The translations under genes were made by a program, and so were the position numbers. DNA of 64,000 nt, taken from positions 2,331 through 66,330 of the forward strand of contig JAAYJW010000331.1 in the NCBI GenBank assembly GCA_012522765.1. The letters run 5' to 3'. Positions 1 through 64,000 of this stretch are shown here, in pieces. The first letter of the stretch is position 1. The number at the start of each line of letters is the position of its first letter. Origin of the DNA: a candidate division WS1 bacterium. GTDB taxonomy: Bacteria; Armatimonadota; Zipacnadia; Zipacnadales; UBA5352. The notes under the pieces were generated by a model. It was not told the origin of the DNA. It ran no database searches and saw nothing but the letters and a program-made list of their open reading frames with translations.

Positions 1-270
1 ATTCATCTGCAGCACAAACGGCCGCTCGGAGGCCCGCCAGCCCTGGTTGAACGCTGCGGCGAAGCCGAGGTTGTCAGGGTTCGCGATCACCCTCACGTCG
101 GGGAAGCGCTCCCGCAGCATTGCCACGGTGCGATCTGACGACGCGTTGTCAACCACCACGACCTCCAGGCCCTCGGCGGCTGCGAGCGCCTCCAGCGACG
201 CCGCGAGTTCATCGCGCGTGTTCCAGCTTACGTAGATTACGACGATGTCGTAAAAGGTTGCGGCATTCAT
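1..270 (-). CDS. Glycosyltransferase family 2 (5' part; gene starts at 270 and continues past window edge)
   Basis: Reverse-strand translation from ATG at 268-270 reads MNAATFYDIVVIYVSWNTRDELAASLEALAAAEGLEVVVVDNASSDRTVAMLRERFPDVRVIANPDNLGFAAAFNQGW. This carries the GT2 N-terminal signature (DNAS/D..T, NLGFA). Truncated by the window edge. Confidence 0.75.
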   Translation of the reverse strand, partial: MNAATFYDIVVIYVSWNTRDELAASLEALAAAEGLEVVVVDNASSDRTVAMLRERFPDVRVIANPDNLGFAAAFNQGWRASERPFVLQMN

Positions 271-448
271 CCTGCATTCGCCCCGGATAGCTGGCACTAA
301 GTCTAAGGCTCCGTTCACCCGTCCGGCCACGAACTCCTTCCCCGCACCGGCGGTGGTTCGGGTAGGAGAATAACTCCCGCCCCCGAATCCTTGAAAACGA
401 CGGACGTCAGATCATGTCTGCAGTGGATTTGAGGGAGGATGGGGTCGA

Positions 449-1330
449 ATGGGCACAACGCGTTCCACCGCGGAGTATCCGCTGGGCGAGGGCGATCTAC
501 AATGGACCTGCACGGAGTGGCTGGAGGAGCATATTGACGATGACCTTCTGCTGATTGACTGTCAGCCTAACATCCACGACTACATTCAGGAACATATTCC
601 GGGTGCGGTCTACATGAACCCGGAGCTCTTCCGCGTCTCGGAGGACGGTGTCCCGGGACGCTACATCCCCGATGATGCCGCACAGGCACTCTTCAGGCGC
701 GTCGGCGTGGATAGCAGCCGCCCTACGGTCATCTACACGGGCACCGGGCCCTTCAAGGGCTGGGGCGATGGCCTCGAGCAGACGATGGTGGCCTACTCCC
801 TGCTGCGTTTCGGTGCGAAGGATCTGTGGCTGCTCGACGGCGGCATAGACACCTGGAAGTATGAGGGCCGCCAGATGTCGCAGCTCTACCCGGAGATCAA
901 GTCGAGCCGCTTCGGCGTCGGTGTGCAGAGTGACTTGTTCGTGGAGTATGACGACTTCAAGGACATGAAGGACAATGACGACGTCATACTGCTCGACGCG
1001 CGACCGGCTGAGGTCTATCAGGGCCAGGGGCCGTGGCGCAAGCCGGGGCACATTCCCGGCGCGGTGAACCTGCCATGGAAGTCGCTCTTCCACGATGACA
1101 ACACGCGCCTCTTCAATACCGATGAGGAGATAAAGTCTATCGCCGAAGCCCATGGCGCCACGCCGGACAAGAGGATCATCTGCTCCTGCGGCACCGGCCG
1201 CGAGGCCACCGCGGAGTTCCTGATCTTCAAGTATCTGCTCGGCTATGACGACGTGCTGATCTACGAGGGCTCATACACCGAATGGCTGCATCGCCTGCAG
1301 CCGACGGTGACCGGTCCGAACCCGCGGTGA
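449..1330 (+). CDS. Tandem-rhodanese thiosulfate/3-mercaptopyruvate sulfurtransferase
   Basis: 293 aa with a two-rhodanese-domain layout. Catalytic loop CSCGTGREAT (Cys-x-x-G-x-R). GGGAGGA RBS lies 6-7 nt upstream of the ATG. Confidence 0.85.
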   Translation: MGTTRSTAEYPLGEGDLQWTCTEWLEEHIDDDLLLIDCQPNIHDYIQEHIPGAVYMNPELFRVSEDGVPGRYIPDDAAQALFRRVGVDSSRPTVIYTGTGPFKGWGDGLEQTMVAYSLLRFGAKDLWLLDGGIDTWKYEGRQMSQLYPEIKSSRFGVGVQSDLFVEYDDFKDMKDNDDVILLDARPAEVYQGQGPWRKPGHIPGAVNLPWKSLFHDDNTRLFNTDEEIKSIAEAHGATPDKRIICSCGTGREATAEFLIFKYLLGYDDVLIYEGSYTEWLHRLQPTVTGPNPR

Positions 1331-1519
1331 ACTGAAGGTCTCGCGCTCTCCGGCGGCGCACTATCCCGCAGGCGAAGCTATCGCCTGCGGGATAGGCATT
1401 GCACCATGAAGGCGTCTTCTTCACCGGCAATCGCACCCTTGGGGTCAGCGATTCCACGCTGCCCGGGGCGGGCCGCTGCGGCAAGGTGCTGATAGAACCG
1501 CCATCCGGAGGTAGCTCAG

Positions 1520-2014
1520 ATGCTGGATCGCCGGCTGATCGTGCTGATGACGCTCTGCGTGATAGTGATCCTCGCAGGCTGCGAAGGAGGCGAGACCACT
1601 GACGGACTTGAGCGGGGGACGCTGATCGGCCCCGGCGGCGGTACCATCCTCTCCCCCGATAGGAATGCGACGGTCGAGGTTCCCGATGCGGCGATAGACG
1701 AGCCCCAGCAGTTCACCTGCCAGGAGATCGGAAGCCCTGAGCCGGACCCGGGCCTCGTCGCTGACACCGCCTACCGCTTCAGCCCCGACGGCTACCTCTT
1801 CGATGCTCCGGTGACGCTGACCATCAACTACCGCGAGGCGAACATCCCAACCGGCGTTGATGAGGCGAGCCTGCAGATCGCGCGGCTGGAAGCCTCCGAA
1901 TGGGTCCCCGTTGCTGCCTCGGTGATTGATGCCACAGACAACTCCGTTTCCGCATCAATAACCGGCTTCAGCACCTTTGCGGTCGTGGGAGATGTGAGCG
2001 CGCCGGAGGAATAG
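1520..2014 (+). CDS. Lipoprotein of unknown function (lipobox LAGC)
   Basis: N-terminal signal with LAGC lipobox. GGAGG RBS. Beta-rich body with no recognised catalytic motif. Confidence 0.55.
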   Translation: MLDRRLIVLMTLCVIVILAGCEGGETTDGLERGTLIGPGGGTILSPDRNATVEVPDAAIDEPQQFTCQEIGSPEPDPGLVADTAYRFSPDGYLFDAPVTLTINYREANIPTGVDEASLQIARLEASEWVPVAASVIDATDNSVSASITGFSTFAVVGDVSAPEE

Positions 2015-2024
2015 GGGTGGCAGT

Positions 2025-3029
2025 ATGCGGGCGATGGTCCTGCACGAGCAGGCGGATATCACAAAGGCGCCTCTGCGGCTTGAGGAGGTGCCCGACCCGC
2101 AGCCCGGCGCGGGTGAGGTGCGGCTGCGGGTGAGCGCATGTGGCGTGTGCCACACCGATCTGCATGAGGTCGAGGGCGACCTTGAGCTTCACAAGCGCCC
2201 GATCATCCCCGGCCACGAGATCGTCGGCCGAGTGGATGCGCTCGGCGAGGGAGCCGGGCGTTTCAGCAAGGGCGATCGCGTCGGCGTGGCGTGGCTCTAC
2301 TCGACGCCAGAGGACTGCGAGTTTCGTGCGCGCGGGCTGGAGAACCTCTGCCCGGAGGCGAAGTTCACCGGATGGGATGTTGATGGCGGCTACGCCGAGT
2401 ACATGGTGGTGCCGGAGGAGTTCGCCTACGCAGTGCCGGAGGGGATAGATGACGCCCATGCCGCGCCGCTTCTGTGCGCGGGGATCGTCGGCTATCGCGC
2501 GCTGCGGCTGGCGGAGTACGAGGCCGCCCCAACGCTGGGCCTCTACGGCTTCGGCGCTTCTGCGCACATTGCGATTCAGATCGCCCGACACAGCGGCTGC
2601 GACGTCTATGTCTTCACGCGCAGCGACGAGCATAAGCGCCACGCCGAGAGTCTTGGCGCGGCATGGGTGGGCGAGGCGGATGAGGATCCGGGGGTGAGGC
2701 TGCGGTCCAGCATCATCTTCGCCCCGGCGGGGCACCTGGTGCCGAAGGCGCTGGCGGCGCTTGAGCGGGGCGGAACGCTGGTCTGTGCGGGCATCCACAT
2801 GTCACCGATCCCGGAGTTCCATTACGAGCTGATCTACGGCGAGCGCGTACTGCGCTCGGTCATGAACGCGACACGCGCGGACGGGGAAGGGCTAATGCGT
2901 GTAGCCGAGGAAGTATCCGTGCAGACGGATGTGACGACCTTCGGCCTCGAACAGGCGAACGAGGCGCTTCGTCGGGTGAAAGAGAGCGAGGTCTCCGGTG
3001 CGGCGGTGCTCGATCTTGCCGGAGACTGA
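2025..3029 (+). CDS. Zinc-dependent alcohol dehydrogenase (MDR family)
   Basis: Motifs GVCHTDLH, GHEIVGRV and a GxGxxG-like nucleotide fold. 334 aa. Confidence 0.88.
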   Translation: MRAMVLHEQADITKAPLRLEEVPDPQPGAGEVRLRVSACGVCHTDLHEVEGDLELHKRPIIPGHEIVGRVDALGEGAGRFSKGDRVGVAWLYSTPEDCEFRARGLENLCPEAKFTGWDVDGGYAEYMVVPEEFAYAVPEGIDDAHAAPLLCAGIVGYRALRLAEYEAAPTLGLYGFGASAHIAIQIARHSGCDVYVFTRSDEHKRHAESLGAAWVGEADEDPGVRLRSSIIFAPAGHLVPKALAALERGGTLVCAGIHMSPIPEFHYELIYGERVLRSVMNATRADGEGLMRVAEEVSVQTDVTTFGLEQANEALRRVKESEVSGAAVLDLAGD

Positions 3030-3065
3030 CGTTGGAGCCTAACACCGGGTGTGAGGGAGCATACG

Positions 3066-4160
3066 ATGCGCGGCATGCTGACCGTTCTGTTCTTCACGAT
3101 CCTCGCGGCGTCCACAGCGGCGGCCCAGGACGAGACGATCCTGCGCCATGACAACTTCCTCGTCTTCGACGGCCAGGCCGGCCAGAGCATCGCGATCGAG
3201 GTCGAATCCTTTCAGAAGTCAGCGCAGTACGGTGAGGACGTGATCGTCGAGGTGATCGACCCGGACAGCGAGCGCACTCTGCGCGAGTTGGTGCCGCTGA
3301 ACGAGACGAGAGTCATCGACTACTCCGTTGCGGCCGACGGCGCTCATGCCGTGCGCATCTCCACGGGCTGGAATACCGCGACCGCCAGCATCTCCGGCGC
3401 GGCGTGGGCGCTGGTGGCATGGCGCGACGTGCCGATCAACATCTGCGGTGGCATGGCCCCGCTGCACTTCAAGGTGCTCGAAGGCGCAACGAAGTTCGTC
3501 CTGCATCTATCTGCGAGTGTCACGAACGAGGGCGCCACAGTGAGGCTGTACGCGCCGGATGGCTCAGTTGTGCTGGACAGGACCGATGATTTCGACAACG
3601 AGGAGCGCATCGATATCGAGGTGCCGGAGGGAGCGGATGATGCCATCTGGCGGGTGACGGTGACGAATCCCGAGCACGAGCGGCTCTATCTTGACGACGT
3701 GCTGCTCTATCTCTCAGGCCCGGTGCCGCCGTATCTTGCGGAAGACCCCGAACACCTCGCCCCGTTCGTGTCCTCTGCACGCTATCAGCCGGATATCATT
3801 GACGTGACGGTTCCAGTGACCGATCGGATCGCGCTGCAGGCGAACACCAGCGAGACGGTCACATGGCAGATGCAGGAGCTTCCGCAGGATTGCACCTACG
3901 CGCTGCGCATCGGGGCCAACGATGTGGATTACCCTCGCGAACTGATTGTCTCGATCAACGGCGGCGAGGAGATCGCGGTGCCTATCACCGGCAATTCGAC
4001 CAGCGACACCTTCACATTGCTGATCCCCCGAGAGGCGCTGCACACAGGTGAAAACAGCATCAAGTTCACGCAGTACGCCGGTGGCGGGTCCAACGTCGTG
4101 GTTGTCGAGAGCGCGCAGATACTGATCGGCCAACGCATCAAGGAGTACAGGGGATACTGA
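3066..4160 (+). CDS. Secreted hypothetical protein
   Basis: Signal peptide MRGMLTVLFFTILAASTAAAQD. RBS GAGGGAG lies 7 nt upstream of the ATG at 3066. The track start at 3051 is a GTG inside the RBS. No recognisable catalytic motif. Confidence 0.55.
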   Translation: MRGMLTVLFFTILAASTAAAQDETILRHDNFLVFDGQAGQSIAIEVESFQKSAQYGEDVIVEVIDPDSERTLRELVPLNETRVIDYSVAADGAHAVRISTGWNTATASISGAAWALVAWRDVPINICGGMAPLHFKVLEGATKFVLHLSASVTNEGATVRLYAPDGSVVLDRTDDFDNEERIDIEVPEGADDAIWRVTVTNPEHERLYLDDVLLYLSGPVPPYLAEDPEHLAPFVSSARYQPDIIDVTVPVTDRIALQANTSETVTWQMQELPQDCTYALRIGANDVDYPRELIVSINGGEEIAVPITGNSTSDTFTLLIPREALHTGENSIKFTQYAGGGSNVVVVESAQILIGQRIKEYRGY

Positions 4161-4171
4161 GCGGCTTCGGT

Positions 4172-5341
4172 TCAGGAGCGGGCCGGGTTGAGTTCGCGAG
4201 CCTGCTCGTAGACCTCTTCGAGCCTCTCGCCGATGGCGCTGATCGAGCACGTCTCTGCGAAGCGCCGCCCGCCGATGAGAAGCTGCCGACGAAGTGACGG
4301 TTGATCGAGCACTCGCTCCACCGCCTCAGCTATCCCCTCTGCGCCGCGCTCAGGCGGCACGAGCAGCCCGTTCTCGCCATCCCGGATCATGTCTGCCGCT
4401 CCCGGAGTGGCATGGGCGACCAGCGGCGTACCGACATACATCGCTTCGGTGTAGGCCAGCGGCATCGTCTCGCTGCGGCTGGCGGTCATGAAGATATCCA
4501 TCGCAGCATCGTAATGCTTCACTTCGCTGTGCCGCACACTGCCCGTGAAGATCGCCCTGTCGCCGAGCGCTTTGGCGGCACGCGCCTTCAGCGCCTCTCT
4601 TCTCCCGCCGTCCCCCACGATCAGCAGCCTTATGTTCGGTCGCCGCCGGGCCAGCAGCGCAGCCGCATCCACCAGACACTCCACGTTCTTTACCGGCGAG
4701 AGGCGCCCGAGGAAGCCGAGCACGATCTCATCGCTCGCGATCCCGAGCCGGCTCCGGGTCCCGGAGCGATCCGCCCTGTCAAGCTCGGCAAGGTCCACCG
4801 GGTTATGCACGATCTCAATCGGCGAAGTGACGCCCTTGTCGATCAGCCTCTGTCGCATCCACTGAACCGGCGTGGTCACCACATCACAGAGGTTGAAGAA
4901 GCGCCCCACGTGGCGGCTGACAACGCGCTCCACCCACTTCTCCGGCAGGAAGGCTCTATCGGCGTACAGCTCATACTGGGTGTGTGCGGTGGAGACGAAG
5001 GCGTTACCACGCCGGCGTCCCCAGCGATGACCCCATGCGCCCACCCACGCGGGGTGCTGGCTGTGGACGACGTCAACCTTGAGCGTCAGCAGCTTCAACT
5101 GCTCCGACGCGTTCTTGAGCACCGGCAGGGCGAGCATGTAGTCCACCTCGCCCGGCAGCAGCACGGAGCGATAGCGGTGGACATACGGGTCGTCCGCAAA
5201 CGGATCCTCTGCGGCGGGGGCGGGGGCGAAGACATGCACCTCATGCCCGCGCTCGAGCAGGCCGCGGCGGTAGAAGTGCGTGACGTTCGCGACCCCGTTG
5301 AGGCTGGGTGGATAGGTGTTGGTGAAAAGCGCGACGCGCAT
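4172..5341 (-). CDS. Glycosyltransferase family 4 (GT-B fold)
   Basis: N-terminal MRVALFTNTYPPSLNGVA and C-terminal EXFG-like region (ETMPLAYTEAMYVGTPLVA). 389 aa. Confidence 0.85.
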   Translation of the reverse strand: MRVALFTNTYPPSLNGVANVTHFYRRGLLERGHEVHVFAPAPAAEDPFADDPYVHRYRSVLLPGEVDYMLALPVLKNASEQLKLLTLKVDVVHSQHPAWVGAWGHRWGRRRGNAFVSTAHTQYELYADRAFLPEKWVERVVSRHVGRFFNLCDVVTTPVQWMRQRLIDKGVTSPIEIVHNPVDLAELDRADRSGTRSRLGIASDEIVLGFLGRLSPVKNVECLVDAAALLARRRPNIRLLIVGDGGRREALKARAAKALGDRAIFTGSVRHSEVKHYDAAMDIFMTASRSETMPLAYTEAMYVGTPLVAHATPGAADMIRDGENGLLVPPERGAEGIAEAVERVLDQPSLRRQLLIGGRRFAETCSISAIGERLEEVYEQARELNPARS

Positions 5342-5423
5342 CGTTCACCCAAGCTTCCGTCAGATGCTGTGCGATTTGTCAGCATATCACAGCACCTGCC
5401 CCCACGACAACAGCGGAATTCTG

Positions 5424-7835
5424 TCAGTCCGCCACCGGGCCGCCGGCGGGAAGCTCGACGATACTCCTCTGGCCATCGCGAAGCACCGCCACTACCGCGC
5501 GGGCTGTGGTGTGATGGCTCTCGCCCCACGGCAGGGTTAGCGTCATTTCGCCCGCTTTGCGGCTGAAGGCGATGAGGCTGTCCCCCACCCGCACACCGCT
5601 GAACGTGTCGTCGCCCACCGGCATGACCTCCGGCAGGGGCTCACCCAACGCACCGATGATCAGCGGCACGAGGAAAGTCGCCTCCTCCACCGGATCGGTG
5701 GTCAACTCCAGCAACCCGATCTCCGCGTCCTCCTTCGGTGTCAGGTCACGCGTGGGGTGCACGTACTGCGGCAGATAGCGACTGCTCAGCACCTCAACCC
5801 CGTCCGGCTGCAGCGGCACCACCGCGAGCGTGGCCTCGCCCCGCGTTACCCGCCATCCTCCGGTCATCTCCTCCGCCTGCCCGATATGATGCAACAGCCA
5901 TGAGAACTTTCGCGGAGCGTCTGCCGCCAGCGTGTCGCGCACAACGACCAGGTCCGGCCCCGCCATGGCGACCGTGCGCTCGAAACGCTGCAGGCCCAGC
6001 TCCGGCGGATACGCGGAGGAGGGGTCGCAGGCGACGATGGTCACGTCACCGTCGCTCACGAAGCCGGTGACTCGGGCGCGCCCCGGCTTCGGCCCCGGCC
6101 ACATTTCGCCATCGCCGAACTGCCCCTGGCCGTCGATCAGTATCGTGTTGTGATTGCGCGTGCGCTTCTCATAGGTGTAACCGGGATCGTAAGCCAGCGG
6201 CTCACCGCGCGCGAAGATCGTGAAGTGCCCCTGGGCCGGGTGATTATGCCCCGTCCCGCCGATCCCGTAGCGCGCGCACAATTCAGCGTAGAAGTGCCCA
6301 CCCAGCGGCCTGCTCACCACCGCGAGATGCGTGGCGTCGTCCTGCCATGACGTGCGAGCGAAGGCCGTCTCCACGTCCGGGTAGTACTGTGCCAGCGGCA
6401 CCTCGGCAAAGGGGTCTGCGGCCTCCAGCGTATCATCGAGCCACAGCAGATTGAAGGCGCTGATGGCCGGATCGCGCCGCAAGGCCCCGGCGATCCCCAT
6501 CACTACCGGGTCCTGGTACCGCTTCGCCTCCCAGAGCAACAGGCCAATCGGCGGGCGCCCGATCCCGGCGGTGCTGTCCTCAAGCGCCACCGATCGCTCC
6601 AGCCCCGGATAGAGGTGGTGGGTCCGGAAGATCGCCTGGCCGTGCAGGCCGGTGTCGGCCCATGGCACGGGTGTCCCGCTAAGCTGCTCGTAGAGGTCCA
6701 CCAGCATGTAGAGCGTGGGCATCGAGAAGTCCCAGTAGGCGGGGCCCTCGTGGAAGGCGCCGTCGGGGCTGAAGGTGATGAAGATGCGCTCGGCACGATC
6801 CCACCCCCACGCAAGCCAGTCGCGGGCCTCGGGCACCTCGTCGTAGACCGCCGCTGCGGCCAGCACCAGCGCGAGGTGTGCGTACCAGTAGTGATTCTGC
6901 TGGAAGCTCAGGCCGCCGCCGGTGTAACCGGCAAGTGAGGCATCATACAGGCGCCGGGCATGAGCGCAGATGTTCTCCCGCAAGCGGGCCCGCAGGTCCT
7001 CGGGCAGTTCGTCGTAGAGCCAGTCGTAGCTGAGCGCCACGCCCTCGAGGAAGTACTCGGCGTCGAGGTCAACGCCGATGTCCGGGTAGGTGGTTGCCAT
7101 CTCCAGCCACTCGATCAGCGCCTCAAGCTTCTCCGGCGACGGCTCCAGCACGTGCGAGAGCGCGTAGCCGGGAAGGCTGCGAAAGGCGCCGCCGTTGCGT
7201 CCGCCGGGCCTGAATGCCGGGGGCTTGCGGGTCAGTGGCCCGGCGGGGTGGTAGTAGCGCTGAACCCGCTCGTCCTGCAGGCGCTCGCGCATCACCGGGA
7301 TTTCATCGGCGGTGAAGAACATGCGCGGTCGCGCTGCGGCCAACTCAGGCAGCATCGGCTCGATGGGCGGTCTAAGGGCGGTGCGTCGGAGGCTCACCTG
7401 GGAGATCGCACTGCCGGGCGCCTCACGCAGGATCAGCGAGACAACATGCGGCCCGGCCTCCTCAATGCGGAAGCCACCGGCCCGTTCACCGAAGGACTCA
7501 ATCGGCGGCGCGATCGGAGTGGATAGCTGCTCATCATCCACCACCAGCCAGTAGGAGTCGGCGCCGCGATTGGGCGCGGAGGCTTCGATGGACAGGACAT
7601 GCGAACCGGGTAGCAGGTCGGCGGTGAAGCTGAGGCGGAAGGTCCGTTCGGTGGTTACCAGCACCCGGCGCCCGTCGCGCTCCTCTACGACCGCGCCCTC
7701 AGCACGGGCCGCAAGCTCATCGGCGTCATAGGCGAAGATCGCCTCGGTGCCGAGGATGGGCGTATCCAGCAGGTGCTCGACATCAACGCCGGAGAAGAGG
7801 CCTGCGACCAGCGTAGCCAGCAGCAACTCCCGCAT
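5424..7835 (-). CDS. Heparinase II/III-like (polysaccharide lyase-like) secreted protein
   Basis: C-terminal Hepar_II_III-like block GHNHPAQGHFTIFARGEPLAYDPGY...NHNTILIDGQ. Alpha-helical N-terminal half. Likely start at MRELLLATLVAGLFSG (ATG 7833-7835) with GGGAGGG RBS; the upstream in-frame Met codons are probably not used. Confidence 0.7.
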   Translation of the reverse strand: MRELLLATLVAGLFSGVDVEHLLDTPILGTEAIFAYDADELAARAEGAVVEERDGRRVLVTTERTFRLSFTADLLPGSHVLSIEASAPNRGADSYWLVVDDEQLSTPIAPPIESFGERAGGFRIEEAGPHVVSLILREAPGSAISQVSLRRTALRPPIEPMLPELAAARPRMFFTADEIPVMRERLQDERVQRYYHPAGPLTRKPPAFRPGGRNGGAFRSLPGYALSHVLEPSPEKLEALIEWLEMATTYPDIGVDLDAEYFLEGVALSYDWLYDELPEDLRARLRENICAHARRLYDASLAGYTGGGLSFQQNHYWYAHLALVLAAAAVYDEVPEARDWLAWGWDRAERIFITFSPDGAFHEGPAYWDFSMPTLYMLVDLYEQLSGTPVPWADTGLHGQAIFRTHHLYPGLERSVALEDSTAGIGRPPIGLLLWEAKRYQDPVVMGIAGALRRDPAISAFNLLWLDDTLEAADPFAEVPLAQYYPDVETAFARTSWQDDATHLAVVSRPLGGHFYAELCARYGIGGTGHNHPAQGHFTIFARGEPLAYDPGYTYEKRTRNHNTILIDGQGQFGDGEMWPGPKPGRARVTGFVSDGDVTIVACDPSSAYPPELGLQRFERTVAMAGPDLVVVRDTLAADAPRKFSWLLHHIGQAEEMTGGWRVTRGEATLAVVPLQPDGVEVLSSRYLPQYVHPTRDLTPKEDAEIGLLELTTDPVEEATFLVPLIIGALGEPLPEVMPVGDDTFSGVRVGDSLIAFSRKAGEMTLTLPWGESHHTTARAVVAVLRDGQRSIVELPAGGPVAD

Positions 7836-7920
7836 ACCGAGCCCTCCCAATGAACGCATCGCGCGCATCTGAGGCAACGACAGCATCTGCTTCCGCGCGA
7901 CGGTGGCGGTCTCCTCCGCG

Positions 7921-9006
7921 TCAGCGCCCGACCACTTCAGCCACATCCGGCGCTACCGGCGTGCCATGCCGGCAGAGCACCGCCCCCGCAAGGGCCGGGC
8001 TGGTCTCGATGGCGCGATCGAAGCCCTGATCGGCGATCTGCAGCGTGTACGGCAGCGTGGCGTGCTCCAGCGCCACGGTGGCCGTCTGCGGCACCACGCC
8101 GGGGATGTTCGGCACCACGTAGTGCGTCACGCCCTCCTCGACGAAGGTCGGCGCGGCATGAGTGGTCTTGCGGACTGAGGTCTCGACGGCGCCGCAGAGG
8201 TCGGCCGTGACGTCAATGATGACTGCACCAGGGCGCATCGCTCGGACCATCTCGCGCGTGACGACGTGTTCTTCGGAGCCCTCGGGCACCGTGGCCCCAT
8301 TCACGACCAGCCACGCACCCTGCACGGCCTCAGCGACCAGCGCGGGATCGGGCGGAAGCGCCTCTATCCCCGGCAGTGCCGACATTAGCTGACTGCGACG
8401 CTCCTCGCGCAGCTCGAAGATGCTGACGCGAGCGCCAAGTGCCGATGCTACTCGCGCCGCCGCCTCGCCGACCACGCCGCCGCCGATGATGGCGACAGCG
8501 CTCTGGCCGATGCCGGGCATCTGGCCGAGCATGACACCCGGACCGCCATGGATGGTCTGCAGCAGTTGCGCTCCGATGAGCACGGACATGTGCCCGGCGA
8601 TGCGGCTCATCGGAGCGAGCAGCGGCAGCGAGCCGTCCTCAAGCCGAACGCGCTCGAACGAGATGGCGGTCATCCCCCGATCCAGCAGCGCCTCGACCAG
8701 CCACGGCCGCGTCTCGGTGTGCGTATAGCCGAAGAAGATGGCTCCGCGCGGGAATACCTCGCGCTCGGCCTCAGTAGGCTGCTTGACCTTGACGATCAGG
8801 TCGCCGGCGGCCCAGACAGACGCCGCATCTGGCGCGATCTGTGCTCCCTGCTCTTCGTAGTCGGCGTCGCTGAAGCCCGCGCCGACACCGGCGCCACTTT
8901 GCACCGTCACCTGGTGGCCCGCGGCGACAAGCTGCCGCGTGCCCTCCGGCGTCATAGCTACTCTGCTCTCCTGATCCTGCACCTCGGCGGGGACGGCGAT
9001 TCGCAT
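7921..9006 (-). CDS. ald: Alanine dehydrogenase
   Basis: AlaDH/PNT family motifs, including IGGGVVGEAAARVASALGA. Start MRIAVPAEV with GGGAGG RBS. About 361 aa. Confidence 0.88.
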   Translation of the reverse strand: MRIAVPAEVQDQESRVAMTPEGTRQLVAAGHQVTVQSGAGVGAGFSDADYEEQGAQIAPDAASVWAAGDLIVKVKQPTEAEREVFPRGAIFFGYTHTETRPWLVEALLDRGMTAISFERVRLEDGSLPLLAPMSRIAGHMSVLIGAQLLQTIHGGPGVMLGQMPGIGQSAVAIIGGGVVGEAAARVASALGARVSIFELREERRSQLMSALPGIEALPPDPALVAEAVQGAWLVVNGATVPEGSEEHVVTREMVRAMRPGAVIIDVTADLCGAVETSVRKTTHAAPTFVEEGVTHYVVPNIPGVVPQTATVALEHATLPYTLQIADQGFDRAIETSPALAGAVLCRHGTPVAPDVAEVVGR

Positions 9007-9048
9007 TTCGCGACCTCCCACTGCGTTTCGATGGCAGGAGTGTAACGT

Positions 9049-9068
9049 TTGACCTCTGCGAAGGTCAA
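9049..9068. promoter_or_regulatory. Perfect palindrome TTGACCT-N6-AGGTCAA in the ald / YARHG divergent intergenic region
   Basis: Sequence tttgacctctgcgaaggtcaa has 7-bp perfect arms and lies 43 nt upstream of the ald start. Candidate operator and/or overlapping -35 boxes (TTGACC on both strands). Confidence 0.35.
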
Positions 9069-9202
9069 GTAGAGGACGATGCGCGGCGGGAGGTGCGGGG
9101 ATGCGACAGAGGGAAAGGTACGCGCGTCATCAACAGAGGGCTTCGCGGGGGATTGCAGGGCGGGACCTGCGGGGCATGAGTCTCTCAGGGAGGTGCCGGA
9201 AG

Positions 9203-9913
9203 ATGCGACGCATGGTGACCTGTTTGTTGCTCCTCGTGCTCGTCGCCGGGATTGCGAGCGCACAGACGATCTGGACCCCTCGGGTTGAGGAGAATGGACG
9301 CTTGCTCGTGCCGGTCCGCGGGATCTTTGAGGCATTCGGGGCGACTGTGGACTGGAGCGGCTACGATCAGAGTGCCACGGTCAACTACCAGGGCCGCGCG
9401 ATTACCATGTGGGTGAACAACCCGCAGGCTTACATTGACGGGGCCGCCTACTACCTCGACGTGCCGCCGCGCAATGTCGGCGGCCGTGTGCACATCCCTC
9501 TGCGCTTTGTGGGCGAGGCGATGGGCAAGACGGTGAACTATCAGGGCGACCGGGTGGTCATATCCTCCGGCGGCAACGCGGAACTGACGATCATGCTGCA
9601 GGGCAGCACGCTGCCGCCACCGCCGCAGATGGGTGGCGAGATACTGCCGCAGAGCAATGACCGCCATCTCAACAACGCAGACCTCGCCGGGATGAGCAAC
9701 TGGCGGCTGACGCTTGCGCGGAATGAGATCTACGCCCGTCACGGCCGACCCTTTGATAACGCTAGCGTCCGCGCCTACTTCCAGTCAACGGGCTGGTACA
9801 GGCCGAACGCCAACTTCCGCGAATCGTGGCTCTCGCAGACAGAGTCGCGCAACGCGGTCTTCATCCGCGAGTATCAGGAGGGCGTCTTCGGGCGACCCGC
9901 TACCTCTCCTTGA
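9203..9913 (+). CDS. Secreted YARHG-domain protein with copper-amine-oxidase-N-like domain
   Basis: Signal peptide MRRMVTCLLLLVLVAGIASA. Literal YARHG motif (LTLARNEIYARHGRPF...YF...GWY) at the C-terminus. GGAGGTG RBS. Confidence 0.8.
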   Translation: MRRMVTCLLLLVLVAGIASAQTIWTPRVEENGRLLVPVRGIFEAFGATVDWSGYDQSATVNYQGRAITMWVNNPQAYIDGAAYYLDVPPRNVGGRVHIPLRFVGEAMGKTVNYQGDRVVISSGGNAELTIMLQGSTLPPPPQMGGEILPQSNDRHLNNADLAGMSNWRLTLARNEIYARHGRPFDNASVRAYFQSTGWYRPNANFRESWLSQTESRNAVFIREYQEGVFGRPATSP

Positions 9914-9947
9914 TGGGGCGTAAAGGTAGATGGAGCGAGGAGCGACG

Positions 9948-10541
9948 ATGAAGTGGGCTATCGGTATTGCGGCGGCATTCGCGATGATAGTGCTGGTGGG
10001 CATCGCGGTGTTCGTGGGTATGCGCATCGGCAGGTCCGGCGACGATGCAGCAGGCGGCGACGTTACTGCTACGCGGACTGAAGATACGTCTGCGGAGAGC
10101 ACACCGGCGGGCGGTCAGGGCAAACTGACCGCGGGTGCCGCTACCTCTGAGACGGGCGCGGCCACCCGCGAGCAACCCTTCACGAGCGCGGTGGAGATGC
10201 CTGACACCACACCGCCTCCACCGCCACCCGTTGCGCCTCCACCGCCGGTGCTGCCGGTGAGGAACGAACTGCTGCCGCAGAGCGACGACCGCCCGCTCAC
10301 CGGCAGCGATGTGACGGGACTGGGCAACTGGGACCTGACGCTCGCCCGGAACGAGATCTACGCGCGGCACGGGCGTCCGTTCAGCAATGCGCAGATTCGC
10401 GCCTACTTCCAGGGCACCGGTTGGTACACCGCGGATAGCGGCTACAGCGACAGGCGGCTGTCGCAGCTTGAGTCGCGCAATGCAGTCTTCATCCGCGAGT
10501 ATCAGGAGGCCGTCTTCGGCCGAGCAGCAACTGCTCCGTAA
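9948..10541 (+). CDS. Membrane-anchored YARHG-domain protein (Pro-rich linker)
   Basis: N-terminal TM helix (MKWAIGIAAAFAMIVLVGIAVFVGM), a PPPPPPVAPPPPVLP linker, and a C-terminal YARHG domain about 75% identical to the neighbour. Confidence 0.8.
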   Translation: MKWAIGIAAAFAMIVLVGIAVFVGMRIGRSGDDAAGGDVTATRTEDTSAESTPAGGQGKLTAGAATSETGAATREQPFTSAVEMPDTTPPPPPPVAPPPPVLPVRNELLPQSDDRPLTGSDVTGLGNWDLTLARNEIYARHGRPFSNAQIRAYFQGTGWYTADSGYSDRRLSQLESRNAVFIREYQEAVFGRAATAP

Positions 10542-10620
10542 GTCAGGCGACAATGACAACAAAAAGCGGCGGGTCGCAGGCAGCGGCCCGCCGCCGCAAC
10601 TATCGGGAGCATCTCAGACC

Positions 10621-11532
10621 ATGCGACTCGCTATCACACTCGCACTGCTGATCGCAAGCCTCACCGGAGTGTTTGCAGACGACGCCACCGTGGCCGTCAC
10701 GTCGCACCCCTCGGATGCGAAGGTCTACGTGAACGGCTACTACAAAGGCCGCACACCCGCTACCATCACGATTTCCTCCGCCACCGCGACTCCGGCAAAC
10801 TACCGCCTCACGCTCCACCTGCCCGGCTTCAAGCCCTATGACACTGAGATTGTGCTCGCCGCCGGGCAGAACAAGGCGCTCTATGCCACGATGGAGCGGC
10901 TTCCGTCGGCGCTGGGCGGGCGGACGATCTGCATAGATCCGGGGCATCCGTCCGAGACCAGCGCGGGCACTGCCGGCCCCACCGGGGTTAGTGAGAACCG
11001 GATGAACTGGCAGGTGGCGCTCAAGCTGCGCGACAATCTCCAGGCTGCGGGCGCTACCGTGGTGATGACCAAGCAGAGTGAGAACGAGCATGTGACCAAC
11101 CGGCGCCGCGCGGAAATCGCCAACGCTGCCAACGCGGACATCATGATCCGCCTGCACTGTGACGCGGCATCAGCGCGTGGCTTTGCGATCTTCGCGCCGG
11201 ACAGGCAGGGCACCAAGTACGGCGTGACCGGCCCGAGCCAGTCGGTGATCCAGCGAAGCACGGCCGCGATGGGCTCATTCTACGAGGGGATGAAGTCGGT
11301 GCTGAGCGGGACGCTCCCCGGGCGTGGCACGCATGGTGATTCGGCCACCTACGTCGGCTCACGGCAGGGCGCGCTGACAGGCTCGATCTTCTCGCAGGTG
11401 CCGACGCTCACGGTCGAGATGGTCGTGCTGACTAACGCGCAGGACGAGGCGTTCATCAAGAGCGCATCCGGCCAGGCGCTGATGGTGGACGCGCTGCGCG
11501 CGGGGCTGGAGTATACGTTCCGGGCGCGGTAG
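10621..11532 (+). CDS. N-acetylmuramoyl-L-alanine amidase (Amidase_3) with N-terminal PEGA domain
   Basis: Signal peptide MRLAITLALLIASLTGVFA. PEGA-like VYVNGYYKGRTP. Amidase_3 ICIDPGHPSE...MIRLHCDA. Track ORF 10387 has a spurious R/S-rich extension. Confidence 0.8.
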   Translation: MRLAITLALLIASLTGVFADDATVAVTSHPSDAKVYVNGYYKGRTPATITISSATATPANYRLTLHLPGFKPYDTEIVLAAGQNKALYATMERLPSALGGRTICIDPGHPSETSAGTAGPTGVSENRMNWQVALKLRDNLQAAGATVVMTKQSENEHVTNRRRAEIANAANADIMIRLHCDAASARGFAIFAPDRQGTKYGVTGPSQSVIQRSTAAMGSFYEGMKSVLSGTLPGRGTHGDSATYVGSRQGALTGSIFSQVPTLTVEMVVLTNAQDEAFIKSASGQALMVDALRAGLEYTFRAR

Positions 11533-11557
11533 GCGGAAGAACCGGTTTCGCTGCAAG

Positions 11558-11610
11558 AAAGGCCCCTCGACGTGGGAGAAAAAGCTCTTCCGCGTCTTCG
11601 AGGGGCCTTT
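11558..11610. terminator. Bidirectional hairpin terminator between convergent amidase and antitoxin genes
   Basis: Inverted repeat aaaggcccctcgacg...cgtcttcgaggggccttt. Confidence 0.45.
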
Positions 11611-11634
11611 GCAACTCCCATCGGTGCAGCCTGC

Positions 11635-11976
11635 TCATCTTCCCGAGGACATCGCCTCAATGATCTCAGACTGCGACAGGCTCGAATGCTTTTTCGAGTC
11701 GGCACGTTGCTTCAAACTGAACTTTATATCCAAGCCCAATGCCGTAGCCAATCGTACGAGCGTGCGCACCGTCGTGTTATGCTGCGTGTTCAGGAACCTG
11801 CTCAGCGCACTCGGCTGCATGCCCGCGAGTTCCGCCAGCTCCGCCTGCGTGTATCCCTTCTCCTCCATCGCAGCGTAGATCTTTTCCGCCAGATCGTACA
11901 ACAGACCATCGAGAATGTAATCAGGGTCGCCCTCAAACCTACGCTTGCGCTCCTGATAAGCTTCTGACTGCTTCAT
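11635..11976 (-). CDS. HTH XRE-family antitoxin (HigA-like)
   Basis: Helix-turn-helix YTQAELAELAGMQPSALSRFLN. Lies immediately downstream of the toxin gene (24-nt gap). Confidence 0.8.
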   Translation of the reverse strand: MKQSEAYQERKRRFEGDPDYILDGLLYDLAEKIYAAMEEKGYTQAELAELAGMQPSALSRFLNTQHNTTVRTLVRLATALGLDIKFSLKQRADSKKHSSLSQSEIIEAMSSGR

Positions 11977-12000
11977 GTCTTGGTCCTCCTCCGCCCGCTG

Positions 12001-12450
12001 TTATTCACCCGGATAAGTCGCCAGGTACTGCTTCTTCAAGGCAACCGCTCGGTCTATCTGAGCCTGAGGCGTCTTGTCTGTCTTCTTCGTGAAGCCATGC
12101 GTCAACACTATGAGCCCCCTGCCGTCAGGCAGTTTGCCAGCTCGAAACCAGAACACGCGTGACTGGTACTCTTTCAGTTCGAATAGATTGTTTTGCCCTT
12201 TGATCGGCCGTCCTTTCTCAAGGTTTCGAGGAGGGCCTTGATTGCACATGCGTTCAGCCGCTGCATGAATCTTCTTCTGCCCGGCTTCAGGCAGACTCTC
12301 GACAAACTGATCGAACAGAGTGAGATCGCCTTCTCGTGTGCACAGCGCGACGATCACATACAGCTTCCCTGCCGTAACAAGCTCACGTTTCAGCATGCAG
12401 TCCGCATCTCCAGCAGCCCCGGGAAGGGCATTCATTGTGTATGTTAACAT
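12001..12450 (-). CDS. Gp49-like / HigB-RelE family type II toxin
   Basis: Hallmark C-terminal region NLFELKEYQSRVFWFRAGK...IVLTHGFTKKTDKTPQAQIDRA. Start may be an internal Met, for example MLKRELV. Confidence 0.75.
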   Translation of the reverse strand: MLTYTMNALPGAAGDADCMLKRELVTAGKLYVIVALCTREGDLTLFDQFVESLPEAGQKKIHAAAERMCNQGPPRNLEKGRPIKGQNNLFELKEYQSRVFWFRAGKLPDGRGLIVLTHGFTKKTDKTPQAQIDRAVALKKQYLATYPGE

Positions 12451-12504
12451 ATATGATAACTCGGGTCAATGCGCTGAGCATTGACGCGGCTCGTGTTCCT
12501 CCGC

Positions 12505-13650
12505 TTACCCCGCCTCAAGCTCCTCGAGCAGGCCGTCAGGCACTGTCGCGGCGTAGGGGCGGGGGATGCCATCGCGGTCGGAGTTGAAGATCACGTAGCG
12601 ACAGTCAGGGCTGAAGTAGGGGTGCGGGTGGGTGTACTGCGGGCGGCCGATGGATGCCAGCGAATCGCACAGCACCCGCGAGCGGCCCGTGCGCACTGAG
12701 CCGACGATGATCGGGTGGCCTTTTTCGCGCGCGTCGGAGACGAAGAAGCGACCGTCCTTCGAGGCGTTCGGGTGGCAGTAGGTCCATCCGCCGGCGATGG
12801 CGCGCGCGGACGCATCACCCGGGCGCACCGCCAGCAGATTGCCCCTCTTCAGCGCCTCGCGGGGGTCCCTGTGCCAGACGGTGAAGAGGATCTCGCCGCT
12901 CTCCCCCAGCCACGCCTCATGACCCTGGCAACGGGGCGTATGCGGCAGCCCGATCGGCAGTCGCGTCGGGTTGCCCTGCATGTCGATCACGTAGAGCGTG
13001 GAGCCCTGCTCGCCCACATTGCGCGTCATCTGCCCGCGCTCATCCACGATGCATCCGCGATTGTGCTGCACGAGGCAAAGCTCGCCGCCGCCGGGATCGA
13101 TCTGCACATGCGCGTTGGGGATCTCCGGATCGGAGTGGATGACCTCCCACGTCCCGTCCTCGAGGTCCGCCTTCACGATGCCGAAAAGCTGCGGCTCGAG
13201 GCGGGCGGCGTAGATGTATGTGCGACCATCGGGGCTGTACGTGCCGATCGATCGCAGTCGTGGCGCGCCCTCAAGCACGATCTTCTCACGCTGAAGCGTC
13301 TCTATCTCCACCCGCACGATCGTGACCGGGAGTTCGGTGCGGGCGGAGGCGATGCAGAAGTAGCGCTGATCGGGACTCACCGCCGCCCCGCGCAGTTGCT
13401 CAACGTGCTCGGCGACCGGCTCGGACCAGCTTCGCTGCAGATCGGCCCGCCATAGCTCGAACGGTCCCTGCGGTGTATCGCCGAGCGTGTACATCACGTA
13501 GCGCGAGCCTGCATCCATGTAACGAACTTCGCAGTAGATGTTCGACCCGATCCGGCTGCCACTGGTAAGCTGCGTGACCTGCGAGCCTGAGCGCGGATCG
13601 ACCTCGCGCGGAACGAACTCGATTGCCGGACGGAAGATGTTGCTGCGCAT
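12505..13650 (-). CDS. Oligogalacturonide lyase family (PL22-like) beta-propeller protein
   Basis: C-terminal THPHPYFSPDCRYVIFNSDRDG closely matches Ogl THPHPSFTPDDKHILFTSDVDG. N-terminal QLTSG...Y pattern resembles Ogl RLTPP. Confidence 0.65.
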   Translation of the reverse strand: MRSNIFRPAIEFVPREVDPRSGSQVTQLTSGSRIGSNIYCEVRYMDAGSRYVMYTLGDTPQGPFELWRADLQRSWSEPVAEHVEQLRGAAVSPDQRYFCIASARTELPVTIVRVEIETLQREKIVLEGAPRLRSIGTYSPDGRTYIYAARLEPQLFGIVKADLEDGTWEVIHSDPEIPNAHVQIDPGGGELCLVQHNRGCIVDERGQMTRNVGEQGSTLYVIDMQGNPTRLPIGLPHTPRCQGHEAWLGESGEILFTVWHRDPREALKRGNLLAVRPGDASARAIAGGWTYCHPNASKDGRFFVSDAREKGHPIIVGSVRTGRSRVLCDSLASIGRPQYTHPHPYFSPDCRYVIFNSDRDGIPRPYAATVPDGLLEELEAG

Positions 13651-13716
13651 AGTGTGCCTCCGGGAGAAGAGCGTAGGCCATCGGTGGCAGGTTCGGGAGA
13701 GGGCGGCTGCGGACCT

Positions 13717-14615
13717 TCACGTCTTACTCTGAGGCAACGGCCGCGTGGCGAGCCAGACCGCGATGATGATCGCGACCGCTCCGGCGACGAAATGCCATGT
13801 CAGCCCCTCGCCAAGCAGCGCCCAGCCGAGAAGCATCGCCAGCGGAGGCGCAACATACTGTGTCGGCCCGAGGATGTTCGCATCTACCAGCTCCAGCGCG
13901 CGGTACCAGACCAGCATCGCGATGGTGGTCGGGAATATGCCCAGCCAGGCGACGGCAAGCCACTCACGCCAGCCGAGCATGACGTCGGGCCGCCGCGCCA
14001 GCGCCACAATGATCAGCATGAGCGCCCCGGCGATCAGCGTGACCGTTGCCGCCTCGGGACCGCCGAGGAGGCGCACGTAGCGCTTGCCCCAGACGGTGTA
14101 TGCCGCCCAGCAGATTGCCCCGCCGAGCGCGGCCAGCGAGCCGAGCACGTTGTCAATCACCGGCAGCGCCTGCGGCGCCGGTGCGCCCGTCACGATGATC
14201 GCGCAGCCGCCGAGTCCGATCAGCAGCCCGATGAAGCGCAGCAGCGGGACGCGCTCGCCGATGAGCAGCGCGAAGACGCCGATGAAGATGGCGTTCGCGT
14301 TGAGTATCAGCGCGCCATTCATCGAGGTGGTGAGGCTGGCGGAGATGAAGACGAAGATGCCCATCGCGAAGATGCCGATCGCGCCGAGGATGGTCAGCGG
14401 CACGATCTCCTCGGCGGCGCGCATCAGCCGCTGCCAGCGGCCGGTGATGGCGAGAAAGATGACCGCAACCGCCGCACCGACGGCGAAGCGGAGCGCAGCG
14501 GTGAGGATCGGGTCCACACCGCGCCCGGCGGTGGTATACCGCGCCGCAACGAAGACGCTCGACCACAGCGCGCTCGCGATCAACCCCAGCAGCAGACCCT
14601 TCGTGCGATCCGTCA
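13717..14615 (-). CDS. DMT-superfamily (EamA) transporter
   Basis: Ten predicted TM helices with a duplicated EamA pattern. Start MTDRTKGLL with GGGAG RBS. Confidence 0.8.
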
Positions 14616-14671
14616 TTCCCCGGCTCCCTCGGCTCCTTGCCTTCCCCGGCGCATTCGATCTCACTGCAGTC

Positions 14672-17242
14672 CTACGAACCCGGTCGCAGCATCTCCAGCC
14701 TTAAACGTGCCTCATCCGCTGCCGCTGACGCCGGGTACTCATCCACCACCCGCCGAAGCGCCTCCGTTGCGCCGGCGATTTCATCAAGCGGCCCGGCCAG
14801 CACTTCCGCCGCCAACAGCAGCGCCTCCGGCGCCAGCAGGCTCTCCGGGAAGCGTTCCGCCACCGACAGCCACGTCTCCGCCGCCCGGCCGGGGTCATCC
14901 TGCTCCGCCCGCATCTCCGCCAGCAGCAGCAGCGCATCATCCGCCAGCGGCTCATCGCGCGTGCCGGCGATCTCCAGCAACATCTCCTGCGCCAGCCGCC
15001 ACTCGCCACGCTCCCACAGCCCCCGCGCCTCGAGGTACTGCTTCTCCGCGCGCCCGTTGCCATCGAAGTTGGCGCGCACAAACGCTATCCGCTCCAGCGC
15101 ATCATTCGCCTCATCGCTGTGCGGATGATCGCGCGCGACCAGCAGGAAGCGCTCCCGCGCGGCATCGAAGTCCCCCCGCCGCAGAGCGATCTCAGCCAGC
15201 CTCAGTGCGGCCCGGGCAGCGAGATCGCCCGGTGCCGGTGTAAGCGATGGTACGCCGGGCATCTCCGGTAGGTGAACGAAGCCCGGTGGCAGCGGTGGGG
15301 TCTCCCACGGCGTTGCCGACTGCTGCGCCGAAAGCTCCAGCCAGGACTGCTCGGCCTCATCAAGCCGCCCCTCGGCGAAGAGACATTGCGCGATGCCCTC
15401 GCGAGCGGCAAGCGCGTAGCGTGGCTCACCACCGAAGTGTTGCTCCAGCGCCTGCCATGCCTCGCGCGCCTCGTCAATTCGCCGGGCGCGATCGGTGAGC
15501 AGACGCGCCCTGAGCAGCAGCGGCTCCGGGGATTGTTCGAGCCCGTCCAGCGTCGCCAGCGCCTCCCGCCAGTCACCTGCTTCCGCCTGCAGGCGCGCAA
15601 GCTCAGTCGCGACATCCGCCCTGTGCATCGGGGGCAGGTCCATCGTCAGCGCCATCGTGAAGAGCCGCAGCGCGAGGTCCGTCTCACTGCGACGCCGTGC
15701 ATCACGCGCAATCTCGGCGATTTCAGCGCCCGCGCCCGGCACCTCGGCAAGCAGCCCCGCCGCCCGATCGTGCATGCCCACCGCGAAGTAGACGCGAGCC
15801 AGCGCGATGCGCTGCACCGGCGCTGGATCCGCCGATGCGATGTGCTCCTCGACCGCCCGCAGCACTATCTCACCGGCGATCTCATCACGCGCCAGTCGCT
15901 CAAGCTCGATGCCTACGACATACGCCGCCTCATCCTCGCGTCCGAGTGCCGTCAGCAGCTCACGAGCGGCCTCCTCGTACTGCAGCGCCCCCTCGTAAGC
16001 GCGCGCCATCTCCGCGCCCAGCAGCCCCGGATCGCCGGTCGCCTCCCGCGCCTCCGTGATCGCCTCGATCGCCGCGCCGTGGAGCGAGCTGCGCCGCAGG
16101 AGGTTCCACAGTGACCGCACTGAAGTCTCGTCGGCCGCATTGTATCCGACTGAATCCTTGAATTGCTCGACGGCCTCATCAGTGCGCCCCTGGTGCAGAA
16201 GCGCATCGCCAAGCGAGGTGGCGGCCAGTTGGTCGTCGGGGCGCAGCCGAAGCGCCTCACGAAGCGCCTGCTCGGCATCGGCGGGGCTGTTCGCCTCCAG
16301 CGCAGCGTTGCCGAAGGCGATCAGTGTGCCGGGGTCATCCGGCCGAAGCTCCGCCAACCGCGCCCATGCCTCCAGCGCCCCCTCGGCGTCATCCTCCCAG
16401 CGCGCGATGGTGGCAATAAACTCCAGCGCGTCCTCAGGCCGATCGCCATCGGCGTCTGTCCGAAGCCGCTGCAGAAGCCGCTCACGGTCGGCAGCGCGGT
16501 AGATCAGCCGCATCGCCTGCGGCTGTCGCGGGTCGAGTTGCAGGATCTCCCAGCCGATCTCCTCGGCTTGCTGCATGGCACCCAGCCCAAGCAGGCTCTG
16601 CGCCACCTCGGCCATGAGCGAGGCCCGACGCGAAGCATCCTCGGCCGCACGGGCCGCAGCCAGCGCCTCACCGTGCTTGAGCGCGCCAAGCAGCGTCTTC
16701 ACCAGCAGGTCCCGCGCCTGGCGATGCCAGCCGCGATGCACCGGCTGAGCCAACAGGCGCTCAAGCCGGGTGATCGCGGCAGCATGATCTCCCTCATCCA
16801 ACTCAGCCTGCGCCAGCGACAGCAGTGCGTGCCCGACCAGCGGGTGATCGTCGCCCGCGACCTCCAGCAGGCGCGTGTGCGCGTCGCGCGCAAGGTCGCT
16901 GCGCCCGTGCCGGTCCGCCAGCCAGCCGAGGCGCTGCAGGCACGCTACGAGCCACTCACCGCCGCCCTGCAGTCGAAGCGCCGCCGAGAGCGCGGAGATA
17001 GCGCCGTTGCGGTCACCTGCTGTCTCGCGCGCGCCGGCCATCGCGTGCAGCACATGCGCGCGTTGATCGTCATCTGCGGCGACACGCATCGCCTGCTCGA
17101 AGGCGCGCTCGGCGGCGTCGGGCCGGCCCGCAGCGGCCTCCGCAGCCGCCTGCCGAAGCAGCGCCTCAAGGTCCGCCTGCTGTCCCAGCGCCGGCGCCGC
17201 GATCAGCGCCGCAAGCACGAGCACGATCGCCGTGCACCTCAT
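14672..17242 (-). CDS. Secreted tetratricopeptide-repeat (TPR) protein, 856 aa
   Basis: Signal peptide MRCTAIVLVLAALIAAPALG. Entire body is Ala/Leu-rich TPR-like helical repeats. Start overlaps the upstream gene stop (ATGA at 17239-17242). Confidence 0.7.
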   Translation of the reverse strand: MRCTAIVLVLAALIAAPALGQQADLEALLRQAAAEAAAGRPDAAERAFEQAMRVAADDDQRAHVLHAMAGARETAGDRNGAISALSAALRLQGGGEWLVACLQRLGWLADRHGRSDLARDAHTRLLEVAGDDHPLVGHALLSLAQAELDEGDHAAAITRLERLLAQPVHRGWHRQARDLLVKTLLGALKHGEALAAARAAEDASRRASLMAEVAQSLLGLGAMQQAEEIGWEILQLDPRQPQAMRLIYRAADRERLLQRLRTDADGDRPEDALEFIATIARWEDDAEGALEAWARLAELRPDDPGTLIAFGNAALEANSPADAEQALREALRLRPDDQLAATSLGDALLHQGRTDEAVEQFKDSVGYNAADETSVRSLWNLLRRSSLHGAAIEAITEAREATGDPGLLGAEMARAYEGALQYEEAARELLTALGREDEAAYVVGIELERLARDEIAGEIVLRAVEEHIASADPAPVQRIALARVYFAVGMHDRAAGLLAEVPGAGAEIAEIARDARRRSETDLALRLFTMALTMDLPPMHRADVATELARLQAEAGDWREALATLDGLEQSPEPLLLRARLLTDRARRIDEAREAWQALEQHFGGEPRYALAAREGIAQCLFAEGRLDEAEQSWLELSAQQSATPWETPPLPPGFVHLPEMPGVPSLTPAPGDLAARAALRLAEIALRRGDFDAARERFLLVARDHPHSDEANDALERIAFVRANFDGNGRAEKQYLEARGLWERGEWRLAQEMLLEIAGTRDEPLADDALLLLAEMRAEQDDPGRAAETWLSVAERFPESLLAPEALLLAAEVLAGPLDEIAGATEALRRVVDEYPASAAADEARLRLEMLRPGS

Positions 17243-20200
17243 CGCTCCCGCCCCAGTGCCCGGTAGTACTCCCGCACGAGGTCCTCCCAGCCCCGCGGCA
17301 GGCGGTCTGCTCCCCGCCCTCGATGCACCTCGATGCCGCGGGTACGCGTCAGGCTCGGCGACAGCGCCGGCGGGGATGGCGGCGGCTCAAACGCACTCGG
17401 GCGCTCGGCCTTGCGCTCGGGGCTCTCCCGCTCCTTCGTGTACAGCGAGCGCTGCGCCTCAAGCATCTTCTCCAGGATGCGCCCCTGCCGCTCGATCGTC
17501 TCGCGCTGCAGCCGCCCCGAACGCAGGTCGCCCTCGACCTTCTCCATCTCGCCCGGCACCCCGCCAAGCTGATCCGTCATCGAACCGGTCGCCTCACCCC
17601 CGCGACGCATCATCTCCTCCAATGCGCGGCGGATCAGCGCCTGCTCGAAGGCCATCTGCGATGGGCTCATCCCCGGCATCTGCCCCGGCTGGCGCCCCCC
17701 CTGCTCACTCCCGGCAGCCTCCTCGTTCAGAGCCTGCTGCCGCTGAGACAGAGACTTCAGTTGCTCCATGTACTGCTGCAGCGCGGACTGGGCCGACTGC
17801 TGTGAGAGCTGCTCATCCGCCTCCAGCAGCAGTTGCGCAAGCTCGTTCAGCCCGCGCATCACGTTCCGGCCGCGATCGTGCGCGGTAATGATGTCGGCGC
17901 CCTCGATCTCCCGGGCGATCTGCCCCATCTCGTCGGCAATAACGCGTGCCGCCGCCGGTAGCATCGGGTTGATCACCGGCGCCTGCCCGGCCAGCTCGTG
18001 CATCCGCTCGGCCAGCCGCCCCGCGGCCGAAGCCAGCGTGCTCTGCCTGCGTCGGAGCGGTGCCGTCGGGCGCTTGTCCAGCAACAGGTCATTGCGCGAC
18101 CGTCCGCGCGACTCCGCCACCGACCGCGTCACATCCTCCTCGCCCTGCGAGATCACGAGCGTGTCGCGCAACATCTCCGCCAACCGCTTACGCGCCTCGG
18201 CGCTGAAGTCTGACCGAAACTGCTCCTCAAGCTCGCGCAGATCAGCGGCGGCACCCTCCAGCGACCGCGAGGCCTGCTGCTGCGACTCGCCCGCATCAGA
18301 GGGCTGGCCGCGCTCGATGGCGCCCGTCGCGCGTCGCATCTGCGCAGCCGGATCCTCCCTCTGCAGCCGGTCCGCGATTGCCCCGAGCCGCGCCGCCACC
18401 TCAGCATCCACCTCTCGCGCCTGCTCCACGCCCGCCTCGACGCGCTCACTCAGCGGCGCGGTGTCCCTCGCAAGGGCGCGCTGCTCGTTTCCGGTTCGCC
18501 GGCTCTCATCGGAGCGACCATCGGGAAGTTTCGCGGTCTCCTCGGACAACTGCTGCTGGCGTGCGAGGAGCCGCTCCGCCTCCTGCCGCAACTGCCCCAG
18601 CAGCGCCTCGAGGCGCGCCCGGCGCAGCAGCGACAGCGTCTGCTCGAGCCGCTGCATGAAGCGTTCCTGCGCCTCCTGGGCACGTTCGAGGCTCATGCGC
18701 ATCTCCTCGGGCGACTGCGCCTCCATCGCCCGCTGCAGTTCATCAAGCGCCTTCCGCAACTCCTCGTCCATCACGTCGCGCATCAATTCATGAAGCTCGC
18801 GGACCTTCTCCACCAGCTCCGGCGTCATCAGTCCCGACTCGGCAAGCTGCTCCTCCGCCCTCCGCATCGCCTGCTCCAGCCGCCCCGCCTGTTCCTGCAG
18901 CCGCCGCGCAGCCTCCTGCAGTTCGAAGCCCGGACGCGTCGGCGTGGCCTCCTCATCCGCGCCGCCCGCATCCCCGCTCGCGATGCCGCGCAGCGCCTCG
19001 GTCAGTTCCCGCTGGAGCGCCTCAGCGGTCCGTTGAAGCTCCTCCAGCGCATCCGCCTCCTCACTCTGTGCCTGCTCCAGCGGCGTCTCAGGCGCGGCTT
19101 GCTCGAACTCAGCCGCGGCGCCAAGCGTGATGCGAATCGGCGCACTCACCGACGTCTTCCGCCCGCTGAAGGCGTCATTGTCCGTCGCGTATGCGCAGAG
19201 CAGCAACTCTCCGCCGGGCTTCAGCCCGAGCGCGGCCGGGTTCAACCGTGCGTTGGCGGAAGCGACGGCACCCGGCGCCGATTGCAGGGGCAGCGACCGC
19301 CACTGCTCATCCTCGCCGAGGCGGTAACGAAGCCCCAGCGTGCTGATGCCGTAGTCGTCGGAGGCCGCAATTGCCACCTCCACCGGCGCGGCCATCAGCA
19401 GCGAAAGATCGCTCTCAGGGCGCACGAGGCGCACCAGCGGCGGTTGGTCCTCGACCGGCTCCAGCGCCCGCCATGGCGTCGCGGTGGTGGCACCTGCGTC
19501 ACGCGACGTCAGCCGCCAGCGAAGCCGGCTCGTGAGCGTGAAGCTGTGCACGCGGCGGCCATCCGGCTGCGCGGCCATCTCTGCATCCCCGCCGGGCTCA
19601 GCCGTGAAGATCGCCTGTGCGCTCTCGGGGATGGCTGTTGCACTGATGGTGATGCTGCTGCCGAGAGGCGCGCGCACAGCATCAATGCCGGAGGTGGTTG
19701 TGCGACGGGGCTGGTTGCAGTAGGCGGGAGGGTCAATCACGAGGGACAGGTCGAAGATGCTCGGCGGCTGCGTCACGATCGGCTCAGCATCCTCCGCCGA
19801 AGTCAACGCTGGCGCTTCGACTGCCGGAGTTGGCGCGGAGGGAGCGGCGGCCCATGCCAGCATGGCGAGGCCCAGCGCGAGGCATGCTGTCACCGCGGGA
19901 GTCCGCAGCATCCGTACCGGCGCGGCACGCGCGATGGGGAGGTCATTCAGCGCGCAGGTCGCCTCTCGCGCCACTCGCACTACCGCGGCCTCCGAGCGCG
20001 GGGCGCGCCCGGGATCACGTGTGAGCAGGTCCACGGCGGTGGCGACGGTATCCTGCAGGAACGGGAAGGCGCGTTCGACCGCGAGTGCGGCGTCAAGCGG
20101 CCTCAGCGGCGATACGATGCGTGCGAGGGCCGGAAGCAGCGCCACCGGCAACAGCAGGAGCGCGGCAGGACTCTGCAGCACCTCGCGGCCCATCAGCAGC

Positions 20201-20328
20201 AGCGCCCCGGCCGCGATGATGGCCCCAACCGCCAGGCCCTGCAGCAGCCCGACCGCCGCCGCGAGCAGCCGGCGGCGGACCACGTAGGGCCCAAGTGCGG
20301 CCAGGAGGTCAGACCTGACGGGCGTCAC
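17239..20328 (-). CDS. Large membrane-anchored coiled-coil protein (1029 aa), function unknown
   Basis: Three N-terminal TM segments, a beta-rich region, then about 500 aa of charged E/R/Q/A coiled coil. C-terminus ...LPRGWEDLVREYYRALGRER. Coupled between the ABC and TPR genes. Confidence 0.6.
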   Translation of the reverse strand: MTPVRSDLLAALGPYVVRRRLLAAAVGLLQGLAVGAIIAAGALLLMGREVLQSPAALLLLPVALLPALARIVSPLRPLDAALAVERAFPFLQDTVATAVDLLTRDPGRAPRSEAAVVRVAREATCALNDLPIARAAPVRMLRTPAVTACLALGLAMLAWAAAPSAPTPAVEAPALTSAEDAEPIVTQPPSIFDLSLVIDPPAYCNQPRRTTTSGIDAVRAPLGSSITISATAIPESAQAIFTAEPGGDAEMAAQPDGRRVHSFTLTSRLRWRLTSRDAGATTATPWRALEPVEDQPPLVRLVRPESDLSLLMAAPVEVAIAASDDYGISTLGLRYRLGEDEQWRSLPLQSAPGAVASANARLNPAALGLKPGGELLLCAYATDNDAFSGRKTSVSAPIRITLGAAAEFEQAAPETPLEQAQSEEADALEELQRTAEALQRELTEALRGIASGDAGGADEEATPTRPGFELQEAARRLQEQAGRLEQAMRRAEEQLAESGLMTPELVEKVRELHELMRDVMDEELRKALDELQRAMEAQSPEEMRMSLERAQEAQERFMQRLEQTLSLLRRARLEALLGQLRQEAERLLARQQQLSEETAKLPDGRSDESRRTGNEQRALARDTAPLSERVEAGVEQAREVDAEVAARLGAIADRLQREDPAAQMRRATGAIERGQPSDAGESQQQASRSLEGAAADLRELEEQFRSDFSAEARKRLAEMLRDTLVISQGEEDVTRSVAESRGRSRNDLLLDKRPTAPLRRRQSTLASAAGRLAERMHELAGQAPVINPMLPAAARVIADEMGQIAREIEGADIITAHDRGRNVMRGLNELAQLLLEADEQLSQQSAQSALQQYMEQLKSLSQRQQALNEEAAGSEQGGRQPGQMPGMSPSQMAFEQALIRRALEEMMRRGGEATGSMTDQLGGVPGEMEKVEGDLRSGRLQRETIERQGRILEKMLEAQRSLYTKERESPERKAERPSAFEPPPSPPALSPSLTRTRGIEVHRGRGADRLPRGWEDLVREYYRALGRER

Positions 20329-20355
20329 AGGCGCATCCTCCGGATGCTGCTGGGT

Positions 20356-22230
20356 CTACTCCTCGGGCGGCCCCGCGAAATCCGGACGTCCCTGCCCGAA
20401 CCACACGTCCTGCAGGCGGAACTGCCGGTTGTACATCTCTGCGTAGACGCCGTTGCGGGCCATGAGCTGCTCGTGATTGTCCTCCTCGACGATCTGCCCG
20501 CCCTGAATGACGAGTATCTTGTCGGCGTCACGCACGGTAGAGAGCCGGTGGGCGATCACGAAGGTGGTCCGATTGTGTCGCAGGTTGTCCAGCGCGCGCT
20601 GGATGAGCTGCTCGGCCTCGGTGTCTACCAGTGAGGTGGCCTCGTCAAGGATCAGGATGCGCGGGTCAGCGAGCAGCGCGCGAGCAATCGCGATCCGCTG
20701 CTTCTGTCCACCGGAGAGCTTCACGCCGCGTTCGCCTATCATCGTGTCATACTGCTCGGACAGGTCCTTGATGAACTCCCAGGCGTACGCCCGCTCCGCG
20801 GCCTCTTCGATCTCCTCGTCGGTCGCGTCAATCCGGCCGTAGCGGATGTTGTTGCGCACCGTGTCATTGAACAGGAAGGTGTCCTGCAGCACGATGCCGA
20901 TCTGCGACCGTAGGCTGTCAAGCTTCACGTCGCGCACGTCATGCCCATCCACCAGCACCCGGCCCTCCTGCGGGTCGTAGAAGCGGGGGATCAGGTTCAC
21001 CAGCGAAGTCTTCCCGGCACCCGAACGGCCCACGATCGCGACCGTCTCACCGGGCTCGGCCGTCACCGACACGTGCTCCAGCACGATCTCCCCGGTGGAG
21101 TAGCGGAAGGTGATGTCGTCAAGCTCGACGTGCCCCTCGACCTCGGGCAGCTCGATGGCATCCGGCTTCTCCTTGATCTTCGGCTCCTCGTCGAGCAGTT
21201 GGAAGATGCGGGCAAGCGACGCGAGCGCGCGGTTGAATACATTATGCACACGCACGAGGCTGCCGATCGGCTGATAGAAGTGCTGCATGTAGGCGAGGAA
21301 CGCGAGGACATCGCCGCCGGTGACCAGCCCGGTGGTGGTCATCGCCGCCCCGCGCCAGATCACTAGGATCAGACCGATGGACGTGATGAAGCCCATCGCA
21401 GGAAAAAACGTGGTCCACAGCCAGATGCCCCTCACGTTAGAGCGGAAGTAGTCGGTGCTTTCGTCGGCAAAGCGCCCGTACTCGTGCTCCTCGCGATTGA
21501 AAGCCTTCACGACCTGCGTGCCCTCGAGGCTCTCCTGCAGCCGGGCGTTGATGTCGCCAAGCTTCTCCCGGATGTGCTCGTAGAGCGGACGGATGATGCG
21601 CCCGAAGATGACGATGCCAACCACGAAGATCGGCAGTGGCGCCATTCCGACGAGGGCGAGGTGCGTGTTCATCCAGAGGATGATGGCGATGGTGGCAATG
21701 ACCGTGATCGAGTCCGAGATGAGGGTGTCTACGCCATGCACCACCATGTCCTCAACTGCGTTCACATCGTTGGAGATGCGCGACATGATGTCGCCGGTGC
21801 GCCGCGTCTCGAAGAACTCCAGCGGCTGGCGCAGCAGGTGCCGGTACGCGTTGAGCCGCACATCAAGCACAAAGCGCTGACCAAGCTGGTGCATAACGTT
21901 CATCCGGACGGCGCGGAAAAGCTCCATGGCGAAGAAGGTAGCGAGCAGCAGCCAGCCGAGGCGCGGCAGCGGGCCAAGATCGCCTGCCGCTATGACGTCA
22001 TCGTATATCTGCTTGAGGATCTGAGGGTAGTAAAGCGATGCCGCGGTTGCGGCGAGCATCGAGATCAGCCCGAGCAGCAGCTTGGGCCAGTGGGGGCCGA
22101 GGTATGCGGCGAACCACGCCAGCATGCGCCGGTCCGTGATGGACAGAGGCTCAACCTGCTCCTCGTAGCGATCTGCCTCGCGATGGTGTCCGCCGCCACC
22201 GCCTCGGCCGCGTCCGTGTCCGCCTAACAT
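20356..22230 (-). CDS. ABC transporter, fused permease/ATPase (type I exporter, MsbA-like)
   Basis: Six-TM domain plus NBD. Walker A GRSGAGKTS, signature LSGGQKQRIAIARAL, Walker B ILILDEATS. True start may be the internal Met (MLAWFAAYL); the G/R-rich N-terminus is doubtful. Confidence 0.88.
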   Translation of the reverse strand: MLGGHGRGRGGGGGHHREADRYEEQVEPLSITDRRMLAWFAAYLGPHWPKLLLGLISMLAATAASLYYPQILKQIYDDVIAAGDLGPLPRLGWLLLATFFAMELFRAVRMNVMHQLGQRFVLDVRLNAYRHLLRQPLEFFETRRTGDIMSRISNDVNAVEDMVVHGVDTLISDSITVIATIAIILWMNTHLALVGMAPLPIFVVGIVIFGRIIRPLYEHIREKLGDINARLQESLEGTQVVKAFNREEHEYGRFADESTDYFRSNVRGIWLWTTFFPAMGFITSIGLILVIWRGAAMTTTGLVTGGDVLAFLAYMQHFYQPIGSLVRVHNVFNRALASLARIFQLLDEEPKIKEKPDAIELPEVEGHVELDDITFRYSTGEIVLEHVSVTAEPGETVAIVGRSGAGKTSLVNLIPRFYDPQEGRVLVDGHDVRDVKLDSLRSQIGIVLQDTFLFNDTVRNNIRYGRIDATDEEIEEAAERAYAWEFIKDLSEQYDTMIGERGVKLSGGQKQRIAIARALLADPRILILDEATSLVDTEAEQLIQRALDNLRHNRTTFVIAHRLSTVRDADKILVIQGGQIVEEDNHEQLMARNGVYAEMYNRQFRLQDVWFGQGRPDFAGPPEE

Positions 22231-22427
22231 TCAGGTCACTCCAGGGTGAACGGGCATTGCCGGTGGGAAAGCGGATTGCGCCGGTGAGGTGTGCGTAGAG
22301 CAGGGGCACATACCCTCGGGCCTCCCCCGTCGCCCCGACATCTGCAACGGGTGCATTATACCGGGAGGGTGCTGATGATGGCAAGTTCGCCGTTGGCCGA
22401 TGTGCACAGGCAGAACCCCCGTACAAG

Positions 22428-22458
22428 CGAACACCCGGCCTCAAGGACCGGGTGTTCG
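22428..22458 (-). terminator. Hairpin terminator downstream of csp
   Basis: cgaacacccggcctcaaggaccgggtgttcg has an 11-bp perfect stem and starts 23 nt after the csp stop. No U-tract follows it, which leaves the terminator call uncertain. Confidence 0.5.
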
Positions 22459-22480
22459 ATAGCTGTTTAGCTAGATGAGT

Positions 22481-22717
22481 CTACCACCGGCTGGCGGAGT
22501 CGCCACCGGGGGCGGCGTCGATCACAACGACGTTCGTGGCACGGGGGCCCTTCGCGTCCTGCTCGATGTCGAACTCGACTTTCGAACCCTCGGTCAGGCT
22601 CTTGTAGCCCTCACCAGCGATTGCGGAGTAATGCACGAATGCATCCTCGCCGTTCTCGGTCTCGATGAAGCCGAAGCCCTTGCCGTCGTCGAACCATTTG
22701 ACTGTTCCAGTCGCCAT
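22481..22717 (-). CDS. csp: Cold-shock protein (CspA family)
   Basis: [33 protein letters not shown] with RNP1/RNP2 motifs. 78 aa with a short C-terminal extension. Confidence 0.92.
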
Positions 22718-22913
22718 CTGTGTCCTGCCTCCTGTACTTCCTTCGCAGCATCTCTGCCCGTCCGCCGGGAGACAAGCTCACGAGCGACTCGAACATCGAT
22801 CCTCCGCGCGGCGTTCCGCCGCGTTTCTTCCTGTATACCCTATCACACTCGCGCCAATTGTGCAAGGCCTCTTCACAAAAACTAATTACAGGGGAAGCTT
22901 TGCGCTCTTTCGT

Positions 22914-24602
22914 TCAACGGAACCTGACCCAGCCGAACCCCGGACCGATGTACGTGCTCCCACCGCCGAGGTCGCCGGTGAGCCCGAAGCTGTGGTCCGC
23001 ATCAGCGCGCTCAAGCTGAGACCGCTCTCCCACCCGCGCCAGCAGATTCTGCGCCTCCAGCAGTCCCGGCTCGATCGAGAGCACCGCCCGCAACTGCTCC
23101 TCCGCCCCCTCAAAATCCCTCATCGCCGCGAGCGACGACGCCATCGCCATCCGCACCGGGATCAGCCCCGGGTCCTCATCCAGTACGCTTCGCCACAGCC
23201 GCAGCGCCTCATCGGTGCGCCCCTCATCCGCCGCGATCGCGCCCAGGTGCAGCCGCGCCGACAGGCGCACTTCGTCCCGCTCTGTCAGTCTCGCCGCCCG
23301 CTCCAGCGCCTCGCGTGCCTCCCTCCGCCGTTGCAGTGCCGCCAGCGACACGCCGAGGTCATGCCAGGCGTCATCGTCCTCCGCGTCCAGCCGCAGCCCC
23401 TTCTTGTATGACGCCACGGCCTCAGTGAAACGATTGCCGACCGCCAGCAGGTCCCCCAACTCATTGTGCAGTGCGGCGCTCTGTGGGTCGCGACTGATGG
23501 CTCGACGATACGCGCTCTCAGCCGCCCGCAGGTCGCCCTGCGCCAGCAGCCTCCGCGCATGCTTGTGATAGTACTCCTGCATCTCATCGGCCTCGGGCCC
23601 TTCGCTCTGCACCAGGCCGCAGGCGAGGCAGACGCGGCCGGCGGGCGATACCGGGCGACGGCATGCGGTGCAGACGCGTACGCGCGGACCCGCCGCGGTG
23701 GGTGCGACATCCGGTCCGTGGCCGATGGCGCGGGCGGGCATGGACCTGCGCGCGCGATCGCCACGGATCATGTCGCCGAAGGCGTTGACACTGAGAGGCC
23801 GCCGGTCAGCTTCATCGGAGATCGCCGCCGCGATCGCGCCGCGCAACCCGGCGGGGGTAGCCGCGGGAAGCAGGTCGATCTCCAGCGGCGGCAGTCCCTC
23901 TGAGGCCAACGCGACCCCGCCCACCTCAAGGTATGAGAAGCGCCCGACTCCCGCCGCGGGCGTCGCATCCGGCACGCCCGCAAGCGCGATGAAGAGCAGC
24001 ACACCGAGGCTGTAGATGTCCGAGAGCGGGTTGATGATGCCGCCATTGCGGAACTCGGGCGCGAAGGAAAGCTCGTGCCCCGCGGAGTAGCGCGGGCGCT
24101 TCCGGGTAGAGTTGGCGTAGAGCGCGGCGATGGCGAAGTCCGTGATCAGCACGCCACCGTCGGGCATCAGGAAGACGTTCTCGGGCCGCAGACTCGTGTG
24201 ATACACGCAGCGCTGATGGGCGTACTGCAGGCCGGCACAAAGCTGGCGCGCGATTGACAGAACCTCCTGCGGATCGAGCAAGCCGTCATGCTCCAGCACC
24301 TCGGCGAGTGAGCGCCCGCCGGCGACCTCTTCGACTATCGCGACATGCTTGCCCGCCAGCACGATGTGCCTGACGTTGCAGATGGTCGGGTGTGTCATCG
24401 CCACAACGACGCGCGCGATCCGGCTGAATGCGTCGCCGAGACTGCCCTTGACGGGCTCATGCAACCGCTTGAGCGCCAGACGCTGGTGCTTTTCCTCGTC
24501 GAGGACCGCGTACACGGTGCCGTGCGGGCCGGAGCCGATGACATCCTGCACCGCGTAGGGACCTACACGGACCGTTTCGTCGCCATGAGTGTTGTCAGGC
24601 AT
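22914..24602 (-). CDS. Hanks-type protein kinase-fold protein (predicted pseudokinase) fused to zinc ribbon and TPR repeats
   Basis: Gly-loop IGSGPHGTVY, VAIK-like LALKRL, APE SFAPEF, and DIYSLGVLL are present. The catalytic loop reads YHTSLRPEN rather than HRDLKPEN, and DFG is DFA. CxxC...CxxC (CTACRRPVSPAGRVCLACG) is followed by TPR repeats. Confidence 0.75.
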   Translation of the reverse strand: MPDNTHGDETVRVGPYAVQDVIGSGPHGTVYAVLDEEKHQRLALKRLHEPVKGSLGDAFSRIARVVVAMTHPTICNVRHIVLAGKHVAIVEEVAGGRSLAEVLEHDGLLDPQEVLSIARQLCAGLQYAHQRCVYHTSLRPENVFLMPDGGVLITDFAIAALYANSTRKRPRYSAGHELSFAPEFRNGGIINPLSDIYSLGVLLFIALAGVPDATPAAGVGRFSYLEVGGVALASEGLPPLEIDLLPAATPAGLRGAIAAAISDEADRRPLSVNAFGDMIRGDRARRSMPARAIGHGPDVAPTAAGPRVRVCTACRRPVSPAGRVCLACGLVQSEGPEADEMQEYYHKHARRLLAQGDLRAAESAYRRAISRDPQSAALHNELGDLLAVGNRFTEAVASYKKGLRLDAEDDDAWHDLGVSLAALQRRREAREALERAARLTERDEVRLSARLHLGAIAADEGRTDEALRLWRSVLDEDPGLIPVRMAMASSLAAMRDFEGAEEQLRAVLSIEPGLLEAQNLLARVGERSQLERADADHSFGLTGDLGGGSTYIGPGFGWVRFR

Positions 24603-24732
24603 CTGAGACCGACTCGCATTTCGCCGTGGCGGACACGAGTGCCTTCAAGCGAGAGGTCAGGTTCGGTGGCGTGTCGAAGATTCGCTGGAGCCAGCCGGGG
24701 CACGGCTGCATACCGATTGCAGGAGGTCAAAG

Positions 24733-25146
24733 ATGCCGATCTGCTCTATCTGCGGAACGACGATCGAAGCGGACGCCAAGTTCTGCGCTGAGTGCGGGGC
24801 CGGAGTTGGGAACGAGGAGGAGATGGATGTATCCGAGACGATGATCGCGATGGCCGCGGAGTATGAGCGCAAGGTGCGCGAGAATCCCGAAGATACCTCC
24901 GCTCGCTATGATCTCGGGTTGGCCCGGATGTACGAGCGCAAGTGGGGTCGCGCGGCGGAGCAGTTCCAGCGCGTCATTGATCTGCAGCCGGAGTTCGCCG
25001 ATGCGCATGCGAACCTCTCGGTCTGCCTCTCCAAGCTCGGTCAACCCGACCGCGCGCTCGAAGAGGCGGAGACCGCGATCGAGCTTGATCCGGGCAAGAA
25101 GCGCTACAGGAAGATCAAGCGCCAACTGACCGGCCGAACACACTGA
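24733..25146 (+). CDS. Zinc-ribbon + TPR small protein
   Basis: N-terminal MPICSICGTTIEADAKFCAECG followed by two or three TPR motifs. Divergent from the pseudokinase gene. Confidence 0.65.
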   Translation: MPICSICGTTIEADAKFCAECGAGVGNEEEMDVSETMIAMAAEYERKVRENPEDTSARYDLGLARMYERKWGRAAEQFQRVIDLQPEFADAHANLSVCLSKLGQPDRALEEAETAIELDPGKKRYRKIKRQLTGRTH

Positions 25147-25148
25147 GA

Positions 25149-26169
25149 TCAGCCGCGCGGCATCTCGGGCCTGCCGCGATTGGCCGAAGAACGATCGGCG
25201 GCGAGGCAGACGCGACTGGTGCGGATGCCGTCCGCGATATCCGGCACCGCATCGCGCCCCTCAAGCAGACACTCAACGAGGTGGTCTATCTCCTGCTGGA
25301 ACGGATGATGGGCTACGTCCCCTGAGTCAGGCGTGACGCACGGGATCTTCATGTACTCCTGCTGCTTGGGCGCCAGCACGCGTGAGTACACCTCGTTGCC
25401 CAGCGCCGTCCCCTCGCTGCCCATGACCTTCACGTTGAAACGGTAGGGCGAGACGATCTCAAGGATCGCCGACGTCTTCCCGATCGCCCCGCTCGCGTAC
25501 TCGAAGGTGCAGACCGTCGCGGTGTCATACTCAAAGCCCAGCGACGGGTTGTTGTGCGAGTGCGCAGTGACGACCGCCACCTCTCCCATGAAGTTGCGCG
25601 CCATGTCCACCGCATGACAGCCGCCGGTAAGCATCGCGCTGCCGGCGAGGTCCTTCTTCGCGATCCATCTGTCGGCGCGGATGACGCTCCCCACCCCGTG
25701 CCAGTAGTCGGTCTCGCAGTAGAACAGCTCCCCCAGCGCCCCTCGATCCACGAGGTTCTTGACGTTGATGACCTGCTGGTTCCACCGCAGCACGTAGCTC
25801 ATCACGCTCTTGATGCCGGCGCTCTCGACTGCCGCGGCCAGCTCGTCAAGCTCCTCCTCGCTGATCCCGGCGGGCTTCTCCAGCGCAATGTGCTTTCCCG
25901 CCTGCGCCGCCGCGATTGCATCCGAGGCGTGGAGGTAGTTCGGCGTGGTGACCGAGACGATCTCCACCTCATCATCGGCGAGCAGTTCGTCGTAGTCGGC
26001 GTAAATGCGGCAGTCGAGGCCAAGCTCGGCCACGAGCTTCTCCGCGCTTGAGCGCGTGCGACTGGTGACGCCCACGATCCGCGTGTGCGGGTTCGTCATG
26101 TATGCCTTCGCGTGCTCATACGCCACCCAGCCGCAGGCGTTGATTGCCGCTCCCCAGGTCTCGCTCATT
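25149..26169 (-). CDS. Gfo/Idh/MocA family oxidoreductase
   Basis: N-terminal Rossmann region AINACGWVAYEHAKAY, EKP motif IALEKPAG. Start MSETWG with AGGGAG RBS. Confidence 0.85.
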
Positions 26170-26190
26170 GTCATCTCCCTGTGCGTCAGT

Positions 26191-27798
26191 CTACTGTAGC
26201 GCCCCCGCATGTCGGCCCGCTGCCGGGTCGCCGGCCGTGTGGATCGTCCCATCTTCCTCGATCGCGAGCATCACCGGCATGGCGATGAAGCCGTCGGTCA
26301 CCGACACGTCATGCCCGCGCCCCGCAAGCTCCTGCCGCACGTCCTCCCCCACACCTGCGTTCACCTGCAGGCTGCCGGGAGCCTTGAGTGCGCGAGAGCG
26401 ATCAGGGTCGGAGTCGAACGAGTTCTCCAGGTGATCGGTGGAGAAGCGCGGGACCGTCAGCGCCTCCGCGGGAGCCATCCCGAACTCAAGATGGTTGAGC
26501 AGCACGTTGAGCGTCGTCTGGTCCTGCAGATCGCCACCCGCCACGCTGATCGCCGCCACGAGCCGCCCCTCCTGTGTCACCAGCGTCGGGGTGAGTGTCA
26601 CGCGAGGGCGCTTGCCGGGCTGGATGCGGTTCGGGTGCAGGGGGTTGGTGTTCATGCAGCGCAGGCGATTGCCCTGCGTGACGCCCGTGCGCGGGTCAGG
26701 CTGATTGCCGCACAGGTTGCAGCTTGGCGTCGCGGCGACGACGTTCCCCCACCGATCCGCGACGACGCAGGTGGTGGTGTCGGAGATCGGCGTCGTGACT
26801 TCATTCGCCGCTGCTGGCCCGCCGCCGATGAGCTGCAGCATCGCATACGGGTCGCCCGGACGCCGCTCCTGAGACGCCCGCGCCATGTCAACAAGCTGGC
26901 GGCGCATCTGCGTGTACTCGTCGCTGAGCAGCCGGGGCAGCGGCACGCCCACGAACTCCGGATCCGCGTAATACTCATCACGGTCGGCGTAGGCGAGCTT
27001 CATCGCCTCTGTCACGACATGCAGATGGTCGGGCGAGAGGTGTCCCATCGCCTGCAGATCGCGCTCCTCCAGCAGCCGCAGCGACTGGCAGAGCACCGGC
27101 CCCTGCGTCCATGGCCCGCACTTGTGCACCGCGAAGCCGCGGAAGTCCACCGACACGGGCGCCTCAAGCGCGGGCACCTGCGCGGCGAGGTCGCGTGCGG
27201 TCAGCGGTGAATCAACATCGGCGTACCACGCCAGCAGTTCCTTCGCGATGTCACCGCGGTAGAAATGATCGCGGGCGGCATGAAGCCCGGCCTCGCGCGG
27301 GCCGGAACTCCGCCGCTCGGCCTCCACCAGCCTGCGCAGCGTCTCGGCGAGCCGCGGGTGCCAGTCGGCATCGCCCGCATCGAGCAGCCGCAGCGTCGGC
27401 GCCACTGCCCGGTCAAAGCCGATTGTGCCGAAGCTGCCGAGCGCCGTCAGGCAAAGGTGCAGAGCACCCGGAACGGGCATAGCCCGGTAGTCGCCCTCGT
27501 CGAGGATCCCGTGCTCGTAGTACCACGCGATTGAGGCGGGATCGAGCGGCGCGCGGCCGATGCCGCTGAGCACACGCACCTGCTGCGACCGCGCCTCGTA
27601 GAGCATCAGCGGAATCTCGCCGCCGATGGCGAACAGGCCGTAGTCTGTGACCGCAAGCGCCAGGATCGTGGCGACCGCGGCGTCTATCGCGTTGCCGCCC
27701 TCCGCCAGCACTTCCAGGCCGGCGGCGACAGAGCCAGTGCCTCCTGCGGCCACGGCCCCGCCGGAGCCTGAGGCGCTCCAGCCAATCTGTTCGCGCAT
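26191..27798 (-). CDS. ggt: Gamma-glutamyltransferase family protein (no signal peptide)
   Basis: GGT fold with Thr nucleophile context TTTCVVADRWGNVVAATPS. 535 aa. Confidence 0.85.
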   Translation of the reverse strand: MREQIGWSASGSGGAVAAGGTGSVAAGLEVLAEGGNAIDAAVATILALAVTDYGLFAIGGEIPLMLYEARSQQVRVLSGIGRAPLDPASIAWYYEHGILDEGDYRAMPVPGALHLCLTALGSFGTIGFDRAVAPTLRLLDAGDADWHPRLAETLRRLVEAERRSSGPREAGLHAARDHFYRGDIAKELLAWYADVDSPLTARDLAAQVPALEAPVSVDFRGFAVHKCGPWTQGPVLCQSLRLLEERDLQAMGHLSPDHLHVVTEAMKLAYADRDEYYADPEFVGVPLPRLLSDEYTQMRRQLVDMARASQERRPGDPYAMLQLIGGGPAAANEVTTPISDTTTCVVADRWGNVVAATPSCNLCGNQPDPRTGVTQGNRLRCMNTNPLHPNRIQPGKRPRVTLTPTLVTQEGRLVAAISVAGGDLQDQTTLNVLLNHLEFGMAPAEALTVPRFSTDHLENSFDSDPDRSRALKAPGSLQVNAGVGEDVRQELAGRGHDVSVTDGFIAMPVMLAIEEDGTIHTAGDPAAGRHAGALQ

Positions 27799-28099
27799 CT
27801 GCTGCTTCCTCCGATCATCAATGCGTACGCACCGCTGTCGTTGCCTCGCCCCCCTCCGTTCCGGAGGGGCCTGCGAACGTTTCTCCTCCCGCGCTCATCC
27901 TGCCTGTCGCTAACACTTGAGTCCTCCCCCTCATCCCGAAGGGAGAGGGGGCCGGGGGGTGAGGCAGCCGTTGCCGCAGGAGAGGGCGGTCCTCCCGCCC
28001 GCGGGCGGGACCTCTTCGTGGTCGTTTCTGTGCAGCGGGCGCGACTGGACCGCACGGACAGGAGTGTCCGTGCCACGGAACGGCAACGTACTGCGACCC

Positions 28100-28150
28100 G
28101 CGTCGCTTCGCTCCGCCCCCTGCGAGGGCGCAGGGGTCACAACGACAACA
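28100..28150. repeat. REP-like palindromic element (copy 1)
   Basis: cgcgtcgcttcgctccgccccctgcgagggcgcaggggtcacaacgacaac, about 90% identical to the 38911-38960 copy. Core hairpin CCCCTGCG-AGG-GCGCAGGGG. The flanking 27840-28090 carries further GC hairpins. Confidence 0.6.
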
Positions 28151-28224
28151 CATTTGCGGCGCATGGACAGGGCGCATGTCGCGCGAAGGATCGAGCAGCG
28201 GGCGCATTCTGGGTTGCCGCCGCG

Positions 28225-29070
28225 CTACTGCGTCACCCGCCGGACGTCCACCGTGAAAGCGTCCTCATCCACCTTCACCAACAGGTAGTGATGGAAGCCA
28301 CCGTTCTGCGGCTCCGCGTAAAGCGATGCGCCCGCCCCGCCCGTGATGAAGTAGTGAATGCCATCCTTCTCCCTGTGATTGTACAGATGCTCGTGCCCGT
28401 GGAAGACCGCGTCAACGCCGCTTTGCACGAATAGCTGATGCAGCGCGTCGCGGTCCCTCGGGTGCTTGTCCAGCGAGTAGCCGATGTTGGCGCCAACTGG
28501 GAAGAGCGGCCGGTGCATCGCAACGAAGATGAACCTCGCGTCCTTCGCCTCCTCAAGATCCTGCTTTAGCCACTGAAGCTGTGTCCCGGTGACGCGGGCG
28601 TCGGCGCCGATGGTCTCCGAGTCGAGGATGATGAAGTGGCAGCCGGCGAAGTTGAAGGAGTGGTAGAGCTTGCGGAAGTGCTCGCAGAATATCTCCGCGT
28701 TGCGCCGGATGCCGCGGATGTCGTGGTTGCCGGGAGCGAGGGCCACGGGGATGGTTCGATTCGCCTGCAGGGGCTGGATGGCGGTGAAGAAGCCGTTCCA
28801 CTGTCGCCGCACGGTCGTCTGATTCGCTGAACCGTCAATGTAGTCACCGCAGCCGATGACGAAGGGCACCTCAAGCTGCCCGACCTCGGTGGCGATCCGC
28901 TCCATGATGGGGCTGAACTCGCGGCCGTAGGGCTGGCAGTCGCCGAAGACCGCGAAGCTGAACGGCTCGTGCCGCGGCGGCTGCTCCTCCTGTGCTGAGA
29001 CGGTGGCGATCACCAGCAGCACCATCAGGAGCGCGATCATCACAACACGCGGCGCCTTCATTGCCATCAT
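28225..29070 (-). CDS. Secreted calcineurin-like metallophosphoesterase
   Basis: Signal peptide. Motifs GDCQ, GDYID, GNHD, GHEH. Confidence 0.85.
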   Translation of the reverse strand: MMAMKAPRVVMIALLMVLLVIATVSAQEEQPPRHEPFSFAVFGDCQPYGREFSPIMERIATEVGQLEVPFVIGCGDYIDGSANQTTVRRQWNGFFTAIQPLQANRTIPVALAPGNHDIRGIRRNAEIFCEHFRKLYHSFNFAGCHFIILDSETIGADARVTGTQLQWLKQDLEEAKDARFIFVAMHRPLFPVGANIGYSLDKHPRDRDALHQLFVQSGVDAVFHGHEHLYNHREKDGIHYFITGGAGASLYAEPQNGGFHHYLLVKVDEDAFTVDVRRVTQ

Positions 29071-29094
29071 CGCCTCCCCTGCTCAACCGGCGGC

Positions 29095-30114
29095 TCAGAA
29101 CAGCTTCGCGATCTCATCCTGATCGTAACGCGGCAGGTCCATCCAGCTCAGCCCGCGGCGGATCCTGATGCCATGGCGCTCCTCCACCACCTCACCGATC
29201 TCCGCGCACTCCACGCCCTCTTCCCGGCAGGCGGTGATGATCCCTCCGGCACTGTCGGCACTCACCGCCAGCAGCAGCGAACCTGAGGCGATCAGCCCCA
29301 GCGGCTCCAGCCCCAGCACCTCGCAGAACTGCTCCGTCTCGGGGTAGACCGGGATGTCATCAAGGCGCACCGCCACCCCGTTGCCGCTGGCGATCGCCAG
29401 CTCATGCAGCCCGGTGGCGAGGCCGCCCTCGGTGGGATCGTGCATCGCATGGACCTCGCCCGCGTTGACGGCGATCTGTGCGTCGCGCAGCACGTTGATG
29501 CCCGGATCGTGCAGGAAGTGCTTCGCCCGCTCGATGGTCTCCGCCTCGAAGCCGGCGTCATTAAGCCGCTCGCCCATCTCCCGGGCGATGATCGAGGTGC
29601 CCTCCACCGCCACGCGCTTGGTGAGCAGCAGCCGGTCGCCGACCTGCGCGCCGTCGGAGCTTATCAGGGCATCCTTCGGCACCTCGCCAAGCATGAAGCC
29701 GACGAGGAGCGGACGGTCGAGGCCCCATGTCACTTCCGTGTGCCCCCCGACAAGGGCAATGCCGAGGTCGCGGCAGGCGGCGTTGATCTGATCGAAGATG
29801 GTGCGCACGAGAGCGTCGTCGCTGGCGTCGTCGGGCAGAAGCAGCGTGGCGAGGAACCAGCGCGGCACGCCACCTGACGTGGCCACGTCGTTGGCATTGA
29901 CTGCAACCGCGTAGTAGCCGATTTCGTCGGTGGCGAAGGTGATCGGGTCGGTCTTGGCGATGAGGTAGCTGTCGCCCGTGCCCCACTCCAGCACCGTCAC
30001 ATCGCGCCCCACGCCGGGGCCGACGATGACCGCCGGGTCAGTGATGCTCAGACCGCCGAGTAGTTCGGCGAGGAACTCCGGTTCGAGCTTGCCAACCGGC
30101 AGCCGGCGTTGCAA
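29095..30114 (-). CDS. AIR-synthase-related (PurM-like fold) protein, HypE/ThiL/SelD superfamily
   Basis: PurM N- and C-domain pattern (VAVNANDVATSGGVP, LVGGHTEV). No C-terminal Cys, so not a canonical HypE. Confidence 0.7.
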   Translation of the reverse strand: MQRRLPVGKLEPEFLAELLGGLSITDPAVIVGPGVGRDVTVLEWGTGDSYLIAKTDPITFATDEIGYYAVAVNANDVATSGGVPRWFLATLLLPDDASDDALVRTIFDQINAACRDLGIALVGGHTEVTWGLDRPLLVGFMLGEVPKDALISSDGAQVGDRLLLTKRVAVEGTSIIAREMGERLNDAGFEAETIERAKHFLHDPGINVLRDAQIAVNAGEVHAMHDPTEGGLATGLHELAIASGNGVAVRLDDIPVYPETEQFCEVLGLEPLGLIASGSLLLAVSADSAGGIITACREEGVECAEIGEVVEERHGIRIRRGLSWMDLPRYDQDEIAKLF

Positions 30115-30117
30115 GGC

Positions 30118-30843
30118 TCAGGCCTCCTCCGCCCGCAGGCACAACACGTCCACCAGGTCGGCGACAGAGTCCAGCACGAGGTCGGCGCCAAGCTCCTCGA
30201 ACTGCTCCCGCGTGGTGCCGGCTGTAAGGACGCCCGCTGTCCATGCTCCCGCGGCCCTGCCGGTCTCGATGTCCGTGATATGATCGCCCACCATCAGCGT
30301 CTGCGCGGGCGTGGCCTCGAGCACCTCCAGCGCCAGGTGCAGGTGCTCGGGGTCGGGCTTGACGCGCACCACGTCGTCACGCGTAAGCAACACCTCGTGG
30401 TGCAGCGGGTGGCGGCTCACAACGCTCTCGACGCCGGTGCGGCAGTTACGTGTGATGATGCCCACGCGATGACCGCAGGCGCGAAGCATTTCCAGCGTCT
30501 CCGGCACTCCGGGGAAGGGCGCGGCAGTCGTGGTGGAAAGCAGTTCAACTTCCAGCATCGCCTGCTGCGCCTCTTCGTGGAAACGCTGACGATCGCTCTC
30601 ATCGAGCAGCGCCATCGCGTCCTGCACGATCTCAAGGATGTAGCGCCTCGAATTAAGGTGCTCGATCAGCCGCCACCGCTCGGCGACTTCCAGCACCCGC
30701 TGCCGCATGAGGGCGAAGTCAATGTTGGTCTCCGCGAGGGTGCCGTCGAAGTCGAAGACGACGGCCCGGATCGCGGCCGGGTCGAAGATGAGTTGCTGCT
30801 GCTCGGGTTGAGTGCTCATGTGATGAAGACCGGCGAGGCCCAC
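30118..30843 (-). CDS. HAD-superfamily phosphatase (HAD-IA)
   Basis: Motif I VVFDFDGTL; motifs II-IV present (MVGDHITDIETGRAAG). Likely start at MSTQPE. Confidence 0.85.
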   Translation of the reverse strand: MGLAGLHHMSTQPEQQQLIFDPAAIRAVVFDFDGTLAETNIDFALMRQRVLEVAERWRLIEHLNSRRYILEIVQDAMALLDESDRQRFHEEAQQAMLEVELLSTTTAAPFPGVPETLEMLRACGHRVGIITRNCRTGVESVVSRHPLHHEVLLTRDDVVRVKPDPEHLHLALEVLEATPAQTLMVGDHITDIETGRAAGAWTAGVLTAGTTREQFEELGADLVLDSVADLVDVLCLRAEEA

Positions 30844-32306
30844 GCCATCTCGCCATCGGCCTGAGTGATGCGAAGGTAGTAGTAGTCGCCCGGGCGCGCC
30901 GGCTCAGCGTCGCTGAGGGTGACGCTGGCGCGGCTGTCAGCCGATGACACGGTCGCGATCTCGCGGTTGTTCTTCACGAGTTCGATGGCGCTCAGCGCTG
31001 CGGTGCCGATGATCTCGGCCTGCAACTCGGCGGGGCCGCTGATCTCCTCAGCGGCGATCTCGCCGCCCATCGGCGTGTCGCCGAGACTGAAGCGGACGAT
31101 GATCCGTGCGCCGGTGGTGGCGTAGCAGCGACGGGCACGTAGCGCGTCGAAGATGCCGTCGCGGGTGAGGCTGTCCGCCCAGACGCCGGTGATCCCGGGC
31201 GGGGCGAGGAAGTCGGTCTCTGCAATCACATGCCAGCCGTGTACCAGCGGACGCGAGGGGCGGCCGTCGTGCGACTCCGAGCCACCGGTGAAGCCGAAGC
31301 GCCAGCCGCGCGCGAGGCCGTCCTGCAGATGGTGGCCGCGAGCCTCGCCCGTCTTGAAGTAGCCACCCGAGGGCAGATACTTGATCGGGTAGGGCTCGCC
31401 GGGCTTCTCCGAGCTGCCCCAGATGGAGAACACCTCGCAGCAGCGCTCAAGCTCCGCGTCGCTGTAGTCCCAGTTCATCCACGTGTTGCCACCGCCGCGG
31501 GCGGTGTGATGCGGGAATGAGAGCACATCCGCAGTCGGCATCGCCTCGCGCAGTGCTCGGAAGAGACCCTCGGCGGTATGTGTCGCATATTCGTTTGAAC
31601 GGAAGATCGGCACCTGCTCGATGCCGCGCGCACGGTTGCGGCGGTAGATGATATGCCGGTGGCCGAAGTTGCGCGACATGTCCTGCGAGTTGCCCCACTC
31701 ATAGCCGGGGAAGGTGACGAAGCGGCCGCTCTCGTTCAGCCGCCGATGCACCTCGATCTGCTGCGCCCATTCGTCATCGGTGAGGTTGAGGTCGTGGTCG
31801 GAGACGGTGGCGAAGTGGATTGCCGCCACGTCGCGCGCCCACGCGAGTGCATCCCCGACAGTAGGCGGGCCCATCAGCAGGTCCGCATCGCTGATGAGAG
31901 CCTGTGCGGGCCGCTCGCGGATGTGCGAGTGGACATCGCCCCAGTAGAGCGACAGCGGCCCTGGTTCGACGCTTACCTCCAGCGGATCGGAGCCCGCGTG
32001 AAAGCCGCCGAGGGTGGCCTCGATGTGATAGACGCCCGCCTCAGGCGCCACGATCTCCAGGTGCCCGAGACCTTCGTCAATCTGCACACTATCGAGATCG
32101 CTGGGGCCATCTGCACCGACGAGGCTGAGAGCCGCGGTGCCTGCGCCGTCGGTGGCGGTGGCGCCGATGCCGTTAAGTGCCTGCACGGTGACCCGAACGC
32201 GGTCACCGTACGTGGCACTACTGTCGGTTACGACCCGGAGGCCTGTGACCTCCGGGTCGATGAGCCTCTGAACGACCTCAGGGAGCGGCGGGGGCTCCTG
32301 TGCCAT
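30816..32306 (-). CDS. DUF3604 family protein (paralogue 1), putative PHP-like metal-dependent phosphoesterase
   Basis: Motifs YWGDVHSHI, SGRFVTFPGYEWGN, and C-terminal DYYYLRITQADGEMAWASPVFIT. Start MAQEPP (ATG 32304-32306) with GGAGGTG RBS. Overlaps the UPF0182 gene end. Confidence 0.75.
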   Translation of the reverse strand: MAQEPPPLPEVVQRLIDPEVTGLRVVTDSSATYGDRVRVTVQALNGIGATATDGAGTAALSLVGADGPSDLDSVQIDEGLGHLEIVAPEAGVYHIEATLGGFHAGSDPLEVSVEPGPLSLYWGDVHSHIRERPAQALISDADLLMGPPTVGDALAWARDVAAIHFATVSDHDLNLTDDEWAQQIEVHRRLNESGRFVTFPGYEWGNSQDMSRNFGHRHIIYRRNRARGIEQVPIFRSNEYATHTAEGLFRALREAMPTADVLSFPHHTARGGGNTWMNWDYSDAELERCCEVFSIWGSSEKPGEPYPIKYLPSGGYFKTGEARGHHLQDGLARGWRFGFTGGSESHDGRPSRPLVHGWHVIAETDFLAPPGITGVWADSLTRDGIFDALRARRCYATTGARIIVRFSLGDTPMGGEIAAEEISGPAELQAEIIGTAALSAIELVKNNREIATVSSADSRASVTLSDAEPARPGDYYYLRITQADGEMAWASPVFIT

Positions 32307-35289
32307 TGATGGCACCTCCGGTCTCCTGCTCGATCTGCTGCCCAAGCTGGTCCAGCAACTGCGTCTGCTGCTGGTTGAGCTCGAAGTAGGTGACCACATC
32401 GCCGCGGGCACGGGCCGCCTCGGCGTCGCGATTGAGCGCGAGGATCCGATCGAGCGTCTGGCGGACCGTCTCGAGCACCCCGGACTCGGCCCCCGGTGTT
32501 GCGGCGGTGGGCGGCTCAAACGCGTCATCGGGCAGCTCCACCTCGACTCCGAGGTCGCCGAAGATCTGCGTCAGTGCGCCCTCGATGGTGTCGCTGAAGG
32601 CGATCGAATCGCCGTAGACGAGGATGACCTTGCGCAGCTCGGGAAGACCGGTATCCTCGGCCTCGAGGTAAAGCGGCTCCACGTAGAGCAGCGAGTTCTC
32701 GAGCGGGATCACGAGCAGGTTGCCACGGATCACATTCGAGCCCGCCTGGCTCCAGAGCGTTATCTGCGACGAGATTGTCGGGTCCTGCCCGATACGCGAC
32801 TCGATCATCCACGGGCCGTACACCAGTTGCCCCTTCGGGAAGTGATAGACCATAAGCTCGCCGTAGTTGGGCCCATCGCAGCGGGCGGCCATCCACGCGA
32901 CCATGTTCCGCTCCTCCTGGCCCTGCAACACCAGCGGCATCATGATCAGGAACTCGGGCTCTTCCTCTCCCGGGAGTCGCATGACCACGTAGTAGGCCTC
33001 GACCATCCGGCGGCCGAAGGAGTAGATCTCCGGCGGCATGGCCCAGCGGTCCTCACCCTGATAGAAGACCTCGGGGTCCTTCATGTGGTAGTCGGCGTAG
33101 ACGCCCACCTGAAGGGTGAAGAGAAGCTGCGGGACGCGCAGGTGGCTGCGCAGGTGATCGGACATCTCCTCGCCGCGCTTGAACAAAGTCGGGAAGATCT
33201 TGTCGTAGCACTGCACCAGCGGATCGGTGTCGTCAACGATGTAGTACTCGGGCGTCCCGTTGTAGGCGTCGCAGACAACCTTAACGGAGTTGCGGAAGTA
33301 GTTCCCCAGCGGTCGCAGTCCCTGCGAGTAGGGATACTTACCCGAGATCGTATAGGCGTCGTTGATCCACTTGAGCGAGCCGTCCTCATCAATGACGATG
33401 TAGGGGTCGGGGTCATACATCATGAACGGCGCGATGGCCTGCATCCGCTCGGGAAGAGTCCGGTTGATCTGGATGCGGCTCTCGTGCGTCGTCAGGTTCG
33501 TGAACAGGATGCGCACGTCCGGGAAGAAGCGGGCGAAGAAGGCGAAGCGCCGGAAGTAGGACGAAAGCTGCACGCCCCCGGTGCCGTCGTAGTGGATGTA
33601 GGCGTTGTCGATCTCACCAGTGCCCTCGCCACCGCGGGAGTAGTGAAGCTCCTGCTCCTTGGTGTTGACGATGACGAACTCCTGAGCGGTGATGTCCTCG
33701 GGCGTGCCGCCGTAGCCGCGTCGCGGCTGATTCGGGCCGGTTGCAGGCTGACCGGTACCCGGCCCCTCCGGAGTCTCTGCTCCGGGCTGCGCCTGCGGCT
33801 GCTGTGTCGTCAGAGGCTGCTCCGGCGGGCGCATCCGCTCAATCATCCGAGGATGCGTGGCGGTGCCGTAGTAGATCCCGAGGTTGGGCGTGTTCTCCTG
33901 CTGCGGGAGGCTCGGGATCCCGATATCCTGCGAGACGGTCAGCGGAATGCCATGCACCCAGTAGTTGGGGCGGCCCTCTGCATTAGTCTCATTGACCGGC
34001 GCGAGCGTAATGCCGTAGCCGTGGGTGTACTTCAGGTTCCTGTTGACCCATCGCTCCCGACCGGGAAGCTTATCGGCGTTGAGCTGCCGCGGCGCCAGCA
34101 TGACCTGGCGGATCCGGCCATCTACCATGTAGCGGTCAACATCCACGTCCGGGAAGTTGTAGTAAGCGCGCAGCGCCTGCTCCTGGTTGTAGGTTCGCTG
34201 CAGCGGGCGATGGTCCCACAGGCGAATGTTCTCAATCGTCGCCCAGTTATCGCGGATCGTTTCGGGGGTGATGTCGTTGCTGATCGCAATGCTTCGGTCC
34301 TCCACCTCATGCGTACCGTAGGCGAAGTTGGTTGCTTCGATGTTCCGTGCGATGTAGGGCCGCTCATACTCAAGCTCGTTCGGCACTACCACGAGCTTCT
34401 GCATGGCCAGCGGATAGACTGTGCCGCCGAGCAGCGAGAGCAGGATCAGGGCCGCGACCGCGCCTGCGGGCAGCTTGTAGTTGCGGGTGCGGATCGCCAC
34501 GATGGCGATGATTGCCGCAGCCAGCGACGCCGCCATCAGCAGATACAGCACCGGCAGGCGGGCGTGGATGTCGGTCCACCCCGCGCCGCCGCGGAAGGCG
34601 CCGGAGGCGTTGCCGAAGAGCAGATCATACTGGGCGAGCCGGTAGCTGTAGATCTTCACCAGCAGCGTGGCCGCCAGAAGGCCGAGGGCGTGTGCGCGCG
34701 CTCGCGGAATCGCCTGCACCGTGTTCCCGACGAGGCGGATGGCCTCCTGATACAGATGCACTACTACGCTGAAGACGAAGGTCACTACCAGCGCGTAGTA
34801 GAGCGACTGCCACATGTACTCAATGAAGCGCAAACGGAAGACGTAGAAGCCGGCGTCCTTGCCGAAGACCGGGTCGGCCTGGTTGAACGGGACCCAGTTG
34901 GCATACTGCAGCCACTCGATCCAGTGAGCACTCGCGACCACGCCGGCCATGACCGCGCCGACTGCGGCGAAGAGCAGCAGAGCGCGGTCGGCATACTGCT
35001 CGATCTGCTCGCGCTCCTCCTCCGGGAGCAGCCGCCGGCCGATGAACGTGACATCACCGGGCAGTGGCCTGCGCGCGAAGCGCAGGTTGGCGTAGAAGAA
35101 CGCGAAGAACAGGCCGGCCACCACCACGCCGAGCACTACGCGGTTCCAGAAGATCGTGGTGAATACCGCTTCCTGCCCGAACGAGCCGAACCACAGATAG
35201 TCGGTGTAGAGCGTCAGGCCTTTGGCGATCAGCACCAGGCCGAAGACCACAGCGAACAGATATAGAACCCAACGGTTGGAAGTTGCCAC
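32278..35289 (-). CDS. UPF0182 family membrane protein (1003 aa)
   Basis: N-terminal hallmark LTLYTDYLWFGSFGQ with multiple TM helices, then a large extracytoplasmic domain. Confidence 0.85.
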   Translation of the reverse strand: MATSNRWVLYLFAVVFGLVLIAKGLTLYTDYLWFGSFGQEAVFTTIFWNRVVLGVVVAGLFFAFFYANLRFARRPLPGDVTFIGRRLLPEEEREQIEQYADRALLLFAAVGAVMAGVVASAHWIEWLQYANWVPFNQADPVFGKDAGFYVFRLRFIEYMWQSLYYALVVTFVFSVVVHLYQEAIRLVGNTVQAIPRARAHALGLLAATLLVKIYSYRLAQYDLLFGNASGAFRGGAGWTDIHARLPVLYLLMAASLAAAIIAIVAIRTRNYKLPAGAVAALILLSLLGGTVYPLAMQKLVVVPNELEYERPYIARNIEATNFAYGTHEVEDRSIAISNDITPETIRDNWATIENIRLWDHRPLQRTYNQEQALRAYYNFPDVDVDRYMVDGRIRQVMLAPRQLNADKLPGRERWVNRNLKYTHGYGITLAPVNETNAEGRPNYWVHGIPLTVSQDIGIPSLPQQENTPNLGIYYGTATHPRMIERMRPPEQPLTTQQPQAQPGAETPEGPGTGQPATGPNQPRRGYGGTPEDITAQEFVIVNTKEQELHYSRGGEGTGEIDNAYIHYDGTGGVQLSSYFRRFAFFARFFPDVRILFTNLTTHESRIQINRTLPERMQAIAPFMMYDPDPYIVIDEDGSLKWINDAYTISGKYPYSQGLRPLGNYFRNSVKVVCDAYNGTPEYYIVDDTDPLVQCYDKIFPTLFKRGEEMSDHLRSHLRVPQLLFTLQVGVYADYHMKDPEVFYQGEDRWAMPPEIYSFGRRMVEAYYVVMRLPGEEEPEFLIMMPLVLQGQEERNMVAWMAARCDGPNYGELMVYHFPKGQLVYGPWMIESRIGQDPTISSQITLWSQAGSNVIRGNLLVIPLENSLLYVEPLYLEAEDTGLPELRKVILVYGDSIAFSDTIEGALTQIFGDLGVEVELPDDAFEPPTAATPGAESGVLETVRQTLDRILALNRDAEAARARGDVVTYFELNQQQTQLLDQLGQQIEQETGGAINGTGAPAAP

Positions 35290-35401
35290 CTATGAAGTCC
35301 TCCGATTCATTTACGGCATGTGCGGATAGGACGCATGCGGGTGCCCGAGAGCGTGGTTTCGTGCCGGGGGCATGGTTCATCGTGGCCTGTGCGGATGGCG
35401 G

Positions 35402-35884
35402 CTACTGCTCCGGCTCATCCTCGTCCAGTTCGATCCTGCCCAGCAGGTCCTTAAACTTCTCGAGGTCCTGCTCACTCTGTTCCACCGTCTCATCCACGAT
35501 CTGCGCGACTTTCAGGACATCCTCGGCCACGAAGATCGGCACGTCGGCACGTAGAGCAAGAGCTATCGCGTCAGACGGTCGTGAATCAATCTCAAGCCGC
35601 TCACCGTCGCGCGTAACCTGCAGCAGCGCGAAGAATGTGCGGTCCTCAAGTCGCGTAACCTCAATTCGGTTGAGTTCCCAGCCCGTCTCGTCGATGATCG
35701 CCAGCAGCAGGTCGTGCGTGAGCGGTCGCCCGATGTCCTCTCCGCTGATCGCCATAGCGATCGACTGCGCCTCAAAGAGCCCTATCATGATCGGCAGAAG
35801 CCGGCGCTCTTCCTCATCGGCGAGAATCACGAGTGCCTGCCGGTTCGGATCTATCCCCACACGCTGGACCGTCATCTGGACCAT
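35402..35884 (-). CDS. Bifunctional nuclease (BFN/DUF151) domain protein
   Basis: VGIDPNRQALVILADEEERRLLPIMIGLFEAQSIA matches the BFN N-terminal region. Start taken at MVQMTVQ. Confidence 0.7.
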   Translation of the reverse strand: MVQMTVQRVGIDPNRQALVILADEEERRLLPIMIGLFEAQSIAMAISGEDIGRPLTHDLLLAIIDETGWELNRIEVTRLEDRTFFALLQVTRDGERLEIDSRPSDAIALALRADVPIFVAEDVLKVAQIVDETVEQSEQDLEKFKDLLGRIELDEDEPEQ

Positions 35885-36092
35885 CGACGTCGAGCCTCCT
35901 CCACCGTGCACCGAACCCACCCTCTGCGGTTGTCGGCAATAACCGCAGTCGCACACAGCAGGGCCTGTCATCGCAAAGTTAAGCCTATCACAGGCTGTTG
36001 CCGGAAGTCAAACTTGAGGGCCGGCCAATCGGGCAGGAGGCATCCCGTAGGCGCTGTTGCGGGCCAGTCACGTTCGGTGGAACGCAGATGGT

Positions 36093-36998
36093 CTATTTCG
36101 TGCGCGAATTGCGTCTGGCAAGGTAGGTGGACAGCGCGCGGCCCAGCGGCATGTCCGTAACGAAAAGCTCGTGATCCATGCCACGCCCCACGCAGCCATC
36201 GTGCAGGCAGTCAACATGTGACCGGATCGCCGCCTGATACTGCTCCCGCACCTGTTCTGCGTCCGTGGCGAGCCGTTCCCCGGTCTCCATATCCTCGACC
36301 AGGGCCGGTCCGTGGACGCCCAACTCAATCTCAGAGCGGTGCAGCACCTGCAGGACGATCAGGTCGTGGCCTCGACGGCGCAGTGTGGCGAGGGCCCTCA
36401 GTATCGCCTCCGGGTCATCGAGCAGGTCCGAAATCAACACGATCAGGCCGCGGCGCCGGATGCTGCCGCCAAGCTGCACGAGGGCCTGGCTAAGCGCAGT
36501 CTCGCCACCTGGCCGGGCCCCCTCCAGGCGGTCGAAGACGCCCTGCAGATGCCCCCTGCGGGTCAGTGGGGGCAGTTGATCGTGGATGGCATCATCAAAG
36601 AGGCTCAGGCCGACGGCATCCCGCTGGCGCCATGCCAGCCATGCGAGCCCGGCGGCGAGATAGCAGGCGCAGTCAAGCTTGGTCACGGCCCCTTCAGGGT
36701 AGCCCATCGAGGCGGAGGAATCGACGGCCAGCCAGACGCTGAGGCTGGTTTCGGCCTCGAACTGCTTCACGAAGAAGCGGTCGCTGCGGCCGTAGAGCCG
36801 CCAGTCGAGGTGCCGAAGCTCATCGCCGTGCGAGTAGGCGCGGTGATCGGCGAATTCGATGGATGCGCCGCGGAAGTGGCTGCGGTGGCGGCCGGAGTAG
36901 TAGCCCTCTACCATCGCCCGCGCCCGAAGCTCCATTGACGGGAGCGCGGCGAGAAGTTCGGCATCAACCGTGCGTGTGACGCTCGGGGTCGGGTTCAC
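36093..36998 (-). CDS. DUF58 (vWA-like) domain protein
   Basis: HFRGASIEFADHRAYSHGDELRHLDWRLYGRSDRFFVKQFE is the DUF58 signature. No adjacent MoxR ATPase. Confidence 0.8.
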   Translation of the reverse strand: MNPTPSVTRTVDAELLAALPSMELRARAMVEGYYSGRHRSHFRGASIEFADHRAYSHGDELRHLDWRLYGRSDRFFVKQFEAETSLSVWLAVDSSASMGYPEGAVTKLDCACYLAAGLAWLAWRQRDAVGLSLFDDAIHDQLPPLTRRGHLQGVFDRLEGARPGGETALSQALVQLGGSIRRRGLIVLISDLLDDPEAILRALATLRRRGHDLIVLQVLHRSEIELGVHGPALVEDMETGERLATDAEQVREQYQAAIRSHVDCLHDGCVGRGMDHELFVTDMPLGRALSTYLARRNSRTK

Positions 36999-37456
36999 CC
37001 GCCCTCCCCATGCTCATGCACATCGAGCGCCTCAAGCCGCTTGATCTTCTCCTCGAGGCTCGCGGGAGGCGTCTTCTCCGGATGGCGCTCATAGTAGTAC
37101 TTCGCGGCTGCCGCGATGCCCTCTTCGCCCAGCACCGAACAATGCACCTTCACCGCCGGAAGGCCGTCAAGCTCACTCACGACATCTGCGTTACCGACCT
37201 TGAGGGCGTCCTCCAGGGTCTTGCCCTTGACCATCTCGGTGAGGATCGAGCTTACAGCAATGGCGGCGCCGCAGCCGAAGGTCTGGAAGTTGATGTCCTC
37301 GACGACCTCGGTATCGCCGTTGATCCGCATGGTGATCTTCATTATGTCGCCGCAGCGGGGGTTGCCCACTTCGCCAATCGCGTTGGCGTCCTCAAGCACG
37401 CCGACGTTGCGCGGGTTCTCGAAGTGATCCATGACCTTCTCGGAATATTGCATCAA
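36995..37456 (-). CDS. iscU: Fe-S cluster assembly scaffold IscU/NifU-like
   Basis: GNPRCGDIMKI, FQTFGCGAAIAVSS, HCSVL with three conserved Cys. 4-nt overlap with the DUF58 gene. Confidence 0.88.
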   Translation of the reverse strand: MMQYSEKVMDHFENPRNVGVLEDANAIGEVGNPRCGDIMKITMRINGDTEVVEDINFQTFGCGAAIAVSSILTEMVKGKTLEDALKVGNADVVSELDGLPAVKVHCSVLGEEGIAAAAKYYYERHPEKTPPASLEEKIKRLEALDVHEHGEGG

Positions 37457-37564
37457 TCGTCACTCGATTCGGTGAGATTCGTGATTTCTGGCGTGGAACC
37501 AGTCGCACGCGCGCATTATATCCTATCGGCGCGCAAAGGGGCAACATGTGGCATGGCCCAGAGA

Positions 37565-38542
37565 CTACTGCGGCGGCGGAACCGGCAGCAGTGACGGAGA
37601 CTGCGGCGGCGGTGCGCTCTGCAGCATCTCAAGCGTCGCCTCGCGCAGATTCTCGTCGTTGATCCTGATAGCCGCCCCACGGCGCGCCTCGTGGATCCAG
37701 TCGGCGCGGGCATAAGGCAGCTTCGCCCGCACGATGCGCGCCTGTATCTCGTCGCGCGCTTCCTCGAGCGGCCGATAGCCCGCCCCGGCCCGGTCCTCGA
37801 TCTTCAGGATCGCCCAGCCGTCGGGCACCTCGATTGGCCCGGAAACCTGCCCCGGCTCCATCTCGAAGGCCACGTCGGTGATGGCGCGAGTGTAGTCATC
37901 GCGCTGGAACCAGCCCATGTCGCCGCCCTGTTCGGCAGTCGCCGAGTCGATCGAAAGCGCCTGCGCCAGTCCCTCGAAATCGCCACCGGCCTTGAGCGTT
38001 TCGTCTATCGCCTCAGCGTCCTCTTTGCTCCCCACGAGGATCAGGCGGCCCTTCATCCGCTCGCCAAGTCGGTAGTCCTCCCGCTGCTCGCGGTAGAAGT
38101 CGGCGATCTCCTGGTCGGCGATGGTCATCGCCGCCCGCGCGAGCTTGTCCAGCAGCAGGTCCGTCCGAAGCTGCTCGCGGTATTGCTCGCTGCTGACATT
38201 GCGGCGCTGGAGGATCGCGAGCATGTCGGCCTCGGAGCCCGCCTCGGCCATCGCACGCTGCCAGCGGAGGTCCATCTCATCGTCGGAGGCAGTCAGATCG
38301 GCTGCGGCGGCCGCCTGGTGGATCAACTGGGTGTCTATCAGGTCAACCAGCACCGCCGGACCGCGGCGCATGCGCAGTTCATCGAGCAGGTCGCCGGCGG
38401 TGATGGCGGTGCCATCAATGCGCGCCACCACAGCCCGCTCCTCAGCGGGAGTGCATGATGTCAGTGCTGCCGCGGAGAGGACCACCGCGGCGACAAGTAG
38501 ACAGCTTCGGATCATCCTCAGTGACAGCGTCATCCGGCACAA
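37565..38542 (-). CDS. SurA/PrsA-like peptidyl-prolyl isomerase lipoprotein (parvulin)
   Basis: Lipobox LTSC. PpiC-type domain GRLILVGSKEDAE...GGDMGWFQRDDY...GQVSGPIEVPDGWAILKIEDR. Confidence 0.8.
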   Translation of the reverse strand: MCRMTLSLRMIRSCLLVAAVVLSAAALTSCTPAEERAVVARIDGTAITAGDLLDELRMRRGPAVLVDLIDTQLIHQAAAAADLTASDDEMDLRWQRAMAEAGSEADMLAILQRRNVSSEQYREQLRTDLLLDKLARAAMTIADQEIADFYREQREDYRLGERMKGRLILVGSKEDAEAIDETLKAGGDFEGLAQALSIDSATAEQGGDMGWFQRDDYTRAITDVAFEMEPGQVSGPIEVPDGWAILKIEDRAGAGYRPLEEARDEIQARIVRAKLPYARADWIHEARRGAAIRINDENLREATLEMLQSAPPPQSPSLLPVPPPQ

Positions 38543-38549
38543 CGCCCCT

Positions 38550-38828
38550 TCACGTGCCCTCTTCGCGAGAGGCCACTCGGATCAGTCTACCGTTACTCTC
38601 GTAGAACCACGCGGAGCCTCCGCCCTCCTCGACCCATTCGAGGAGGCGTTCGAGCAACTCATAGCCCCAGAAGTAGCCGGGAAGCTCCTCGGCATACTCG
38701 ATGACAACCACCGACGGCCGCACCTCTACCCAGCCGCGCAGATCGCGCTCGGGCGTGCGGACGGAGCGGACGATCAGCCGCTTGCCGACCGCCTCTTCGA
38801 CCTGGGCGATGCGGGCGTCGATATCCAC
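38550..38828 (-). CDS. Small hypothetical protein (GTG start)
   Basis: The only non-R-rich, well-composed part of track ORF 38550..39041 begins at GTG 38826-38828, which is preceded by an AGGAAG RBS. Sequence VDIDARIAQVEEAVGKRLIVRSVRTPERDLRGW... with no known motif. Confidence 0.4.
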   Translation of the reverse strand: MDIDARIAQVEEAVGKRLIVRSVRTPERDLRGWVEVRPSVVVIEYAEELPGYFWGYELLERLLEWVEEGGGSAWFYESNGRLIRVASREEGT

Positions 38829-38910
38829 AGGCGACTTCCTCGAACATTCAGGCTCCTGCGGGACGCATCTGCCGTTGAGATGCGTCGGCCGTTGCCGTTT
38901 ACAGAACAAC

Positions 38911-38960
38911 CGCGTCGCTTCGCGCCGCCCCCTGCGAGGGCGCAGGGGCCACACAACGAC
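38911..38960. repeat. REP-like palindromic element (copy 2)
   Basis: cgcgtcgcttcgcgccgccccctgcgagggcgcaggggccacacaacgac, followed by CAACGGC-rich low-complexity sequence up to about 39170. Confidence 0.6.
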
Positions 38961-39171
38961 TCCGGCAACGGCAAACGACAACTGCGACGGCACAGGTCGG
39001 CACGGGGGCCGACCTCTCCAACGGCACACGACGCATGCCAACGGCTACGGCGACGACAACGGCCCACGGGCGAGGGCGCCCGTGGCACATGATGGACGTA
39101 AGTCTGCCGCGAGCCGTCGCCGTCGCTGTCGTTTCTTTCGTTGCTTCCGCTGCCTTCGTTGCTGCCGTTCG

Positions 39172-39540
39172 CTACACCCGCACCGCCTCGGTGACCTGCG
39201 TGTCATTGTGCTCATACGGCGGCGAACAGGCGCAAAGGATCACCAGCGGCTCGATGCCGGTAGCGGTCACGCGGTGTTCGGCGCCGGGCACAATCAGTCG
39301 CGCATCGCCAGGCCCGACCTCCTCGACTTCGCCGCCGATCTCCAGCATCCCCTGCCCCGAGAGCACATAGTAAATCTCCTCCGCCTCCGCGTGCCGGTGG
39401 CGAAGAGTGCTTCTGCCACTCTCAATAACGGCCCGGGCGAGGCTGAGGTTCCGGGATCCCTCCCGCTCAGGCCGAATAAGCTCGAGAATCCGCGAACCAT
39501 CGAGGGTAGTGTACTCTTCCGCGTCGCCCGCCGCAGGCAT
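39172..39540 (-). CDS. Cupin-domain protein
   Basis: Cupin motifs HRHAEAEEIYYVLSG and PGAEHRV. Lies 7 nt downstream of DUF3604 paralogue 2. Confidence 0.8.
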   Translation of the reverse strand: MPAAGDAEEYTTLDGSRILELIRPEREGSRNLSLARAVIESGRSTLRHRHAEAEEIYYVLSGQGMLEIGGEVEEVGPGDARLIVPGAEHRVTATGIEPLVILCACSPPYEHNDTQVTEAVRV

Positions 39541-39546
39541 CGCTCT

Positions 39547-41025
39547 CTACCTCCCGACCCACACCGGCGAGGTCCACGCCATCTGCCCGTTGGCCTGCGT
39601 CACGCGCACGTAGTAGTAGTCGGCGCCCTCGCCCGAGCCCTCGTCTTCAATCTCCAGCGACGCCTCATAGCTCTCAGGCAGCACGAGGCGATCGATCTGC
39701 ACGTTCTCGGTAGTGAACGCGCCGGTGAAGGCCGTCTCAGACTGCGCCGCAAGTTCCCCGAGCGTGCGCTCGATCGTCAGCGATGAAGGCCGCGTCACCC
39801 GCAGCGTCACCTGCGCATCCGCGGGGCCTGCGATCTCGAAGTACATGCGCTTGGTCGGGTCCTCCGCCAGCGCACCCTCGCGCGCGGTGAAGGACTGCCA
39901 GCGGCACGCGCTGTCGCTTCTCTCGAGCACCCGGTCGCGGCGATATTCCTCATAGGGAGCCGCCTGCCACGCGGGCACTGCGTTGACGATGGTAGCGCCA
40001 TCGAGCCGCAGTTCCATCTCCCAGTCGCAGGTGCGCGGCATCGAGAGCGTCGCCCACGGTCCCCAGCCGTAGCGGACATGGCAGCGCGCCCTGCCGGGCC
40101 ATGGATCGAGCGCCGGCTTCTGCTTGCCGAAGGCCCGCGCGATCGGCTCCCCGTTGCGGATAAGCTCGACCATGCTGATCTCATCCCAGCCGATGACGCT
40201 CACGGCGATCTCGCGCACATCGCTCGCCTCAAGCTCGCTGCCCATCGGCTGCCCATTCACGCTGAAGTCGATCTCGATGCGGTCGCCCGAGACGGCGTAG
40301 CAGCGGCGCTTGCGCAGGGCGTCGAAGATCGCCTCGCGCGTGAGTTCCGGCGCTATCACCGCGGCTATGCCCTCGCCCCACGCTCCGGGATAACCGAGGT
40401 GATCGTCGGTCGAGCCGACGCAGCCGAGCCGCATGCCCTGATCGAGCGCCCACTGCCATGTGCTGGAAGTAGCGCGGCCGCCCATCGAGTGGCGGATGTA
40501 GTCGTGCAGGCCGCGGTCCCGCTCGGCGCCTCCGTGCTCGGAGATGATCTCAGCGATCGGCGAGAGGTCGGTATCCACGTGCTCCCACATCTGCCCGCGC
40601 CAGAGGCGGGGGTAGCCAGGGTGGTGGGGAATGAGCAGCGCGCCCATCTTCCGCGCGTAAGCCTTCAGCCCATCGAGCGTGGCGAAGTAGCGCAGTTCGC
40701 CGGAATCGTCGGGGAAGACGATGTGATAGTCGCCCCACGAGATCGAGTGGAACTCCCATCCGGGGAAGGTGACGAACTCGCCGGGACGGTAGTAGCTGCG
40801 CGTGAGGCGCTGCACCTCGGGCCACTGCGCGCGCAGATCGGCGAAGCCATGCACCCACTTCATGTGCGCGTTCTGCGGCATCACGGGCATGTCGGGCCAT
40901 TGCGAATGCCCGGCGTGCGCGAAGAAGTCGAGGTGCTCGCGGGCTATCTCAAACGATCGTGCGAGCGATCCCTTCGCGTAGCCCGCGGCATTGTGATTGT
41001 GCAGGTCGCCCCAGTAGATCGGCAT
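39547..41025 (-). CDS. DUF3604 family protein (paralogue 2)
   Basis: Starts directly at MPIYWGDLHNHN (GGGAGGA RBS). Motifs PGEFVTFPGWEFHS and GADYYYVRVTQANGQMAWTSPVWVGR. Confidence 0.75.
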   Translation of the reverse strand: MPIYWGDLHNHNAAGYAKGSLARSFEIAREHLDFFAHAGHSQWPDMPVMPQNAHMKWVHGFADLRAQWPEVQRLTRSYYRPGEFVTFPGWEFHSISWGDYHIVFPDDSGELRYFATLDGLKAYARKMGALLIPHHPGYPRLWRGQMWEHVDTDLSPIAEIISEHGGAERDRGLHDYIRHSMGGRATSSTWQWALDQGMRLGCVGSTDDHLGYPGAWGEGIAAVIAPELTREAIFDALRKRRCYAVSGDRIEIDFSVNGQPMGSELEASDVREIAVSVIGWDEISMVELIRNGEPIARAFGKQKPALDPWPGRARCHVRYGWGPWATLSMPRTCDWEMELRLDGATIVNAVPAWQAAPYEEYRRDRVLERSDSACRWQSFTAREGALAEDPTKRMYFEIAGPADAQVTLRVTRPSSLTIERTLGELAAQSETAFTGAFTTENVQIDRLVLPESYEASLEIEDEGSGEGADYYYVRVTQANGQMAWTSPVWVGR

Positions 41026-41117
41026 GTCTGGTCCTCCCGATGAATGACCGAAGGGGCCGGACTCGGCCGCTCCCATCGAGCGTCCTCGTGCGGCCCCTCC
41101 TCGTCTTCAGTCTCAGA

Positions 41118-43175
41118 CTACCCCACGTTGAGCTTCGCGATGTAATCCTGAAGCTCGCTCTGCAGATTGTTGCGCTGCGTGGTGAGGTCGTCGATCTCCT
41201 TGCGCACCCGGTCGAACTCGTCCTCCTGCTCCGTGAGCTTCGTCACGTAGCGGGTGTAGAGTTCGCTGTCACGGTCAAGCTGCTCCATGTTCTGCCGGAT
41301 GCGGTCCTGCTCCTCGCCGATCTGCTCCAGGCGTGCCTGCCGTGTCGCAATCTCGCGCTCGATGCCGGCGATCTGCTGCTTCATCTGTATGATTTGCTCC
41401 AGCGCGGCCTTCACGTCGGCCGGAAGCTCGCGCCACTGCAGATAGTAGCCGACCCGATCGATGCTCTCTGAGGTCAGCGCAACGCGCTCGGTGATCGGCT
41501 GGCGCATCTTGACGGTGAGCTTCTCAGTGGCGCCAGCAGGCACCTCGACCTCGATGCGGTAGAGGTCACGGGTGGTCTCGGCCGCCTCCGCCGGCTCAAC
41601 AAGCTCCCAGCCGCCTCGGCGCGGGTGCTCGATCAGCACCGTCCGCGCCTCTTCGGCGTTGTTCTTGATCGTATACTCGATGTCGTTTGTCTGCGTAAGC
41701 TGCGCGATCAGCACGCCGTTGACGATCTTGATCGACTCGCGAGTCTGATCGCCGCCCTTAGCCTCCGGGGCGACCTCAACCGCGGTGTCCATCGCGTAGC
41801 TGATCAGGCGCTTGTCGCCGGGGCCAAGGTCATCCACCAGCGCGTCGCCCGCGTAGGCGCCGCCGTCGAAGACGGTGATCGCCCCACCCATAAGCGCGAG
41901 GCCCGTGGAGTTGGTCAGCCGCAGTCCGTGCATCGGATACTTCGAGTTTGCCTGCGGGCTGTAGATGGAGAGCTTGTCGGTCTCGACCGGCTGGTTGACG
42001 ATCGGGATCATCGCCGAGCCCTGGCGGTTGATCGAGATCGGCTGGTTGATGGCGTAGTGGAACATCTCGCCGACTTCCTCGCCCGCCGCGGCGGCTGCGA
42101 TGCCTGTGCCCGCAAGCGCATCGGCCGCAATGCCGCCGCCGAAGCCGCCTGGTGCGCCGGGTGCGGCCATACCGACCCCGCTGTCCATCATACTCATCGA
42201 AGGCGCGGGAGCGGCCATACGCGCCATCGCACGCTCCTCTTCGGGTTCCTTGGCACCCTCGTCCGCCTCAGCTTCCTCCAGCGCCGCGCCGTACATCCGC
42301 GGACGCGCAGCCACCTGCGTCTGCACCGGGACCTCTGGCCGGTCCACGTAGACCGGCTGGTAGAGGTCCTGCGTGAAGCTCACGGGGCGGCCGGAGACGA
42401 GCGCGAGGTTGACCTGCTCCCAGTCGGTGTCGGTCGTGTTCTCCACGATCGCCCAGCCCTGCAGGAAGCTCTCGCCACGATCCGCGACGAGGCGGTACGT
42501 GGTTTTCCAGACCGGGGTCTCGAGCAGGTAGCCCACGGACACCTGCCGCGCACCCTGGCCGTTGAAATGCAGTTCCACTCCGCGCTTGGAGACGTCGCGG
42601 TTGGCGGCGATCGCGGCGAGCGCCTTGCGCAGGTCGGTGGAGAGTTCGTCGCTGATCAGCCTGGCGTCCCTGATATGCCAGATCGCGACCTGCTGCATCC
42701 CCGCGTCGGTGACGATGTTGACGACCTCGAAGCGAACCACGTTATCCTCGACCGTCTTCTCCTGCCACTCAGTGCCGAGGATCGTGCCGCGAACTTCCTT
42801 GCCATCATTTGTGGTGATGGCGACTTCCGCACCCCGCAGGCGCGAGAGAAGCTCACCGAGGGAAGGCTCATCCGCGATATCCACCGCGAAGGACCCGAGG
42901 GTGCGCTCCAGTGGGTCGCGCGGGGCGTAGGTCACGGGGCCGATTGTGCCGCCGGAAAGGTCCTGCAGCACCATCGACTTGAGGATGTCGTTGATCTGCT
43001 CGGCACGGAATGAAAGCTCGACCGACTGGTCGTCTCTCACCATGCCCTCATGCTGGAAGAACCCCACGCCGCTGGAGTAGAGCACGACGTGGCTGAGCGG
43101 CAGGTCGGCAGCGAATGCACCGCCCGCGGCAGTCGCCATTATGACCACACCTATCAACAGTGGATTGAACCTCAT
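41118..43175 (-). CDS. Secreted DUF4139-like coiled-coil protein (685 aa)
   Basis: Start MRFNPLLIGVVIMATAAGGAFA with a strong AAGGAGG RBS. The 200-aa R-rich extension in the track is rejected. VSVGYLLETPVWKTTYRLV resembles the DUF4139 core, assigned from memory and not searched. C-terminal 120-aa coiled coil. Confidence 0.55.
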   Translation of the reverse strand: MRFNPLLIGVVIMATAAGGAFAADLPLSHVVLYSSGVGFFQHEGMVRDDQSVELSFRAEQINDILKSMVLQDLSGGTIGPVTYAPRDPLERTLGSFAVDIADEPSLGELLSRLRGAEVAITTNDGKEVRGTILGTEWQEKTVEDNVVRFEVVNIVTDAGMQQVAIWHIRDARLISDELSTDLRKALAAIAANRDVSKRGVELHFNGQGARQVSVGYLLETPVWKTTYRLVADRGESFLQGWAIVENTTDTDWEQVNLALVSGRPVSFTQDLYQPVYVDRPEVPVQTQVAARPRMYGAALEEAEADEGAKEPEEERAMARMAAPAPSMSMMDSGVGMAAPGAPGGFGGGIAADALAGTGIAAAAAGEEVGEMFHYAINQPISINRQGSAMIPIVNQPVETDKLSIYSPQANSKYPMHGLRLTNSTGLALMGGAITVFDGGAYAGDALVDDLGPGDKRLISYAMDTAVEVAPEAKGGDQTRESIKIVNGVLIAQLTQTNDIEYTIKNNAEEARTVLIEHPRRGGWELVEPAEAAETTRDLYRIEVEVPAGATEKLTVKMRQPITERVALTSESIDRVGYYLQWRELPADVKAALEQIIQMKQQIAGIEREIATRQARLEQIGEEQDRIRQNMEQLDRDSELYTRYVTKLTEQEDEFDRVRKEIDDLTTQRNNLQSELQDYIAKLNVG

Positions 43176-43246
43176 GTGCAGGACCTCCTTGGTAGTGAAC
43201 GAAACCGGTGAGCCGGAACGTGACAGGCGGCAAGTGACGGCACAAC

Positions 43247-43277
43247 GGCGGCGGGGTACAAGCCCCCGCCCTATAAC
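43247..43277. repeat. REP-like hairpin GGCGGGGTACAAGCCCCCGCCC (module B)
   Basis: Near-identical to 50646-50670. Perfect 8-bp GC stem with TACAAG loop. Confidence 0.55.
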
Positions 43278-43282
43278 ATCTC

Positions 43283-44395
43283 CTACGCCCTCTTCATTGC
43301 GCCGAGGACGTTGGCGGCGCTGGCGAGATAGAGCCTCCCGTCGGCCTCCGTCTCGTTTACCCACTCGGGAGCGTCTTCCTGCTCCAGCAGGTCCGCCGCG
43401 TCCTCCAGCAGCATTACGGCCGTGGCGTGGTCGTAGCGATCCAGCACCATCGCCGCCCAGCCTGTCGCCACCGGCCAGTAGCCGCCGTTTTGATAGGTGC
43501 CGCGCGGGTAGTCGGCGAGCATCTGCTGCCAGTAGCGCGGAGCAGGCAGATGACGTACCGCGCCGCGCAGGAAGCAGCGGTCGTAGTGGTCGAAGAGCCA
43601 CTCCCCCACGCGCACGGTCTGCGTCTTGCTCAGCGCCCGGACCACTCCCGCATACGTGCTGCCCCACAGGTCGATCTGATTGCACTCGACGCTGGCGGCG
43701 TGCATCATCCCGTTGCGCTCGTCGCGGAAGTCGCTCATCCGCTGCGAGGCCTTGTCCGCCATCTCGAACCATGTGTGGGCCGCGTCATGGTCCTCGATCC
43801 GCTGGCACATCTTCGCGAGGATCATGCACGCTTCCCAGTAGAGCAGCGAGGAGTAGAGCACCTCGCCGGTCATGCCTACCGTGTCGGTGAAGCCGTAGCT
43901 TGAGTGCGGGTTGGCAGGATCTATCCAGACGAGGTGGTCGTCGGACAGCGGGAGTGTCTCCATGGCGTCCATGATGGCGTTCTTGTGCCGGTCCAGCAGC
44001 TCAAAGTCACGGGTATGATCGGTGTAGGCGTCGATGAGCTTGACCGCGAACTGCGCGTTGTCGGTGGGCGGCTTGTCGCCGTGGATGGTGTAGCGGGCGC
44101 GGCCGTCGGTGTAGACGCAGTTGGCCATCAGGCCATCCTCGCGCTGCCCAGCCATGAGGAAGTCGATCGCGGCGGCCATCTCTTCGGGCGGGATGAGCCG
44201 CCCCGCGCCCTCGACGGCGTAGCAGAAGTCGCGGAAGTAGATGCGCCCCGGGTACTTCCCCGCGCCATCGGGCTGGAAGATCCAGGTGCCGTCATCGGCC
44301 TTGATGCGGGCGGCGTCGAGACACTTCTTCGTCACTGCCTCGACGCGATCAACTACGCTGCTTTCTATCTCGACGGGTCTGAGGAAATGTTTCAT
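43283..44395 (-). CDS. Putative (alpha/alpha)6-barrel glycoside-hydrolase-like protein
   Basis: Helical repeat composition with Trp/Tyr-rich NGGYWPVATGWAAMVL, typical of six-hairpin glycosidases. Family not assignable by eye. Confidence 0.45.
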   Translation of the reverse strand: MKHFLRPVEIESSVVDRVEAVTKKCLDAARIKADDGTWIFQPDGAGKYPGRIYFRDFCYAVEGAGRLIPPEEMAAAIDFLMAGQREDGLMANCVYTDGRARYTIHGDKPPTDNAQFAVKLIDAYTDHTRDFELLDRHKNAIMDAMETLPLSDDHLVWIDPANPHSSYGFTDTVGMTGEVLYSSLLYWEACMILAKMCQRIEDHDAAHTWFEMADKASQRMSDFRDERNGMMHAASVECNQIDLWGSTYAGVVRALSKTQTVRVGEWLFDHYDRCFLRGAVRHLPAPRYWQQMLADYPRGTYQNGGYWPVATGWAAMVLDRYDHATAVMLLEDAADLLEQEDAPEWVNETEADGRLYLASAANVLGAMKRA

Positions 44396-44495
44396 GGGTG
44401 TAGCGTGAGCCTCCTGCGCGTCAATGCGCCCAACGCCACCGTGCTTGACGGAGCGACGGGCATCGGGGTTCCATGCAAGGAGCGACTACTTCTTC

Positions 44496-45425
44496 TTAAG
44501 CCTGATCCGCCGCCACTGCTCCCACGAGGTCAGCGATGCGCGCGACGTCATGGCGGCGGCAGTAGGCGGCGATGCCGTCAATGACCTGGTGCATGGCGGC
44601 CGGTTCGACGAAGTTCGCGGTGCCCACTGCGACACCGGTCGCGCCGGCGAGGATGAGCTCCAGCGCGTCGCCCGCGTTCATCACGCCGCCCATGCCGATC
44701 AGCGGCAAGTCAACCGCCCGCGCCACCTCGTAGATCATGCGGACGGCGACCGGCCGCACGGCGGGCCCGGAGAGGCCGCCGGTCACGTTACCAAGGTGCG
44801 GGAGGCGGCGCTCGACGTCAATGCTCATGCCGAGCAAAGTGTTGATGAGCGAGAGCGCGTCCGCACCGGCCTGCTCGGCGGCACGAGCGATCACGGTGAT
44901 GTCCGTCACGTTCGGCGAGAGCTTCACGATCACCGGCAGGTCAGTGGCCGCGCATACCGCCTCGGTCAGCCGCCCGGTCATGTCGCAGTCCACGCCAAAG
45001 GTCATCCCCTCTTCCTGCACGTTTGGGCAGGAGATGTTGACCTCCAGCGCGTCCACTCCGTCTATCGACAGCATCTCCGCCAGACGCGCGAACTCCTCCA
45101 CGCTCCGGCCAGAGATGTTGACGATCACCGGCACCCCGAATCGTTGCAGCGCCGGCAGCTTGTCGTCGATGAAGACTTCAGCACCGGGGTTCTGCAGGCC
45201 GATCGCGTTGAGCATCCCGGCGGGCGTCTCACGCACACGCGGCTGTGGGTTGCCCTCGCGCGGCTCAAGCGTCACGGCCTTGGTGACGATCGCGCCAAGC
45301 TGCGAAAGATCGAGGTAGGGCTCGTACTCGACACCGTAGCCGAAGGTGCCTGAGGCGGACATGACGGGATTCTGCAGATGCAATCCGGCTATCTCGACCG
45401 AGAGGTCGGGGCAGGTGACGGTCAT
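44496..45425 (-). CDS. pyrD: Dihydroorotate dehydrogenase catalytic subunit (class 1B)
   Basis: [35 protein letters not shown]. Start MTVTCPDLS overlaps the pyrK stop (ATGA). Confidence 0.9.
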
Positions 45426-46219
45426 CGGCGCTTCATCCTCTCCCAGTCGATCTCCGTGGCATCGAACACCGGCCCATCGGCGCAGACGCGGACGTAGCCG
45501 CCCGCGCTGGCCGGAACCGCGCAACCGAGGCAGGCGCCGACGCCGCAGCCCATCCACTGCTCCATCGAGACGTAGCAGGGGACGCCTGCATCGCGGCAGA
45601 TGCGGGCGACCGCGGCGAGCATGCCGTCGGGGCCGCAGGCGTAGACATGCTGAGGCCGGTCGCGCTCAAGCTCAGGCGCCAGCACATCCGTCACGAGGCC
45701 GGTCTCTCCCGCGCTGCCATCCTCTGTCACCGCGGTGAACTCATCGCAGCGAGCGGCGAACTCCGTCCAGCACACGAGGGCCTCCTGGTTCGCGGCGCCG
45801 AAGATGGAGCGCACGTAGGGCTGGCGCTCCATCAGCCGCAGGCCATCGGCGAAGAAGATCAACGGTGCGACGCCAATGCCGCCCGCGACCAGCACTACGT
45901 CTTCGCCACCCGCGGGTGCCTCCCAGCCATTGCCCAGCGGCCCGAGCAGGTCGTAAGCCACGCCCTCATCGTGGGTTGCGATGATCCCGGTTCCGCGTCC
46001 GACGGTGCGCACGAGTATCTGCACCTCGCCGGTCTCCGGCTGGGCCAGCAGGATGGAGAACGGGCGCCTCAGCAGCGGGTCCGTCCCATCGCCGATGCGC
46101 AGGTGGACGAACTGCCCCGGTTGCGCCGCCTTCGCGACTTCCGGGCAATCCAGCGTAAGCAGATAGTGACCCGAAACTACTTCCTCCCGGTGCCTCAGTA
46201 TTGCGGTCGCTCGTGGCAT
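45422..46219 (-). CDS. pyrK: Dihydroorotate dehydrogenase electron-transfer subunit
   Basis: FAD/NAD-binding ferredoxin-reductase fold (RRPFSI, GGIGVAP). C-terminal 2Fe-2S Cys cluster CGVGACLGC...C. Confidence 0.88.
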
Positions 46220-46378
46220 CTCTCACCTCGGATCGAACCGTTGCCTCCGCTGTCGCAGAAAGCCGGGCGGACTTTGCTTCTATTCGCCTCGCGCGGCCGA
46301 CAGTCCTTGCGCATGGCAGGTCTCCTCTTCCGCGGCGCGAACTGAATCCCGTTCACGAAGAACAAGGAGGCACCCATC

Positions 46379-48271
46379 ATGCGCGCTGTCGCGGCCATCT
46401 CCCCCGCTCCCCTGATTGCCGGCACACTCTCCACGTGGCATTACGAGATCGTCCTGCGCGGCGCGCCGGTGGAGACGGGCGGGTGCGTGAAGATCGCCTA
46501 CGACCTGCGCGGAGAGTCCGGCTACGACGCATTCCCACAGGCCAGCGACGCCACAGCCGCCAACTACGCCACCTGCGAGGGGCCTGAGGGTGTCACGCTG
46601 CGCCTGGAGGGCTATCGCTCGCATCACGCGCAGCATGGGGCAACCACGCTGGAGGAGAAGATCGAGAGCGAGTCCTACTTCTGGCGCGACCTGCTGGGGA
46701 TGTACTCCTCACTGAACCTGCACATCCTGCGGATCGAGGTTGCCGAGGGGCGGCTGGAGGCGGGCGACGTGCTCCGGGTGACGCTGGGCGGCACCTCCGG
46801 CGGTTCGCCGGGGATGCAGGTGCCGGGGCAGGCGAAGAGCGACTGGCGGCACTGGGTCTGTGTGGAGCGCAGCGAAGCAGCACCGCTTGAGCTTCTCGGC
46901 GGCGATGTGCTGGTGGTGGAGCCGAGTGAGCCTGAGCGGCTGGTGGTGTTGGCGCCGTCGGTGGTCGCACCGGATGAGGAGATACCGGTGGCGCACGTGG
47001 TGCTCGACGCCCACGGCAATCCGATCCGGCGCGTGCGGGCGCAGTTCCCTCCCGCACAGAACGATCCCACCGCCGCTGAGTTCGCTGAGGGCTCCTACAT
47101 CATAGACCGCGTGCGGCTTGAGGATGAGCGCGTGGGGCTGGAGGGGCAATCGAACCCGATCGGAATCGTTGAGGAGCCGCAATACCGGCTCTACTGGGGC
47201 GAGATCCACGGTCATACCTGTATCTCCGACGGCGGACAGCGCACTCCCGAGCAGTTCTACCACCACGGCCGCGACACAGCGCTGCTGGACTTCTGCGCCA
47301 TCGCCGACCACGACTTCGGTATCGGCCTGTATGACCCGGAGAAGTACTGGGCGATCATCCTTGAGGCAGCGCGTGACTTCAACGAGTCCGGGCGCTTCGT
47401 TACCCTGCCGGCGTGGGAGATTTCGCACGCCGGTCTGACCGAGGGCGCGACCTACGGCCACAAGAACGTCTACTTCCTCGACGACGATCCCCCGTTCTGG
47501 TCGTCCAGCCCCTACGGCAAGTCGCGGGCGAATCAGACCTACACCCATATCGAGGAGCTTATCGAGCGGCTGGAGGCCTGGGGCGGCGAGTTCATGCTCG
47601 TGGATCACACCTCGCATCAGATGACCGACTGGGCGAGGATCGTCGAGGGCTATACGCGCCTTGTGGAGGTCTACTCGTTCTTCGGCGGCTCGGAGGCGAT
47701 GGACGTTCCCGGGCCAACGGTTGGGCGGCTCAGTGAGGGCAGGACCTCACGCGACGGCCTCGACCTCGGGCACATGCTCGGCTTCACCGCCGGGACCGAC
47801 ACGCACATGGGCGCGCCGGCCGCCTATCAGGAGACGAGCTTCGGACACGGGCGGCTCCCCGGACTCACGGCGGTCTGGGCTACCGAGCTTTCGCGCTACG
47901 CCATCTGGGATGCACTCTGGAACCGCCGCACCTACGCCACGCGAGGCGAGCGCATTCTGCTCGATGCAACGGTGAGCGGAGCGATGATGGGTGACGAGAT
48001 AATGCTGCAGGCCCCGGATGAGCCGCGTCGAATCGATATATCGGTGGCAGGCACCGCGCCGATCGAGACGATCGAGCTTATCCACAACGGCGAGACACTG
48101 CGAAGCTGGACCGGTAAGGGCCGCTGGGACATGGCCCTCGAGTTCGAGCACGAGGGACAGATGGAGGGCCTCGGCTCGACGCCGGGACTGGGGTACTACT
48201 ACACGCGGGTGACCCAGGGAGGCGGCGGCATCGCCTGGTCAAGCCCCACATGGGTCCACTTGCCGCAGTGA
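46379..48271 (+). CDS. DUF3604 family protein (paralogue 3) with 290-aa N-terminal extension
   Basis: YWGEIHGHTCI, SGRFVTLPAWEISH, and C-terminal GYYYTRVTQGGGGIAWSSPTWVHL. AAGGAGG RBS. Confidence 0.75.
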   Translation: MRAVAAISPAPLIAGTLSTWHYEIVLRGAPVETGGCVKIAYDLRGESGYDAFPQASDATAANYATCEGPEGVTLRLEGYRSHHAQHGATTLEEKIESESYFWRDLLGMYSSLNLHILRIEVAEGRLEAGDVLRVTLGGTSGGSPGMQVPGQAKSDWRHWVCVERSEAAPLELLGGDVLVVEPSEPERLVVLAPSVVAPDEEIPVAHVVLDAHGNPIRRVRAQFPPAQNDPTAAEFAEGSYIIDRVRLEDERVGLEGQSNPIGIVEEPQYRLYWGEIHGHTCISDGGQRTPEQFYHHGRDTALLDFCAIADHDFGIGLYDPEKYWAIILEAARDFNESGRFVTLPAWEISHAGLTEGATYGHKNVYFLDDDPPFWSSSPYGKSRANQTYTHIEELIERLEAWGGEFMLVDHTSHQMTDWARIVEGYTRLVEVYSFFGGSEAMDVPGPTVGRLSEGRTSRDGLDLGHMLGFTAGTDTHMGAPAAYQETSFGHGRLPGLTAVWATELSRYAIWDALWNRRTYATRGERILLDATVSGAMMGDEIMLQAPDEPRRIDISVAGTAPIETIELIHNGETLRSWTGKGRWDMALEFEHEGQMEGLGSTPGLGYYYTRVTQGGGGIAWSSPTWVHLPQ

Positions 48272-48298
48272 GGCACCGAGGCGGAGGAGAGAGCGCTC

Positions 48299-49423
48299 AT
48301 GCACGGCTGGCATATCGGCAGGCTCTTCAACATTGCGATTGAGATCAACTTCACGTGGCTGATCATCTTTGGCCTTATACTGTGGAGCGTCACCGCCAAC
48401 ATACTTCCCGGCGCGGCGCCCGATGCCACCCCCACTGAGCTGTGGATCACCGGGCTCATCACCACGCTCCTGTTCTTCGGCTCACTGGTGGTCCATGAGC
48501 TTTCGCACTCGATCATGGCGAACCGCCTCGGCGCGGAGGTCTCGCGCATCACGCTCTTCGTCTTCGGCGGCGTGTCGCAGATGAAGCGCGAGCCCGACAC
48601 CCCGAGCAGCGAGTTTAAGATCGCAATCGTCGGCCCGCTTTCGAGCGTGATCCTCGGCGGGCTCTTCATCGGCCTGTATTTCATTGCGCGGCAGGCCGAA
48701 CTGCCGCGGCTGTGGTACTCCGCGCTGCTATGGGTCGGCCAGATCAACTTCGCTCTGGCGATCTTCAATATGCTGCCGGGCTTCCCGCTTGACGGCGGCC
48801 GCGTACTGCGCTCGATCCTCTGGAACGCATGGGACAGCCTCGACCGCGCGACACGCGTAGCGTCGAATATGGGCCGCTTCTTCGGCTACGGGATGATCGG
48901 CCTCGGCTTCTTCGCCATGCTTTTCGGCGGCATCGGCGGCCTGTGGCTGGTCGCGCTCGGCTGGCTGCTCTCCAGCGCGGCGGGGGCGAGCTATCAGCGC
49001 CTGCAGCTTGAGCGGGCGCTGGGGGATGTGTACGTGCACGATCTGATGAGCAGCCCCGTGCAGACGATACCCGCGAACGCCACGCTGCAGGAGGCGGCCG
49101 AAGAGTACTTTATGACCGCTCGCTTCAGCGCATTCGGCGTTGATGGCGAAGGCGAGCTTACCGGCATCATCCGGCTCGACGACCTGCAGCAGGTGCCGCG
49201 CGAGCAGTGGGGCATGACGACGGTCAGTCAGGCGATGCAGCAATTCGAGCCGGCGAAGATGACGGTGAACTCGGACGTTGAGGCCGTCGAGGCGATGATG
49301 AAGATGGCCGAGTATGACATGGGGCGGCTGCTGGTCACCGACCATTCGGGCAACATCATCGGGATCATCAGCCAGAGCGACATCCGCCGCCTGCTCCGCG
49401 TCAGAGGCGGGTTGGGCGTGTAG
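48299..49423 (+). CDS. Site-2 protease (M50) family metalloprotease with tandem CBS domains
   Basis: HELSH zinc motif within TM helices. Second-site motif LAIFNMLPGFPLDGGRV. Two C-terminal CBS domains. Confidence 0.85.
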   Translation: MHGWHIGRLFNIAIEINFTWLIIFGLILWSVTANILPGAAPDATPTELWITGLITTLLFFGSLVVHELSHSIMANRLGAEVSRITLFVFGGVSQMKREPDTPSSEFKIAIVGPLSSVILGGLFIGLYFIARQAELPRLWYSALLWVGQINFALAIFNMLPGFPLDGGRVLRSILWNAWDSLDRATRVASNMGRFFGYGMIGLGFFAMLFGGIGGLWLVALGWLLSSAAGASYQRLQLERALGDVYVHDLMSSPVQTIPANATLQEAAEEYFMTARFSAFGVDGEGELTGIIRLDDLQQVPREQWGMTTVSQAMQQFEPAKMTVNSDVEAVEAMMKMAEYDMGRLLVTDHSGNIIGIISQSDIRRLLRVRGGLGV

Positions 49424-49502
49424 CCCGAAAGTCGGAATCATCTGAGCGCACTCCCCGTCACTACCAGCGAACGACACATCATGGTAGCAGAGGAGTGTAT
49501 AG

Positions 49503-50240
49503 ATGAACTTGACGAAGGTGCTGATGGGTATTGCGGTGGCGGGGCTTGTGCTGGGTGGGCTGGTCTGCGGGTTCGCGACGGCTGCTGAGCACCAGTGCGA
49601 CGGACAGTGTCGCCCGGACAGTGCGAACTGGCAGGAGTACCTCGAAGCTAACGATGCCAACGGCGATGGGATGATCTCACTTGAGGAGTTCGCTGCCGAG
49701 GATCATGTCTTCATCCGCATAGACGCGGATGGCGACGGGCTGATCAGCCGCGAGGAAGCCATCGCCGCCGAGGCGACGCGACACCAGCAACAGGGGACGC
49801 GCGGGCAGTTCCAGGCGACAGTGGACCCCGCCGAGCGCTGGCAGCGGATGCTCGATCATGTGGATGCGGACAAGAGCGGGACTGTCTCGCAGGATGAGTT
49901 CTCCGGCCCCGATCACGCCTTCACCCGGCTCGATGCCGACGGCGACGGGCAGTTGACTGAGGCCGAGGTCCTCGCCGCCGCTCCGCGGATGCAGCAGCGG
50001 CAGGATGGCGAGGGCGGCGGACGAGGCGCGCGGCTCGCCCCGGCGGAGCGCTGGCAGCAGATGCTCTCCACGTGGGACGCCGATGAGAGCGGGACCATCT
50101 CCCGCGAGGAGTTCCGCGGCCAGGACCACGCGTTCGATCGCCTCGACGCCGACGCAAACGGCCAGATCACCGAAGAGGAGGCACTCGCGGCGAAGGCTGC
50201 GATGCGGCAGGGCGGACGTGGCGCCGGCAATCGCCGCTGA
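49503..50240 (+). CDS. Secreted/membrane-anchored EF-hand repeat calcium-binding protein
   Basis: Signal/TM segment, then five EF-hand loops (DANGDGMIS, DADGDGLIS, DADKSGTVS, DADGDGQLT, DADESGTIS, DADANGQIT) in an alternating internal repeat. Confidence 0.8.
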   Translation: MNLTKVLMGIAVAGLVLGGLVCGFATAAEHQCDGQCRPDSANWQEYLEANDANGDGMISLEEFAAEDHVFIRIDADGDGLISREEAIAAEATRHQQQGTRGQFQATVDPAERWQRMLDHVDADKSGTVSQDEFSGPDHAFTRLDADGDGQLTEAEVLAAAPRMQQRQDGEGGGRGARLAPAERWQQMLSTWDADESGTISREEFRGQDHAFDRLDADANGQITEEEALAAKAAMRQGGRGAGNRR

Positions 50241-50329
50241 GCGCCAGTCGCGAGACGCAAGTTCCACCAGGGTCGCGGCGGTAGCTCTCGCCGCGGCCCG
50301 TGCTGTACCCGGGCTGAATCGCGGACCGC

Positions 50330-50380
50330 CGTTACCGAACGACATCGCCACTTTGCGCCGCCCCCTGCAAGGGCGCCTCC
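50330..50380. repeat. REP-like element (degenerate copy)
   Basis: aacgacatcgccactttgcgccgccccctgcaagggcgcctcc resembles 50672-50720. Confidence 0.5.
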
Positions 50381-50611
50381 TTCACACACATCTCGCGACG
50401 AGAGGCTTTGCTTCGCGCGGCGCCGTGAAGGGGCCGCACGAAGCCTGAGCGTCGTTTGCGAGGGCTGAGGTCGGCCCTCTACGGTCGTCTCAATGGGTGG
50501 TGGACCGAACAACCGAATGGGCCGACCTCGCGCAGCTTGCTTCGCAACCTGCCCTCGCGCGGCGGTTCCACTGGCAAACGACCGCATTCCGAGATGTGCA
50601 TAAAGACCAGA

Positions 50612-50720
50612 CAAGGGCGCAGGGGCCACAATGACAACAATGGCGGGGCGGGGTACAAGCCCCCGCCCTACAACGACATCGTCACTTTGCGCCACCCCCT
50701 GCAGGGGCGCAGGGGCCGCA
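50612..50720. repeat. Composite REP-like cluster (modules A-B-A)
   Basis: caagggcgcaggggccacaatgacaac, then ggcggggtacaagcccccgccc, then tacaacgacatcgtcactttgcgcc, then accccctgcaggggcgcaggggcc. Confidence 0.6.
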
Positions 50721-50722
50721 AG

Positions 50723-50751
50723 TTGACAGTGTTTTCAGGTATCGCATATAA
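50723..50751 (+). promoter_or_regulatory. Near-consensus sigma70-type promoter (TTGACA-N17-TATAAT)
   Basis: ttgaca gtgttttcaggtatcgca tataat lies about 35 nt upstream of the Gfo/Idh/MocA gene start. Confidence 0.5.
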
Positions 50752-50787
50752 TCCGAACAGTCACCTACGGGGGCGTTCGGTATAGTA

Positions 50788-51858
50788 GTGTCCGGAACGC
50801 GTGAGCGGATTGATGCGGGTGAGGTGCTGATTGTGACCGAGAGCCGCGGCTTTGGTGTCATTGGTACGGGCGTGTGGGGAGAGACACACCTCAAGACGTA
50901 CTCCACGCACCCCGGGGCTGAGCTCGTATGCATCTGCGACCTTGATGAGCAGCTTGTCCGGCAACGCGCCGAGCAGTACGGCGCGCGCTGCTGCTGGACC
51001 ACCGATTACCACGAGTTGCTTGAGCGCGATGACGTCCACGCTGTCTCCGTCGTAACCCCTGACTTCCTCCACCGTGAGATAGCCACCGCCGCTCTTGAGG
51101 CCGGGAAGCACGTTCTGCTCGAGAAGCCGATGGCTACCACTGTCGAAGACTGCGAGGCGATGATCGCCGCCGCGGAGGCCAATGGTGTGACGCTGATGGT
51201 GGACTTCCACAACCGCTGGAACCCGGCGATGTGGGGCATCAAGCAGCGGATCGTCTCGGGAGAGATGGGCACGCCGCAGATGCTCACGGTGCGCCTCAAC
51301 GACACGATCTACGTCCCCACTGAGATGCTCAGTTGGGGCGGCAAGTCCACGGTCATCTGGTTCCTTGGCAGCCACGCCGTGGATCTGGTCCGCTGGCTCT
51401 TTGACGACGAGATCGTCCGCGTCTACTCCGTCTCGCGCTCGCGAGTGCTGGCGGAGCGTGGGGTTGACACCCCGGACTTCTTCCACACCATCTGCGAGCT
51501 TGCGGGCGGTGGAGTGGCGCACATCGAGAACTGCTGGATCATGTCCACGGAGATGCCGACGGTTTTCGACTTCAAGATGGAGGTAGTTGGCTCAGAGGGC
51601 ACCGCTTTTGTTGACGCGAGTTCGCACCGAATGCTCCAGACCTACACCCCCGAGGGACCGAGCTACCCGGATGTGGCCGTTGTTACGGACATCCACGGTC
51701 AGCCCAACGGCTTCGGGGTTCAGAGCATCCGCCATTTCGCCGACTGTGTTATTGAGGGGCGCGAGCCGGTAGTCACGCCCGCTGATGGTTTGCAGAACAC
51801 GCGCGTGCTGGTCGCCATCCACGAGTCGGCCCGCACAGGTGAGCCCGTAGAGGTCTGA
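50788..51858 (+). CDS. Gfo/Idh/MocA family oxidoreductase
   Basis: Rossmann GFGVIGTGVWG and LEKP motif. Start may be the downstream GTG (VTESRG, about 50833), given the promoter position. Confidence 0.82.
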   Translation: MSGTRERIDAGEVLIVTESRGFGVIGTGVWGETHLKTYSTHPGAELVCICDLDEQLVRQRAEQYGARCCWTTDYHELLERDDVHAVSVVTPDFLHREIATAALEAGKHVLLEKPMATTVEDCEAMIAAAEANGVTLMVDFHNRWNPAMWGIKQRIVSGEMGTPQMLTVRLNDTIYVPTEMLSWGGKSTVIWFLGSHAVDLVRWLFDDEIVRVYSVSRSRVLAERGVDTPDFFHTICELAGGGVAHIENCWIMSTEMPTVFDFKMEVVGSEGTAFVDASSHRMLQTYTPEGPSYPDVAVVTDIHGQPNGFGVQSIRHFADCVIEGREPVVTPADGLQNTRVLVAIHESARTGEPVEV

Positions 51859-51960
51859 CACACCGGCCTCTGGTGGAGCGGACAGCCGCGCCGGGCGTGA
51901 TATGCGGCTGCAAATGTATGCCGACAGACGGGACGGAGGGGGAGAAAGGTAGTCGGCTGG

Positions 51961-52767
51961 GTGCCATCGGTCAACGGTCAGCTAAGGACTGCCCTTTGTA
52001 CCATCGCGTTTCGCGAGCGGCTGCTCGAGTACAGCCTCGACATCGCCTGCGAGTCGTCCCTTGACGGAGTGGAGATATGGGGACGCGAGCCGCACATCTC
52101 CGAGGAGTACGATGCCAACCGCGTCGCCGCTGCTCGGAAGATGGTTCACGATCGCGGCCTTGAAGTAGCGGTCTTCGGCTCCTACCTCCGCCCCGGCGCG
52201 GTGGAGACGGAGAGCATGCCATTACGCGACGTCCTGCAGATAGCGGCGGGACTGGAGGCGCCCATCGTTCGCGTCTGGGCCAGCAATGTAGGGTCGGATG
52301 AAGCCGACGACGAAGTCTGGAGCAACACGATCGAGAGATGCCGGGAGGCATCTGTGGCGGCCGAGAGAATGGGTATGAGTCTGGCCGCGGAGATGCACTC
52401 GAACACTCTCGCCGATACGGCCGAAAGTGCGAAGCGGCTGGTGGAGGAGGTTGGCCGGGACAACTTCGGCCTCAACTATCAGCCACTGGCAAGGCTCGAT
52501 GACAATGCGCTGGGGCGTCTGGAAGCTGTTCTGCCGTGGGTGATCCACATGCACGCGCAGAACTACGCTGCTCTCGGCAACGGCGCTGCGAAGCTCGAAC
52601 GCGCGAGTCTGGCCGAGGGCGTCATAGACTACGCGCCGTTGATCGAGCGCCTGCGCCGGCATGGCTATGCCGGCTATGTCGCTGTCGAGTTCAGCCCCTC
52701 AAATGTCGCGGACAAGCGCGCGGCCGTGCTGCGTGACTGCATGTTCCTGCAGAACCTCAAGGGATGA
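51961..52767 (+). CDS. Sugar phosphate isomerase/epimerase (xylose-isomerase-like TIM barrel)
   Basis: AP-endonuclease-2 / TIM pattern (IHMHAQN, GYVAVEF). Start codon uncertain (GTG at 51961). Confidence 0.75.
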   Translation: MPSVNGQLRTALCTIAFRERLLEYSLDIACESSLDGVEIWGREPHISEEYDANRVAAARKMVHDRGLEVAVFGSYLRPGAVETESMPLRDVLQIAAGLEAPIVRVWASNVGSDEADDEVWSNTIERCREASVAAERMGMSLAAEMHSNTLADTAESAKRLVEEVGRDNFGLNYQPLARLDDNALGRLEAVLPWVIHMHAQNYAALGNGAAKLERASLAEGVIDYAPLIERLRRHGYAGYVAVEFSPSNVADKRAAVLRDCMFLQNLKG

Positions 52768-52910
52768 CCGGATTGCGCTGGCTCTGGCTGCCGCTGACAA
52801 TCGTCGGGATAGCAATGCTGCTCTACGGCGTAGAGATCGGCCGCCCGGACGCTGTGAAGCGGCATGCCATGACGCTGTGTACCGCCTGCATCGGCCTGAC
52901 CGTGGAGTGA
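52764..52910 (+). CDS. Unannotated 48-aa single-TM small protein, translationally coupled on both sides
   Basis: ATG 52764 overlaps the upstream TGA (ATGA), and its stop TGA 52908-52910 is 1 nt before the next ATG. Protein MTGLRWLWLPLTIVGIAMLLYGVEIGRPDAVKRHAMTLCTACIGLTVE has one TM helix plus a CTAC motif. Below the ORF-track size cutoff. Confidence 0.5.
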   Translation: MTGLRWLWLPLTIVGIAMLLYGVEIGRPDAVKRHAMTLCTACIGLTVE

Positions 52911-52911
52911 T

Positions 52912-53766
52912 ATGGTCATGGCCGACAGGAGACCTCGCCCGCCGCTCTACCTAAGAATCCGCGGATGGGTGCAGCTTGCGACTGCCCTGGCCGTCAATGC
53001 CCTGTTTCTCTACGACCTGAGACACATCTGCTTTCCGGTGCTCAACTGCTGGGCTTGCCCGGCGGCCTCCTTCGCCTGTCCGATGGGCGCACTGCAGGTG
53101 AGCATCTCCGCCATGCGTGGCGCGCTGCTGCTGCCCTTCTACGTGCTGGGCACGATTCTCGCCGTCAGCGCCATCATCGGCCGCGCGATGTGCGGCTGGC
53201 TATGCCCCTTCGGCTTTCTGCAGGACCTGCTGGCCCGCCTCGGACGCGCCCGGCACCGCATGCCCCGCGCCATGGGTTACCTGAAGTACGCGATCCTCAT
53301 CGTCCTCGGCGTCATCCTGCCCTACCTGACCTTCACGCCATGGTTCTGCGAGTTCTGCCCCCAGGGCGCGCTGCAGGGCGGCATCTTCCAGCCTCTGCTG
53401 TATCCGGAGCTTCGTGACTGGATCGGTAACTGGTGGTATCTGAAGATGGGGATACTGGCCGCCTTCGTGGTGGCCGCCATCTTCGTGCGCCGCCCCTTCT
53501 GCCACTCATTCTGCGCGCTTGGGGCGATCTTCTCGCTCTGCAACCGCTTCAGTCTGCTGCGGATGCACTACAACCGCGACAAGTGTACCGACTGCCTCTG
53601 GTGCGTGCGCGCCTGCCCGGCCGGGATCGACCCTCGCACCGATCTTGAATCGAACGCCTGCATAAGCTGTATGGAGTGCGCGAAATGTCCCTTCGATGCG
53701 ATCCATGTCACGACCGCCTTCTCATGCCCCGGCTGCCGGAAGTCCTCCGAGGGTGAGCCGTGGTGA
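52912..53766 (+). CDS. Membrane polyferredoxin (NapH/MauN/FixG-like 4Fe-4S protein)
   Basis: Repeated CxxCxxGxLQ motifs (CWACPAASFACPMGALQ, CEFCPQGALQ). TM helices. Two C-terminal ferredoxin CxxCxxCxxxCP motifs. Confidence 0.8.
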   Translation: MVMADRRPRPPLYLRIRGWVQLATALAVNALFLYDLRHICFPVLNCWACPAASFACPMGALQVSISAMRGALLLPFYVLGTILAVSAIIGRAMCGWLCPFGFLQDLLARLGRARHRMPRAMGYLKYAILIVLGVILPYLTFTPWFCEFCPQGALQGGIFQPLLYPELRDWIGNWWYLKMGILAAFVVAAIFVRRPFCHSFCALGAIFSLCNRFSLLRMHYNRDKCTDCLWCVRACPAGIDPRTDLESNACISCMECAKCPFDAIHVTTAFSCPGCRKSSEGEPW

Positions 53767-54476
53767 AGCGTAGCGAGTGGGACTCGTTGCACCGCGGCGA
53801 CATCAACCGGCTCACGGTGGAGATCCATCGCCGGGCGTGGAAGGCCCGGCCCGAGGTGCGGCATATCCGGATGGGCGGGCAGGACGCGGTGGTGAAGGAC
53901 TACGGGCGGGAGGCGAACATCTTCAAGCACCTGTTGGGCATCTTCCTCGTCGCGCGGGAGGCTGCCGCCCTGCGCCGGGCTGAGGGCCTGCCCCACATCG
54001 CGCGCGTGCTCGGCAGGCCGCGGCTGTGGATCATCGTCATCGAGTACCTCCCCGGCAAGCCCGTGACTGAGGTTGAACCGGGGGCGCTCGACGTAACGTA
54101 CTTTGACGAGCTGGAGCGGCTGGTGGACAACCTGCATATTCGCGGCGTGGCCCACGGCGACCTTGAGAAGCTCGACAACATCCTCGTCATGGATGATGGG
54201 AGCCCCGCCGTGGTGGATTTCGCCGCCGCGATCATGCCCGGCCTCAACCCGCTGGCGGCTCTGGCGCTGCCGCATGTGTGCGCGAATGACTACCGCGCGA
54301 TTGCCAAGCTGAAGGAGCGCGTTGCGCCGGAACTGCTCAGCGAGAAGGAGCGGCGGCGCCTGCACTACCGCACACCGGCGGAGCTGTGGTTCCGGCGAAT
54401 ACGCACGTATATACGTGACAGAGTGAAGCGAATGGCGGCCGGCGCCACCGAACGCGGCGCATCGCCCGGCAATTGA
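53760..54476 (+). CDS. Atypical protein-kinase-like protein (RIO/Kdo-kinase-like)
   Basis: HGDLEKLDNILVMDDGSPAVVDF resembles the HGDL...N...D catalytic and metal loop of RIO/KdkA-type kinases. GTG start overlaps the preceding gene. Confidence 0.55.
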   Translation: MVKRSEWDSLHRGDINRLTVEIHRRAWKARPEVRHIRMGGQDAVVKDYGREANIFKHLLGIFLVAREAAALRRAEGLPHIARVLGRPRLWIIVIEYLPGKPVTEVEPGALDVTYFDELERLVDNLHIRGVAHGDLEKLDNILVMDDGSPAVVDFAAAIMPGLNPLAALALPHVCANDYRAIAKLKERVAPELLSEKERRRLHYRTPAELWFRRIRTYIRDRVKRMAAGATERGASPGN

Positions 54477-54560
54477 CTCACGTTGCGGGAACCACGGACT
54501 TCACCCGTGGCGTTATTATCAGCGGAGGCCCATGCGGGCCCCGCACTGGGAGCAGCCCGG

Positions 54561-55142
54561 ATGACGCTCAGATTCATCGGCGCAGATCGCGACCAGTCCC
54601 GCCTTCGCAGGGAGTTCGAGCGACTGGTCCGCGAACACGAGCGCGACATCTTCAATGCCGCCCTGCGCATGGCCGGCAACCATGCCGATGCCGAGGACGT
54701 GGCGCAGGAGGCGCTGCTGAAGGCATACGCCGCGTTCGAGCGATTCGAGCTTGGGACGAACTTCCGGGCGTGGATCCTGCGGATCCTTACGAACACTTAC
54801 ATCAACGAGTTCCGCAGGCGGCGGCGAACGCCGGAGATGACAACGTGGGACCTGCTCCCGCGGGAGGAGCTTGGGAAGGTCTCCAGCGACGATGCGCAGG
54901 ATCGCCCGGAGGTGGCTTTGCTGGAGGATGCGCTTGACGCCGAGGTAGAGCAGGCGCTGAGCGAGATCCCGGAGGTGTTCCGCGAAGCAGTGTTGCTTTG
55001 CGACATGCAGGGGCTGGCTTACAACGAGATCGCGGAGGCGCTTGGGGTGCCGATCGGCACCGTCCGCTCTCGGATCGCGCGGGGCAGGGGGCTGTTGCAG
55101 GAGAGGTTGCGCGAATACGCGGAGGCACGAGGTCTAATCTGA
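54561..55142 (+). CDS. ECF-subfamily RNA polymerase sigma-70 factor
   Basis: Region 2 (DAEDVAQEALLKAYAAFERF) and region 4 HTH (GLAYNEIAEALGVPIGTVRSRIARGR). Start MTLRFIG. Confidence 0.88.
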   Translation: MTLRFIGADRDQSRLRREFERLVREHERDIFNAALRMAGNHADAEDVAQEALLKAYAAFERFELGTNFRAWILRILTNTYINEFRRRRRTPEMTTWDLLPREELGKVSSDDAQDRPEVALLEDALDAEVEQALSEIPEVFREAVLLCDMQGLAYNEIAEALGVPIGTVRSRIARGRGLLQERLREYAEARGLI

Positions 55143-55143
55143 C

Positions 55144-55911
55144 ATGAGGCACGAGTGTGAGGAGATCAGGGAAGCGTTTTCAGCACTGCTTGATGGCGAG
55201 TTGAGCGAGACTCGCCGCAAGCTGGTGGCCGCGCATCTGCTTGTCTGCCCCGAATGCAGCACGGAGGCGGGACGTGTGATGGCCGCGAAGGGCCTCGTGG
55301 AGCGCGAGGAGCAGCATGCGCCGGTCCCGGCGGACTTCATGACGCGACTGCGCGCAGGGCTCGATCAGGCAGATGGCGTTCGGCAGCATGTCCGCCGCTC
55401 TGCACCGGCCCGCCGTGTGACGGCACTGGCCGCGGCGGGAGCAATCGCAGTAAGCATTGCCATCATCCTCAGCACCATGTTCTTCATGAGCAACGACAAT
55501 GCGCTGGCGCTGGCGCAGATGCACCAGCAGGTCATTGGCATGCCGGGCCCGATCCCGGGCGGCGGCTTTGCCGAGATAAGCTGCAATCCCAGTCGTGATG
55601 GGTGGACTGAACTGCACCGGGCGCTGATGCGCCCTGAGGGCACACTCGTTACTTACACGCTCTACCGCGTCGGCAGTTGCCCGGTATCGGTCTTCGATGG
55701 ACCCTCGACATGGGAGCCCTACCGCTCGGGCTGGCGCGTTACCGAGCGCATCGACGGCTTCAATGTGCGGCAGGTGGGCGATCACTCCATGACATCATGG
55801 GTGACCGGCGGGCGGCGCTACGTGCTGATCGCTACCGCACCGCCCGCGGATACCGCCGCCCTTGCGCGCGTTCATGCCTCCTCAGCACAGGGAAGGTCCC
55901 CCGGGCTGTAG
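55144..55911 (+). CDS. Anti-sigma factor (zf-HC2) with TM segment and periplasmic domain
   Basis: H-x3-C-x2-C (AHLLVCPECS). Coupled to the sigma gene (TGAcATG). TM segment LAAAGAIAVSIAIILSTMFF. Confidence 0.8.
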   Translation: MRHECEEIREAFSALLDGELSETRRKLVAAHLLVCPECSTEAGRVMAAKGLVEREEQHAPVPADFMTRLRAGLDQADGVRQHVRRSAPARRVTALAAAGAIAVSIAIILSTMFFMSNDNALALAQMHQQVIGMPGPIPGGGFAEISCNPSRDGWTELHRALMRPEGTLVTYTLYRVGSCPVSVFDGPSTWEPYRSGWRVTERIDGFNVRQVGDHSMTSWVTGGRRYVLIATAPPADTAALARVHASSAQGRSPGL

Positions 55912-55963
55912 CGGCGAAAGTGCTTCCCTGCCGACCAGCAACCACGCGCAGGAGGCGCTACAG

Positions 55964-56605
55964 GTGAGACATCGGCTTGCTCTCCTCATAGTCGTGCTGA
56001 TTACGGCCGCAACGATCTGCGATGCGCAGGCACCCGTGCGCGAGCCTCTTCAGCCGGGAGCCATCGCCCCGGATTTCACCGCCACCACCCTCGAGGGCGT
56101 CCCCGTCACACTCGCGCAGTGGCAGGACAGGGTCGTAGTGCTGAACTACTTCATCACCTGGTATCGGGATGCGGCCGAGCACCTCGACATGATGGAGGAG
56201 CTTCAGGACACCTACTCCGCCGAGGGGATGCGCCTGCTCTCCATCAGCCTTGATGAGGGCGAGCGTGGCCTGCAGCAGGTACGCGATCTGCTGCGTGAGA
56301 AGCAGATCGCGCACCCGATCGTCCTCGACCCCGAGCAGTTGGTGGCGGGAGTGTACGGCGTCCGGGCGCTACCTGCCATCTTCGTGATCGGCCGCGATGG
56401 CAAGATAGTCTACTACCACGAGGGCTACTCCGAGGGCGATGAGGTGCGTCTGGCGCGCGTGATCGCGCAGGCGCTGGGCGTGGATACGCCTGAGGAGCCA
56501 ACTACCGAAGCTACTGATACCACGGCGGAGGAACCGGCGACTGCGGAAGCTGCCGAGGCGCCTGAGGAGCCTGTCTGCCGCTGCTTCCGGCAGGAGGGAC
56601 AGTAG
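55964..56605 (+). CDS. TlpA/ResA-like thioredoxin-fold protein lacking the CXXC active site
   Basis: TlpA fold (APDFTATTLEGVPVTLAQWQDRVVVLNYF...ALPAIFVIGRDGKIVY) in which the CXXC position reads ITWYRD. GTG start with GGAGG RBS. Acidic tail ending in CRCF. Confidence 0.65.
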   Translation: MRHRLALLIVVLITAATICDAQAPVREPLQPGAIAPDFTATTLEGVPVTLAQWQDRVVVLNYFITWYRDAAEHLDMMEELQDTYSAEGMRLLSISLDEGERGLQQVRDLLREKQIAHPIVLDPEQLVAGVYGVRALPAIFVIGRDGKIVYYHEGYSEGDEVRLARVIAQALGVDTPEEPTTEATDTTAEEPATAEAAEAPEEPVCRCFRQEGQ

Positions 56606-56690
56606 CGGGCGTACAATAGACACATCCGTATGAACGCGGCGGTTCCCGGAGCGGGGGCCGCCGCTTCCGCTTGAGGTAACGATGGGAGCG

Positions 56691-58085
56691 ATGACAGTGC
56701 AACCACTCGCATGCGTGATCCTCGCCGCCGGTGGCGGGACGAGGATGAAGTCCAGCACCCCGAAGCCACTGCACGAGGTCTGCGGGCGACCGATGATCGA
56801 GCATGTGCTGGATACCGTGGAGCGGCTTGGGTCCGATCCGACTGTCGTCGTGGTCGGGGTGGGCGCCGGGCTGATCCGCGAGGCGGTCTCCGGGCGCGCC
56901 ACCGATTGCGAGCAGGCCGAGCAGCTTGGCACGGGCCACGCAGTACTCTGCGCGATGCCGGAGCTGCAGGGCTTTGAGGGCGATGTGCTGGTCACCTGCG
57001 CCGATGTGCCGCTGGTGACCGAGGAGACGCTCCGGGCGCTGGTCGAGCAGCATCAGGCAGAGGACGCTGCCGCATCGGTGCTGACCACGGAGGTGCCGGA
57101 CCCCACCGGCTACGGCCGGCTTGTGCGCGAGCCATCCGGCGCGGTCGCGGCGATCGTGGAGCATCGTGACGCAACCGAAGAGCAGCGCGCGATCCGCGAG
57201 ATCAACGCAGGCATCTACGTCTTTCGCATGGACGCACTCGCCGCGGCACTCGATCAGCTTAGGCCTGACAATGACCAGGGCGAACTCTACCTGACCGACG
57301 CCATCGGCATACTCGTCGGCGCCGGCAGGCCTGTCGCCGCAGTGAAGACCGCGGATTGCGCGGAGGTCATGGGCATCAACAACCGCATTCAGCTTGCGGA
57401 GGCCGAGCGCATCGCCCGCGACCGCATCCGCGAGCGACACATGCTCGCCGGTGTGACGCTGCTCGACCCGCCATCGACCTTCATCGACGCCCGCGTCACC
57501 ATCGGCACGGACACGGTCATCGGCCCGGGCTGTCAGTTGATCGGCGCCACCAACGTGGGATCAAGCTGCGAGATTCGCTCGCATGTGGTGCTGCGCTCGG
57601 CGACCGTTGGCGACGGTGTGCTGCTGCGCGATCATACGGTAATCGAAGACAGCGCAGTCGGCGACGAGGCACAGGTGGGGCCGTTCTCGCTGGTGCGGGG
57701 CAACAGCACTGTCGGGCGCGGCTGCAAGCTGGGATCATCGGCGGAGATGAACCGCTCGCACCTTGGCGACGGCTCGAAGATGCAGCACTTCTCCTACCTC
57801 GGCGACGCAACGGTGGGCGAGGACGTCAACATCGGCGCGGGCGCGATCACCTGCAACTACGATGGCGTGGACAAGCACCCGACGACGATCGAGGATGGCG
57901 TCTTCATCGGCAGTGACACTATCCTCGTGGCGCCCGTCACCATCGGCCGCGAGGCGTATACCGCCGCCGGGTCGGTCATCACCCACGACGTGCCGCCGGG
58001 AGCGCTGGCTATCGAACGGACCGATCAGCGCACCATTGACGGCTGGGCCGAGCGGGTGCGCATTCGCAGGGAGCAGAAGCAGTAG
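56691..58085 (+). CDS. glmU: Bifunctional UDP-GlcNAc pyrophosphorylase / GlcN-1-P acetyltransferase
   Basis: N-terminal LAAGGGTRM nucleotidyltransferase fold plus C-terminal left-handed beta-helix hexapeptide repeats. Confidence 0.9.
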   Translation: MTVQPLACVILAAGGGTRMKSSTPKPLHEVCGRPMIEHVLDTVERLGSDPTVVVVGVGAGLIREAVSGRATDCEQAEQLGTGHAVLCAMPELQGFEGDVLVTCADVPLVTEETLRALVEQHQAEDAAASVLTTEVPDPTGYGRLVREPSGAVAAIVEHRDATEEQRAIREINAGIYVFRMDALAAALDQLRPDNDQGELYLTDAIGILVGAGRPVAAVKTADCAEVMGINNRIQLAEAERIARDRIRERHMLAGVTLLDPPSTFIDARVTIGTDTVIGPGCQLIGATNVGSSCEIRSHVVLRSATVGDGVLLRDHTVIEDSAVGDEAQVGPFSLVRGNSTVGRGCKLGSSAEMNRSHLGDGSKMQHFSYLGDATVGEDVNIGAGAITCNYDGVDKHPTTIEDGVFIGSDTILVAPVTIGREAYTAAGSVITHDVPPGALAIERTDQRTIDGWAERVRIRREQKQ

Positions 58086-58104
58086 GCGTTTCAGGAGGAT
58101 CAGC

Positions 58105-59001
58105 GTGATACAACTGGGCATCGTCTCGCTTGAGTCGACGCATGTGGACGCGTTCTGCCGCATCTTCAACTCCGACTCCTCAGAGCCGCTGCGCCTCGAG
58201 GGCGCTGTGATCTCGGCGTTCTGCAGTCAGGACGACGACCCGTCGCGCGTGGCGCAGCTTCAGCAACAGTGGGGCGTCGAGGTGGTGATGTCGCATCCGC
58301 GAGACCTGCTCGGCATGGTGGACGCGGTGCTGCTCTGCGCGCGCGATGGCTCGCTGCACCTCCAGCAGGCGCTCCCGTTCCTCGAGGAGGGCATGCCGGT
58401 CTTCGTGGACAAGCCACTGGCGCTATCGCTCGATGATGCGCATGACATGCTGGACCTGGCGCTGGAGAACGGCGCGCCGCTGATGTCGGCGTCGGGGCTG
58501 CGCTACTGCGAGGAACTTGAGGCGGCGCTGGCCCAGCTTGGCGACGGGGAGATCGTGCATGCGAACCTCATCGGCCCCGGCGAACTCTTCTTCTACGGCA
58601 TCCACCTCACGGACATACTCAACGCCGTCATGGGGCCGGGCGTGCAGGCGGTGGCGAACCTCGGCGAGATGGAGTTCGACCTGATCTCGGTGAGCTACGC
58701 GGACGGTCGCTCGGCCTCGCTGCAGCTTCTGCGCGATCCAGCGCCGCGGCATCAGGGCCAGCTTTTCACCAGCGAGACCTCAGTGCGCTTTGAGGTGCGT
58801 GCCGGGACCTTCTACAGGCGGATGATGCAGCAGTTCCTCGCGATGATCGAGACGGGCGAGCCGCCGATCCACTGCGAGGACATGCTGGAGGCGATCGTGG
58901 TGCTGCTGGCGGCGCAGCGTTCGCAGCAGCAGGGTGGCCGTGCAGTGCGGCTCTCGGAGATCCGCTCGGATCGCGAGTCCCTGCAGCCGACGATACACTG
59001 A
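58105..59001 (+). CDS. Gfo/Idh/MocA-like protein (divergent)
   Basis: GTG start with AGGAGGA RBS. IQLGIVSLESTHVDAFCRIF N-terminal Rossmann-like region. Follows glmU at 20 nt. Confidence 0.6.
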   Translation: MIQLGIVSLESTHVDAFCRIFNSDSSEPLRLEGAVISAFCSQDDDPSRVAQLQQQWGVEVVMSHPRDLLGMVDAVLLCARDGSLHLQQALPFLEEGMPVFVDKPLALSLDDAHDMLDLALENGAPLMSASGLRYCEELEAALAQLGDGEIVHANLIGPGELFFYGIHLTDILNAVMGPGVQAVANLGEMEFDLISVSYADGRSASLQLLRDPAPRHQGQLFTSETSVRFEVRAGTFYRRMMQQFLAMIETGEPPIHCEDMLEAIVVLLAAQRSQQQGGRAVRLSEIRSDRESLQPTIH

Positions 59002-59019
59002 CGGGGCAGCGGCCGTCGC

Positions 59020-59170
59020 CGTTCGGAGCGACGGATCTCGTCGTGTAGATGCGTCGGCCGTTCGTCGTTGTGGCCCCGGTGCCTCGCCGGGGCGCGCCGC
59101 TCTACGGGAGGGGCGAAGCCGGTGCCGCCACCTTCTCAGCCGTTGCCGTCACTTGTCGGCGGCGAAGCCG
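59020..59170. repeat. Cluster of GC-rich hairpins, REP-like
   Basis: Hairpins ccgtcgccgttcggagcgacgg, gccccggtgcctcgccggggc, ggcggcgaagccgcc, and motif gtcgttgtggccc shared with 63977-63989. Confidence 0.5.
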
Positions 59171-59328
59171 CCACCTGTGCGGCGCGATAGCGCCGCCCTG
59201 TTGAAAAAGCCGTGTGTCGTTCGCATGAGCGGGCGAGGGCGTACCCCCGCTGCTCTCTCCCGGAAGGATTCCGCCGCCTCTGCCGGAACTGACCTCCCGT
59301 GCGTACGACGCGCCCGGAGGTCTCGCTC

Positions 59329-62300
59329 ATGCGTCTAACTGCTCTGGCCGCCTTGCTGATCGTCATCGCGGCGCCGCTATTCGCCGCAGAAATGCTCCCC
59401 ACTCCCGCCGCGACTGCCGGCATGACCGACGCGCCTCCCGTCATTGACGGCGCGCTTGATGATACATGCTGGCAGAGCGCCGCGATCCTCGGTAGCTTCG
59501 TCGAGCTTGACGGCTCAGGCCTCGCGGCTCCCGCGACTGAAGCCCGCGTCTGCTGGGACGCCGAGCACCTCTACGTCGGCGTGCGCTGCGATGAGCCGAA
59601 CATGAAGGCAGTCAAAGCGCAGATGAAAGAGCGCGATGACGCAGTCTGGCGCGACGACTGCGTGGAGATCTTCATTGACACGAACCTCGACCGCAGCAGC
59701 TTCTATCACTTCGCCATCAACGCCCTCGGCACCGTCTGGGACGAGGTGCGCCCCGGGAGCGCCGAGTGGAACGCCAACGTGCAGTCCGCGGGCAGCCGCG
59801 GGGAGAAGCAGTGGACGGTGGAGGTCGCCATCCCGCTGGCCGACCTCGGTGGCGCGCAACCGGGCGACCGCTGGGGCCTCAACATCGGCCGCGAGCGCAA
59901 CATCTCCCGCACTGAACTCAGCGCGTGGTCGCCCACCTACGGCAAGTTCCTCGAGCCCGCGCGCTTCGGCGAACTCCTGCTCTCCGATCAACCCGGCGGC
60001 GTCACCTGGACACTGCTCGACCAGCCCCTCTTCGGCCCCTGCCGCGTCGCAGTAAGCTCCGCGCGCGAGGCGACTCCGTCGCTGAACGTGGTGCGCGACA
60101 CATCGGCGGGCGCCGGCACGGCAGCCTTCCCCGCGCCGACACTGGTGGCCGGCGCCGATCCGGCAGACCCGCAGCTTGCGCACCACTGGCTGGGCAGCTA
60201 CCGCATCGTTGACGGCTCCGAGCAGGGGCTGGTGATCGAGCAGCGGGCTGGCGAGGACCTGCTCTTCCGCCAGGCGGTGCCGATCACGATCACCCCCGCG
60301 CCGAAGCTCCCGCTGCTTGCTCGTGAGAGTGCGGCGCTGCAGGGCCGGGTGGCCGCGATAGAGGGCCTCGGTGACGACCTGACGCAGCTTGTCGCCGACA
60401 CGAGTGACCTCGTCACGCAGTTCGTGCAGGGAAACCTTCAGCGCGAGGAGCCGATGACGCAGGCGCAGTGGGCGACCACCGCCGCGGAGCACTCGGCGCT
60501 GCTGACGCGCATCTCCGGCATCTCCTGCGTGGTCTGGACGCAGTCCCCGCTGCTGGGCCTGCAGCGCGACGCGGTGCCACCGTCCCTGCAGCCGGATGCC
60601 TCGCTGCGCATGGTCGCGTGCGGCAATGAGGTAGAGTCCGGAGCGATCAACATCACGAACCTCGCGGATGCAACCTTCGAGGGCCGCCTGACCATCGGCG
60701 ACCTGCGCTTCAGCAGCAGCGTCGCCGCCGACCCGGCCGCGCAGAACCTCGTCGCGAACGGCGACTTCGCCACCGACGCGAACGAGGATGGCATGCCCGA
60801 TGGCTGGCAGGCGACCAGCCGCGAAGGGGCATGGGCGCTGGAGGAGCAGCCGGATGGCTCCAACTCGTTCGTGTTGTCCGGCGAGGGCGAGACGTCGGTG
60901 GTGATCCGCCGCTCCGTGGCGCTTGAGCCCGGAAAGACCTACACGGTGGCCGCCGAGATGTCCGCTGAGAGCTTGCCGGCGGGAGGCGGACAGCTTTCCA
61001 TCATCAACCGCGGGTGGACATGGTCGCGCAGCATCCAGCCGCTGACGCCGCGCTCGGCGCTGAGCGAGTACTCGACCTCGTTCGAGGCACCTGAGTCCGA
61101 CTTCTTCCAGGTGGTGCTGCGGCTGGCAAGCCCCTCCGGCGGCACCATCCGCTATCACAACGTGCGCATCGTCGAGGGCGGCGGCGGAGAGAGCAGCTTC
61201 TCACCGGATTGCATCACATTCCACGAGGCGGAGTATCAGGAACTGCTGATCGGCCAGACAGTCTGCGACCCGCTCCCGGTGATGAACGAGGCGCGGGTGA
61301 TTCGCGTCGCCCCGGGCGAGAGCCGGCAGATATTCCTCAACGTGGACACCTCGGGACTGCCACCGGGCGAGTATTCGGCGACGATGCTGCTGCGCCCGCA
61401 CGATCGGCAGTTGCCGCAGAAGTCCGTCCCGCTGCGGCTCACGGTGTTGCCGGTGCGCCTTCCCGACCGCATGCCGATCGCGACCTTCAACTGGGACTAC
61501 GCGCGCAACGAGCGCTACGTGGAGGACCTCGTGGCGCATCACACCAACAGCTTCCTGCTCAGCACCGGCCCGCGGATGAGCTTTGACGACGAGGGCAACG
61601 TGACCGGCGAGGCCGACTGGGCGGTTTACGATCAGATGCTGCAGGTGAAGCTGCGCCATGCGCGGGAGAACGGCGGCACCATCGTCTTCTCCTACGGAAT
61701 CGTGCGCGACTTCGAGACGACCATGCGCGGGCGGCATGGCTGGGAGTTCATGTCTGAGCCATGGCAGAAGGCCTTCCGCGCCTGGGTGGCCGAGTTCGAG
61801 CGACACATGCGCGAGGACATCGGCGTGTCGCACGATGAGTATGCGGTGCAGATCTGGGATGAGGCCACGCACACCAACGCGGAGCTTGCCCTCAAGGGCG
61901 CGCTGCTGATCCGCGAGGTGGTGCCGGAGATGCGCCTGTGCATGGACGGCGTACAGAACCCGGATGAGGTGCGCATGCTCGACCCGGTGGTTGACCTGTG
62001 GATACCGCATCAGAGCGCGCTGTACACCCGCGAGCGCGCGGAGGAGTTGCGGGAGGTCTACCGGCAGATCGCCGAGGCGGGCGAGCCCGTCTGGACCTAC
62101 ACCTGCTCGACGCACATGAAGTCGCTGAGCCCGCTGGACTACTACCGGCTGAAGGAGTGGCGTGTCTGGGAGCTTGGCCTCGGCGGGTCCTGCTACTGGG
62201 CGTACAACTCGTGGCGCGGTGACCCGTGGAATGACTTCGACGGAGAACTCGCCGACTGCGGCTCGATCTACGACGGCCCCGAGCAGCCGATCACCTCACG

Positions 62301-62802
62301 CCGCTGGGAAGCCACCCGCGACGGGCGTGAAGATTACAAGGCGATGCACCTGCTGCGCGAGGTCGCGCGAATGCAGGGCGCACAGGCGGCGGATGAGGCC
62401 GAGGCGCTGATTGATGAACTGGTCGCCCAGGTGCTGGAGGCGCCGGAGGACGTGGCGATCTTCGAGGACGCGCGGGCGCGACTGCTGACGAAGCTGATCG
62501 AGCACTGCGGCACCGGCGCGCCTGAGCTTGCAGGTCCGCCGGAGCTTCAGTGGACGGGAGAGGCGCTGCGGGTGCGCTGGGAGGCCGACGCGATGACGGA
62601 AGGCGTCCTGCGCTACCGCATCCCCGGCGATGCGCGCTGGCGCGAGGTGCGCTTCGACTCCGCGGGTGCGCATGAGGCGCTGCTGACGGACCTGCCGGCG
62701 CTTCGCGACGTGGAGTGGTACCTGCTGTGGTGGGATCACCGTGGCGCCACCGGCGCTGAGCTTGCAGGGCTGGCGAGAGATGGCTGGGCAAGGACGCGCT
62801 GA
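59329..62802 (+). CDS. Large secreted protein with N-terminal CBM9/DOMON-like carbohydrate-binding domain
   Basis: Signal peptide MRLTALAALLIVIAAPLFA. PPVIDGALDDTCW...LYVGVRCDEPN...CVEIFID matches the CBM9-like fold. C-terminal about 500 aa TIM-barrel-like region, family unassigned. Confidence 0.65.
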   Translation: MRLTALAALLIVIAAPLFAAEMLPTPAATAGMTDAPPVIDGALDDTCWQSAAILGSFVELDGSGLAAPATEARVCWDAEHLYVGVRCDEPNMKAVKAQMKERDDAVWRDDCVEIFIDTNLDRSSFYHFAINALGTVWDEVRPGSAEWNANVQSAGSRGEKQWTVEVAIPLADLGGAQPGDRWGLNIGRERNISRTELSAWSPTYGKFLEPARFGELLLSDQPGGVTWTLLDQPLFGPCRVAVSSAREATPSLNVVRDTSAGAGTAAFPAPTLVAGADPADPQLAHHWLGSYRIVDGSEQGLVIEQRAGEDLLFRQAVPITITPAPKLPLLARESAALQGRVAAIEGLGDDLTQLVADTSDLVTQFVQGNLQREEPMTQAQWATTAAEHSALLTRISGISCVVWTQSPLLGLQRDAVPPSLQPDASLRMVACGNEVESGAINITNLADATFEGRLTIGDLRFSSSVAADPAAQNLVANGDFATDANEDGMPDGWQATSREGAWALEEQPDGSNSFVLSGEGETSVVIRRSVALEPGKTYTVAAEMSAESLPAGGGQLSIINRGWTWSRSIQPLTPRSALSEYSTSFEAPESDFFQVVLRLASPSGGTIRYHNVRIVEGGGGESSFSPDCITFHEAEYQELLIGQTVCDPLPVMNEARVIRVAPGESRQIFLNVDTSGLPPGEYSATMLLRPHDRQLPQKSVPLRLTVLPVRLPDRMPIATFNWDYARNERYVEDLVAHHTNSFLLSTGPRMSFDDEGNVTGEADWAVYDQMLQVKLRHARENGGTIVFSYGIVRDFETTMRGRHGWEFMSEPWQKAFRAWVAEFERHMREDIGVSHDEYAVQIWDEATHTNAELALKGALLIREVVPEMRLCMDGVQNPDEVRMLDPVVDLWIPHQSALYTRERAEELREVYRQIAEAGEPVWTYTCSTHMKSLSPLDYYRLKEWRVWELGLGGSCYWAYNSWRGDPWNDFDGELADCGSIYDGPEQPITSRRWEATRDGREDYKAMHLLREVARMQGAQAADEAEALIDELVAQVLEAPEDVAIFEDARARLLTKLIEHCGTGAPELAGPPELQWTGEALRVRWEADAMTEGVLRYRIPGDARWREVRFDSAGAHEALLTDLPALRDVEWYLLWWDHRGATGAELAGLARDGWARTR

Positions 62803-62877
62803 GGCTCGGCGGAGGATACGTCCAGGCCGCTGACGAAGTGGCGGCTGCTATCATGCGGCCGCAGGGAGTGATCTGCG

Positions 62878-63921
62878 ATGGGCGACACACCGAGTATCGT
62901 CTTCATGAATCAAAACTTCGGCGTGCTCGACTGGTTCTACCGCGGGCCGTCGAAGCGACGGGCGGAGGAGCTTGGCTGGGAGATTCGGGTCAACGAGACC
63001 GGCGCGCCGCTCGATGCCGATCAGTGGGCGGAGATGATCGCCGACGCCAACGCGCTACTCACCACCTGGGGCACGCCGAAGCTCGATGAGACGGTGCTTG
63101 CGCGCAACGATTCGCTGCAGATCGTGGCGCACGTCGGCGGATCGGTCGCGGCAGTTGTGCCCGACAGCCTCTTCGACCGCGGTATCCGCGTCTGCACCGC
63201 CAACCCCCTGATGGCCCGCAGCGTGGCCGAGCATTGCATCATGCTGATGCTGATGGGCCTGCGGCGGGCGCACGATCATATCAAGCTGGGCCTGCGCTCG
63301 GAGCGCATGCAGCAGTACAAGGACTGGGCGATCCGCGTGCCGCAGGACTGCACCATCGGCATCTGGGGCTTCGGCGACATCGCCTCCTACGTGGTGGACA
63401 TGCTCGGGCCCTTCGAGCCGAAGGAGATACTGGTCGCGAGCGACCATCTCAGCAGTGAGGCCGCCGCTGAACGCGGGATGCGCAAGGTCGAGTTCGACGA
63501 CCTCTTCGGGCAGTCGGACGTGATCTTCACGCTTGCGGGAATGACCGTCGCCAACACCGGGCGCGTCGCGGAGAAGCAGCTTCGCGCGATGAAGAGCGGC
63601 TCGATCATCATCAACGTGGGCCGCGCGCCGCTGATCGACCCCGACCCCCTGCTTGCTGAGCTGCAGAAGGGCCGCATCATGGGCATCTTTGACGTTTTCG
63701 AGCAGGAACCGCTGCCGGTCGATCATCCGTACAATGACCTGCACAACGTCATCCTCAGCCCACACTTCGCCGGGACAGGCCGCGACATGCACTACATGGC
63801 GGCGATGCTCGATGAGATCGAGCGCCACTTCGCGGGCGAGGAGCTTCAGTATGAGGTACGGGCGTCGCGGGCGCGGCAGATGACGGACATGGGCGCGGTG
63901 CGCGAGGCGCAGAAGAAGTAG
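62878..63921 (+). CDS. D-isomer-specific 2-hydroxyacid dehydrogenase family
   Basis: NAD-binding GIWGFGDIASYV. Catalytic region SPHFAGTGRD. 347 aa. Confidence 0.85.
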   Translation: MGDTPSIVFMNQNFGVLDWFYRGPSKRRAEELGWEIRVNETGAPLDADQWAEMIADANALLTTWGTPKLDETVLARNDSLQIVAHVGGSVAAVVPDSLFDRGIRVCTANPLMARSVAEHCIMLMLMGLRRAHDHIKLGLRSERMQQYKDWAIRVPQDCTIGIWGFGDIASYVVDMLGPFEPKEILVASDHLSSEAAAERGMRKVEFDDLFGQSDVIFTLAGMTVANTGRVAEKQLRAMKSGSIIINVGRAPLIDPDPLLAELQKGRIMGIFDVFEQEPLPVDHPYNDLHNVILSPHFAGTGRDMHYMAAMLDEIERHFAGEELQYEVRASRARQMTDMGAVREAQKK

Positions 63922-63939
63922 CGAACGTGTCCAGGCGAG

Positions 63940-64000
63940 GGCGTCTGGACTCCGGTCGCTTGCGCGGGGCGTCGATCTGAGTCGTTGTGGCCCTCGCGCC
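63940..64000. repeat. REP-like element (reverse orientation) at window edge
   Basis: gtccaggcgagggcgtctggac hairpin plus gtcgttgtggccctcgcgcc (reverse complement of the GGCGCGAGGGCCACAACGAC module). Confidence 0.45.

What the first reader, a model, noticed from the sequence alone, without database searches (positions are those of the whole stretch)
9203..11532. Tandem YARHG-domain proteins (recent duplication) followed by PEGA-amidase_3
Two adjacent genes end in about 70-aa YARHG domains. At the nucleotide level, about 9700-9913 and about 10330-10541 are clearly homologous. One protein is secreted with a copper-amine-oxidase-N-like domain. The other is membrane-anchored through a poly-Pro linker. 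A cell-wall amidase with a PEGA domain follows. The YARHG domain has no established function, but the context points to peptidoglycan/envelope remodelling.
Basis: partly seen in the sequence, partly recalled or inferred. Interest (0 to 1): 0.5.

Follow-up and report, generated by a model that had tools for sequence, protein, structure and literature searches.

The report
YARHG proteins paired with wall amidase
Three neighbouring genes encode a secreted cell-wall amidase and two proteins carrying the uncharacterised YARHG domain; this amidase-YARHG pairing recurs across several bacterial phyla and is sometimes fused into one protein, which gives the YARHG domain a testable role as the amidase's partner.

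Summary
Gene A (9203-9913) has a signal peptide, a Cu_amine_oxidN1 "stalk" domain and a YARHG domain. Gene B (9948-10541) has a membrane anchor, a Pro-rich linker and a YARHG domain. Gene C (10621-11532) has a signal peptide, a PEGA domain and an Amidase_3 domain. All Pfam hits are far above threshold.

The two YARHG segments are homologous (296 nt, 71-72% identical; 68% at protein level). The duplication is not recent: dS is about 0.9, and A's domain is closer to its orthologues in other genomes than to B's.

The main result concerns context. In 15 of 16 related Armatimonadota loci the stalk-YARHG gene is followed by the PEGA-amidase, even where flanking genes differ. The number of YARHG genes between them varies from none to two.

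Searching outward from the amidase, 17 of 27 metagenome loci with full flanks have an adjacent YARHG gene. Gene order varies, and the phyla named are Armatimonadota, Acidobacteriota, Planctomycetota and Bacillota. At least nine protein clusters fuse YARHG and this amidase type in one polypeptide.

Most likely, YARHG proteins are the amidase's wall-binding or regulatory partners. Whether the amidase is co-transcribed is unresolved: a strong hairpin without a U-tract precedes it.

The parts
9203..9913 (+). Gene A, 236 aa. Signal peptide (aa 1-20), Cu_amine_oxidN1 'stalk' domain (aa 26-119, nt 9278-9559), Pro-rich low-confidence linker (aa 135-144), YARHG domain (aa 146-225, nt 9638-9877; conserved to the C-terminus).
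   Evidence: Pfam hits. The AF2 model has pLDDT 87.9, with two folded domains joined by a linker of pLDDT below 50. Foldseek matches the N-domain to domain 1 of E. coli amine oxidase (rmsd 1.4 A over 74 columns, E 6e-5) and the C-domain to 4g2a (E 4e-3). A GGGAGG Shine-Dalgarno sequence lies 10 nt upstream. The sequence matches GenBank NLO06910.1.
9948..10541 (+). Gene B, 197 aa. N-terminal hydrophobic anchor (IGIAAAFAMIVLVGIAVFV), an acidic and Pro-rich linker of about 85 aa that includes PPPPPPVAPPPP (about nt 10207-10257), and a C-terminal YARHG domain (nt 10269-10505; homology extends to 10538).
   Evidence: Pfam YARHG E 3.5e-18. Hydropathy 2.86 over 19 aa. 100% identical to P0065 / NLO06911.1. 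The gap after gene A is 34 nt and contains GGAG/AGGAG.
9614..9909 (+). Copy 1 of the 296-nt direct repeat, which encodes the YARHG domain of A.
   Evidence: the repeat finder family D1, spacing 628 nt. Ungapped alignment.
10242..10537 (+). Copy 2 of the direct repeat, which encodes the YARHG domain of B; 71% identical to copy 1.
   Evidence: Identity at third codon positions is only 57%, and dS is about 0.93.
10566..10594 (+). Intercistronic GC-rich hairpin (12-bp stem, 5-nt loop) between B and C. No U-tract follows on the + strand.
   Evidence: The 87-nt intergenic region folds at -37.2 kcal/mol, z -4.2, with 0 of 200 shuffles folding as well. The sequence is unique in the window. Hairpins in the same position but with different sequence occur in L001, L002, L011, L125 and L147. 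The terminator scan did not call it.
10621..11532 (+). Gene C, 303 aa. Signal peptide, PEGA beta-sandwich (nt 10687-10899), and Amidase_3 catalytic domain (nt 10927-11511) with Zn ligands H109, E125 and H179 and catalytic E266.
   Evidence: Pfam hits. Invariant residues across 42 homologues. The AF2 model has pLDDT 93 and pTM 0.80. Foldseek matches Rv3717/Ami1 at TM 0.77-0.87, followed by LytH, AmiB and CwlD. phmmer against PDB gives 7agl/4m6g at E about 1e-10.
11559..11610 (.). Long inverted repeat (AAAGGCCCCTCGA ... TCGAGGGGCCTTT) between the convergent amidase and HTH genes. It is the likely bidirectional end of both transcription units.
   Evidence: Fold of -54 kcal/mol for 111 nt, z -4.9. 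Flanked by A-rich and T-rich bases.

Best explanation
Genes A, B and C form an envelope cassette. The enzyme is C, a Sec-exported, zinc-dependent N-acetylmuramoyl-L-alanine amidase that strips peptide stems from peptidoglycan. It belongs to a distinct Amidase_3 subfamily marked by C[IVL]DPGHPSE, LHCD and [KR]QGALTGSIF.

A and B are non-catalytic partners that carry the YARHG four-helix module into the periplasm. A is soluble, with an added 'stalk' domain. B is tethered to the inner membrane by a linker of about 85 residues, long enough to reach the wall.

The most likely role of YARHG is to bind a peptidoglycan feature that is the substrate or product of this amidase, and so to position or retain the enzyme's activity. 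It would be a wall-binding domain supplied in trans to a catalytic domain that has none of the usual wall-binding repeats.

What is shown: the domain identities, an intact catalytic set, the predicted folds, and a strong cross-phylum genomic linkage that includes fusions.

What is inferred: export and topology, co-expression, physical or functional cooperation, and the ligand.
For: Domains and folds.

Catalytic residues are invariant in 42 homologues.

Linkage seen from the YARHG side:
- 15 of 16 non-redundant Armatimonadota loci with a stalk-YARHG gene have PEGA-Amidase_3 next on the same strand.
- This includes L007 and L009, whose flanking genes are entirely different.
- Outside that clade, 11 of 61 YARHG loci have an Amidase_3 gene immediately adjacent on the same strand. 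None has one further away within +-5 kb (Pfam confirmation).

Linkage seen from the amidase side:
- All four amidase homologues looked up had an adjacent YARHG gene, with gene order reversed in L092 and L093.
- 17 of 27 metagenome loci with at least 1.5 kb on both sides have one.
- The commonest form is a bare amidase followed by a protein with four tandem YARHG repeats.

Fusions: Zn-ribbon-TM-YARHG-Amidase_3 sits in one ORF in L061. Nine protein clusters at 42-100% identity carry both PF13308 and PF01520, some on contigs up to 4.86 Mb.

Tandem arrays of 2-5 YARHG repeats are typical of avidity-based wall-binding modules.

Published work proposes that YARHG binds peptidoglycan or a nearby moiety, based on fusions with PASTA, SPOR and SH3 domains.
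Against: - No experiment exists for any YARHG protein.
- If YARHG only bound the wall, acting in trans would not by itself target the amidase. Some contact with the enzyme, or a shared ligand, has to be assumed.
- About a third of amidase loci with full flanks lack a YARHG neighbour, and most YARHG loci outside the core clade lack an amidase neighbour. The partnership is therefore not obligatory.
- A strong hairpin between B and C could uncouple transcription.
- The sampled loci are phylogenetically related, so the counts are descriptive rather than independent trials.
- YARHG and amidase hits in the loci were called with home-made HMMs on stop-to-stop ORFs. Only a subset was checked against Pfam.
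Confidence: 0.55

Rival explanations
1. YARHG proteins are dedicated allosteric activators of this amidase subfamily. They would bind the catalytic domain directly, for example by stabilising the metal site, as the unrelated partners ActH (for LytH), GerS (for CwlD) and EnvC/NlpD (for AmiA/B/C) do.
For: - Amidase_3 enzymes repeatedly depend on structurally unrelated partner proteins, as reported by Page et al. 2022, PMC9245657.
- Adjacency is tight and insensitive to gene order, and cis fusions exist. This is the pattern expected of interacting proteins.
- The amidase lacks both the AmiB-type inhibitory helix and the Rv3717 hairpin, so any regulation must come from elsewhere.
Against: - YARHG is also fused to kinases, peptidases and Zn-ribbons where no amidase is present.
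- It occurs in arrays of 2-5 repeats, which fits a ligand-binding module better than a one-to-one activator.
- The amidase has a complete Zn-ligand set.
- No interaction model could be computed with the tools available.
Confidence: 0.2
2. YARHG is a sensor module for amidase products such as released stem peptides or denuded glycan. The cassette would then couple wall turnover to signalling.
For: - Many YARHG proteins next to amidases have a cytoplasmic Zn-ribbon, a TM segment and sometimes a PASTA domain (L036, L040, L047, L090, L061).
- The literature proposes extracellular ligand sensing.
Against: - The window's A is fully secreted, and B has only a few cytoplasmic residues and no output domain.
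- The four-repeat YARHG proteins also lack output domains.
Confidence: 0.1
3. YARHG proteins are inhibitors or immunity-like guards that restrain a potentially lethal amidase.
For: - Hydrolase-inhibitor pairs are commonly adjacent.
- The hairpin before the amidase could keep its expression below that of A and B.
Against: - Both partners are housekeeping-like and lie in a syntenic chromosomal core.
- No secretion-system or toxin genes are nearby.
- The amidase is more conserved than the YARHG proteins: 70-79% identity against 55-66%.
- Covalent fusion of an effector to its own immunity protein is not expected.
Confidence: 0.07
4. There is no functional link. The adjacency would be inherited synteny among related genomes, and the amidase would be an independent transcription unit behind a terminator hairpin.
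For: - The close relatives share long-range synteny, from AlaDH to the EamA and TPR genes.
- A strong hairpin lies between B and C.
Against: - The pair persists where the flanks differ.
- It also persists in reversed order and in other phyla.
- It exists as fused polypeptides.
- All amidase hits near YARHG genes are immediately adjacent and on the same strand.
Confidence: 0.05

Closest known systems
YARHG domain family (Pfam PF13308; Coggill & Bateman 2012, PMC3355149; structure 4g2a of Legionella lpg2210, PMC3848476)
   Same: - Both window proteins score far above threshold and carry the exact IYARHG motif.
- The domain is C-terminal and extracytoplasmic.
- The predicted helical fold matches 4g2a.
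   Different: - The Cu_amine_oxidN1+YARHG architecture is not described in either paper.
- Neither is the linkage or fusion to Amidase_3. The word 'amidase' occurs in neither paper.
Mycobacterial Ami1 / Rv3717 amidases (PDB 4lq6, 4m6g, 7agl)
   Same: - They are the closest solved relatives by sequence (E about 1e-10) and by fold (TM 0.77-0.87).
- They share the same Zn ligands and catalytic Glu.
- The catalytic domain has no classical wall-binding repeats.
   Different: - The window protein scores 61.7 bits against a cut-off of 335 for NCBIfam NF038140.
- It lacks the 21-residue beta-hairpin of Rv3717. The spacing from the His to the Glu ligand is 16 residues, against 35 in Rv3717.
- It has an N-terminal PEGA domain.
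- It has two invariant cysteines next to the metal ligands.
Amidase-partner pairs: EnvC/NlpD with AmiA/B/C, ActH with LytH, GerS with CwlD
   Same: An Amidase_3 enzyme is paired with a dedicated, non-catalytic envelope protein. The partners are structurally unrelated to one another, so a new partner fold is plausible.
   Different: - YARHG is a small four-helix module, not a LytM domain, TPR domain or GerS-like beta-sheet.
- No interaction or activation has been shown.
- The window amidase has no AmiB-type inhibitory helix.
Autolysins with cis wall-binding repeats (AMIN-AmiC, SH3b/LysM/CWB-amidases, SPOR proteins that bind amidase-denuded glycan)
   Same: - The logic is modular: a catalytic domain plus repeated binding modules.
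- YARHG occurs in arrays of 2-5 repeats and sometimes in cis with the amidase.
- L079 shows stalk+AMIN+Amidase_3 in one protein.
   Different: Here the putative binding modules are mostly encoded as separate proteins next to the enzyme, and the ligand is unknown.

Membership tests
YARHG domain (PF13308) | Profile match above the Pfam gathering score (27 bits) | tested here: met
   A scores 73.7 bits and B 65.8 bits.
YARHG domain (PF13308) | Conserved YARHG motif plus the conserved aromatic pairs and C-terminal Glu | tested here: met
   Both proteins read NEIYARHGRPF...YF...GWY...E.RN. Across 32 orthologues the invariant residues are E175, I176, Y177, A178, R179, G181, F184, F193, W198, Y199, E214 and N217.
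YARHG domain (PF13308) | All-helical fold as in 4g2a | tested here: met
   The AF2 model has helices at 166-178, 187-196 and 212-229, with pLDDT of 90 or more. Foldseek matches 4g2a at E 4e-3, probability 1.00. phmmer against 4g2a gives E about 6e-7.
YARHG domain (PF13308) | Extracytoplasmic location (signal peptide or TM segment N-terminal to the domain) | tested here: inconclusive
   Both proteins have hydrophobic N-termini, and A has an AxA-like cleavage site. No signal-peptide predictor was available.
Cu_amine_oxidN1 / 'stalk' domain (PF07833) | Profile match above the gathering score, and the fold of E. coli amine oxidase domain 1 | tested here: met
   93.1 bits against a cut-off of 24.2. 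Foldseek matches 1oac/1jrq at rmsd 1.4 A over 74 columns, E 6e-5.
PEGA domain (PF08308) | Profile match above the gathering score, and a beta-sandwich fold | tested here: met
   50.3 bits against a cut-off of 20.8. The model has strands at 22-90 and matches CnaB2 and carboxypeptidase regulatory-type domains. The motif reads PSDA in the window and PEGA in the orthologue L004_C.
Amidase_3 (PF01520) N-acetylmuramoyl-L-alanine amidase | Profile match, Zn ligands His/Glu/His and catalytic Glu, and an alpha/beta fold | tested here: met
   96.1 bits against a cut-off of 27. H109, H179 and E266 are invariant and E125 is at least 90% conserved. TM 0.77-0.87 to Rv3717/Ami1 and LytH.
Amidase_3 (PF01520) N-acetylmuramoyl-L-alanine amidase | Hydrolysis of the MurNAc-L-Ala bond | not testable with these tools
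   This needs an enzyme assay on sacculi or muropeptides.
Rv3717 family amidase (NCBIfam NF038140) | Score above the curated cut-off, and the N-terminal autoregulatory beta-hairpin | tested here: not met
   61.7 bits against a cut-off of 335. The His-to-Glu ligand spacing is 16 residues against 35, so the hairpin is absent.
AmiA/AmiB/AmiC-type, LytM-activated amidases | Score above the curated cut-offs, and an autoinhibitory helix inserted over the active site | tested here: not met
   28-36 bits against cut-offs of 400-700. In the model the corresponding segment (193-206) is a short beta-hairpin, not a helix.
Amidase plus dedicated partner protein module (ActH-LytH, GerS-CwlD type) | Physical complex between partner and amidase, and partner-dependent activity | not testable with these tools
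   Only genomic linkage and fusions were shown.
Operon (single transcription unit A-B-C) | Same strand, short gaps, and no terminator between the genes | tested here: inconclusive
   All three genes are on the same strand, with gaps of 34 and 79 nt. No canonical terminator was found. A 12-bp GC hairpin without a U-tract lies between B and C.

The most novel reading that the evidence does not exclude
YARHG would be a previously unrecognised, widespread class of dedicated partner for one Amidase_3 subfamily, either targeting it or activating it. It would be used from Armatimonadota to Acidobacteriota, Planctomycetota and Bacillota, supplied in trans, in tandem arrays or in cis. It would bind the amidase and/or the specific peptidoglycan feature the amidase makes or consumes. 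This would settle the function of a domain that has been 'in search of a function' since 2012 and add a fourth type of amidase partner alongside LytM factors, ActH and GerS.
Probability: 0.3. Interest if true: 0.7.

Novelty: new variant of a known kind. Interest (0 to 1): 0.45.

Why it matters
Peptidoglycan amidases are potentially lethal enzymes, and how they are targeted and controlled is a central question in cell-envelope biology. Every well-studied Amidase_3 enzyme has turned out to need a partner protein or a binding domain.

YARHG is a common extracytoplasmic domain with no experimental function. The linkage found here takes three forms: adjacency that is independent of gene order and flanking genes, tandem repeat arrays, and natural fusions. 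It ties YARHG to one defined amidase subfamily and turns a vague 'binds something near peptidoglycan' hypothesis into direct experiments: whether YARHG binds sacculi, denuded glycan or the amidase, and whether it changes amidase activity.

For the window itself, the cassette is an ordinary, conserved housekeeping module of an uncultured Armatimonadota-like bacterium. Its proteins A and B are already annotated in GenBank as YARHG domain-containing proteins.

Tried and rejected
- **Recent duplication: rejected.** dS is 0.93, third-position identity is 57%, and A and B are sisters in 8% of bootstraps.
- **B as orthologue of the YARHG-only gene at the same position in relatives: rejected.** That 'B clade' (L004, L010, L011, L155) has 96% bootstrap support, and the window's B joins it in 1.5% of replicates. 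B instead pairs, at 74%, with the first domain of a two-YARHG lipoprotein in L010.
- **Canonical promoters and terminators between 8900 and 12600:** no terminator was called and no + strand promoter was found.
- **Rfam search of 8800-11800:** the only match was chance-level, PinT at 20 bits against a gathering score of 60, E 0.53, on the minus strand over the hairpin. No riboswitch lies upstream of A.
- **The hairpin as a repeated element:** it is unique in the window.
- **NCBIfam:** no model matches A or B. The amidase falls below every curated cut-off.
- **Membership of the Rv3717 and AmiA/B/C families:** rejected.
- **Toxin-immunity reading:** considered and rejected on context and on the existence of fusions.
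- **Sequence search of PDB for A and B:** only 4g2a was found.
- **Literature:** the YARHG literature in the held library is six papers. Only two address function, and neither mentions amidases.
Full report
**1. What is in the sequence**

Three + strand genes lie between a divergently transcribed alanine dehydrogenase gene (7921-9021, minus strand) and a convergent HTH gene (11635-11976, minus strand).

- Gene A (9203-9913, 236 aa) has a hydrophobic N-terminus ending in AGIASA/QT. It carries a Cu_amine_oxidN1 domain (aa 26-119, 93.1 bits), a Pro-rich linker and a YARHG domain (aa 146-225, 73.7 bits).
- Gene B is best placed at 9948-10541 (197 aa). This start has a GGAG/AGGAG Shine-Dalgarno sequence and matches the deposited protein NLO06911.1 exactly. 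The protein has a 19-23-residue hydrophobic anchor (hydropathy 2.86), then about 85 residues of acidic and Pro-rich low-complexity sequence including PPPPPPVAPPPP, then a YARHG domain (65.8 bits).
- Gene C (ATG 10621 to 11532, 303 aa) has a signal peptide, a PEGA domain (50.3 bits) and an Amidase_3 domain (96.1 bits).

It spans 9614-9909 and 10242-10537, 296 nt, ungapped, at 71% identity. The proteins match at 62 of 91 residues, E 7e-46.

**2. Age of the duplication**

Over 91 aligned codons, identity is 75%, 84% and 57% at codon positions 1, 2 and 3. By the Nei-Gojobori method dS is about 0.93 and dN about 0.24.

A's YARHG domain is 70-78% identical to the orthologous domains of other genomes but only 67% identical to B's.

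In a neighbour-joining tree of 35 domains, A and B are sisters in 8% of 200 bootstraps. The YARHG-only genes that occupy the same slot in relatives (L004, L010, L011, L155) form a clade with 96% support, and the window's B joins it in 1.5% of replicates. B instead pairs, at 74%, with the first domain of a two-YARHG lipoprotein in L010.

The two domains are therefore old paralogues under purifying selection. They are not a recent tandem duplication.

**3. Source organism**

A and B are identical or nearly identical to GenBank proteins from a MAG labelled 'candidate division WS1 bacterium'. All close homologues come from Armatimonadota MAGs of the classes Ca. Zipacnadia and Armatimonadia.

**4. 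Folds**

AF2 on a 32-sequence alignment gives gene A a pLDDT of 87.9, with two confident domains and a disordered linker at residues 135-144.

- The N-domain superposes on domain 1 of E. coli copper amine oxidase (rmsd 1.4 A over 74 columns, E 6e-5).
- The C-domain matches 4g2a, the only solved YARHG structure (E 4e-3, probability 1.0).

Gene C models at pLDDT 93 and pTM 0.80. Its catalytic domain is closest to mycobacterial Ami1/Rv3717 (TM 0.77-0.87), followed by LytH, AmiB, AmiC2 and CwlD. The PEGA part matches CnaB and carboxypeptidase-regulatory beta-sandwiches.

H109, H179, D181 and E266 are invariant in 42 homologues, and E125 is conserved in at least 90% of them.

Gene C belongs to neither of the best-known amidase families.

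- Against the Rv3717 family it scores 61.7 bits, with a cut-off of 335. It also lacks the 21-residue autoregulatory hairpin.
- Against AmiA/B/C it scores 28-36 bits, with cut-offs of 400-700. It has a short beta-hairpin where those enzymes have the inhibitory helix.

**5. Neighbourhood, starting from the YARHG side**

Fifteen of 16 non-redundant Armatimonadota loci that encode a stalk-YARHG protein have the PEGA-Amidase_3 gene next on the same strand. The exception is L021, which has only 1.3 kb of downstream sequence.

In L007 and L009 the flanking genes are entirely different from the window's, yet the pair is kept.

What lies between the stalk-YARHG gene and the amidase varies:
- nothing (L001, L002, L007, L009, L014, L015, L020);
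- one YARHG-only gene (window, L004, L008, L011);
- two extra genes carrying three YARHG domains (L010).

In L013, L018, L137 and L166 two stalk-YARHG genes lie in tandem before the amidase.

The locus is thus a stable amidase preceded by a variable number of YARHG genes.

Outside this clade I used an iterated amidase HMM. Eleven of 61 YARHG loci from other species have an Amidase_3 gene as the immediate neighbour on the same strand, and none has one elsewhere within +-5 kb. These include a Planctomycetia MAG (L033), several Lachnospiraceae and Clostridia, and the cultured Catenibacillus scindens. Pfam confirmed the calls for L036, L040, L047, L060 and L061.

**6. Neighbourhood, starting from the amidase side**

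All four amidase homologues I looked up had a YARHG neighbour:
- a Zn-ribbon-PASTA-YARHG gene followed by the amidase (L090);
- a two-YARHG gene followed by the PEGA-amidase (L091);
- the PEGA-amidase followed by a two-YARHG gene (L092, order reversed);
- in an Acidobacteriota MAG, a bare amidase followed by a four-YARHG protein (L093).

A metagenome scan with an amidase alignment returned 80 loci (motifs C[IVL]DPGH[PT]SE and [KR]QGALTGSI). Of the 27 loci with at least 1.5 kb on both sides, 17 (63%) have a directly adjacent YARHG gene. The commonest architecture, in 20 loci, is a bare amidase followed by four tandem YARHG domains.

**7. Fusion**

In a Chthonomonadaceae MAG (L061) one ORF encodes a double Zn-ribbon, a TM helix, a YARHG domain and an Amidase_3 domain with the same subfamily motifs.

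A database search with the YARHG-amidase part found nine 90%-identity clusters that carry both PF13308 and PF01520. They are 42-100% identical to the query and sit on contigs up to 654 kb and 4.86 Mb. The fusion is therefore real and recurrent.

Neither of the two papers that address YARHG function mentions amidases. No other paper in the held library treats its function.

**8. Interpretation**

The conserved adjacency, its independence from gene order and flanking genes, and the Rosetta-stone fusions make a functional partnership between YARHG proteins and this amidase subfamily very likely.

What YARHG does within that partnership is inferred. I favour a wall-binding or retention module supplied in trans, for four reasons:
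- it occurs in arrays of 2-5 repeats;
- it is fused to many other extracytoplasmic enzymes and sensors;
- the literature proposes a ligand pocket;
- B's long linker would let a membrane-anchored module reach the wall.

The main rival is an ActH/GerS-like activator. The two readings are not mutually exclusive.

Sensor, inhibitor and coincidence readings are less likely, for the reasons listed under rival explanations.

**9. Transcription**

The gaps are 34 nt (A to B) and 79 nt (B to C). No canonical terminator or known RNA family was found.

The B-C gap contains a 12-bp GC hairpin at 10566-10594. The 87-nt intergenic region folds at -37.2 kcal/mol, z -4.2, with no U-tract on the + strand.

Perfect hairpins of 9-13 bp, with different sequences, sit in the same place in the closest relatives (L001, L002, L011, L125, L147). 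They are absent in more distant relatives.

A long inverted repeat at 11559-11610 closes the unit.

**10. Verdict**

The cassette itself is ordinary and is already annotated. The added value is the general YARHG-amidase linkage, which makes the function of YARHG experimentally approachable.

**Caveats**

- The counts come from related, non-independent loci.
- Domains in the loci were called with home-made HMMs on stop-to-stop ORFs.
- Export signals were judged by eye.
- No interaction was modelled.

Noticed in passing
window 11635-12450 (minus strand): An HTH_3 antitoxin-like gene (11635-11976) and a Gp49/HigB-like gene (12001-12450) form a toxin-antitoxin pair. Their GC content is 53-57%, against about 65% around them. 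The pair is absent from this position in the syntenic relatives L001, L002 and L004, so it is probably an inserted mobile cassette.
   Followed up: partly
window 10566-10594; L001 6736-6765, L002 6751-6773, L011, L125, L147 upstream of the amidase: A strong GC hairpin lies just upstream of the amidase start. Its structure is kept, while its sequence changes, in the closest relatives only. In the window an A-run precedes it, so on the minus strand it resembles an intrinsic terminator. That A-run is not conserved.
   Followed up: partly
L093-L095, L100, L109, L110, L114, L115, L117, L120, L122, L123, L126 and others: A bare amidase of about 250 aa is followed by a protein of about 390 aa made of four tandem YARHG domains. 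In L120, L123, L126, L134 and L141 a further YARHG gene lies about 1.7 kb downstream.
   Followed up: partly
L047 5308-6942: An Amidase_3 domain is fused to a Beta-lactamase2 (class A beta-lactamase-like) domain in one ORF, directly downstream of a Zn-ribbon-YARHG gene in a Firmicutes genome.
   Followed up: no
window 10621-11532 (protein residues C104 and C180): The amidase subfamily has two conserved cysteines. One lies in ICIDPGH, five residues before the Zn ligand H109. The other lies in LHCD, directly after the Zn ligand H179. A disulfide or redox control near the metal site is possible. The Rv3717 entries 4m6h and 4m6i are described as 'reduced' forms.
   Followed up: no
L008 / L016 (GCA_964484945.1, contig CAZAHB010000008.1): Both the stalk-YARHG gene and the PEGA-amidase gene are split into two ORFs by frameshifts in this MAG. 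These are either assembly errors or pseudogenes.
   Followed up: no
window 7921-9021 (minus strand) and L001, L002, L004, L008: An alanine dehydrogenase gene is divergently transcribed from the cassette in the window and its close relatives, but not in L007 or L009. The amidase frees stem peptides that begin with L-alanine, so the neighbourhood may or may not be meaningful.
   Followed up: no
L079 1432-3174; hits P0069, P0074-P0079: Other architectures in the same protein neighbourhood are stalk+AMIN+Amidase_3 in one Bacillota protein, and (Zn-ribbon)-TM-PASTA-YARHG proteins in Armatimonadota. One of the latter (P0078) sits directly upstream of an amidase.
   Followed up: partly

Follow-up and report, generated by a model that had tools for sequence, protein, structure and literature searches.

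The four genes described here are a lineage-specific rearrangement of a widespread, uncharacterized envelope gene set rather than a new kind of export machine, and the conserved core is the middle pair, which encodes a DUF4175-like protein and its secreted TPR partner. They lie between positions 13717 and 22230 on the minus strand of the window, the 64-kb stretch of DNA that was analyzed, and they code, in order, for an ABC exporter, the DUF4175-like protein, the TPR protein, and an EamA transporter. A sequence-only reading of the window had portrayed an envelope-facing, non-metabolic gene group, and this portrayal holds: the group contains a membrane-anchored periplasmic protein and a secreted TPR partner.

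All four open reading frames were confirmed at the coordinates given earlier, in the co-directional arrangement that had been described. The gaps, previously listed as 28 nt and 8-56 nt, were read from the sequence as 27 nt between the ABC and large-protein genes and, between the TPR and EamA genes, as 7 nt if EamA starts at the GTG and 55 nt if it starts at the ATG. The 4-nt ATGA overlap between the stop codon of the large-protein gene and the start codon of the TPR gene, at 17239-17242, was exactly as reported. Because GC3 ranges from 0.79 to 0.87 in all four reading frames and each has clear homologs, they are genes rather than chance open reading frames. A strong sigma-70-like promoter is located at 22355..22384 on the minus strand (TTGCCA-18 nt-TATAAT, 11/12 matches), ∼125 nt ahead of the ABC start codon, and is the best of four promoter-like sites in 11 kb, where 0.9 would be expected. 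It lies downstream of the terminator hairpin that follows csp (22458→22428; 13 bp, ΔG of -24.3 kcal/mol, z of -5.4). Rfam and tRNA scans of the 64-kb window gave no matches, and thus there is no indication of a riboswitch in the ABC leader. Relatives maintain similarly tight gene spacing, with 15-30 nt separating the ABC and DUF4175-like genes. The promoter and the four genes are a real unit and probably a single operon in an uncultured Armatimonadota bacterium.

The large protein, an inner-membrane protein of 1029 residues, is encoded at 17239..20328 on the minus strand, and its assignment to the DUF4175 superfamily is based on Pfam, hhalign, and profile searches. Its gene begins with GTG, and the sequence GGAGGA is positioned 7 nt upstream. 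The N-terminal anchor (residues 1-160; 19849..20328, minus strand) contains, on the basis of hydropathy and an AF2 model, three hydrophobic helices delineated by residues 21-39, 50-68, and 140-158, in keeping with the three transmembrane helices noted earlier. A small helical domain, residues 73-140, is inserted between the second and third of these, and the helices of the AF2 model span residues 2-160. The N-terminus carries four Lys/Arg residues, and the linker following the third transmembrane helix contains none, along with four Asp/Glu residues. From this charge distribution we infer a topology with the N-terminus inside and the C-terminus outside. The signal peptides of the partner proteins also favor this topology.

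Following the anchor are two tandem Ig-like β-sandwich domains formed by residues 189-291 and 297-401 (19126..19764, minus strand), which were modeled with a pLDDT of ∼90. A Foldseek search with this region returned generic tandem Ig/FnIII matches with E-values of ∼1e-4. Conserved across 74 family members is a cluster of aspartates in the Ig-like region, Asp 294, Asp 307, the D324-D325-x-G327 motif, and Asp 383, which is acidic and possibly binds metal. The remainder of the protein is dominated by a charged helical region of ∼560 residues (415-975; 17404..19086, minus strand), predicted to be a chain of up-down helical bundles. Within it, residues 931-962 (17443-17538, minus strand) are the block that is most strongly conserved in the family, with the pattern L..GR....T..RQ......ML.A.R.L. 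Finally, an Arg/Pro-rich disordered stretch leads into a conserved C-terminal helix (...LVREYYRALG; 17254..17298, minus strand) that extends from residue 1011 to residue 1025 in the AF2 model and in which Val 1017 and Tyr 1020/1021 are invariant across phyla. The model has a pTM of 0.46, and the arrangement between its domains is uncertain. Taken as a whole, the description of the large protein as non-catalytic, periplasmic, and anchored in the inner membrane is supported.

The Pfam DUF4175 model matches the large protein with an E-value of 1.3e-5 and 23.9 bits, which is below the gathering score of 27.3. Several homologs that are 52-60% identical to it, however, are annotated as DUF4175 or with PF13779 in precomputed annotation. 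When the family profile (A1) was aligned by hhalign with P0075, an undisputed DUF4175 reference (74.1 bits to the Pfam model), the probability was 99.85% with an E-value of 7.6e-31 over residues 188-409, and the β-sandwich region is the segment most clearly common to the large protein and bona fide DUF4175. An exhaustive profile search yielded 5,972 clusters (50% identity) at E≤1e-30, with full-length matches of ∼1,000-1,150 residues, and recovered many PF13779 proteins at E-values of 1e-30 to 1e-54. The large protein also displays the DUF4175 architecture, that is, two to three N-terminal transmembrane helices followed by ∼800-1100 residues of predicted extracytoplasmic, low-complexity sequence. 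NCBIfam, TIGR02302 included, gave no match to the large protein, and a scan of long remote homologs (1,626-1,838 residues) revealed no informative domain fusions. BatA was also considered as a relative, and sequence comparison shows no relation. Judged by its sequence, the large protein is a divergent member of the DUF4175 superfamily and not an orphan. The sequence-only reading had stated that it would be contradicted if the large protein fell into a known family whose context is different, and such a family has been found, albeit one without a known function. Indeed, a literature search uncovered no experimental characterization of any DUF4175 or DUF4159 protein.

The TPR protein (856 residues; 14672..17242, minus strand) is a secreted α-solenoid to which 17 TPR-type Pfam families match. 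Its N-terminus is a hydrophobic, signal-like segment (MRCTAIVLVLAALIAAPALG/QQ), so the earlier account of an almost pure TPR protein with a signal peptide stands. The AF2 model, calculated from a single sequence (pLDDT of 70), is all α-helical and contains ∼45 hairpin helices as well as a single Pro-rich linker, residues 644-670. Beyond this linker, residues ∼671-850 form a TPR_6 module resembling those of YbgF/CpoB and BamD. The NCBIfam model tol_pal_ybgF (TIGR02795) matches only the C-terminal 115 residues with 79.2 bits versus a cut-off of 90.1, and BamD (40.6 bits) likewise falls below its NCBIfam cut-off. The segment from residue 280 to residue 852 (14687..16405, minus strand) is collinear by hhalign with partners in other phyla. 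Specifically, the window TPR family (C9) aligned with the Gemmatimonadota partner family (C3) with a probability of 99.4% and an E-value of 4.7e-21 over 521 columns, and with the Calditrichota and UBP2 partners with E-values of 1e-18 (L032) and 6e-21 (L053). This collinearity is far above generic TPR similarity, because a control alignment of C9 with a kinase-TPR family reached an E-value of only 4.8e-9 over 253 columns. The window thus contains the downstream, collinear TPR partner of a DUF4159-DUF4175-TPR cassette.

The ABC gene (20356..22230, minus strand) encodes an ABCB-type half-transporter of 624 residues with the type IV fold (Pfam ABC_membrane, 1.9e-52; ABC_tran, 1.4e-35). A Gly/His/Arg-rich N-terminal tail precedes the transmembrane domain (residues 51-321) and the nucleotide-binding domain (residues 384-533), and the Walker A, signature, Walker B-Glu, and H-loop motifs are intact. 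The best NCBIfam models, for CphA-associated ABC, MsbA, MsbA-related, and HlyB proteins, all score below their curated cut-offs; the values are 494.9 bits versus 602 for the MsbA equivalog TIGR02203 and 420 bits versus 867 for NF008381. The nearest solved bacterial chains are Sav1866 (410 bits), TM287/288, TmrAB, and MsbA (366 bits). The protein is 100% identical to one from a "candidate division WS1" MAG. The last gene of the four (13717..14664, minus strand) encodes an EamA/DMT-family transporter with 10 transmembrane helices, 315 residues from the GTG codon, in which Pfam recognizes two EamA domains (6e-37). The ATG at 14616, which is preceded by a GAGGGAG Shine-Dalgarno sequence and gives a protein of 299 residues, is more likely to be the start than the GTG. 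Only in the close clade does EamA come after the TPR gene, with 60-78% identity, and neither mid-distance Armatimonadota nor other phyla have it; it is a clade-restricted operon passenger. An ABC-EamA arrangement in Sumerlaeota (L092) was considered as the ancestral pairing and rejected, as its EamA has no BLAST similarity to that of the window.

Gene neighborhoods were compared across 80 genome loci, with the neighbors assigned by tblastn. Across phyla, only the pair of DUF4175-like and TPR genes is conserved. In all 14 close loci the large gene is directly preceded by the ABC gene and followed by the TPR partner. The quartet had been presented as a four-gene module, yet it is not co-conserved as one: the full set, EamA included, is confined to this close clade, in which ∼10 flanking genes are also syntenic. 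Among these flanks are genes for AIR synthase-like, metallophosphoesterase, GGT, GFO oxidoreductase, and kinase-TPR proteins. The ABC gene is likewise found upstream in five of six assessable mid-distance Armatimonadota loci, where the other neighbors differ and the ABC and DUF4175-like proteins are 56-59% and 32-36% identical, respectively, to those of the window. As such, it is a conserved neighbor within Armatimonadota, a point in favor of the earlier reading, but not an obligate one, given that two of three ABC orthologs sampled have no DUF4175-like neighbor. At L091 the pairing was also recovered starting from the ABC side. A 430-residue protein encoded upstream of the ABC gene at L090 was evaluated as a member of the Gemmatimonadota C2 family, and it is not C2. 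The TPR partner is missing downstream in mid-distance Armatimonadota, where its place is taken by unrelated genes such as those for HD or CHASE2 proteins (L026 and L020) or for proteins without a Pfam match. The downstream genes of L021, L022, L023, and L027 were considered as divergent TPR partners, and they are unrelated to both the window TPR family and C3.

Directly upstream of the DUF4175-like relatives in 50 loci is a gene for DUF4159, which, like the TPR partner, bears a signal peptide. The order in a Fermentibacteria locus, for example, is DUF4159, DUF4175-like, and TPR-like. The window lacks DUF4159, as do all ABC-type Armatimonadota loci, and no ABC neighbor was observed beside the DUF4175-like genes of other phyla. 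Within Armatimonadota (class Zipacnadia and relatives), the ABC gene takes the upstream slot of DUF4159. One remote locus, L088, contains DUF4175, TPR/Peptidase_MA_2, MoxR, DUF58, and BatA in a co-directional run. Its TPR/Peptidase_MA_2 protein was compared with the window TPR protein as a possible counterpart and shows generic TPR similarity only. MoxR, DUF58, or BatA lies within 10 kb of the DUF4175-like gene in only one to two of ∼85 loci.

The most likely explanation, to which we give an even chance, is that the DUF4175-like and TPR proteins constitute an inner-membrane-anchored periplasmic scaffold of the Bat/MoxR-associated set, with the ABC exporter a lineage-specific addition and EamA a passenger. 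The DUF4175-like protein would be held by its three transmembrane helices, with its N-terminus in the cytoplasm and its C-terminal part in the periplasm, and would extend first the two Ig-like domains and then a rod of helical bundles ∼560 residues long. It may recruit the TPR protein, which is translationally coupled to it and whose C-terminal YbgF/BamD-like repeats belong to a type known to bind partners associated with the outer membrane or with peptidoglycan. Together the two would serve as a non-catalytic envelope scaffold within a gene set that includes DUF4159 and, more loosely, MoxR-DUF58-BatA. Mutants in DUF4159 and MoxR-DUF58-BatA operons have envelope or stress phenotypes. In the least secure step of this scheme, the ABC exporter might supply the scaffold with a substrate, either a lipid, a glycolipid, or a peptide. 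Whereas gene structure, family membership, domains, and conservation were read directly from the data, topology, physical interaction, and any link to export are what we infer; functional coupling of the exporter to the scaffold is plausible.

It could be argued instead that the genes are neighbors without functional coupling: a housekeeping ABC exporter of lipids or drugs of the MsbA/Sav1866 type, an unrelated metabolite-exporting EamA, and a DUF4175-TPR pair that landed between them. Such an arrangement would be kept by vertical inheritance and shared transcription. We regard this as unlikely though credible. The close-clade synteny does span ∼10 more unrelated genes, ABC orthologs at 56-63% identity are very numerous, two of three sampled have no DUF4175-like neighbor, and JGI labels several of the orthologs MsbA. 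In addition, no ABC gene neighbors the DUF4175-like genes of other phyla. The Gemmatimonadota operons place the pair in tight spacing with housekeeping genes, RsmI and a DinG-like helicase, which makes adjacency by itself weak functional evidence. Nevertheless, the ABC-DUF4175 adjacency outlasts neighbor turnover at L021, L022, L024, L026, and L091, the intergenic gap is steady at 15-30 nt, and the ABC gene sits in the exact slot occupied by DUF4159 in other phyla.

The sequence-only reading had suggested a trans-envelope scaffold or export system, of which the scaffold is retained in the explanation favored here and export survives as a minority view. A dedicated export apparatus, in which the ABC protein would be the pump, the DUF4175-like protein an adaptor like HlyD or MacA, and the TPR protein an outer-envelope docking factor, strikes us as improbable. 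As in HlyB-HlyD-TolC and MacAB-TolC, an ABC gene shortly precedes the gene for a membrane-anchored periplasmic protein with β-domains and long helices, and this adaptor-like order with short gaps recurs in ∼20 Armatimonadota loci. The large protein resembles a membrane fusion protein (MFP) in outline, its small domain between the second and third transmembrane helices, inferred to be cytoplasmic, could contact the ABC protein, and the HlyB-type T1SS model gives the latter 416 bits. That model, however, has a cut-off of 725.55 bits. The fold of HlyD/MFP proteins differs from the Ig-like sandwiches and four-helix bundles of the large protein, no HlyD/MFP Pfam match was found on it, and fold searches gave no lipoyl/β-barrel/hairpin architecture. 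No gene for a TolC-like or other outer-membrane channel was present among the neighboring genes scanned. Moreover, in most phyla the large protein pairs with DUF4159 and no transporter, and some ABC orthologs occur without the large protein. Slightly more doubtful still is the proposal that the DUF4175-like protein was recruited as an ABCB-exporter adaptor in place of DUF4159, with ABC-DUF4175-TPR an undescribed trans-envelope export or lipid-handling machine. Most improbable is a role in cell division or morphogenesis. Mutants of the MoxR-type cmd operon of Rhizobium do show morphology defects, and papers citing the work on this operon attribute an envelope/morphology phenotype to it. The analogy would be with AdvA, a protein of the Acinetobacter baumannii divisome that is essential, matches DUF4175 in part, and is reported to combine this region with two transmembrane helices and a role in division (PMC7481262). 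The AdvA match, however, is limited to the N-terminal, membrane-proximal part (PMC7481262), the homology to bona fide DUF4175 lies in the periplasmic β-sandwiches, and no division genes were among the neighborhood genes scanned.

The window itself contains a lineage-specific operon variant and not a new type of system. Its interest lies in the DUF4175-like proteins, a very large family (thousands of clusters at 50% identity) within a poorly understood, Bat/MoxR-associated envelope set. The analysis adds two features: in at least four phyla the family comes with a TPR partner that is conserved and collinear, and the partner upstream switches, being DUF4159, a secreted protein, in some loci and an ABC exporter in others. 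The concrete pairings offered are DUF4175-TPR, DUF4175-DUF4159, and DUF4175-ABC. A functional ABC link would suggest that the gene set as a whole handles an exported envelope component, and if the exporter did recruit the large protein as its adaptor, there would be a first functional handle on the DUF4175/DUF4159 gene set.

With respect to known systems, the Bat and MoxR operons combine non-catalytic inner-membrane/periplasmic proteins with TPR partners, and their products have been suggested to assemble into a periplasmic complex with effects on the envelope or on stress tolerance, although the function of Bat itself has been called elusive (PMC3557215, PMC5700661; the last point from PMC3557215). 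The comparison set consisted of Borrelia BB0170-0176, Leptospira batABD, and Rhizobium cmdA-D/RL3499-RL3502, of which cmdD presumably encodes a DUF4175 protein. Neither MoxR nor BatA was found in the 64-kb window by tblastn, there is no BatA/BatB-type protein with transmembrane and VWA segments, and the sole DUF58 gene (36093-36998) lies at a distance of ∼16 kb, between NifU and a gene with a BFN nuclease domain. The earlier statement that the locus does not match Bat/MoxR is therefore correct for its layout. It is not correct for its kinship: the large protein is a DUF4175 protein with relatives that adjoin DUF4159 in 50 loci and, at L088, MoxR-DUF58-BatA in a co-directional run. MsbA and Sav1866 share domain order and fold class with the window ABC protein, next to which there are no lpx genes. 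The TPR_6-type repeats of CpoB/YbgF and BamD resemble the C-terminal ∼180 residues of the TPR protein, which is also secreted; unlike CpoB/YbgF, it is an 856-residue solenoid without a coiled-coil trimerization domain, and no tol/pal (tolQRAB/pal) or bam genes are nearby. The DUF4159-DUF4175-TPR cassette differs from the window in its upstream gene, with the ABC exporter standing where the secreted DUF4159 protein would be expected. The closest correspondence is to the DUF4175 (PF13779) proteins themselves, which possess the same transmembrane anchor, tandem β-sandwiches, and long, low-complexity helical C-terminal region as the large protein, and whose genes in several phyla are, as in the window, immediately followed by a TPR-type gene.

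Present on the minus strand, as the sequence-only reading had described them, are four open reading frames encoding the ABC protein (20356-22230, 624 aa), the large DUF4175-like protein (17239-20328, 1029 aa), the TPR protein (14672-17242, 856 aa), and the EamA protein (13717-14664, 315 aa from a GTG). GC3 is 0.79-0.87 in all four. The large and TPR genes do share an ATGA stop/start overlap at 17239-17242, but the gap sizes reported earlier were each one base too high. The ABC and large genes are separated by 27 nt when the sequence is read directly, and the EamA gene follows the TPR gene after 7 nt at a GTG or 55 nt at an ATG (14616), the latter start being better supported. The large gene begins at a GTG with a Shine-Dalgarno motif, GGAGGA, 7 nt 5' of it. 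Because a perfect 13-bp hairpin (dG -24.3 kcal/mol, z = -5.4) closes the upstream gene for a 78-aa cold-shock protein (22481-22717) and is followed by a sigma-70-like promoter with 11/12 matches (22384 to 22355), the transcription unit probably starts at the ABC gene. No terminator was detected downstream of the EamA gene, and the next co-directional gene (12505-13650) lies 66 nt beyond it.

Against Pfam the large protein matched only DUF4175, below threshold (23.9 bits versus 27.3), and no NCBIfam model matched it. An AlphaFold2 model built with 26 homologues (pLDDT 81.6, pTM 0.46) predicts N-terminal helices from 2 to 160, two β-sandwich domains (189-291 and 297-401), further helices from 415 to 975, and an Arg/Pro-rich disordered stretch leading to a terminal helix (1011-1025). 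The three transmembrane helices proposed earlier agree with three hydrophobic segments within the first helical region. Among 74 family members an Asp cluster of the β-sandwich region (D294, D307, D324-D325-x-G327, and D383), a block at 931-962, and the terminal helix are conserved. Homologues with 52-61% identity occur in Armatimonadota MAGs, several annotated as DUF4175 or carrying PF13779, and the profile search shades into PF13779 members from groups that include Myxococcota and Gemmatimonadales. The remote-homology search, run by profile comparison, aligned the family across both β-sandwich domains with P0075, a bona fide DUF4175 protein scoring 74 bits to the Pfam model (99.85%, E=7.6e-31). 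In an exhaustive profile search, cluster representatives numbered 5,972 at E<=1e-30 and 15,709 at E<=1e-10, many with full-length alignments. On the basis of these homologues and profile matches, the large protein is assigned by sequence to the very large, uncharacterised DUF4175 superfamily as a divergent member.

The TPR protein has a signal-like N-terminus and Pfam TPR matches along its full length. A single-sequence model is all-α, made of ∼45 hairpin helices with a single Pro-rich linker; the C-terminus is YbgF/BamD-like, yet falls under both NCBIfam cut-offs. In profile-profile comparisons, residues 280-852 of the family are collinear with three partners encoded downstream of DUF4175-like genes in other phyla: C3 of Gemmatimonadota (E=4.7e-21, 99.4%, 521 columns), a Calditrichota protein (L032, E=1e-18), and a UBP2 protein (L053, E=6e-21). 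The control, a kinase-TPR family, aligned far more weakly (E=4.8e-9, 253 columns). This collinearity argues that the unit conserved across phyla is the DUF4175-like protein with its TPR partner.

The ABC protein, with Pfam ABC_membrane and ABC_tran domains, is an ABCB-type half-transporter. It lies below the cut-off of every NCBIfam equivalog model (MsbA, 494.9 versus 602; HlyB, 416 versus 725.55), and its nearest solved bacterial chains are Sav1866, TM287/288, TmrAB, and MsbA. A 'candidate division WS1' MAG encodes a protein 100% identical to it, and related loci belong to Armatimonadota, class Candidatus Zipacnadia. The EamA protein is a standard two-domain DMT transporter according to Pfam.

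Gene order was compared in 80 species-representative loci by calling ORFs, clustering neighbours, and correcting the calls with tblastn. In the Armatimonadota clade closest to the window, represented by 14 distinct loci (large protein 45-61% identical to that of the window), the order ABC (69-80%), large gene, TPR (37-50%), EamA (60-78%) recurs wherever the contig is long enough. There the quartet is inseparable from general synteny, since an upstream kinase-TPR gene and ∼10 further genes are syntenic too. At mid-distance within the phylum (32-38%), the ABC gene (56-59%) lies directly upstream in five of six assessable loci, neither TPR nor EamA was found beside the large gene, and the remaining neighbours vary; the downstream genes were rejected as TPR partners, being unrelated to that family. 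The ABC-DUF4175 pairing recurs in L091, a locus reached from the ABC side. In Gemmatimonadota (∼50 loci), Calditrichota, Edwardsbacteria, Fermentibacteria, and an unassigned group (22-29%), a secreted DUF4159 protein is encoded directly upstream, and C3 (∼600 aa, weak TPR) and the conserved C2 protein downstream, the cassette often sitting between rsmI and a DinG-like helicase gene.

Several neighbours deserve mention. The 430-aa C2 protein (L062, 14157-15452, plus strand; equivalents in ∼45 loci), whose gene is the second one after that of the DUF4175-like protein, carries RRREFV as a twin-arginine-like signal and matches nothing in Pfam; its identity (62-88% among Gemmatimonadota, 53-60% within the P0027 group) exceeds that of the DUF4175-like or TPR proteins, and it is absent from the window. 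In Calditrichota locus L030 a patatin-POTRA-Omp85 fusion (12610-15261, plus strand, 883 aa) follows DUF4159-DUF4175 in place of the TPR partner, a predicted outer-membrane link for that cassette. Three mid-distance Armatimonadota loci (L021, L023, and L091) have an AIM24-family gene (∼225 aa) directly before the ABC orthologue; in L090 this gene is the second one upstream, and the window has the cold-shock gene in its place. The ABC-DUF4175 pair of the mid-distance locus L091 (13035-17875, minus strand) abuts an opposite-strand Arn-like set (polysaccharide deacetylase, epimerase/dehydratase, formyltransferase, GT2, and PMT_2 glycosyltransferase), and in L092 a PMT_2 gene also lies near the ABC orthologue; with such neighbours, the substrate may be a lipid or glycolipid.

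Within the window, a Ser/Thr kinase with C-terminal TPRs (22914-24602, minus strand) is encoded just upstream of the module, divergent to a 137-aa zinc-ribbon and TPR protein (24733-25146, plus strand). As both genes stay syntenic with the module throughout the close clade (kinase 53-67% identical), a regulatory link may exist. About 1.3 kb below the module, downstream of the gene at 12505-13650, lies a toxin-antitoxin-like pair (11635-12450, minus strand) of a Gp49/HigB-like protein (12001-12450, PF05973) and an HTH_3 protein (11635-11976); L001 and L002, both syntenic relatives, lack the pair, which suggests that it was inserted recently. Three DUF3604-domain paralogues occur in 18 kb (30816-32528 and 39547-41076, minus strand; 46379-48271, plus strand), one adjoining a UPF0182 membrane protein (32278-35289). 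Two minus-strand ORFs, 41118-43772 (884 aa, weak DUF4139 match) and 43283-44395 (370 aa, no Pfam match), overlap by ∼490 nt, and the true start of the former is probably further downstream.

The best-supported reading of the middle pair is a non-catalytic periplasmic scaffold anchored in the inner membrane. The pair belongs to a DUF4159/DUF4175 gene set loosely tied to Bat/MoxR systems. In this Armatimonadota lineage an ABCB exporter fills the position held elsewhere by DUF4159. The earlier idea of a dedicated export machine is a less likely reading, and several points speak against it: the large protein lacks an MFP signature and has a different fold, the scanned neighbouring genes include no TolC-like channel, its family stands in a DUF4159 context in other phyla, and, although ABC orthologues at 56-63% identity are very numerous, a DUF4175-like gene is missing beside two of the three sampled. 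The exporter may plausibly be coupled in function to the pair, and EamA is a passenger.

According to the literature, Bat systems probably form complexes in the periplasm whose function is still elusive, and envelope or morphology phenotypes are reported for a Rhizobium MoxR-type operon (PMC3557215, PMC5700661, PMC3893208). One remote locus, L088, carries DUF4175, TPR/Peptidase_MA_2, MoxR, DUF58, and BatA genes in this order, its TPR protein bearing only generic similarity to that of the window; otherwise MoxR or BatA rarely lies within 10 kb of a DUF4175-like gene. Nowhere in the 64-kb window is there a MoxR, BatA, or DUF4159 gene. A lone DUF58 gene (36093-36998, minus strand), 41% identical to that of the L088 MoxR-DUF58-BatA operon, is flanked by NifU (36995-37456) and bifunctional-nuclease-domain (35402-35971) genes. 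Databases already contain the DUF4175 family with its Bat/DUF4159 context, though uncharacterised. A literature search found no description of the ABC-linked arrangement or the conserved collinear TPR partner.

Follow-up and report, generated by a model that had tools for sequence, protein, structure and literature searches.

The repeats that stand out in the spacers of the window, by which we mean the whole 64,000-nucleotide stretch analysed here, are real REP (repetitive extragenic palindrome) hairpin elements arranged in intergenic mosaics, and the domesticated transposase that goes with such elements, the REP-associated tyrosine transposase (RAYT), is found in relatives. Their host is an uncultured Armatimonadota bacterium (candidate division WS1) from anaerobic digesters. 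We are fairly confident that they belong to a REP/BIME-RAYT system whose modules are set in BIME-like mosaics. The modules would be mobile, and they may also have effects on RNA.

Hairpin modules of the intergenic mosaics

Repeat islands were identified by blastn-short self-comparison and depth analysis of the window and of fetched loci, k-mer multiplicity (k = 11, at least 4 occurrences) having been discarded as a repeat finder because it flagged half of all GC-rich bases. The earlier note had placed the repeats only between genes, in both orientations and often in clusters, and this description stands. All 10 islands of the window lie in intergenic sequence, which makes up 8.5% of it, and they fall in six intergenic regions. 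Each of these six regions separates genes of the same direction, the cluster upstream on the contig lies between convergent genes, and divergent spacers had no modules in the window or in the readable contig upstream. Over 82 kb of the contig, about 19 modules were catalogued, spread across seven spacers (those of the window are in Table 1). The mosaic at 27799-28224, for example, opens with the hairpin at 27848-27872 and is flanked by two minus-strand genes.

Table 1. Repeat features of the window in order of position (copy numbers are those of the A-selected sequence set)
Feature	Coordinates	Strand	Sequence and remarks
Poly-C/poly-G hairpin	27848-27872		CCCCTCCG-TTC-CGGAGGGG; perfect 8-bp stem; resembling CCCCCTCCG..CGGAGGGGG hairpins in L008, L031 and L007
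Long C-rich/G-rich composite palindrome	27916-27971		CCTCCCCCTCATCCC-GAA-GGGAGAGGGGG, then CCGGGGGGTGAGGCAGCCGTT; island depth 4; ssDNA fold -14.1 kcal/mol; inner hairpins vary among other copies of the family
Palindrome	27985-28012		TCCCGCC-CGCG-GGCGGGA; core common to a 9-copy hairpin family
REP family I	28050-28080	-	GCACGGACA-GGAG-TGTCCGTGC, then CACGGAACGGC; minus-strand tag CCGTG, then G; island depth 10; 13-14 copies
REP family A	28097-28149	-	GCGTCGC-TTC-GCTCCGC + CCCCTGCG-AGGG-CGCAGGGG + TCACAACGAC; minus strand is GTCGTTGTGA, then stem; ssDNA fold -20.4 kcal/mol, z = -4.3
REP family J	38861-38900	-	GACGCATCT-GCCGTTG-AGATGCGTC, then GGCCGTTGCCGTT; 7 copies, flanks conserved
REP family A	38904-38960	-	Core agrees with metagenome consensus; island depth 51
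Linker of degenerate AACGRC hexamers	38961-38993		TCCGGCAACGGCAAACGACAACTGCGACGGCAC
REP family C	38994-39032	-	AGGTCGGC-ACGGGG-GCCGACCT, then CTCCAACGGC; minus-strand tag GGAG; 17-19 copies
REP family D	39058-39093	-	CCACGGGCG-AGGG-CGCCCGTGG, then CACATGA; 15-16 copies
REP family B	43250-43279	-	GGCGGGG-TACAAGC-CCCCGCC, then CTATAAC; 13 copies, consensus tag GTCGTTGTAG
A element, 5' half	50343-50376	-	Left hairpin, 5' arm and loop; no 3' arm
236-nt composite of other repeated palindromes	50377-50611		Between the A halves; includes GAGGTCGGCCC...GGGCCGACCTC and GGGGCCGCACGA...CGCGCGGC; repeat island 50519-50563; relatives in L032, L037, L020, L012, L014 and L017
A element, 3' half	50612-50635	-	Loop, 3' arm and CCACAATGAC tail
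REP family B	50646-50678	-	Stem, then CTACAACGAC; minus strand is GTCGTTGTAG, then stem
REP family A, diverged	50677-50722	-	CCCCTGC-AGGGGC-GCAGGGG; consensus promoter directly downstream
J-like module	59013-59063		Hairpin CCGTCGC-CGTTCGGA-GCGACGG, then AGATGCGTCGGCCGTT; island depth 7
Degenerate A2-type REP, opposite orientation	59064-59093	+	GTCGTTGTGG, then GCCCCGG-TGCCTCG-CCGGGGC
Module	59139-59196		GCCGTTGCCGTCACTTGTC-GGCGGCGAAGCCGCC-ACCTGTGCGGCGCGATAGCGCCGC; common to L013, L015 and L021
REP family E, imperfect	63929-63950	-	GTCCAGGCG-AGGG-CGTCTGGAC; ssDNA fold -12 kcal/mol, z = -3.4
A3-type REP start, cut by window end	63981-64000	+	GTCGTTGTGG, then CCCTCGCG-CCCT-CGCGAGGG

The hairpin modules are GC-rich and short (20-27 nt in total), with perfect stems of 7-9 bp and loops of 3-7 nt, and are predicted to fold as single-stranded DNA at -10 to -20 kcal/mol. 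At least 10 hairpin families with conserved flanks are found in the mosaics, and families A, B, C, D, E, I, J and F reside together there with longer C/G-rich palindromes. The apex GCG-AGGG-CGC is common to A, D and E.

Element A consists of two hairpins and a tail, GCGnCGC-TTC-GCGCCGC + CCCCTGCG-AGGG-CGCAGGGG + CCACAACGAC. The near-identical pair of about 50 nt from which the family was first noticed holds up at 28097-28149 and 38904-38960, with 95% identity over 44 nt (28098-28141 against 38910-38953), and identity drops to 73-77% for those at 50343-50386 and 50677-50720. The 24-mer CCGCCCCCTGCGAGGGCGCAGGGG of A has exact copies at 28113 and 38925 and one with three mismatches at 50692. Three further recurrences of the A hairpin had been listed, and A sequence is indeed present at all three sites, but two of them are halves and not hairpins: 50351-50380 has only the 5' arm and loop, and 50612-50632 only the loop and 3' arm. 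The third, at 50696-50715, is a full but variant hairpin with a 7-bp stem. Hairpin B (GGCGGGGTACAAGCCCCCGCCC) recurs as had been claimed, exactly, at 43250-43271 and 50647-50668. The inverted tail GTCGTTGTG was also correctly recognised and lies at 59064-59072 and 63981-63989, the position 63977 given for the latter being wrong. The forward tail 9-mer occurs within genes three times (5940, 22523 and 24402), probably by chance.

On one strand, the hairpin stem is preceded at its 5' side by a tag, GTGG, GTAG or GGAG, of the general form G[T/G][A/G]G and usually in the context GYCGTT..GTGG or GTAG. The 5' flanks are GtCGTTGTGG in A and A3, GtCGTTGtAG in B, TTtGTag in F, CATGTG in D, CCGTG in I, and GGAG in C and E. 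Five families thus have the tag of REPs, GTGG in A, A2 and A3 and GTAG in B and F. Families D and I come close to it, with a GTG that overlaps the first stem base, as do C and E, whose GGAG lies outside the published tag variants. Relative to the genes of the window, A, B and E read tag-sense where these lie on the minus strand and antisense where they lie on the plus strand. GC skew follows gene orientation only and is uninformative on the orientation of modules relative to replication. No tRNA or tmRNA was found.

Modules are joined, in the window and in the other loci, by AACGRC/GYCGTT hexamers, whose density between genes is 7-8 times that within genes. Clusters are mixed and reach seven modules in the sequence set. 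Neighbours at 150 nt or less form 65 pairs, 31 of them in tandem (HT), 20 with tags outside (HH) and 14 with tags inside (TT). The window's contig has head-to-head (tags-outside) doublets D/D and A3/A2, the latter made of the A3 at 63981 and an A2 that follows it after about 60 nt.

The family is dispersed, as had been proposed. The 24-nt A core has 38 exact matches on 33 contig stretches of the LSQX01 metagenome and one in another metagenome. Among 185,579 species genomes it has a single match, in a related candidate-division-WS1 MAG, and the viral contigs scanned for the A and E cores gave none. The A-selected sequence (373 kb) yielded 53 copies of A and 156 modules; fetching the loci by means of the A pattern biases these numbers. 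Regions of the LSQX01 loci orthologous to the window were sought in order to detect module gain or loss, and the fetched sequence has none. The window's contig differs from its two ENA twins by 2-7 point differences (99.97-99.99% identity), with no module polymorphism.

A RAYT gene flanked by family E hairpins

The window had been described as lacking a RAYT gene, and we found none in it or in the 8-10 kb on either side, which together make up the readable 82 kb of its contig. A tblastn match at 13523-13756 (E = 0.001), obtained with an E. coli YafM query, was considered as a RAYT remnant and rejected: the lineage's own RAYTs give no match there, and it overlaps the start of ORF 12505-13650, a Pectate_lyase22-like gene (JGI call).

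The search for such a gene elsewhere was successful. One of the A-core contigs, L030 (LSQX01326419), encodes at 3764-4261 on the minus strand a protein of 165 aa that scores 86.7 bits, above the cutoff of 80, against the NCBIfam model NF047646 ('REP-associated tyrosine transposase'). Its only PDB relative is the E. coli TnpA_REP 4ER8 (E = 2.6e-5), with which the HUH motif and the Tyr region align, and its identity to YafM is low (about 25%). The gene is flanked by inverted E hairpins (GTCCAGGCG-AGGG-CGCCTGGAC) and by E-spacer-E doublets. Armatimonadota MAGs and metagenomes contain orthologues that are 49-99% identical. The L051 RAYT is likewise flanked by family E. Direct reading of L030 and L040-L044 showed one copy with a CCCT loop upstream of the gene and one with an AGGG loop downstream of it, and the short contigs L045-L050 have apex-bearing hairpins in both orientations. 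Only family E and its variants were seen beside a RAYT in this inverted arrangement; for A, B, C, D, I and J no cognate enzyme was found.

All RAYT orthologues examined have inverted hairpins in which the apex GCG-RGGG-CGC is kept and the lower stems show compensatory changes. The apex is maintained across at least 17 different lower stems, although the covariation set was pre-selected for pairing and apex, which makes the '97% paired' figure and the invariance of the apex partly circular. At 72% RAYT protein identity, for example, the stem GTCCAGG has become GTCCGGG. The neighbourhood AP_endonuc_2 - RAYT - GFO_IDH_MocA - BNR_2 is found, whole or in part, in L030, L040-L043 and L051. RAYTs are known as single-copy, vertically inherited genes (PMC5581495). 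Most genomes with a RAYT had one copy that we could see; GCA_964484945.1 has two divergent paralogues at different loci, 58% and 75% identical to the RAYT of L030. The RAYT contigs of the more distant orthologues (L045-L051) are short, seven of seven being 0.8-4.2 kb long, and the mosaics explain these assembly breaks.

Several observations connect these contigs to the window. At 5.6 kb upstream of the window, its contig bears an E hairpin that is perfect (22/22). BioProject PRJNA283612, which holds the twins of the window's contig, also contains a RAYT with 99% identity. The GlmU of the window and the RAYT of L030 are each 72% identical to proteins of the accession series MFO80... and MGM049..., which we interpret as one and the same pair of Armatimonadota MAG assemblies. 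From the shared REP families and the perfect E copy, we infer that the LSQX01 contigs and the window probably represent one genome.

The mechanism that we consider most likely is modelled by homology on the IS200/IS605 family and on TnpA_REP of E. coli. An HUH/Y1 RAYT that is present once and inherited vertically, encoded elsewhere in the genome between inverted E hairpins, would bind the folded hairpin and its tag on single-stranded DNA, then cleave and rejoin it. It would thereby spread and maintain the modules as non-autonomous elements. Once transcribed, the hairpins may block 3' exonucleases or attenuate read-through as a secondary effect. The apex GCG-RGGG-CGC, present in A, D, E and the RAYT-flanking hairpins, is a candidate recognition feature of the enzyme. 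A bolder proposal, which we advance as speculation with only a modest chance of being right, is that the RAYT may read this apex and not a fixed stem with a GTAG tag, that one or two domesticated RAYTs would service many families (A, D, E and variants), and that the swarm would accrete at AACGRC/GYCGTT target tracts. Such a mode of reading would leave the lower stem and the flanks free to diversify.

Competing explanations

The hairpins could instead be mainly host RNA elements, that is terminators, attenuators or stabilisers of mRNA 3' ends, which selection favoured in this capacity and whose repetition arose by convergence or duplication without a transposase. Their very stable stems and their place downstream of coding regions, between same-direction genes in the window and convergent ones upstream, fit this idea, as does the B copy at 43250, which begins just beyond the point where the minus-strand ORF 43283-44395 ends (stop codon at 43283). 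Moreover, E. coli REPs do stabilise mRNA 3' ends (PMC3733652, PMC3479197). Yet no hairpin of the REP modules is followed by a T tract (their tails are CCACAACGAC and similar), and a terminator scan calls none of them. Modules are found in both orientations relative to the flanking genes, and up to seven different hairpins in one spacer go well beyond the needs of termination. Convergence also fails to account for identical sequences of 40-50 nt, for conserved unpaired flanks and for a RAYT flanked by the hairpins. We thus regard the explanation as unlikely, while a role as terminators or mRNA stabilisers, which had been suggested, may exist and would be compatible with a REP-RAYT system as a secondary effect. 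The persistence of the apex over so many lower stems with compensatory changes is also what one would expect of stem-loops recognised by a protein, and the hairpins might be sites of a host DNA- or RNA-binding protein, or copies of a small structured RNA, with the apex as ligand site and the RAYT incidental. But Rfam 15 gave no match at gathering score in the window and none on any module at E <= 1 in 27000-64000, individual copies lack accompanying promoters, and both orientations are present. Since inverted hairpins flank all RAYT orthologues examined, the simplest binding protein is the RAYT itself, and we find the alternative very unlikely.

The repeats had also been suggested to be MITE-like. 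As classical MITEs, they would be deletion derivatives of DDE-type IS moved by terminal inverted repeats with target-site duplications. The A element at 50343-50635 does seem split by 236 nt, with the 9-nt direct repeat CAAGGGCGC at both junctions of the composite (50367-50375 and 50612-50620) and partly inverted ends, so some of the longer composite modules could be MITE-like. For the hairpin modules the suggestion is unsupported: at 20-55 nt they are much below typical MITEs (criterion 100-600 bp), and they are single palindromes with asymmetric flanks and no consistent target-site duplication. No DDE transposase was noticed beside the copies, in loci screened for Y1/RAYT relatives only, and the only transposase found flanked by modules is the Y1/HUH RAYT. 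We consider a classical MITE origin very unlikely as well. Finally, in a genome of 66% G+C short GC-rich hairpins are common (the window has 60 perfect stems of at least 7 bp), and one might attribute the similarity to composition or to the remnant of a segmental duplication. This reading is already refuted. The A 24-mer and hairpin B (22-24-mers) occur 0 times in 100 shuffles. The copies are flanked by unrelated coding regions, dozens of them lie elsewhere, and they are discrete modules whose flanks and neighbouring modules vary from copy to copy.

Relation to known systems and implications

A REP-RAYT interpretation agrees with what is known of such systems elsewhere. REPs combine a 5' GTAG-type tag, degenerate to GTRG or GTGG in some taxa, with a palindrome; they lie between unidirectional or convergent ORFs and are associated with RAYTs (PMC3733652). 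As in the REP/BIME elements of E. coli and their TnpA_REP (YafM, 4ER8), which binds GTAG base-specifically and cleaves at CT (PMC3479197), we find short, imperfect or perfect extragenic palindromes with a conserved tetranucleotide at the 5' foot, both orientations, mosaic clusters and a small HUH/Y1 gene between inverted REPs. In contrast to E. coli, the tag is mostly GTGG or GGAG and not GTAG, the stems are perfect 7-9-bp GC helices with tetraloops where those of E. coli are bulged, many more families are co-resident, AACGRC linkers are present, and the host is an Armatimonadota. With the REPIN-RAYT systems of Pseudomonas (Bertels & Rainey 2011; Bertels et al. 2017) the lineage shares a RAYT neighbourhood conserved across relatives, which is consistent with vertical inheritance, RAYT-flanking inverted REP doublets whose spacer of about 120 nt is conserved, and REP sequences that diverge in step with the RAYT. 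The modules of the window are, unlike REPINs, mostly singletons or hetero-family mosaics and not homogeneous doublets. Descriptions of the REP-rich RAYT groups 2 and 3 come essentially from Proteobacteria (PMC5581495).

The GTAG super-family (Di Nocera et al. 2013) offers further parallels: tagged stem-loops with 6-13-bp stems and short loops, degeneracy of the tag to GTRG or GTGG, HH, TT and HT dimers and larger groups, several families per genome, a location in spacers between unidirectional or convergent ORFs, and association with other palindromes (PMC3733652). Its members include GTAG-20 of Opitutus terrae, with a GTGG tag, and GTAG-23 of Thermomicrobium roseum, inserted in GC-rich palindromes (PMC3733652). 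Armatimonadota are absent from the phyla given there, and we saw neither a cross-family GCG-RGGG-CGC apex nor hexamer linkers described in it (PMC3733652). The IS200/IS605 elements IS608 and ISDra2, the mechanistic model for RAYT action, similarly use an HUH/Y1 enzyme, sub-terminal hairpins in single-stranded DNA and a 5' guide tetranucleotide that sets cleavage (PMC3479197). Here, however, the repeats are tiny and non-coding, and the enzyme gene lies outside the repeated unit and is not duplicated within any locus read. The mosaic intergenic regions of Neisseria are also large and interleave several repeat families, but in them the families interleaved with others are CGTC-tagged repeats, with which no transposase gene is associated (PMC3733652), and there is no sequence relationship.

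Overall, elements of this kind are known, and the lineage that carries them here, the Armatimonadota, is little studied. To our knowledge, almost all characterisation of REP/REPIN-RAYT systems comes from Proteobacteria. A rich Armatimonadota REP-RAYT system, with many hairpin families, a syntenic RAYT and stems that covary with RAYT divergence, offers a second, phylogenetically remote data set on the recognition of substrates by RAYTs and the persistence of REP populations. On the practical side, searches for regulatory RNAs or CRISPR-like repeats between the genes of such MAGs should mask the mosaics. If the RAYT does read the apex, the lineage would harbour a REP-RAYT 'ecosystem' unlike the one-RAYT-one-REPIN rule of Proteobacteria.

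Repeat modules in the window and their dispersal

Our comparison of the window with itself and with all fetched DNA (blastn-short) delimited ten repeat islands, all of them intergenic, as an earlier note made from the sequence alone had claimed for the elements, and grouped in six regions. Intergenic DNA makes up 8.5% of the window (JGI gene calls and our own ORF calls), whose G+C content is 65.9%. The same note had proposed a near-identical element at two places, here called A, and a recurring hairpin, B. Both hold: the 24-nt core of A and hairpin B recur exactly, and neither appears in shuffled sequence (0 occurrences of the core in 100 dinucleotide-preserving shuffles). The inverted tails that it described are also present, one of them at 63981 and not at 63977. 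The stretches 50351-50380 and 50612-50632, listed as separate hairpins, turn out to be the two parts of a single A element, set 236 nt apart by other repeated palindromes.

Both junctions of this split element carry the 9-mer CAAGGGCGC, and the ends are partly inverted (..CACACATCTCG / CGAGATGTGCA..). Akin composites occur in three fetched loci (L020, L037 and, in opposite orientation, L032). The split could result from insertion into the REP loop or from recombination between modules. The adjacent REP cluster (50612-50722) is followed directly by a sigma-70 promoter that matches the consensus perfectly; an ORF starts about 35 nt further downstream, and a small hairpin lies between promoter and start codon.

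Positions of features in the window
Feature	Position	Remark
Module-bearing intergenic regions	27799-28224, 38829-39171, 43177-43282, 50241-50787, 59002-59328, 63922 onward
A copies	28098-28141, 38910-38953	95% identical
A copies	50343-50386, 50677-50720	73-77% identical
Exact 24-nt A core	28113, 38925
Exact hairpin B	43250, 50647
Split A element	50343-50376 (5' half), 50612-50635 (3' half)	between the halves: 50377-50611
Inverted tails	59064, 63981
Imperfect E hairpin	63929
Sigma-70 promoter	50723-50752 (+)	TTGACA, 18 nt, TATAAT; 12/12
Small hairpin	50753-50780	CCGAAC...GTTCGG
ORF start	50788
YARHG-domain genes	9212-9913, 9930-10541 (+)	adjacent paralogues
Longest direct repeat	9614-9909, 10242-10537	71% identity, coding
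Gp49/HigB-like toxin (PF05973), HTH_3 antitoxin	11635-11976, 12001-12435 (-)	third-position G+C 0.58-0.70
YafM similarity	13523-13756 (-)	E = 0.001
Unique perfect hairpins	1361-1395, 22428-22458, 32231-32259	stems of 15, 11 and 11 bp
Cold-shock gene	22481-22717 (-)
Substitutions relative to JGI record	27174, 28321, 33985

The A family is dispersed well beyond the window, as the note had supposed. The degenerate 24-mer of its core, CCRCCCCCTGCRRGGGCGCAGGGG, has 38 exact matches, spread over 33 stretches, in the metagenome project LSQX01, one in another JGI metagenome and none in viral contigs. The flanks of the A copies are unrelated among themselves and to the window, which rules out segmental duplication; chance is likewise refuted by the shuffles and by the copies elsewhere. 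Among 185,579 species representatives, a single genome has the exact core, the 'candidate division WS1 bacterium' MAG PXBW01000305.1 (61% G+C), with A hairpins at 4215 and 5343, one of the two having full A flanks. It is labelled WS1, not Armatimonadota; the label may be loose, or else the A family reaches deeper lineages.

The window is part of Ga0239563_000057 (158,974 bp; record position = 56826 + window position) of IMG metagenome 3300038805, and anaerobic-digester assemblies of PRJNA283612 hold near-identical contigs. None of the three substitutions separating it from the JGI record falls in a repeat module. NCBI MAGs encode relatives of its GlmU with 72-76% identity, and the accession number series of one GlmU relative (P0022; MFO80..., MGM049...) are those of a RAYT labelled 'Armatimonadota bacterium'. 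The host would be an uncultured member of this phylum.

Other features lie outside the repeated families. Two adjacent paralogous genes account for the window's longest direct repeat, which is coding and no part of the REP family. The toxin-antitoxin pair, with clearly lower third-position G+C than neighboring genes (~0.8), was probably acquired horizontally. Three unique long hairpins in intergenic DNA, of which the one at 22428 lies just downstream of the cold-shock gene, may serve as terminators of single genes or as processing sites.

Hairpin families, tags and mosaics

Aligned copies show that A is a unit of two hairpins and a tail. Among the copies listed, the variable base of its left hairpin can be G, T or C, and the stem is perfect only with G. 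The DNA around A copies itself consists of other repeated hairpins, and clustering of 265 hairpins situated in repeated DNA gave several families, of which A, B, C, D, E, I and J are represented in the window together with composite palindromes.

Hairpin families (motifs 5' of the stem base, on the strand where A, D and E loops read CCCT)
Family	Structure	Copies	Stem-base motif
A	left GCGnCGC-TTC-GCGCCGC; right CCCCTGCG-AGGG-CGCAGGGG; tail CCACAACGRC; variants A2 (CCCCGGCG..), A3 (CCCTCGCG..)	49	GtCGTTGTGG (A, A3)
E	GTCCAGGCG-AGGG-CGCCTGGAC	20	CCcGGA|G
C	AGGTCGGC-RCGGGG-GCCGACCT	17	GcCGTtGGAG
D	[C/G]CACGGGCG-AGGG-CGCCCGTG[G/C]	16	CATGTG
I	GCACGGACA-GGAG-TGTCCGTGC	13	CCGTG
B	GGCGGGG-TACAAGC-CCCCGCC	13	GtCGTTGtAG
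J	CGACGCATC..GATGCGTCG	7
F, also long C-rich/G-rich composite palindromes	variable inner hairpins in composites		TTtGTag (F)

Taken together, the conserved stem-base motifs give the tag G[T/G][A/G]G. Neighboring modules at most 150 nt apart form 31 tandem, 20 tags-outside and 14 tags-inside pairs, in clusters of up to seven modules, and are linked by degenerate hexamers (AACGRC/GYCGTT) whose density in intergenic sequence is 7-8 times that in genes. Every module stem is predicted to fold stably in single-stranded DNA.

The search for REPs also returned a false positive, the repeated 'hairpin' GATCGCGATGATCGCGATC (fetched loci L006, 8445; L012, 1981 and 3590; L017, 1194 and 1990; L020, 6450 and 7596; L028, 2309; L033, 4965). 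It has conserved flanks and appears to be coding; our impression from the sequence is that several paralogous genes share it as the code for a prepilin-type N-terminal segment (..LIELLVVIAIIAILAA..).

A RAYT flanked by family-E hairpins

We found no RAYT-like sequence in the window, in agreement with the note, nor in the 8 kb upstream or 10 kb downstream. A weak tblastn similarity of the window to E. coli YafM, in the region around the HUH motif, is most likely spurious; it does not recur when RAYTs of the lineage itself serve as queries, and it overlaps the beginning of a JGI-called ORF (12505-13650). Beyond the window, tblastn with E. coli YafM, used as a lead only, pointed to L030, a contig of LSQX01. 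Its 165-aa ORF (3764-4261, minus strand) has the motifs HFH and Y-I-R-R-N-P-V, the latter with the tyrosine, and passes the NCBIfam model NF047646 'REP-associated tyrosine transposase' (86.7 bits, cutoff 80); its sole PDB relative is E. coli TnpA_REP (4ER8, E = 2.6e-5). Inverted family-E hairpins bracket the gene, and on both sides there are doublets of two E hairpins with a spacer of ~120 nt between them, the classic REPtron/REPIN arrangement.

Homologues occur in PRJNA283612, which also holds the window's twin contigs (99% identity), in three Armatimonadota MAGs (72%), as two paralogues in GCA_964484945.1 (75% and 58%) and in other metagenomes (58-49%). Several share the gene order AP_endonuc_2 - RAYT - GFO_IDH_MocA - BNR_2, which fits vertically inherited, domesticated RAYTs (PMC5581495). 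Where flanks were read directly (L030 and five related loci, L040-L044), inverted hairpins combine the apex GGCG-RGGG-CGCC with differing lower stems (GTCCAGG, GTCCGGG, GTGCGGG, GTGCCGG); on the short RAYT contigs L045-L050, hairpins with the apex have yet other stems, among them GTGCAGG, GGACAGG, GCGCGGG and GAGGGGG. Across 33 distinct hairpins, two-sided changes affect 7 of 9 stem pairs, a description of diversity and not an independent test, because the hairpins were preselected as paired and apex-bearing. In three MAGs with 100% identical RAYT proteins, tandem E-variant units (period ~52 nt) lie downstream of the gene in varying number (at least six in L041, 603-900; two in L042; an N-gap in L040), which suggests array expansion or contraction, or assembly collapse.

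The window's genome likely has the same RAYT elsewhere, given the identical consensus A sequences, the 99% identical RAYT in the same BioProject, and the 72% identity of both GlmU and the L030 RAYT to proteins attributed to the same MAGs. The window's contig, 5.6-5.9 kb upstream of the window, has a mosaic in which I and B occur together with a D/D doublet (tags outside) and a perfect E (22/22), and an A3/A2 tags-outside doublet straddles the window end.

Spread of the modules and possible RNA-level roles

In the current view, REPs and REPINs are non-autonomous and are maintained by single-copy RAYTs (PMC3116915, PMC5581495). TnpA_REP of E. coli binds both the REP hairpin and, base-specifically, the 5' GTAG; it cuts single-stranded DNA at CT (PMC3479197). 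REPs tagged with GTAG, or with degenerate tags including GTGG, are found in several phyla, as HH, TT and HT dimers between unidirectional or convergent ORFs (PMC3733652).

Our observations establish the anatomy, distribution and RAYT association of the repeats; from them we infer that the RAYT(s) of the lineage would spread the modules by acting on single-stranded hairpins, with the shared apex (GCG-RGGG-CGC in A, D and E) as candidate recognition feature. RNA-level roles are possible, since the module-bearing spacers of the window all lie between same-direction genes. Yet no module is followed by a T tract, and modules are oriented both ways relative to transcription. A function as terminators or mRNA stabilizers fits poorly as the primary one and may be a side effect. 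Structured RNA genes would be another source of conserved hairpins, but there was no Rfam match. The MITE-like nature suggested in the note is not supported for the hairpin modules as classical MITEs, but the 236-nt composite inside the split A element, bounded by a 9-nt direct repeat, might be one.

REPs, BIME-like mosaics and RAYTs as such are well known. The phyla in which one survey reported tagged REPs do not include Armatimonadota (PMC3733652), and a full-text search of the REPIN-RAYT literature returned no mention of them. What is unusual here is the number of co-resident families, the apex shared over covarying stems, and the hexamer linkers.
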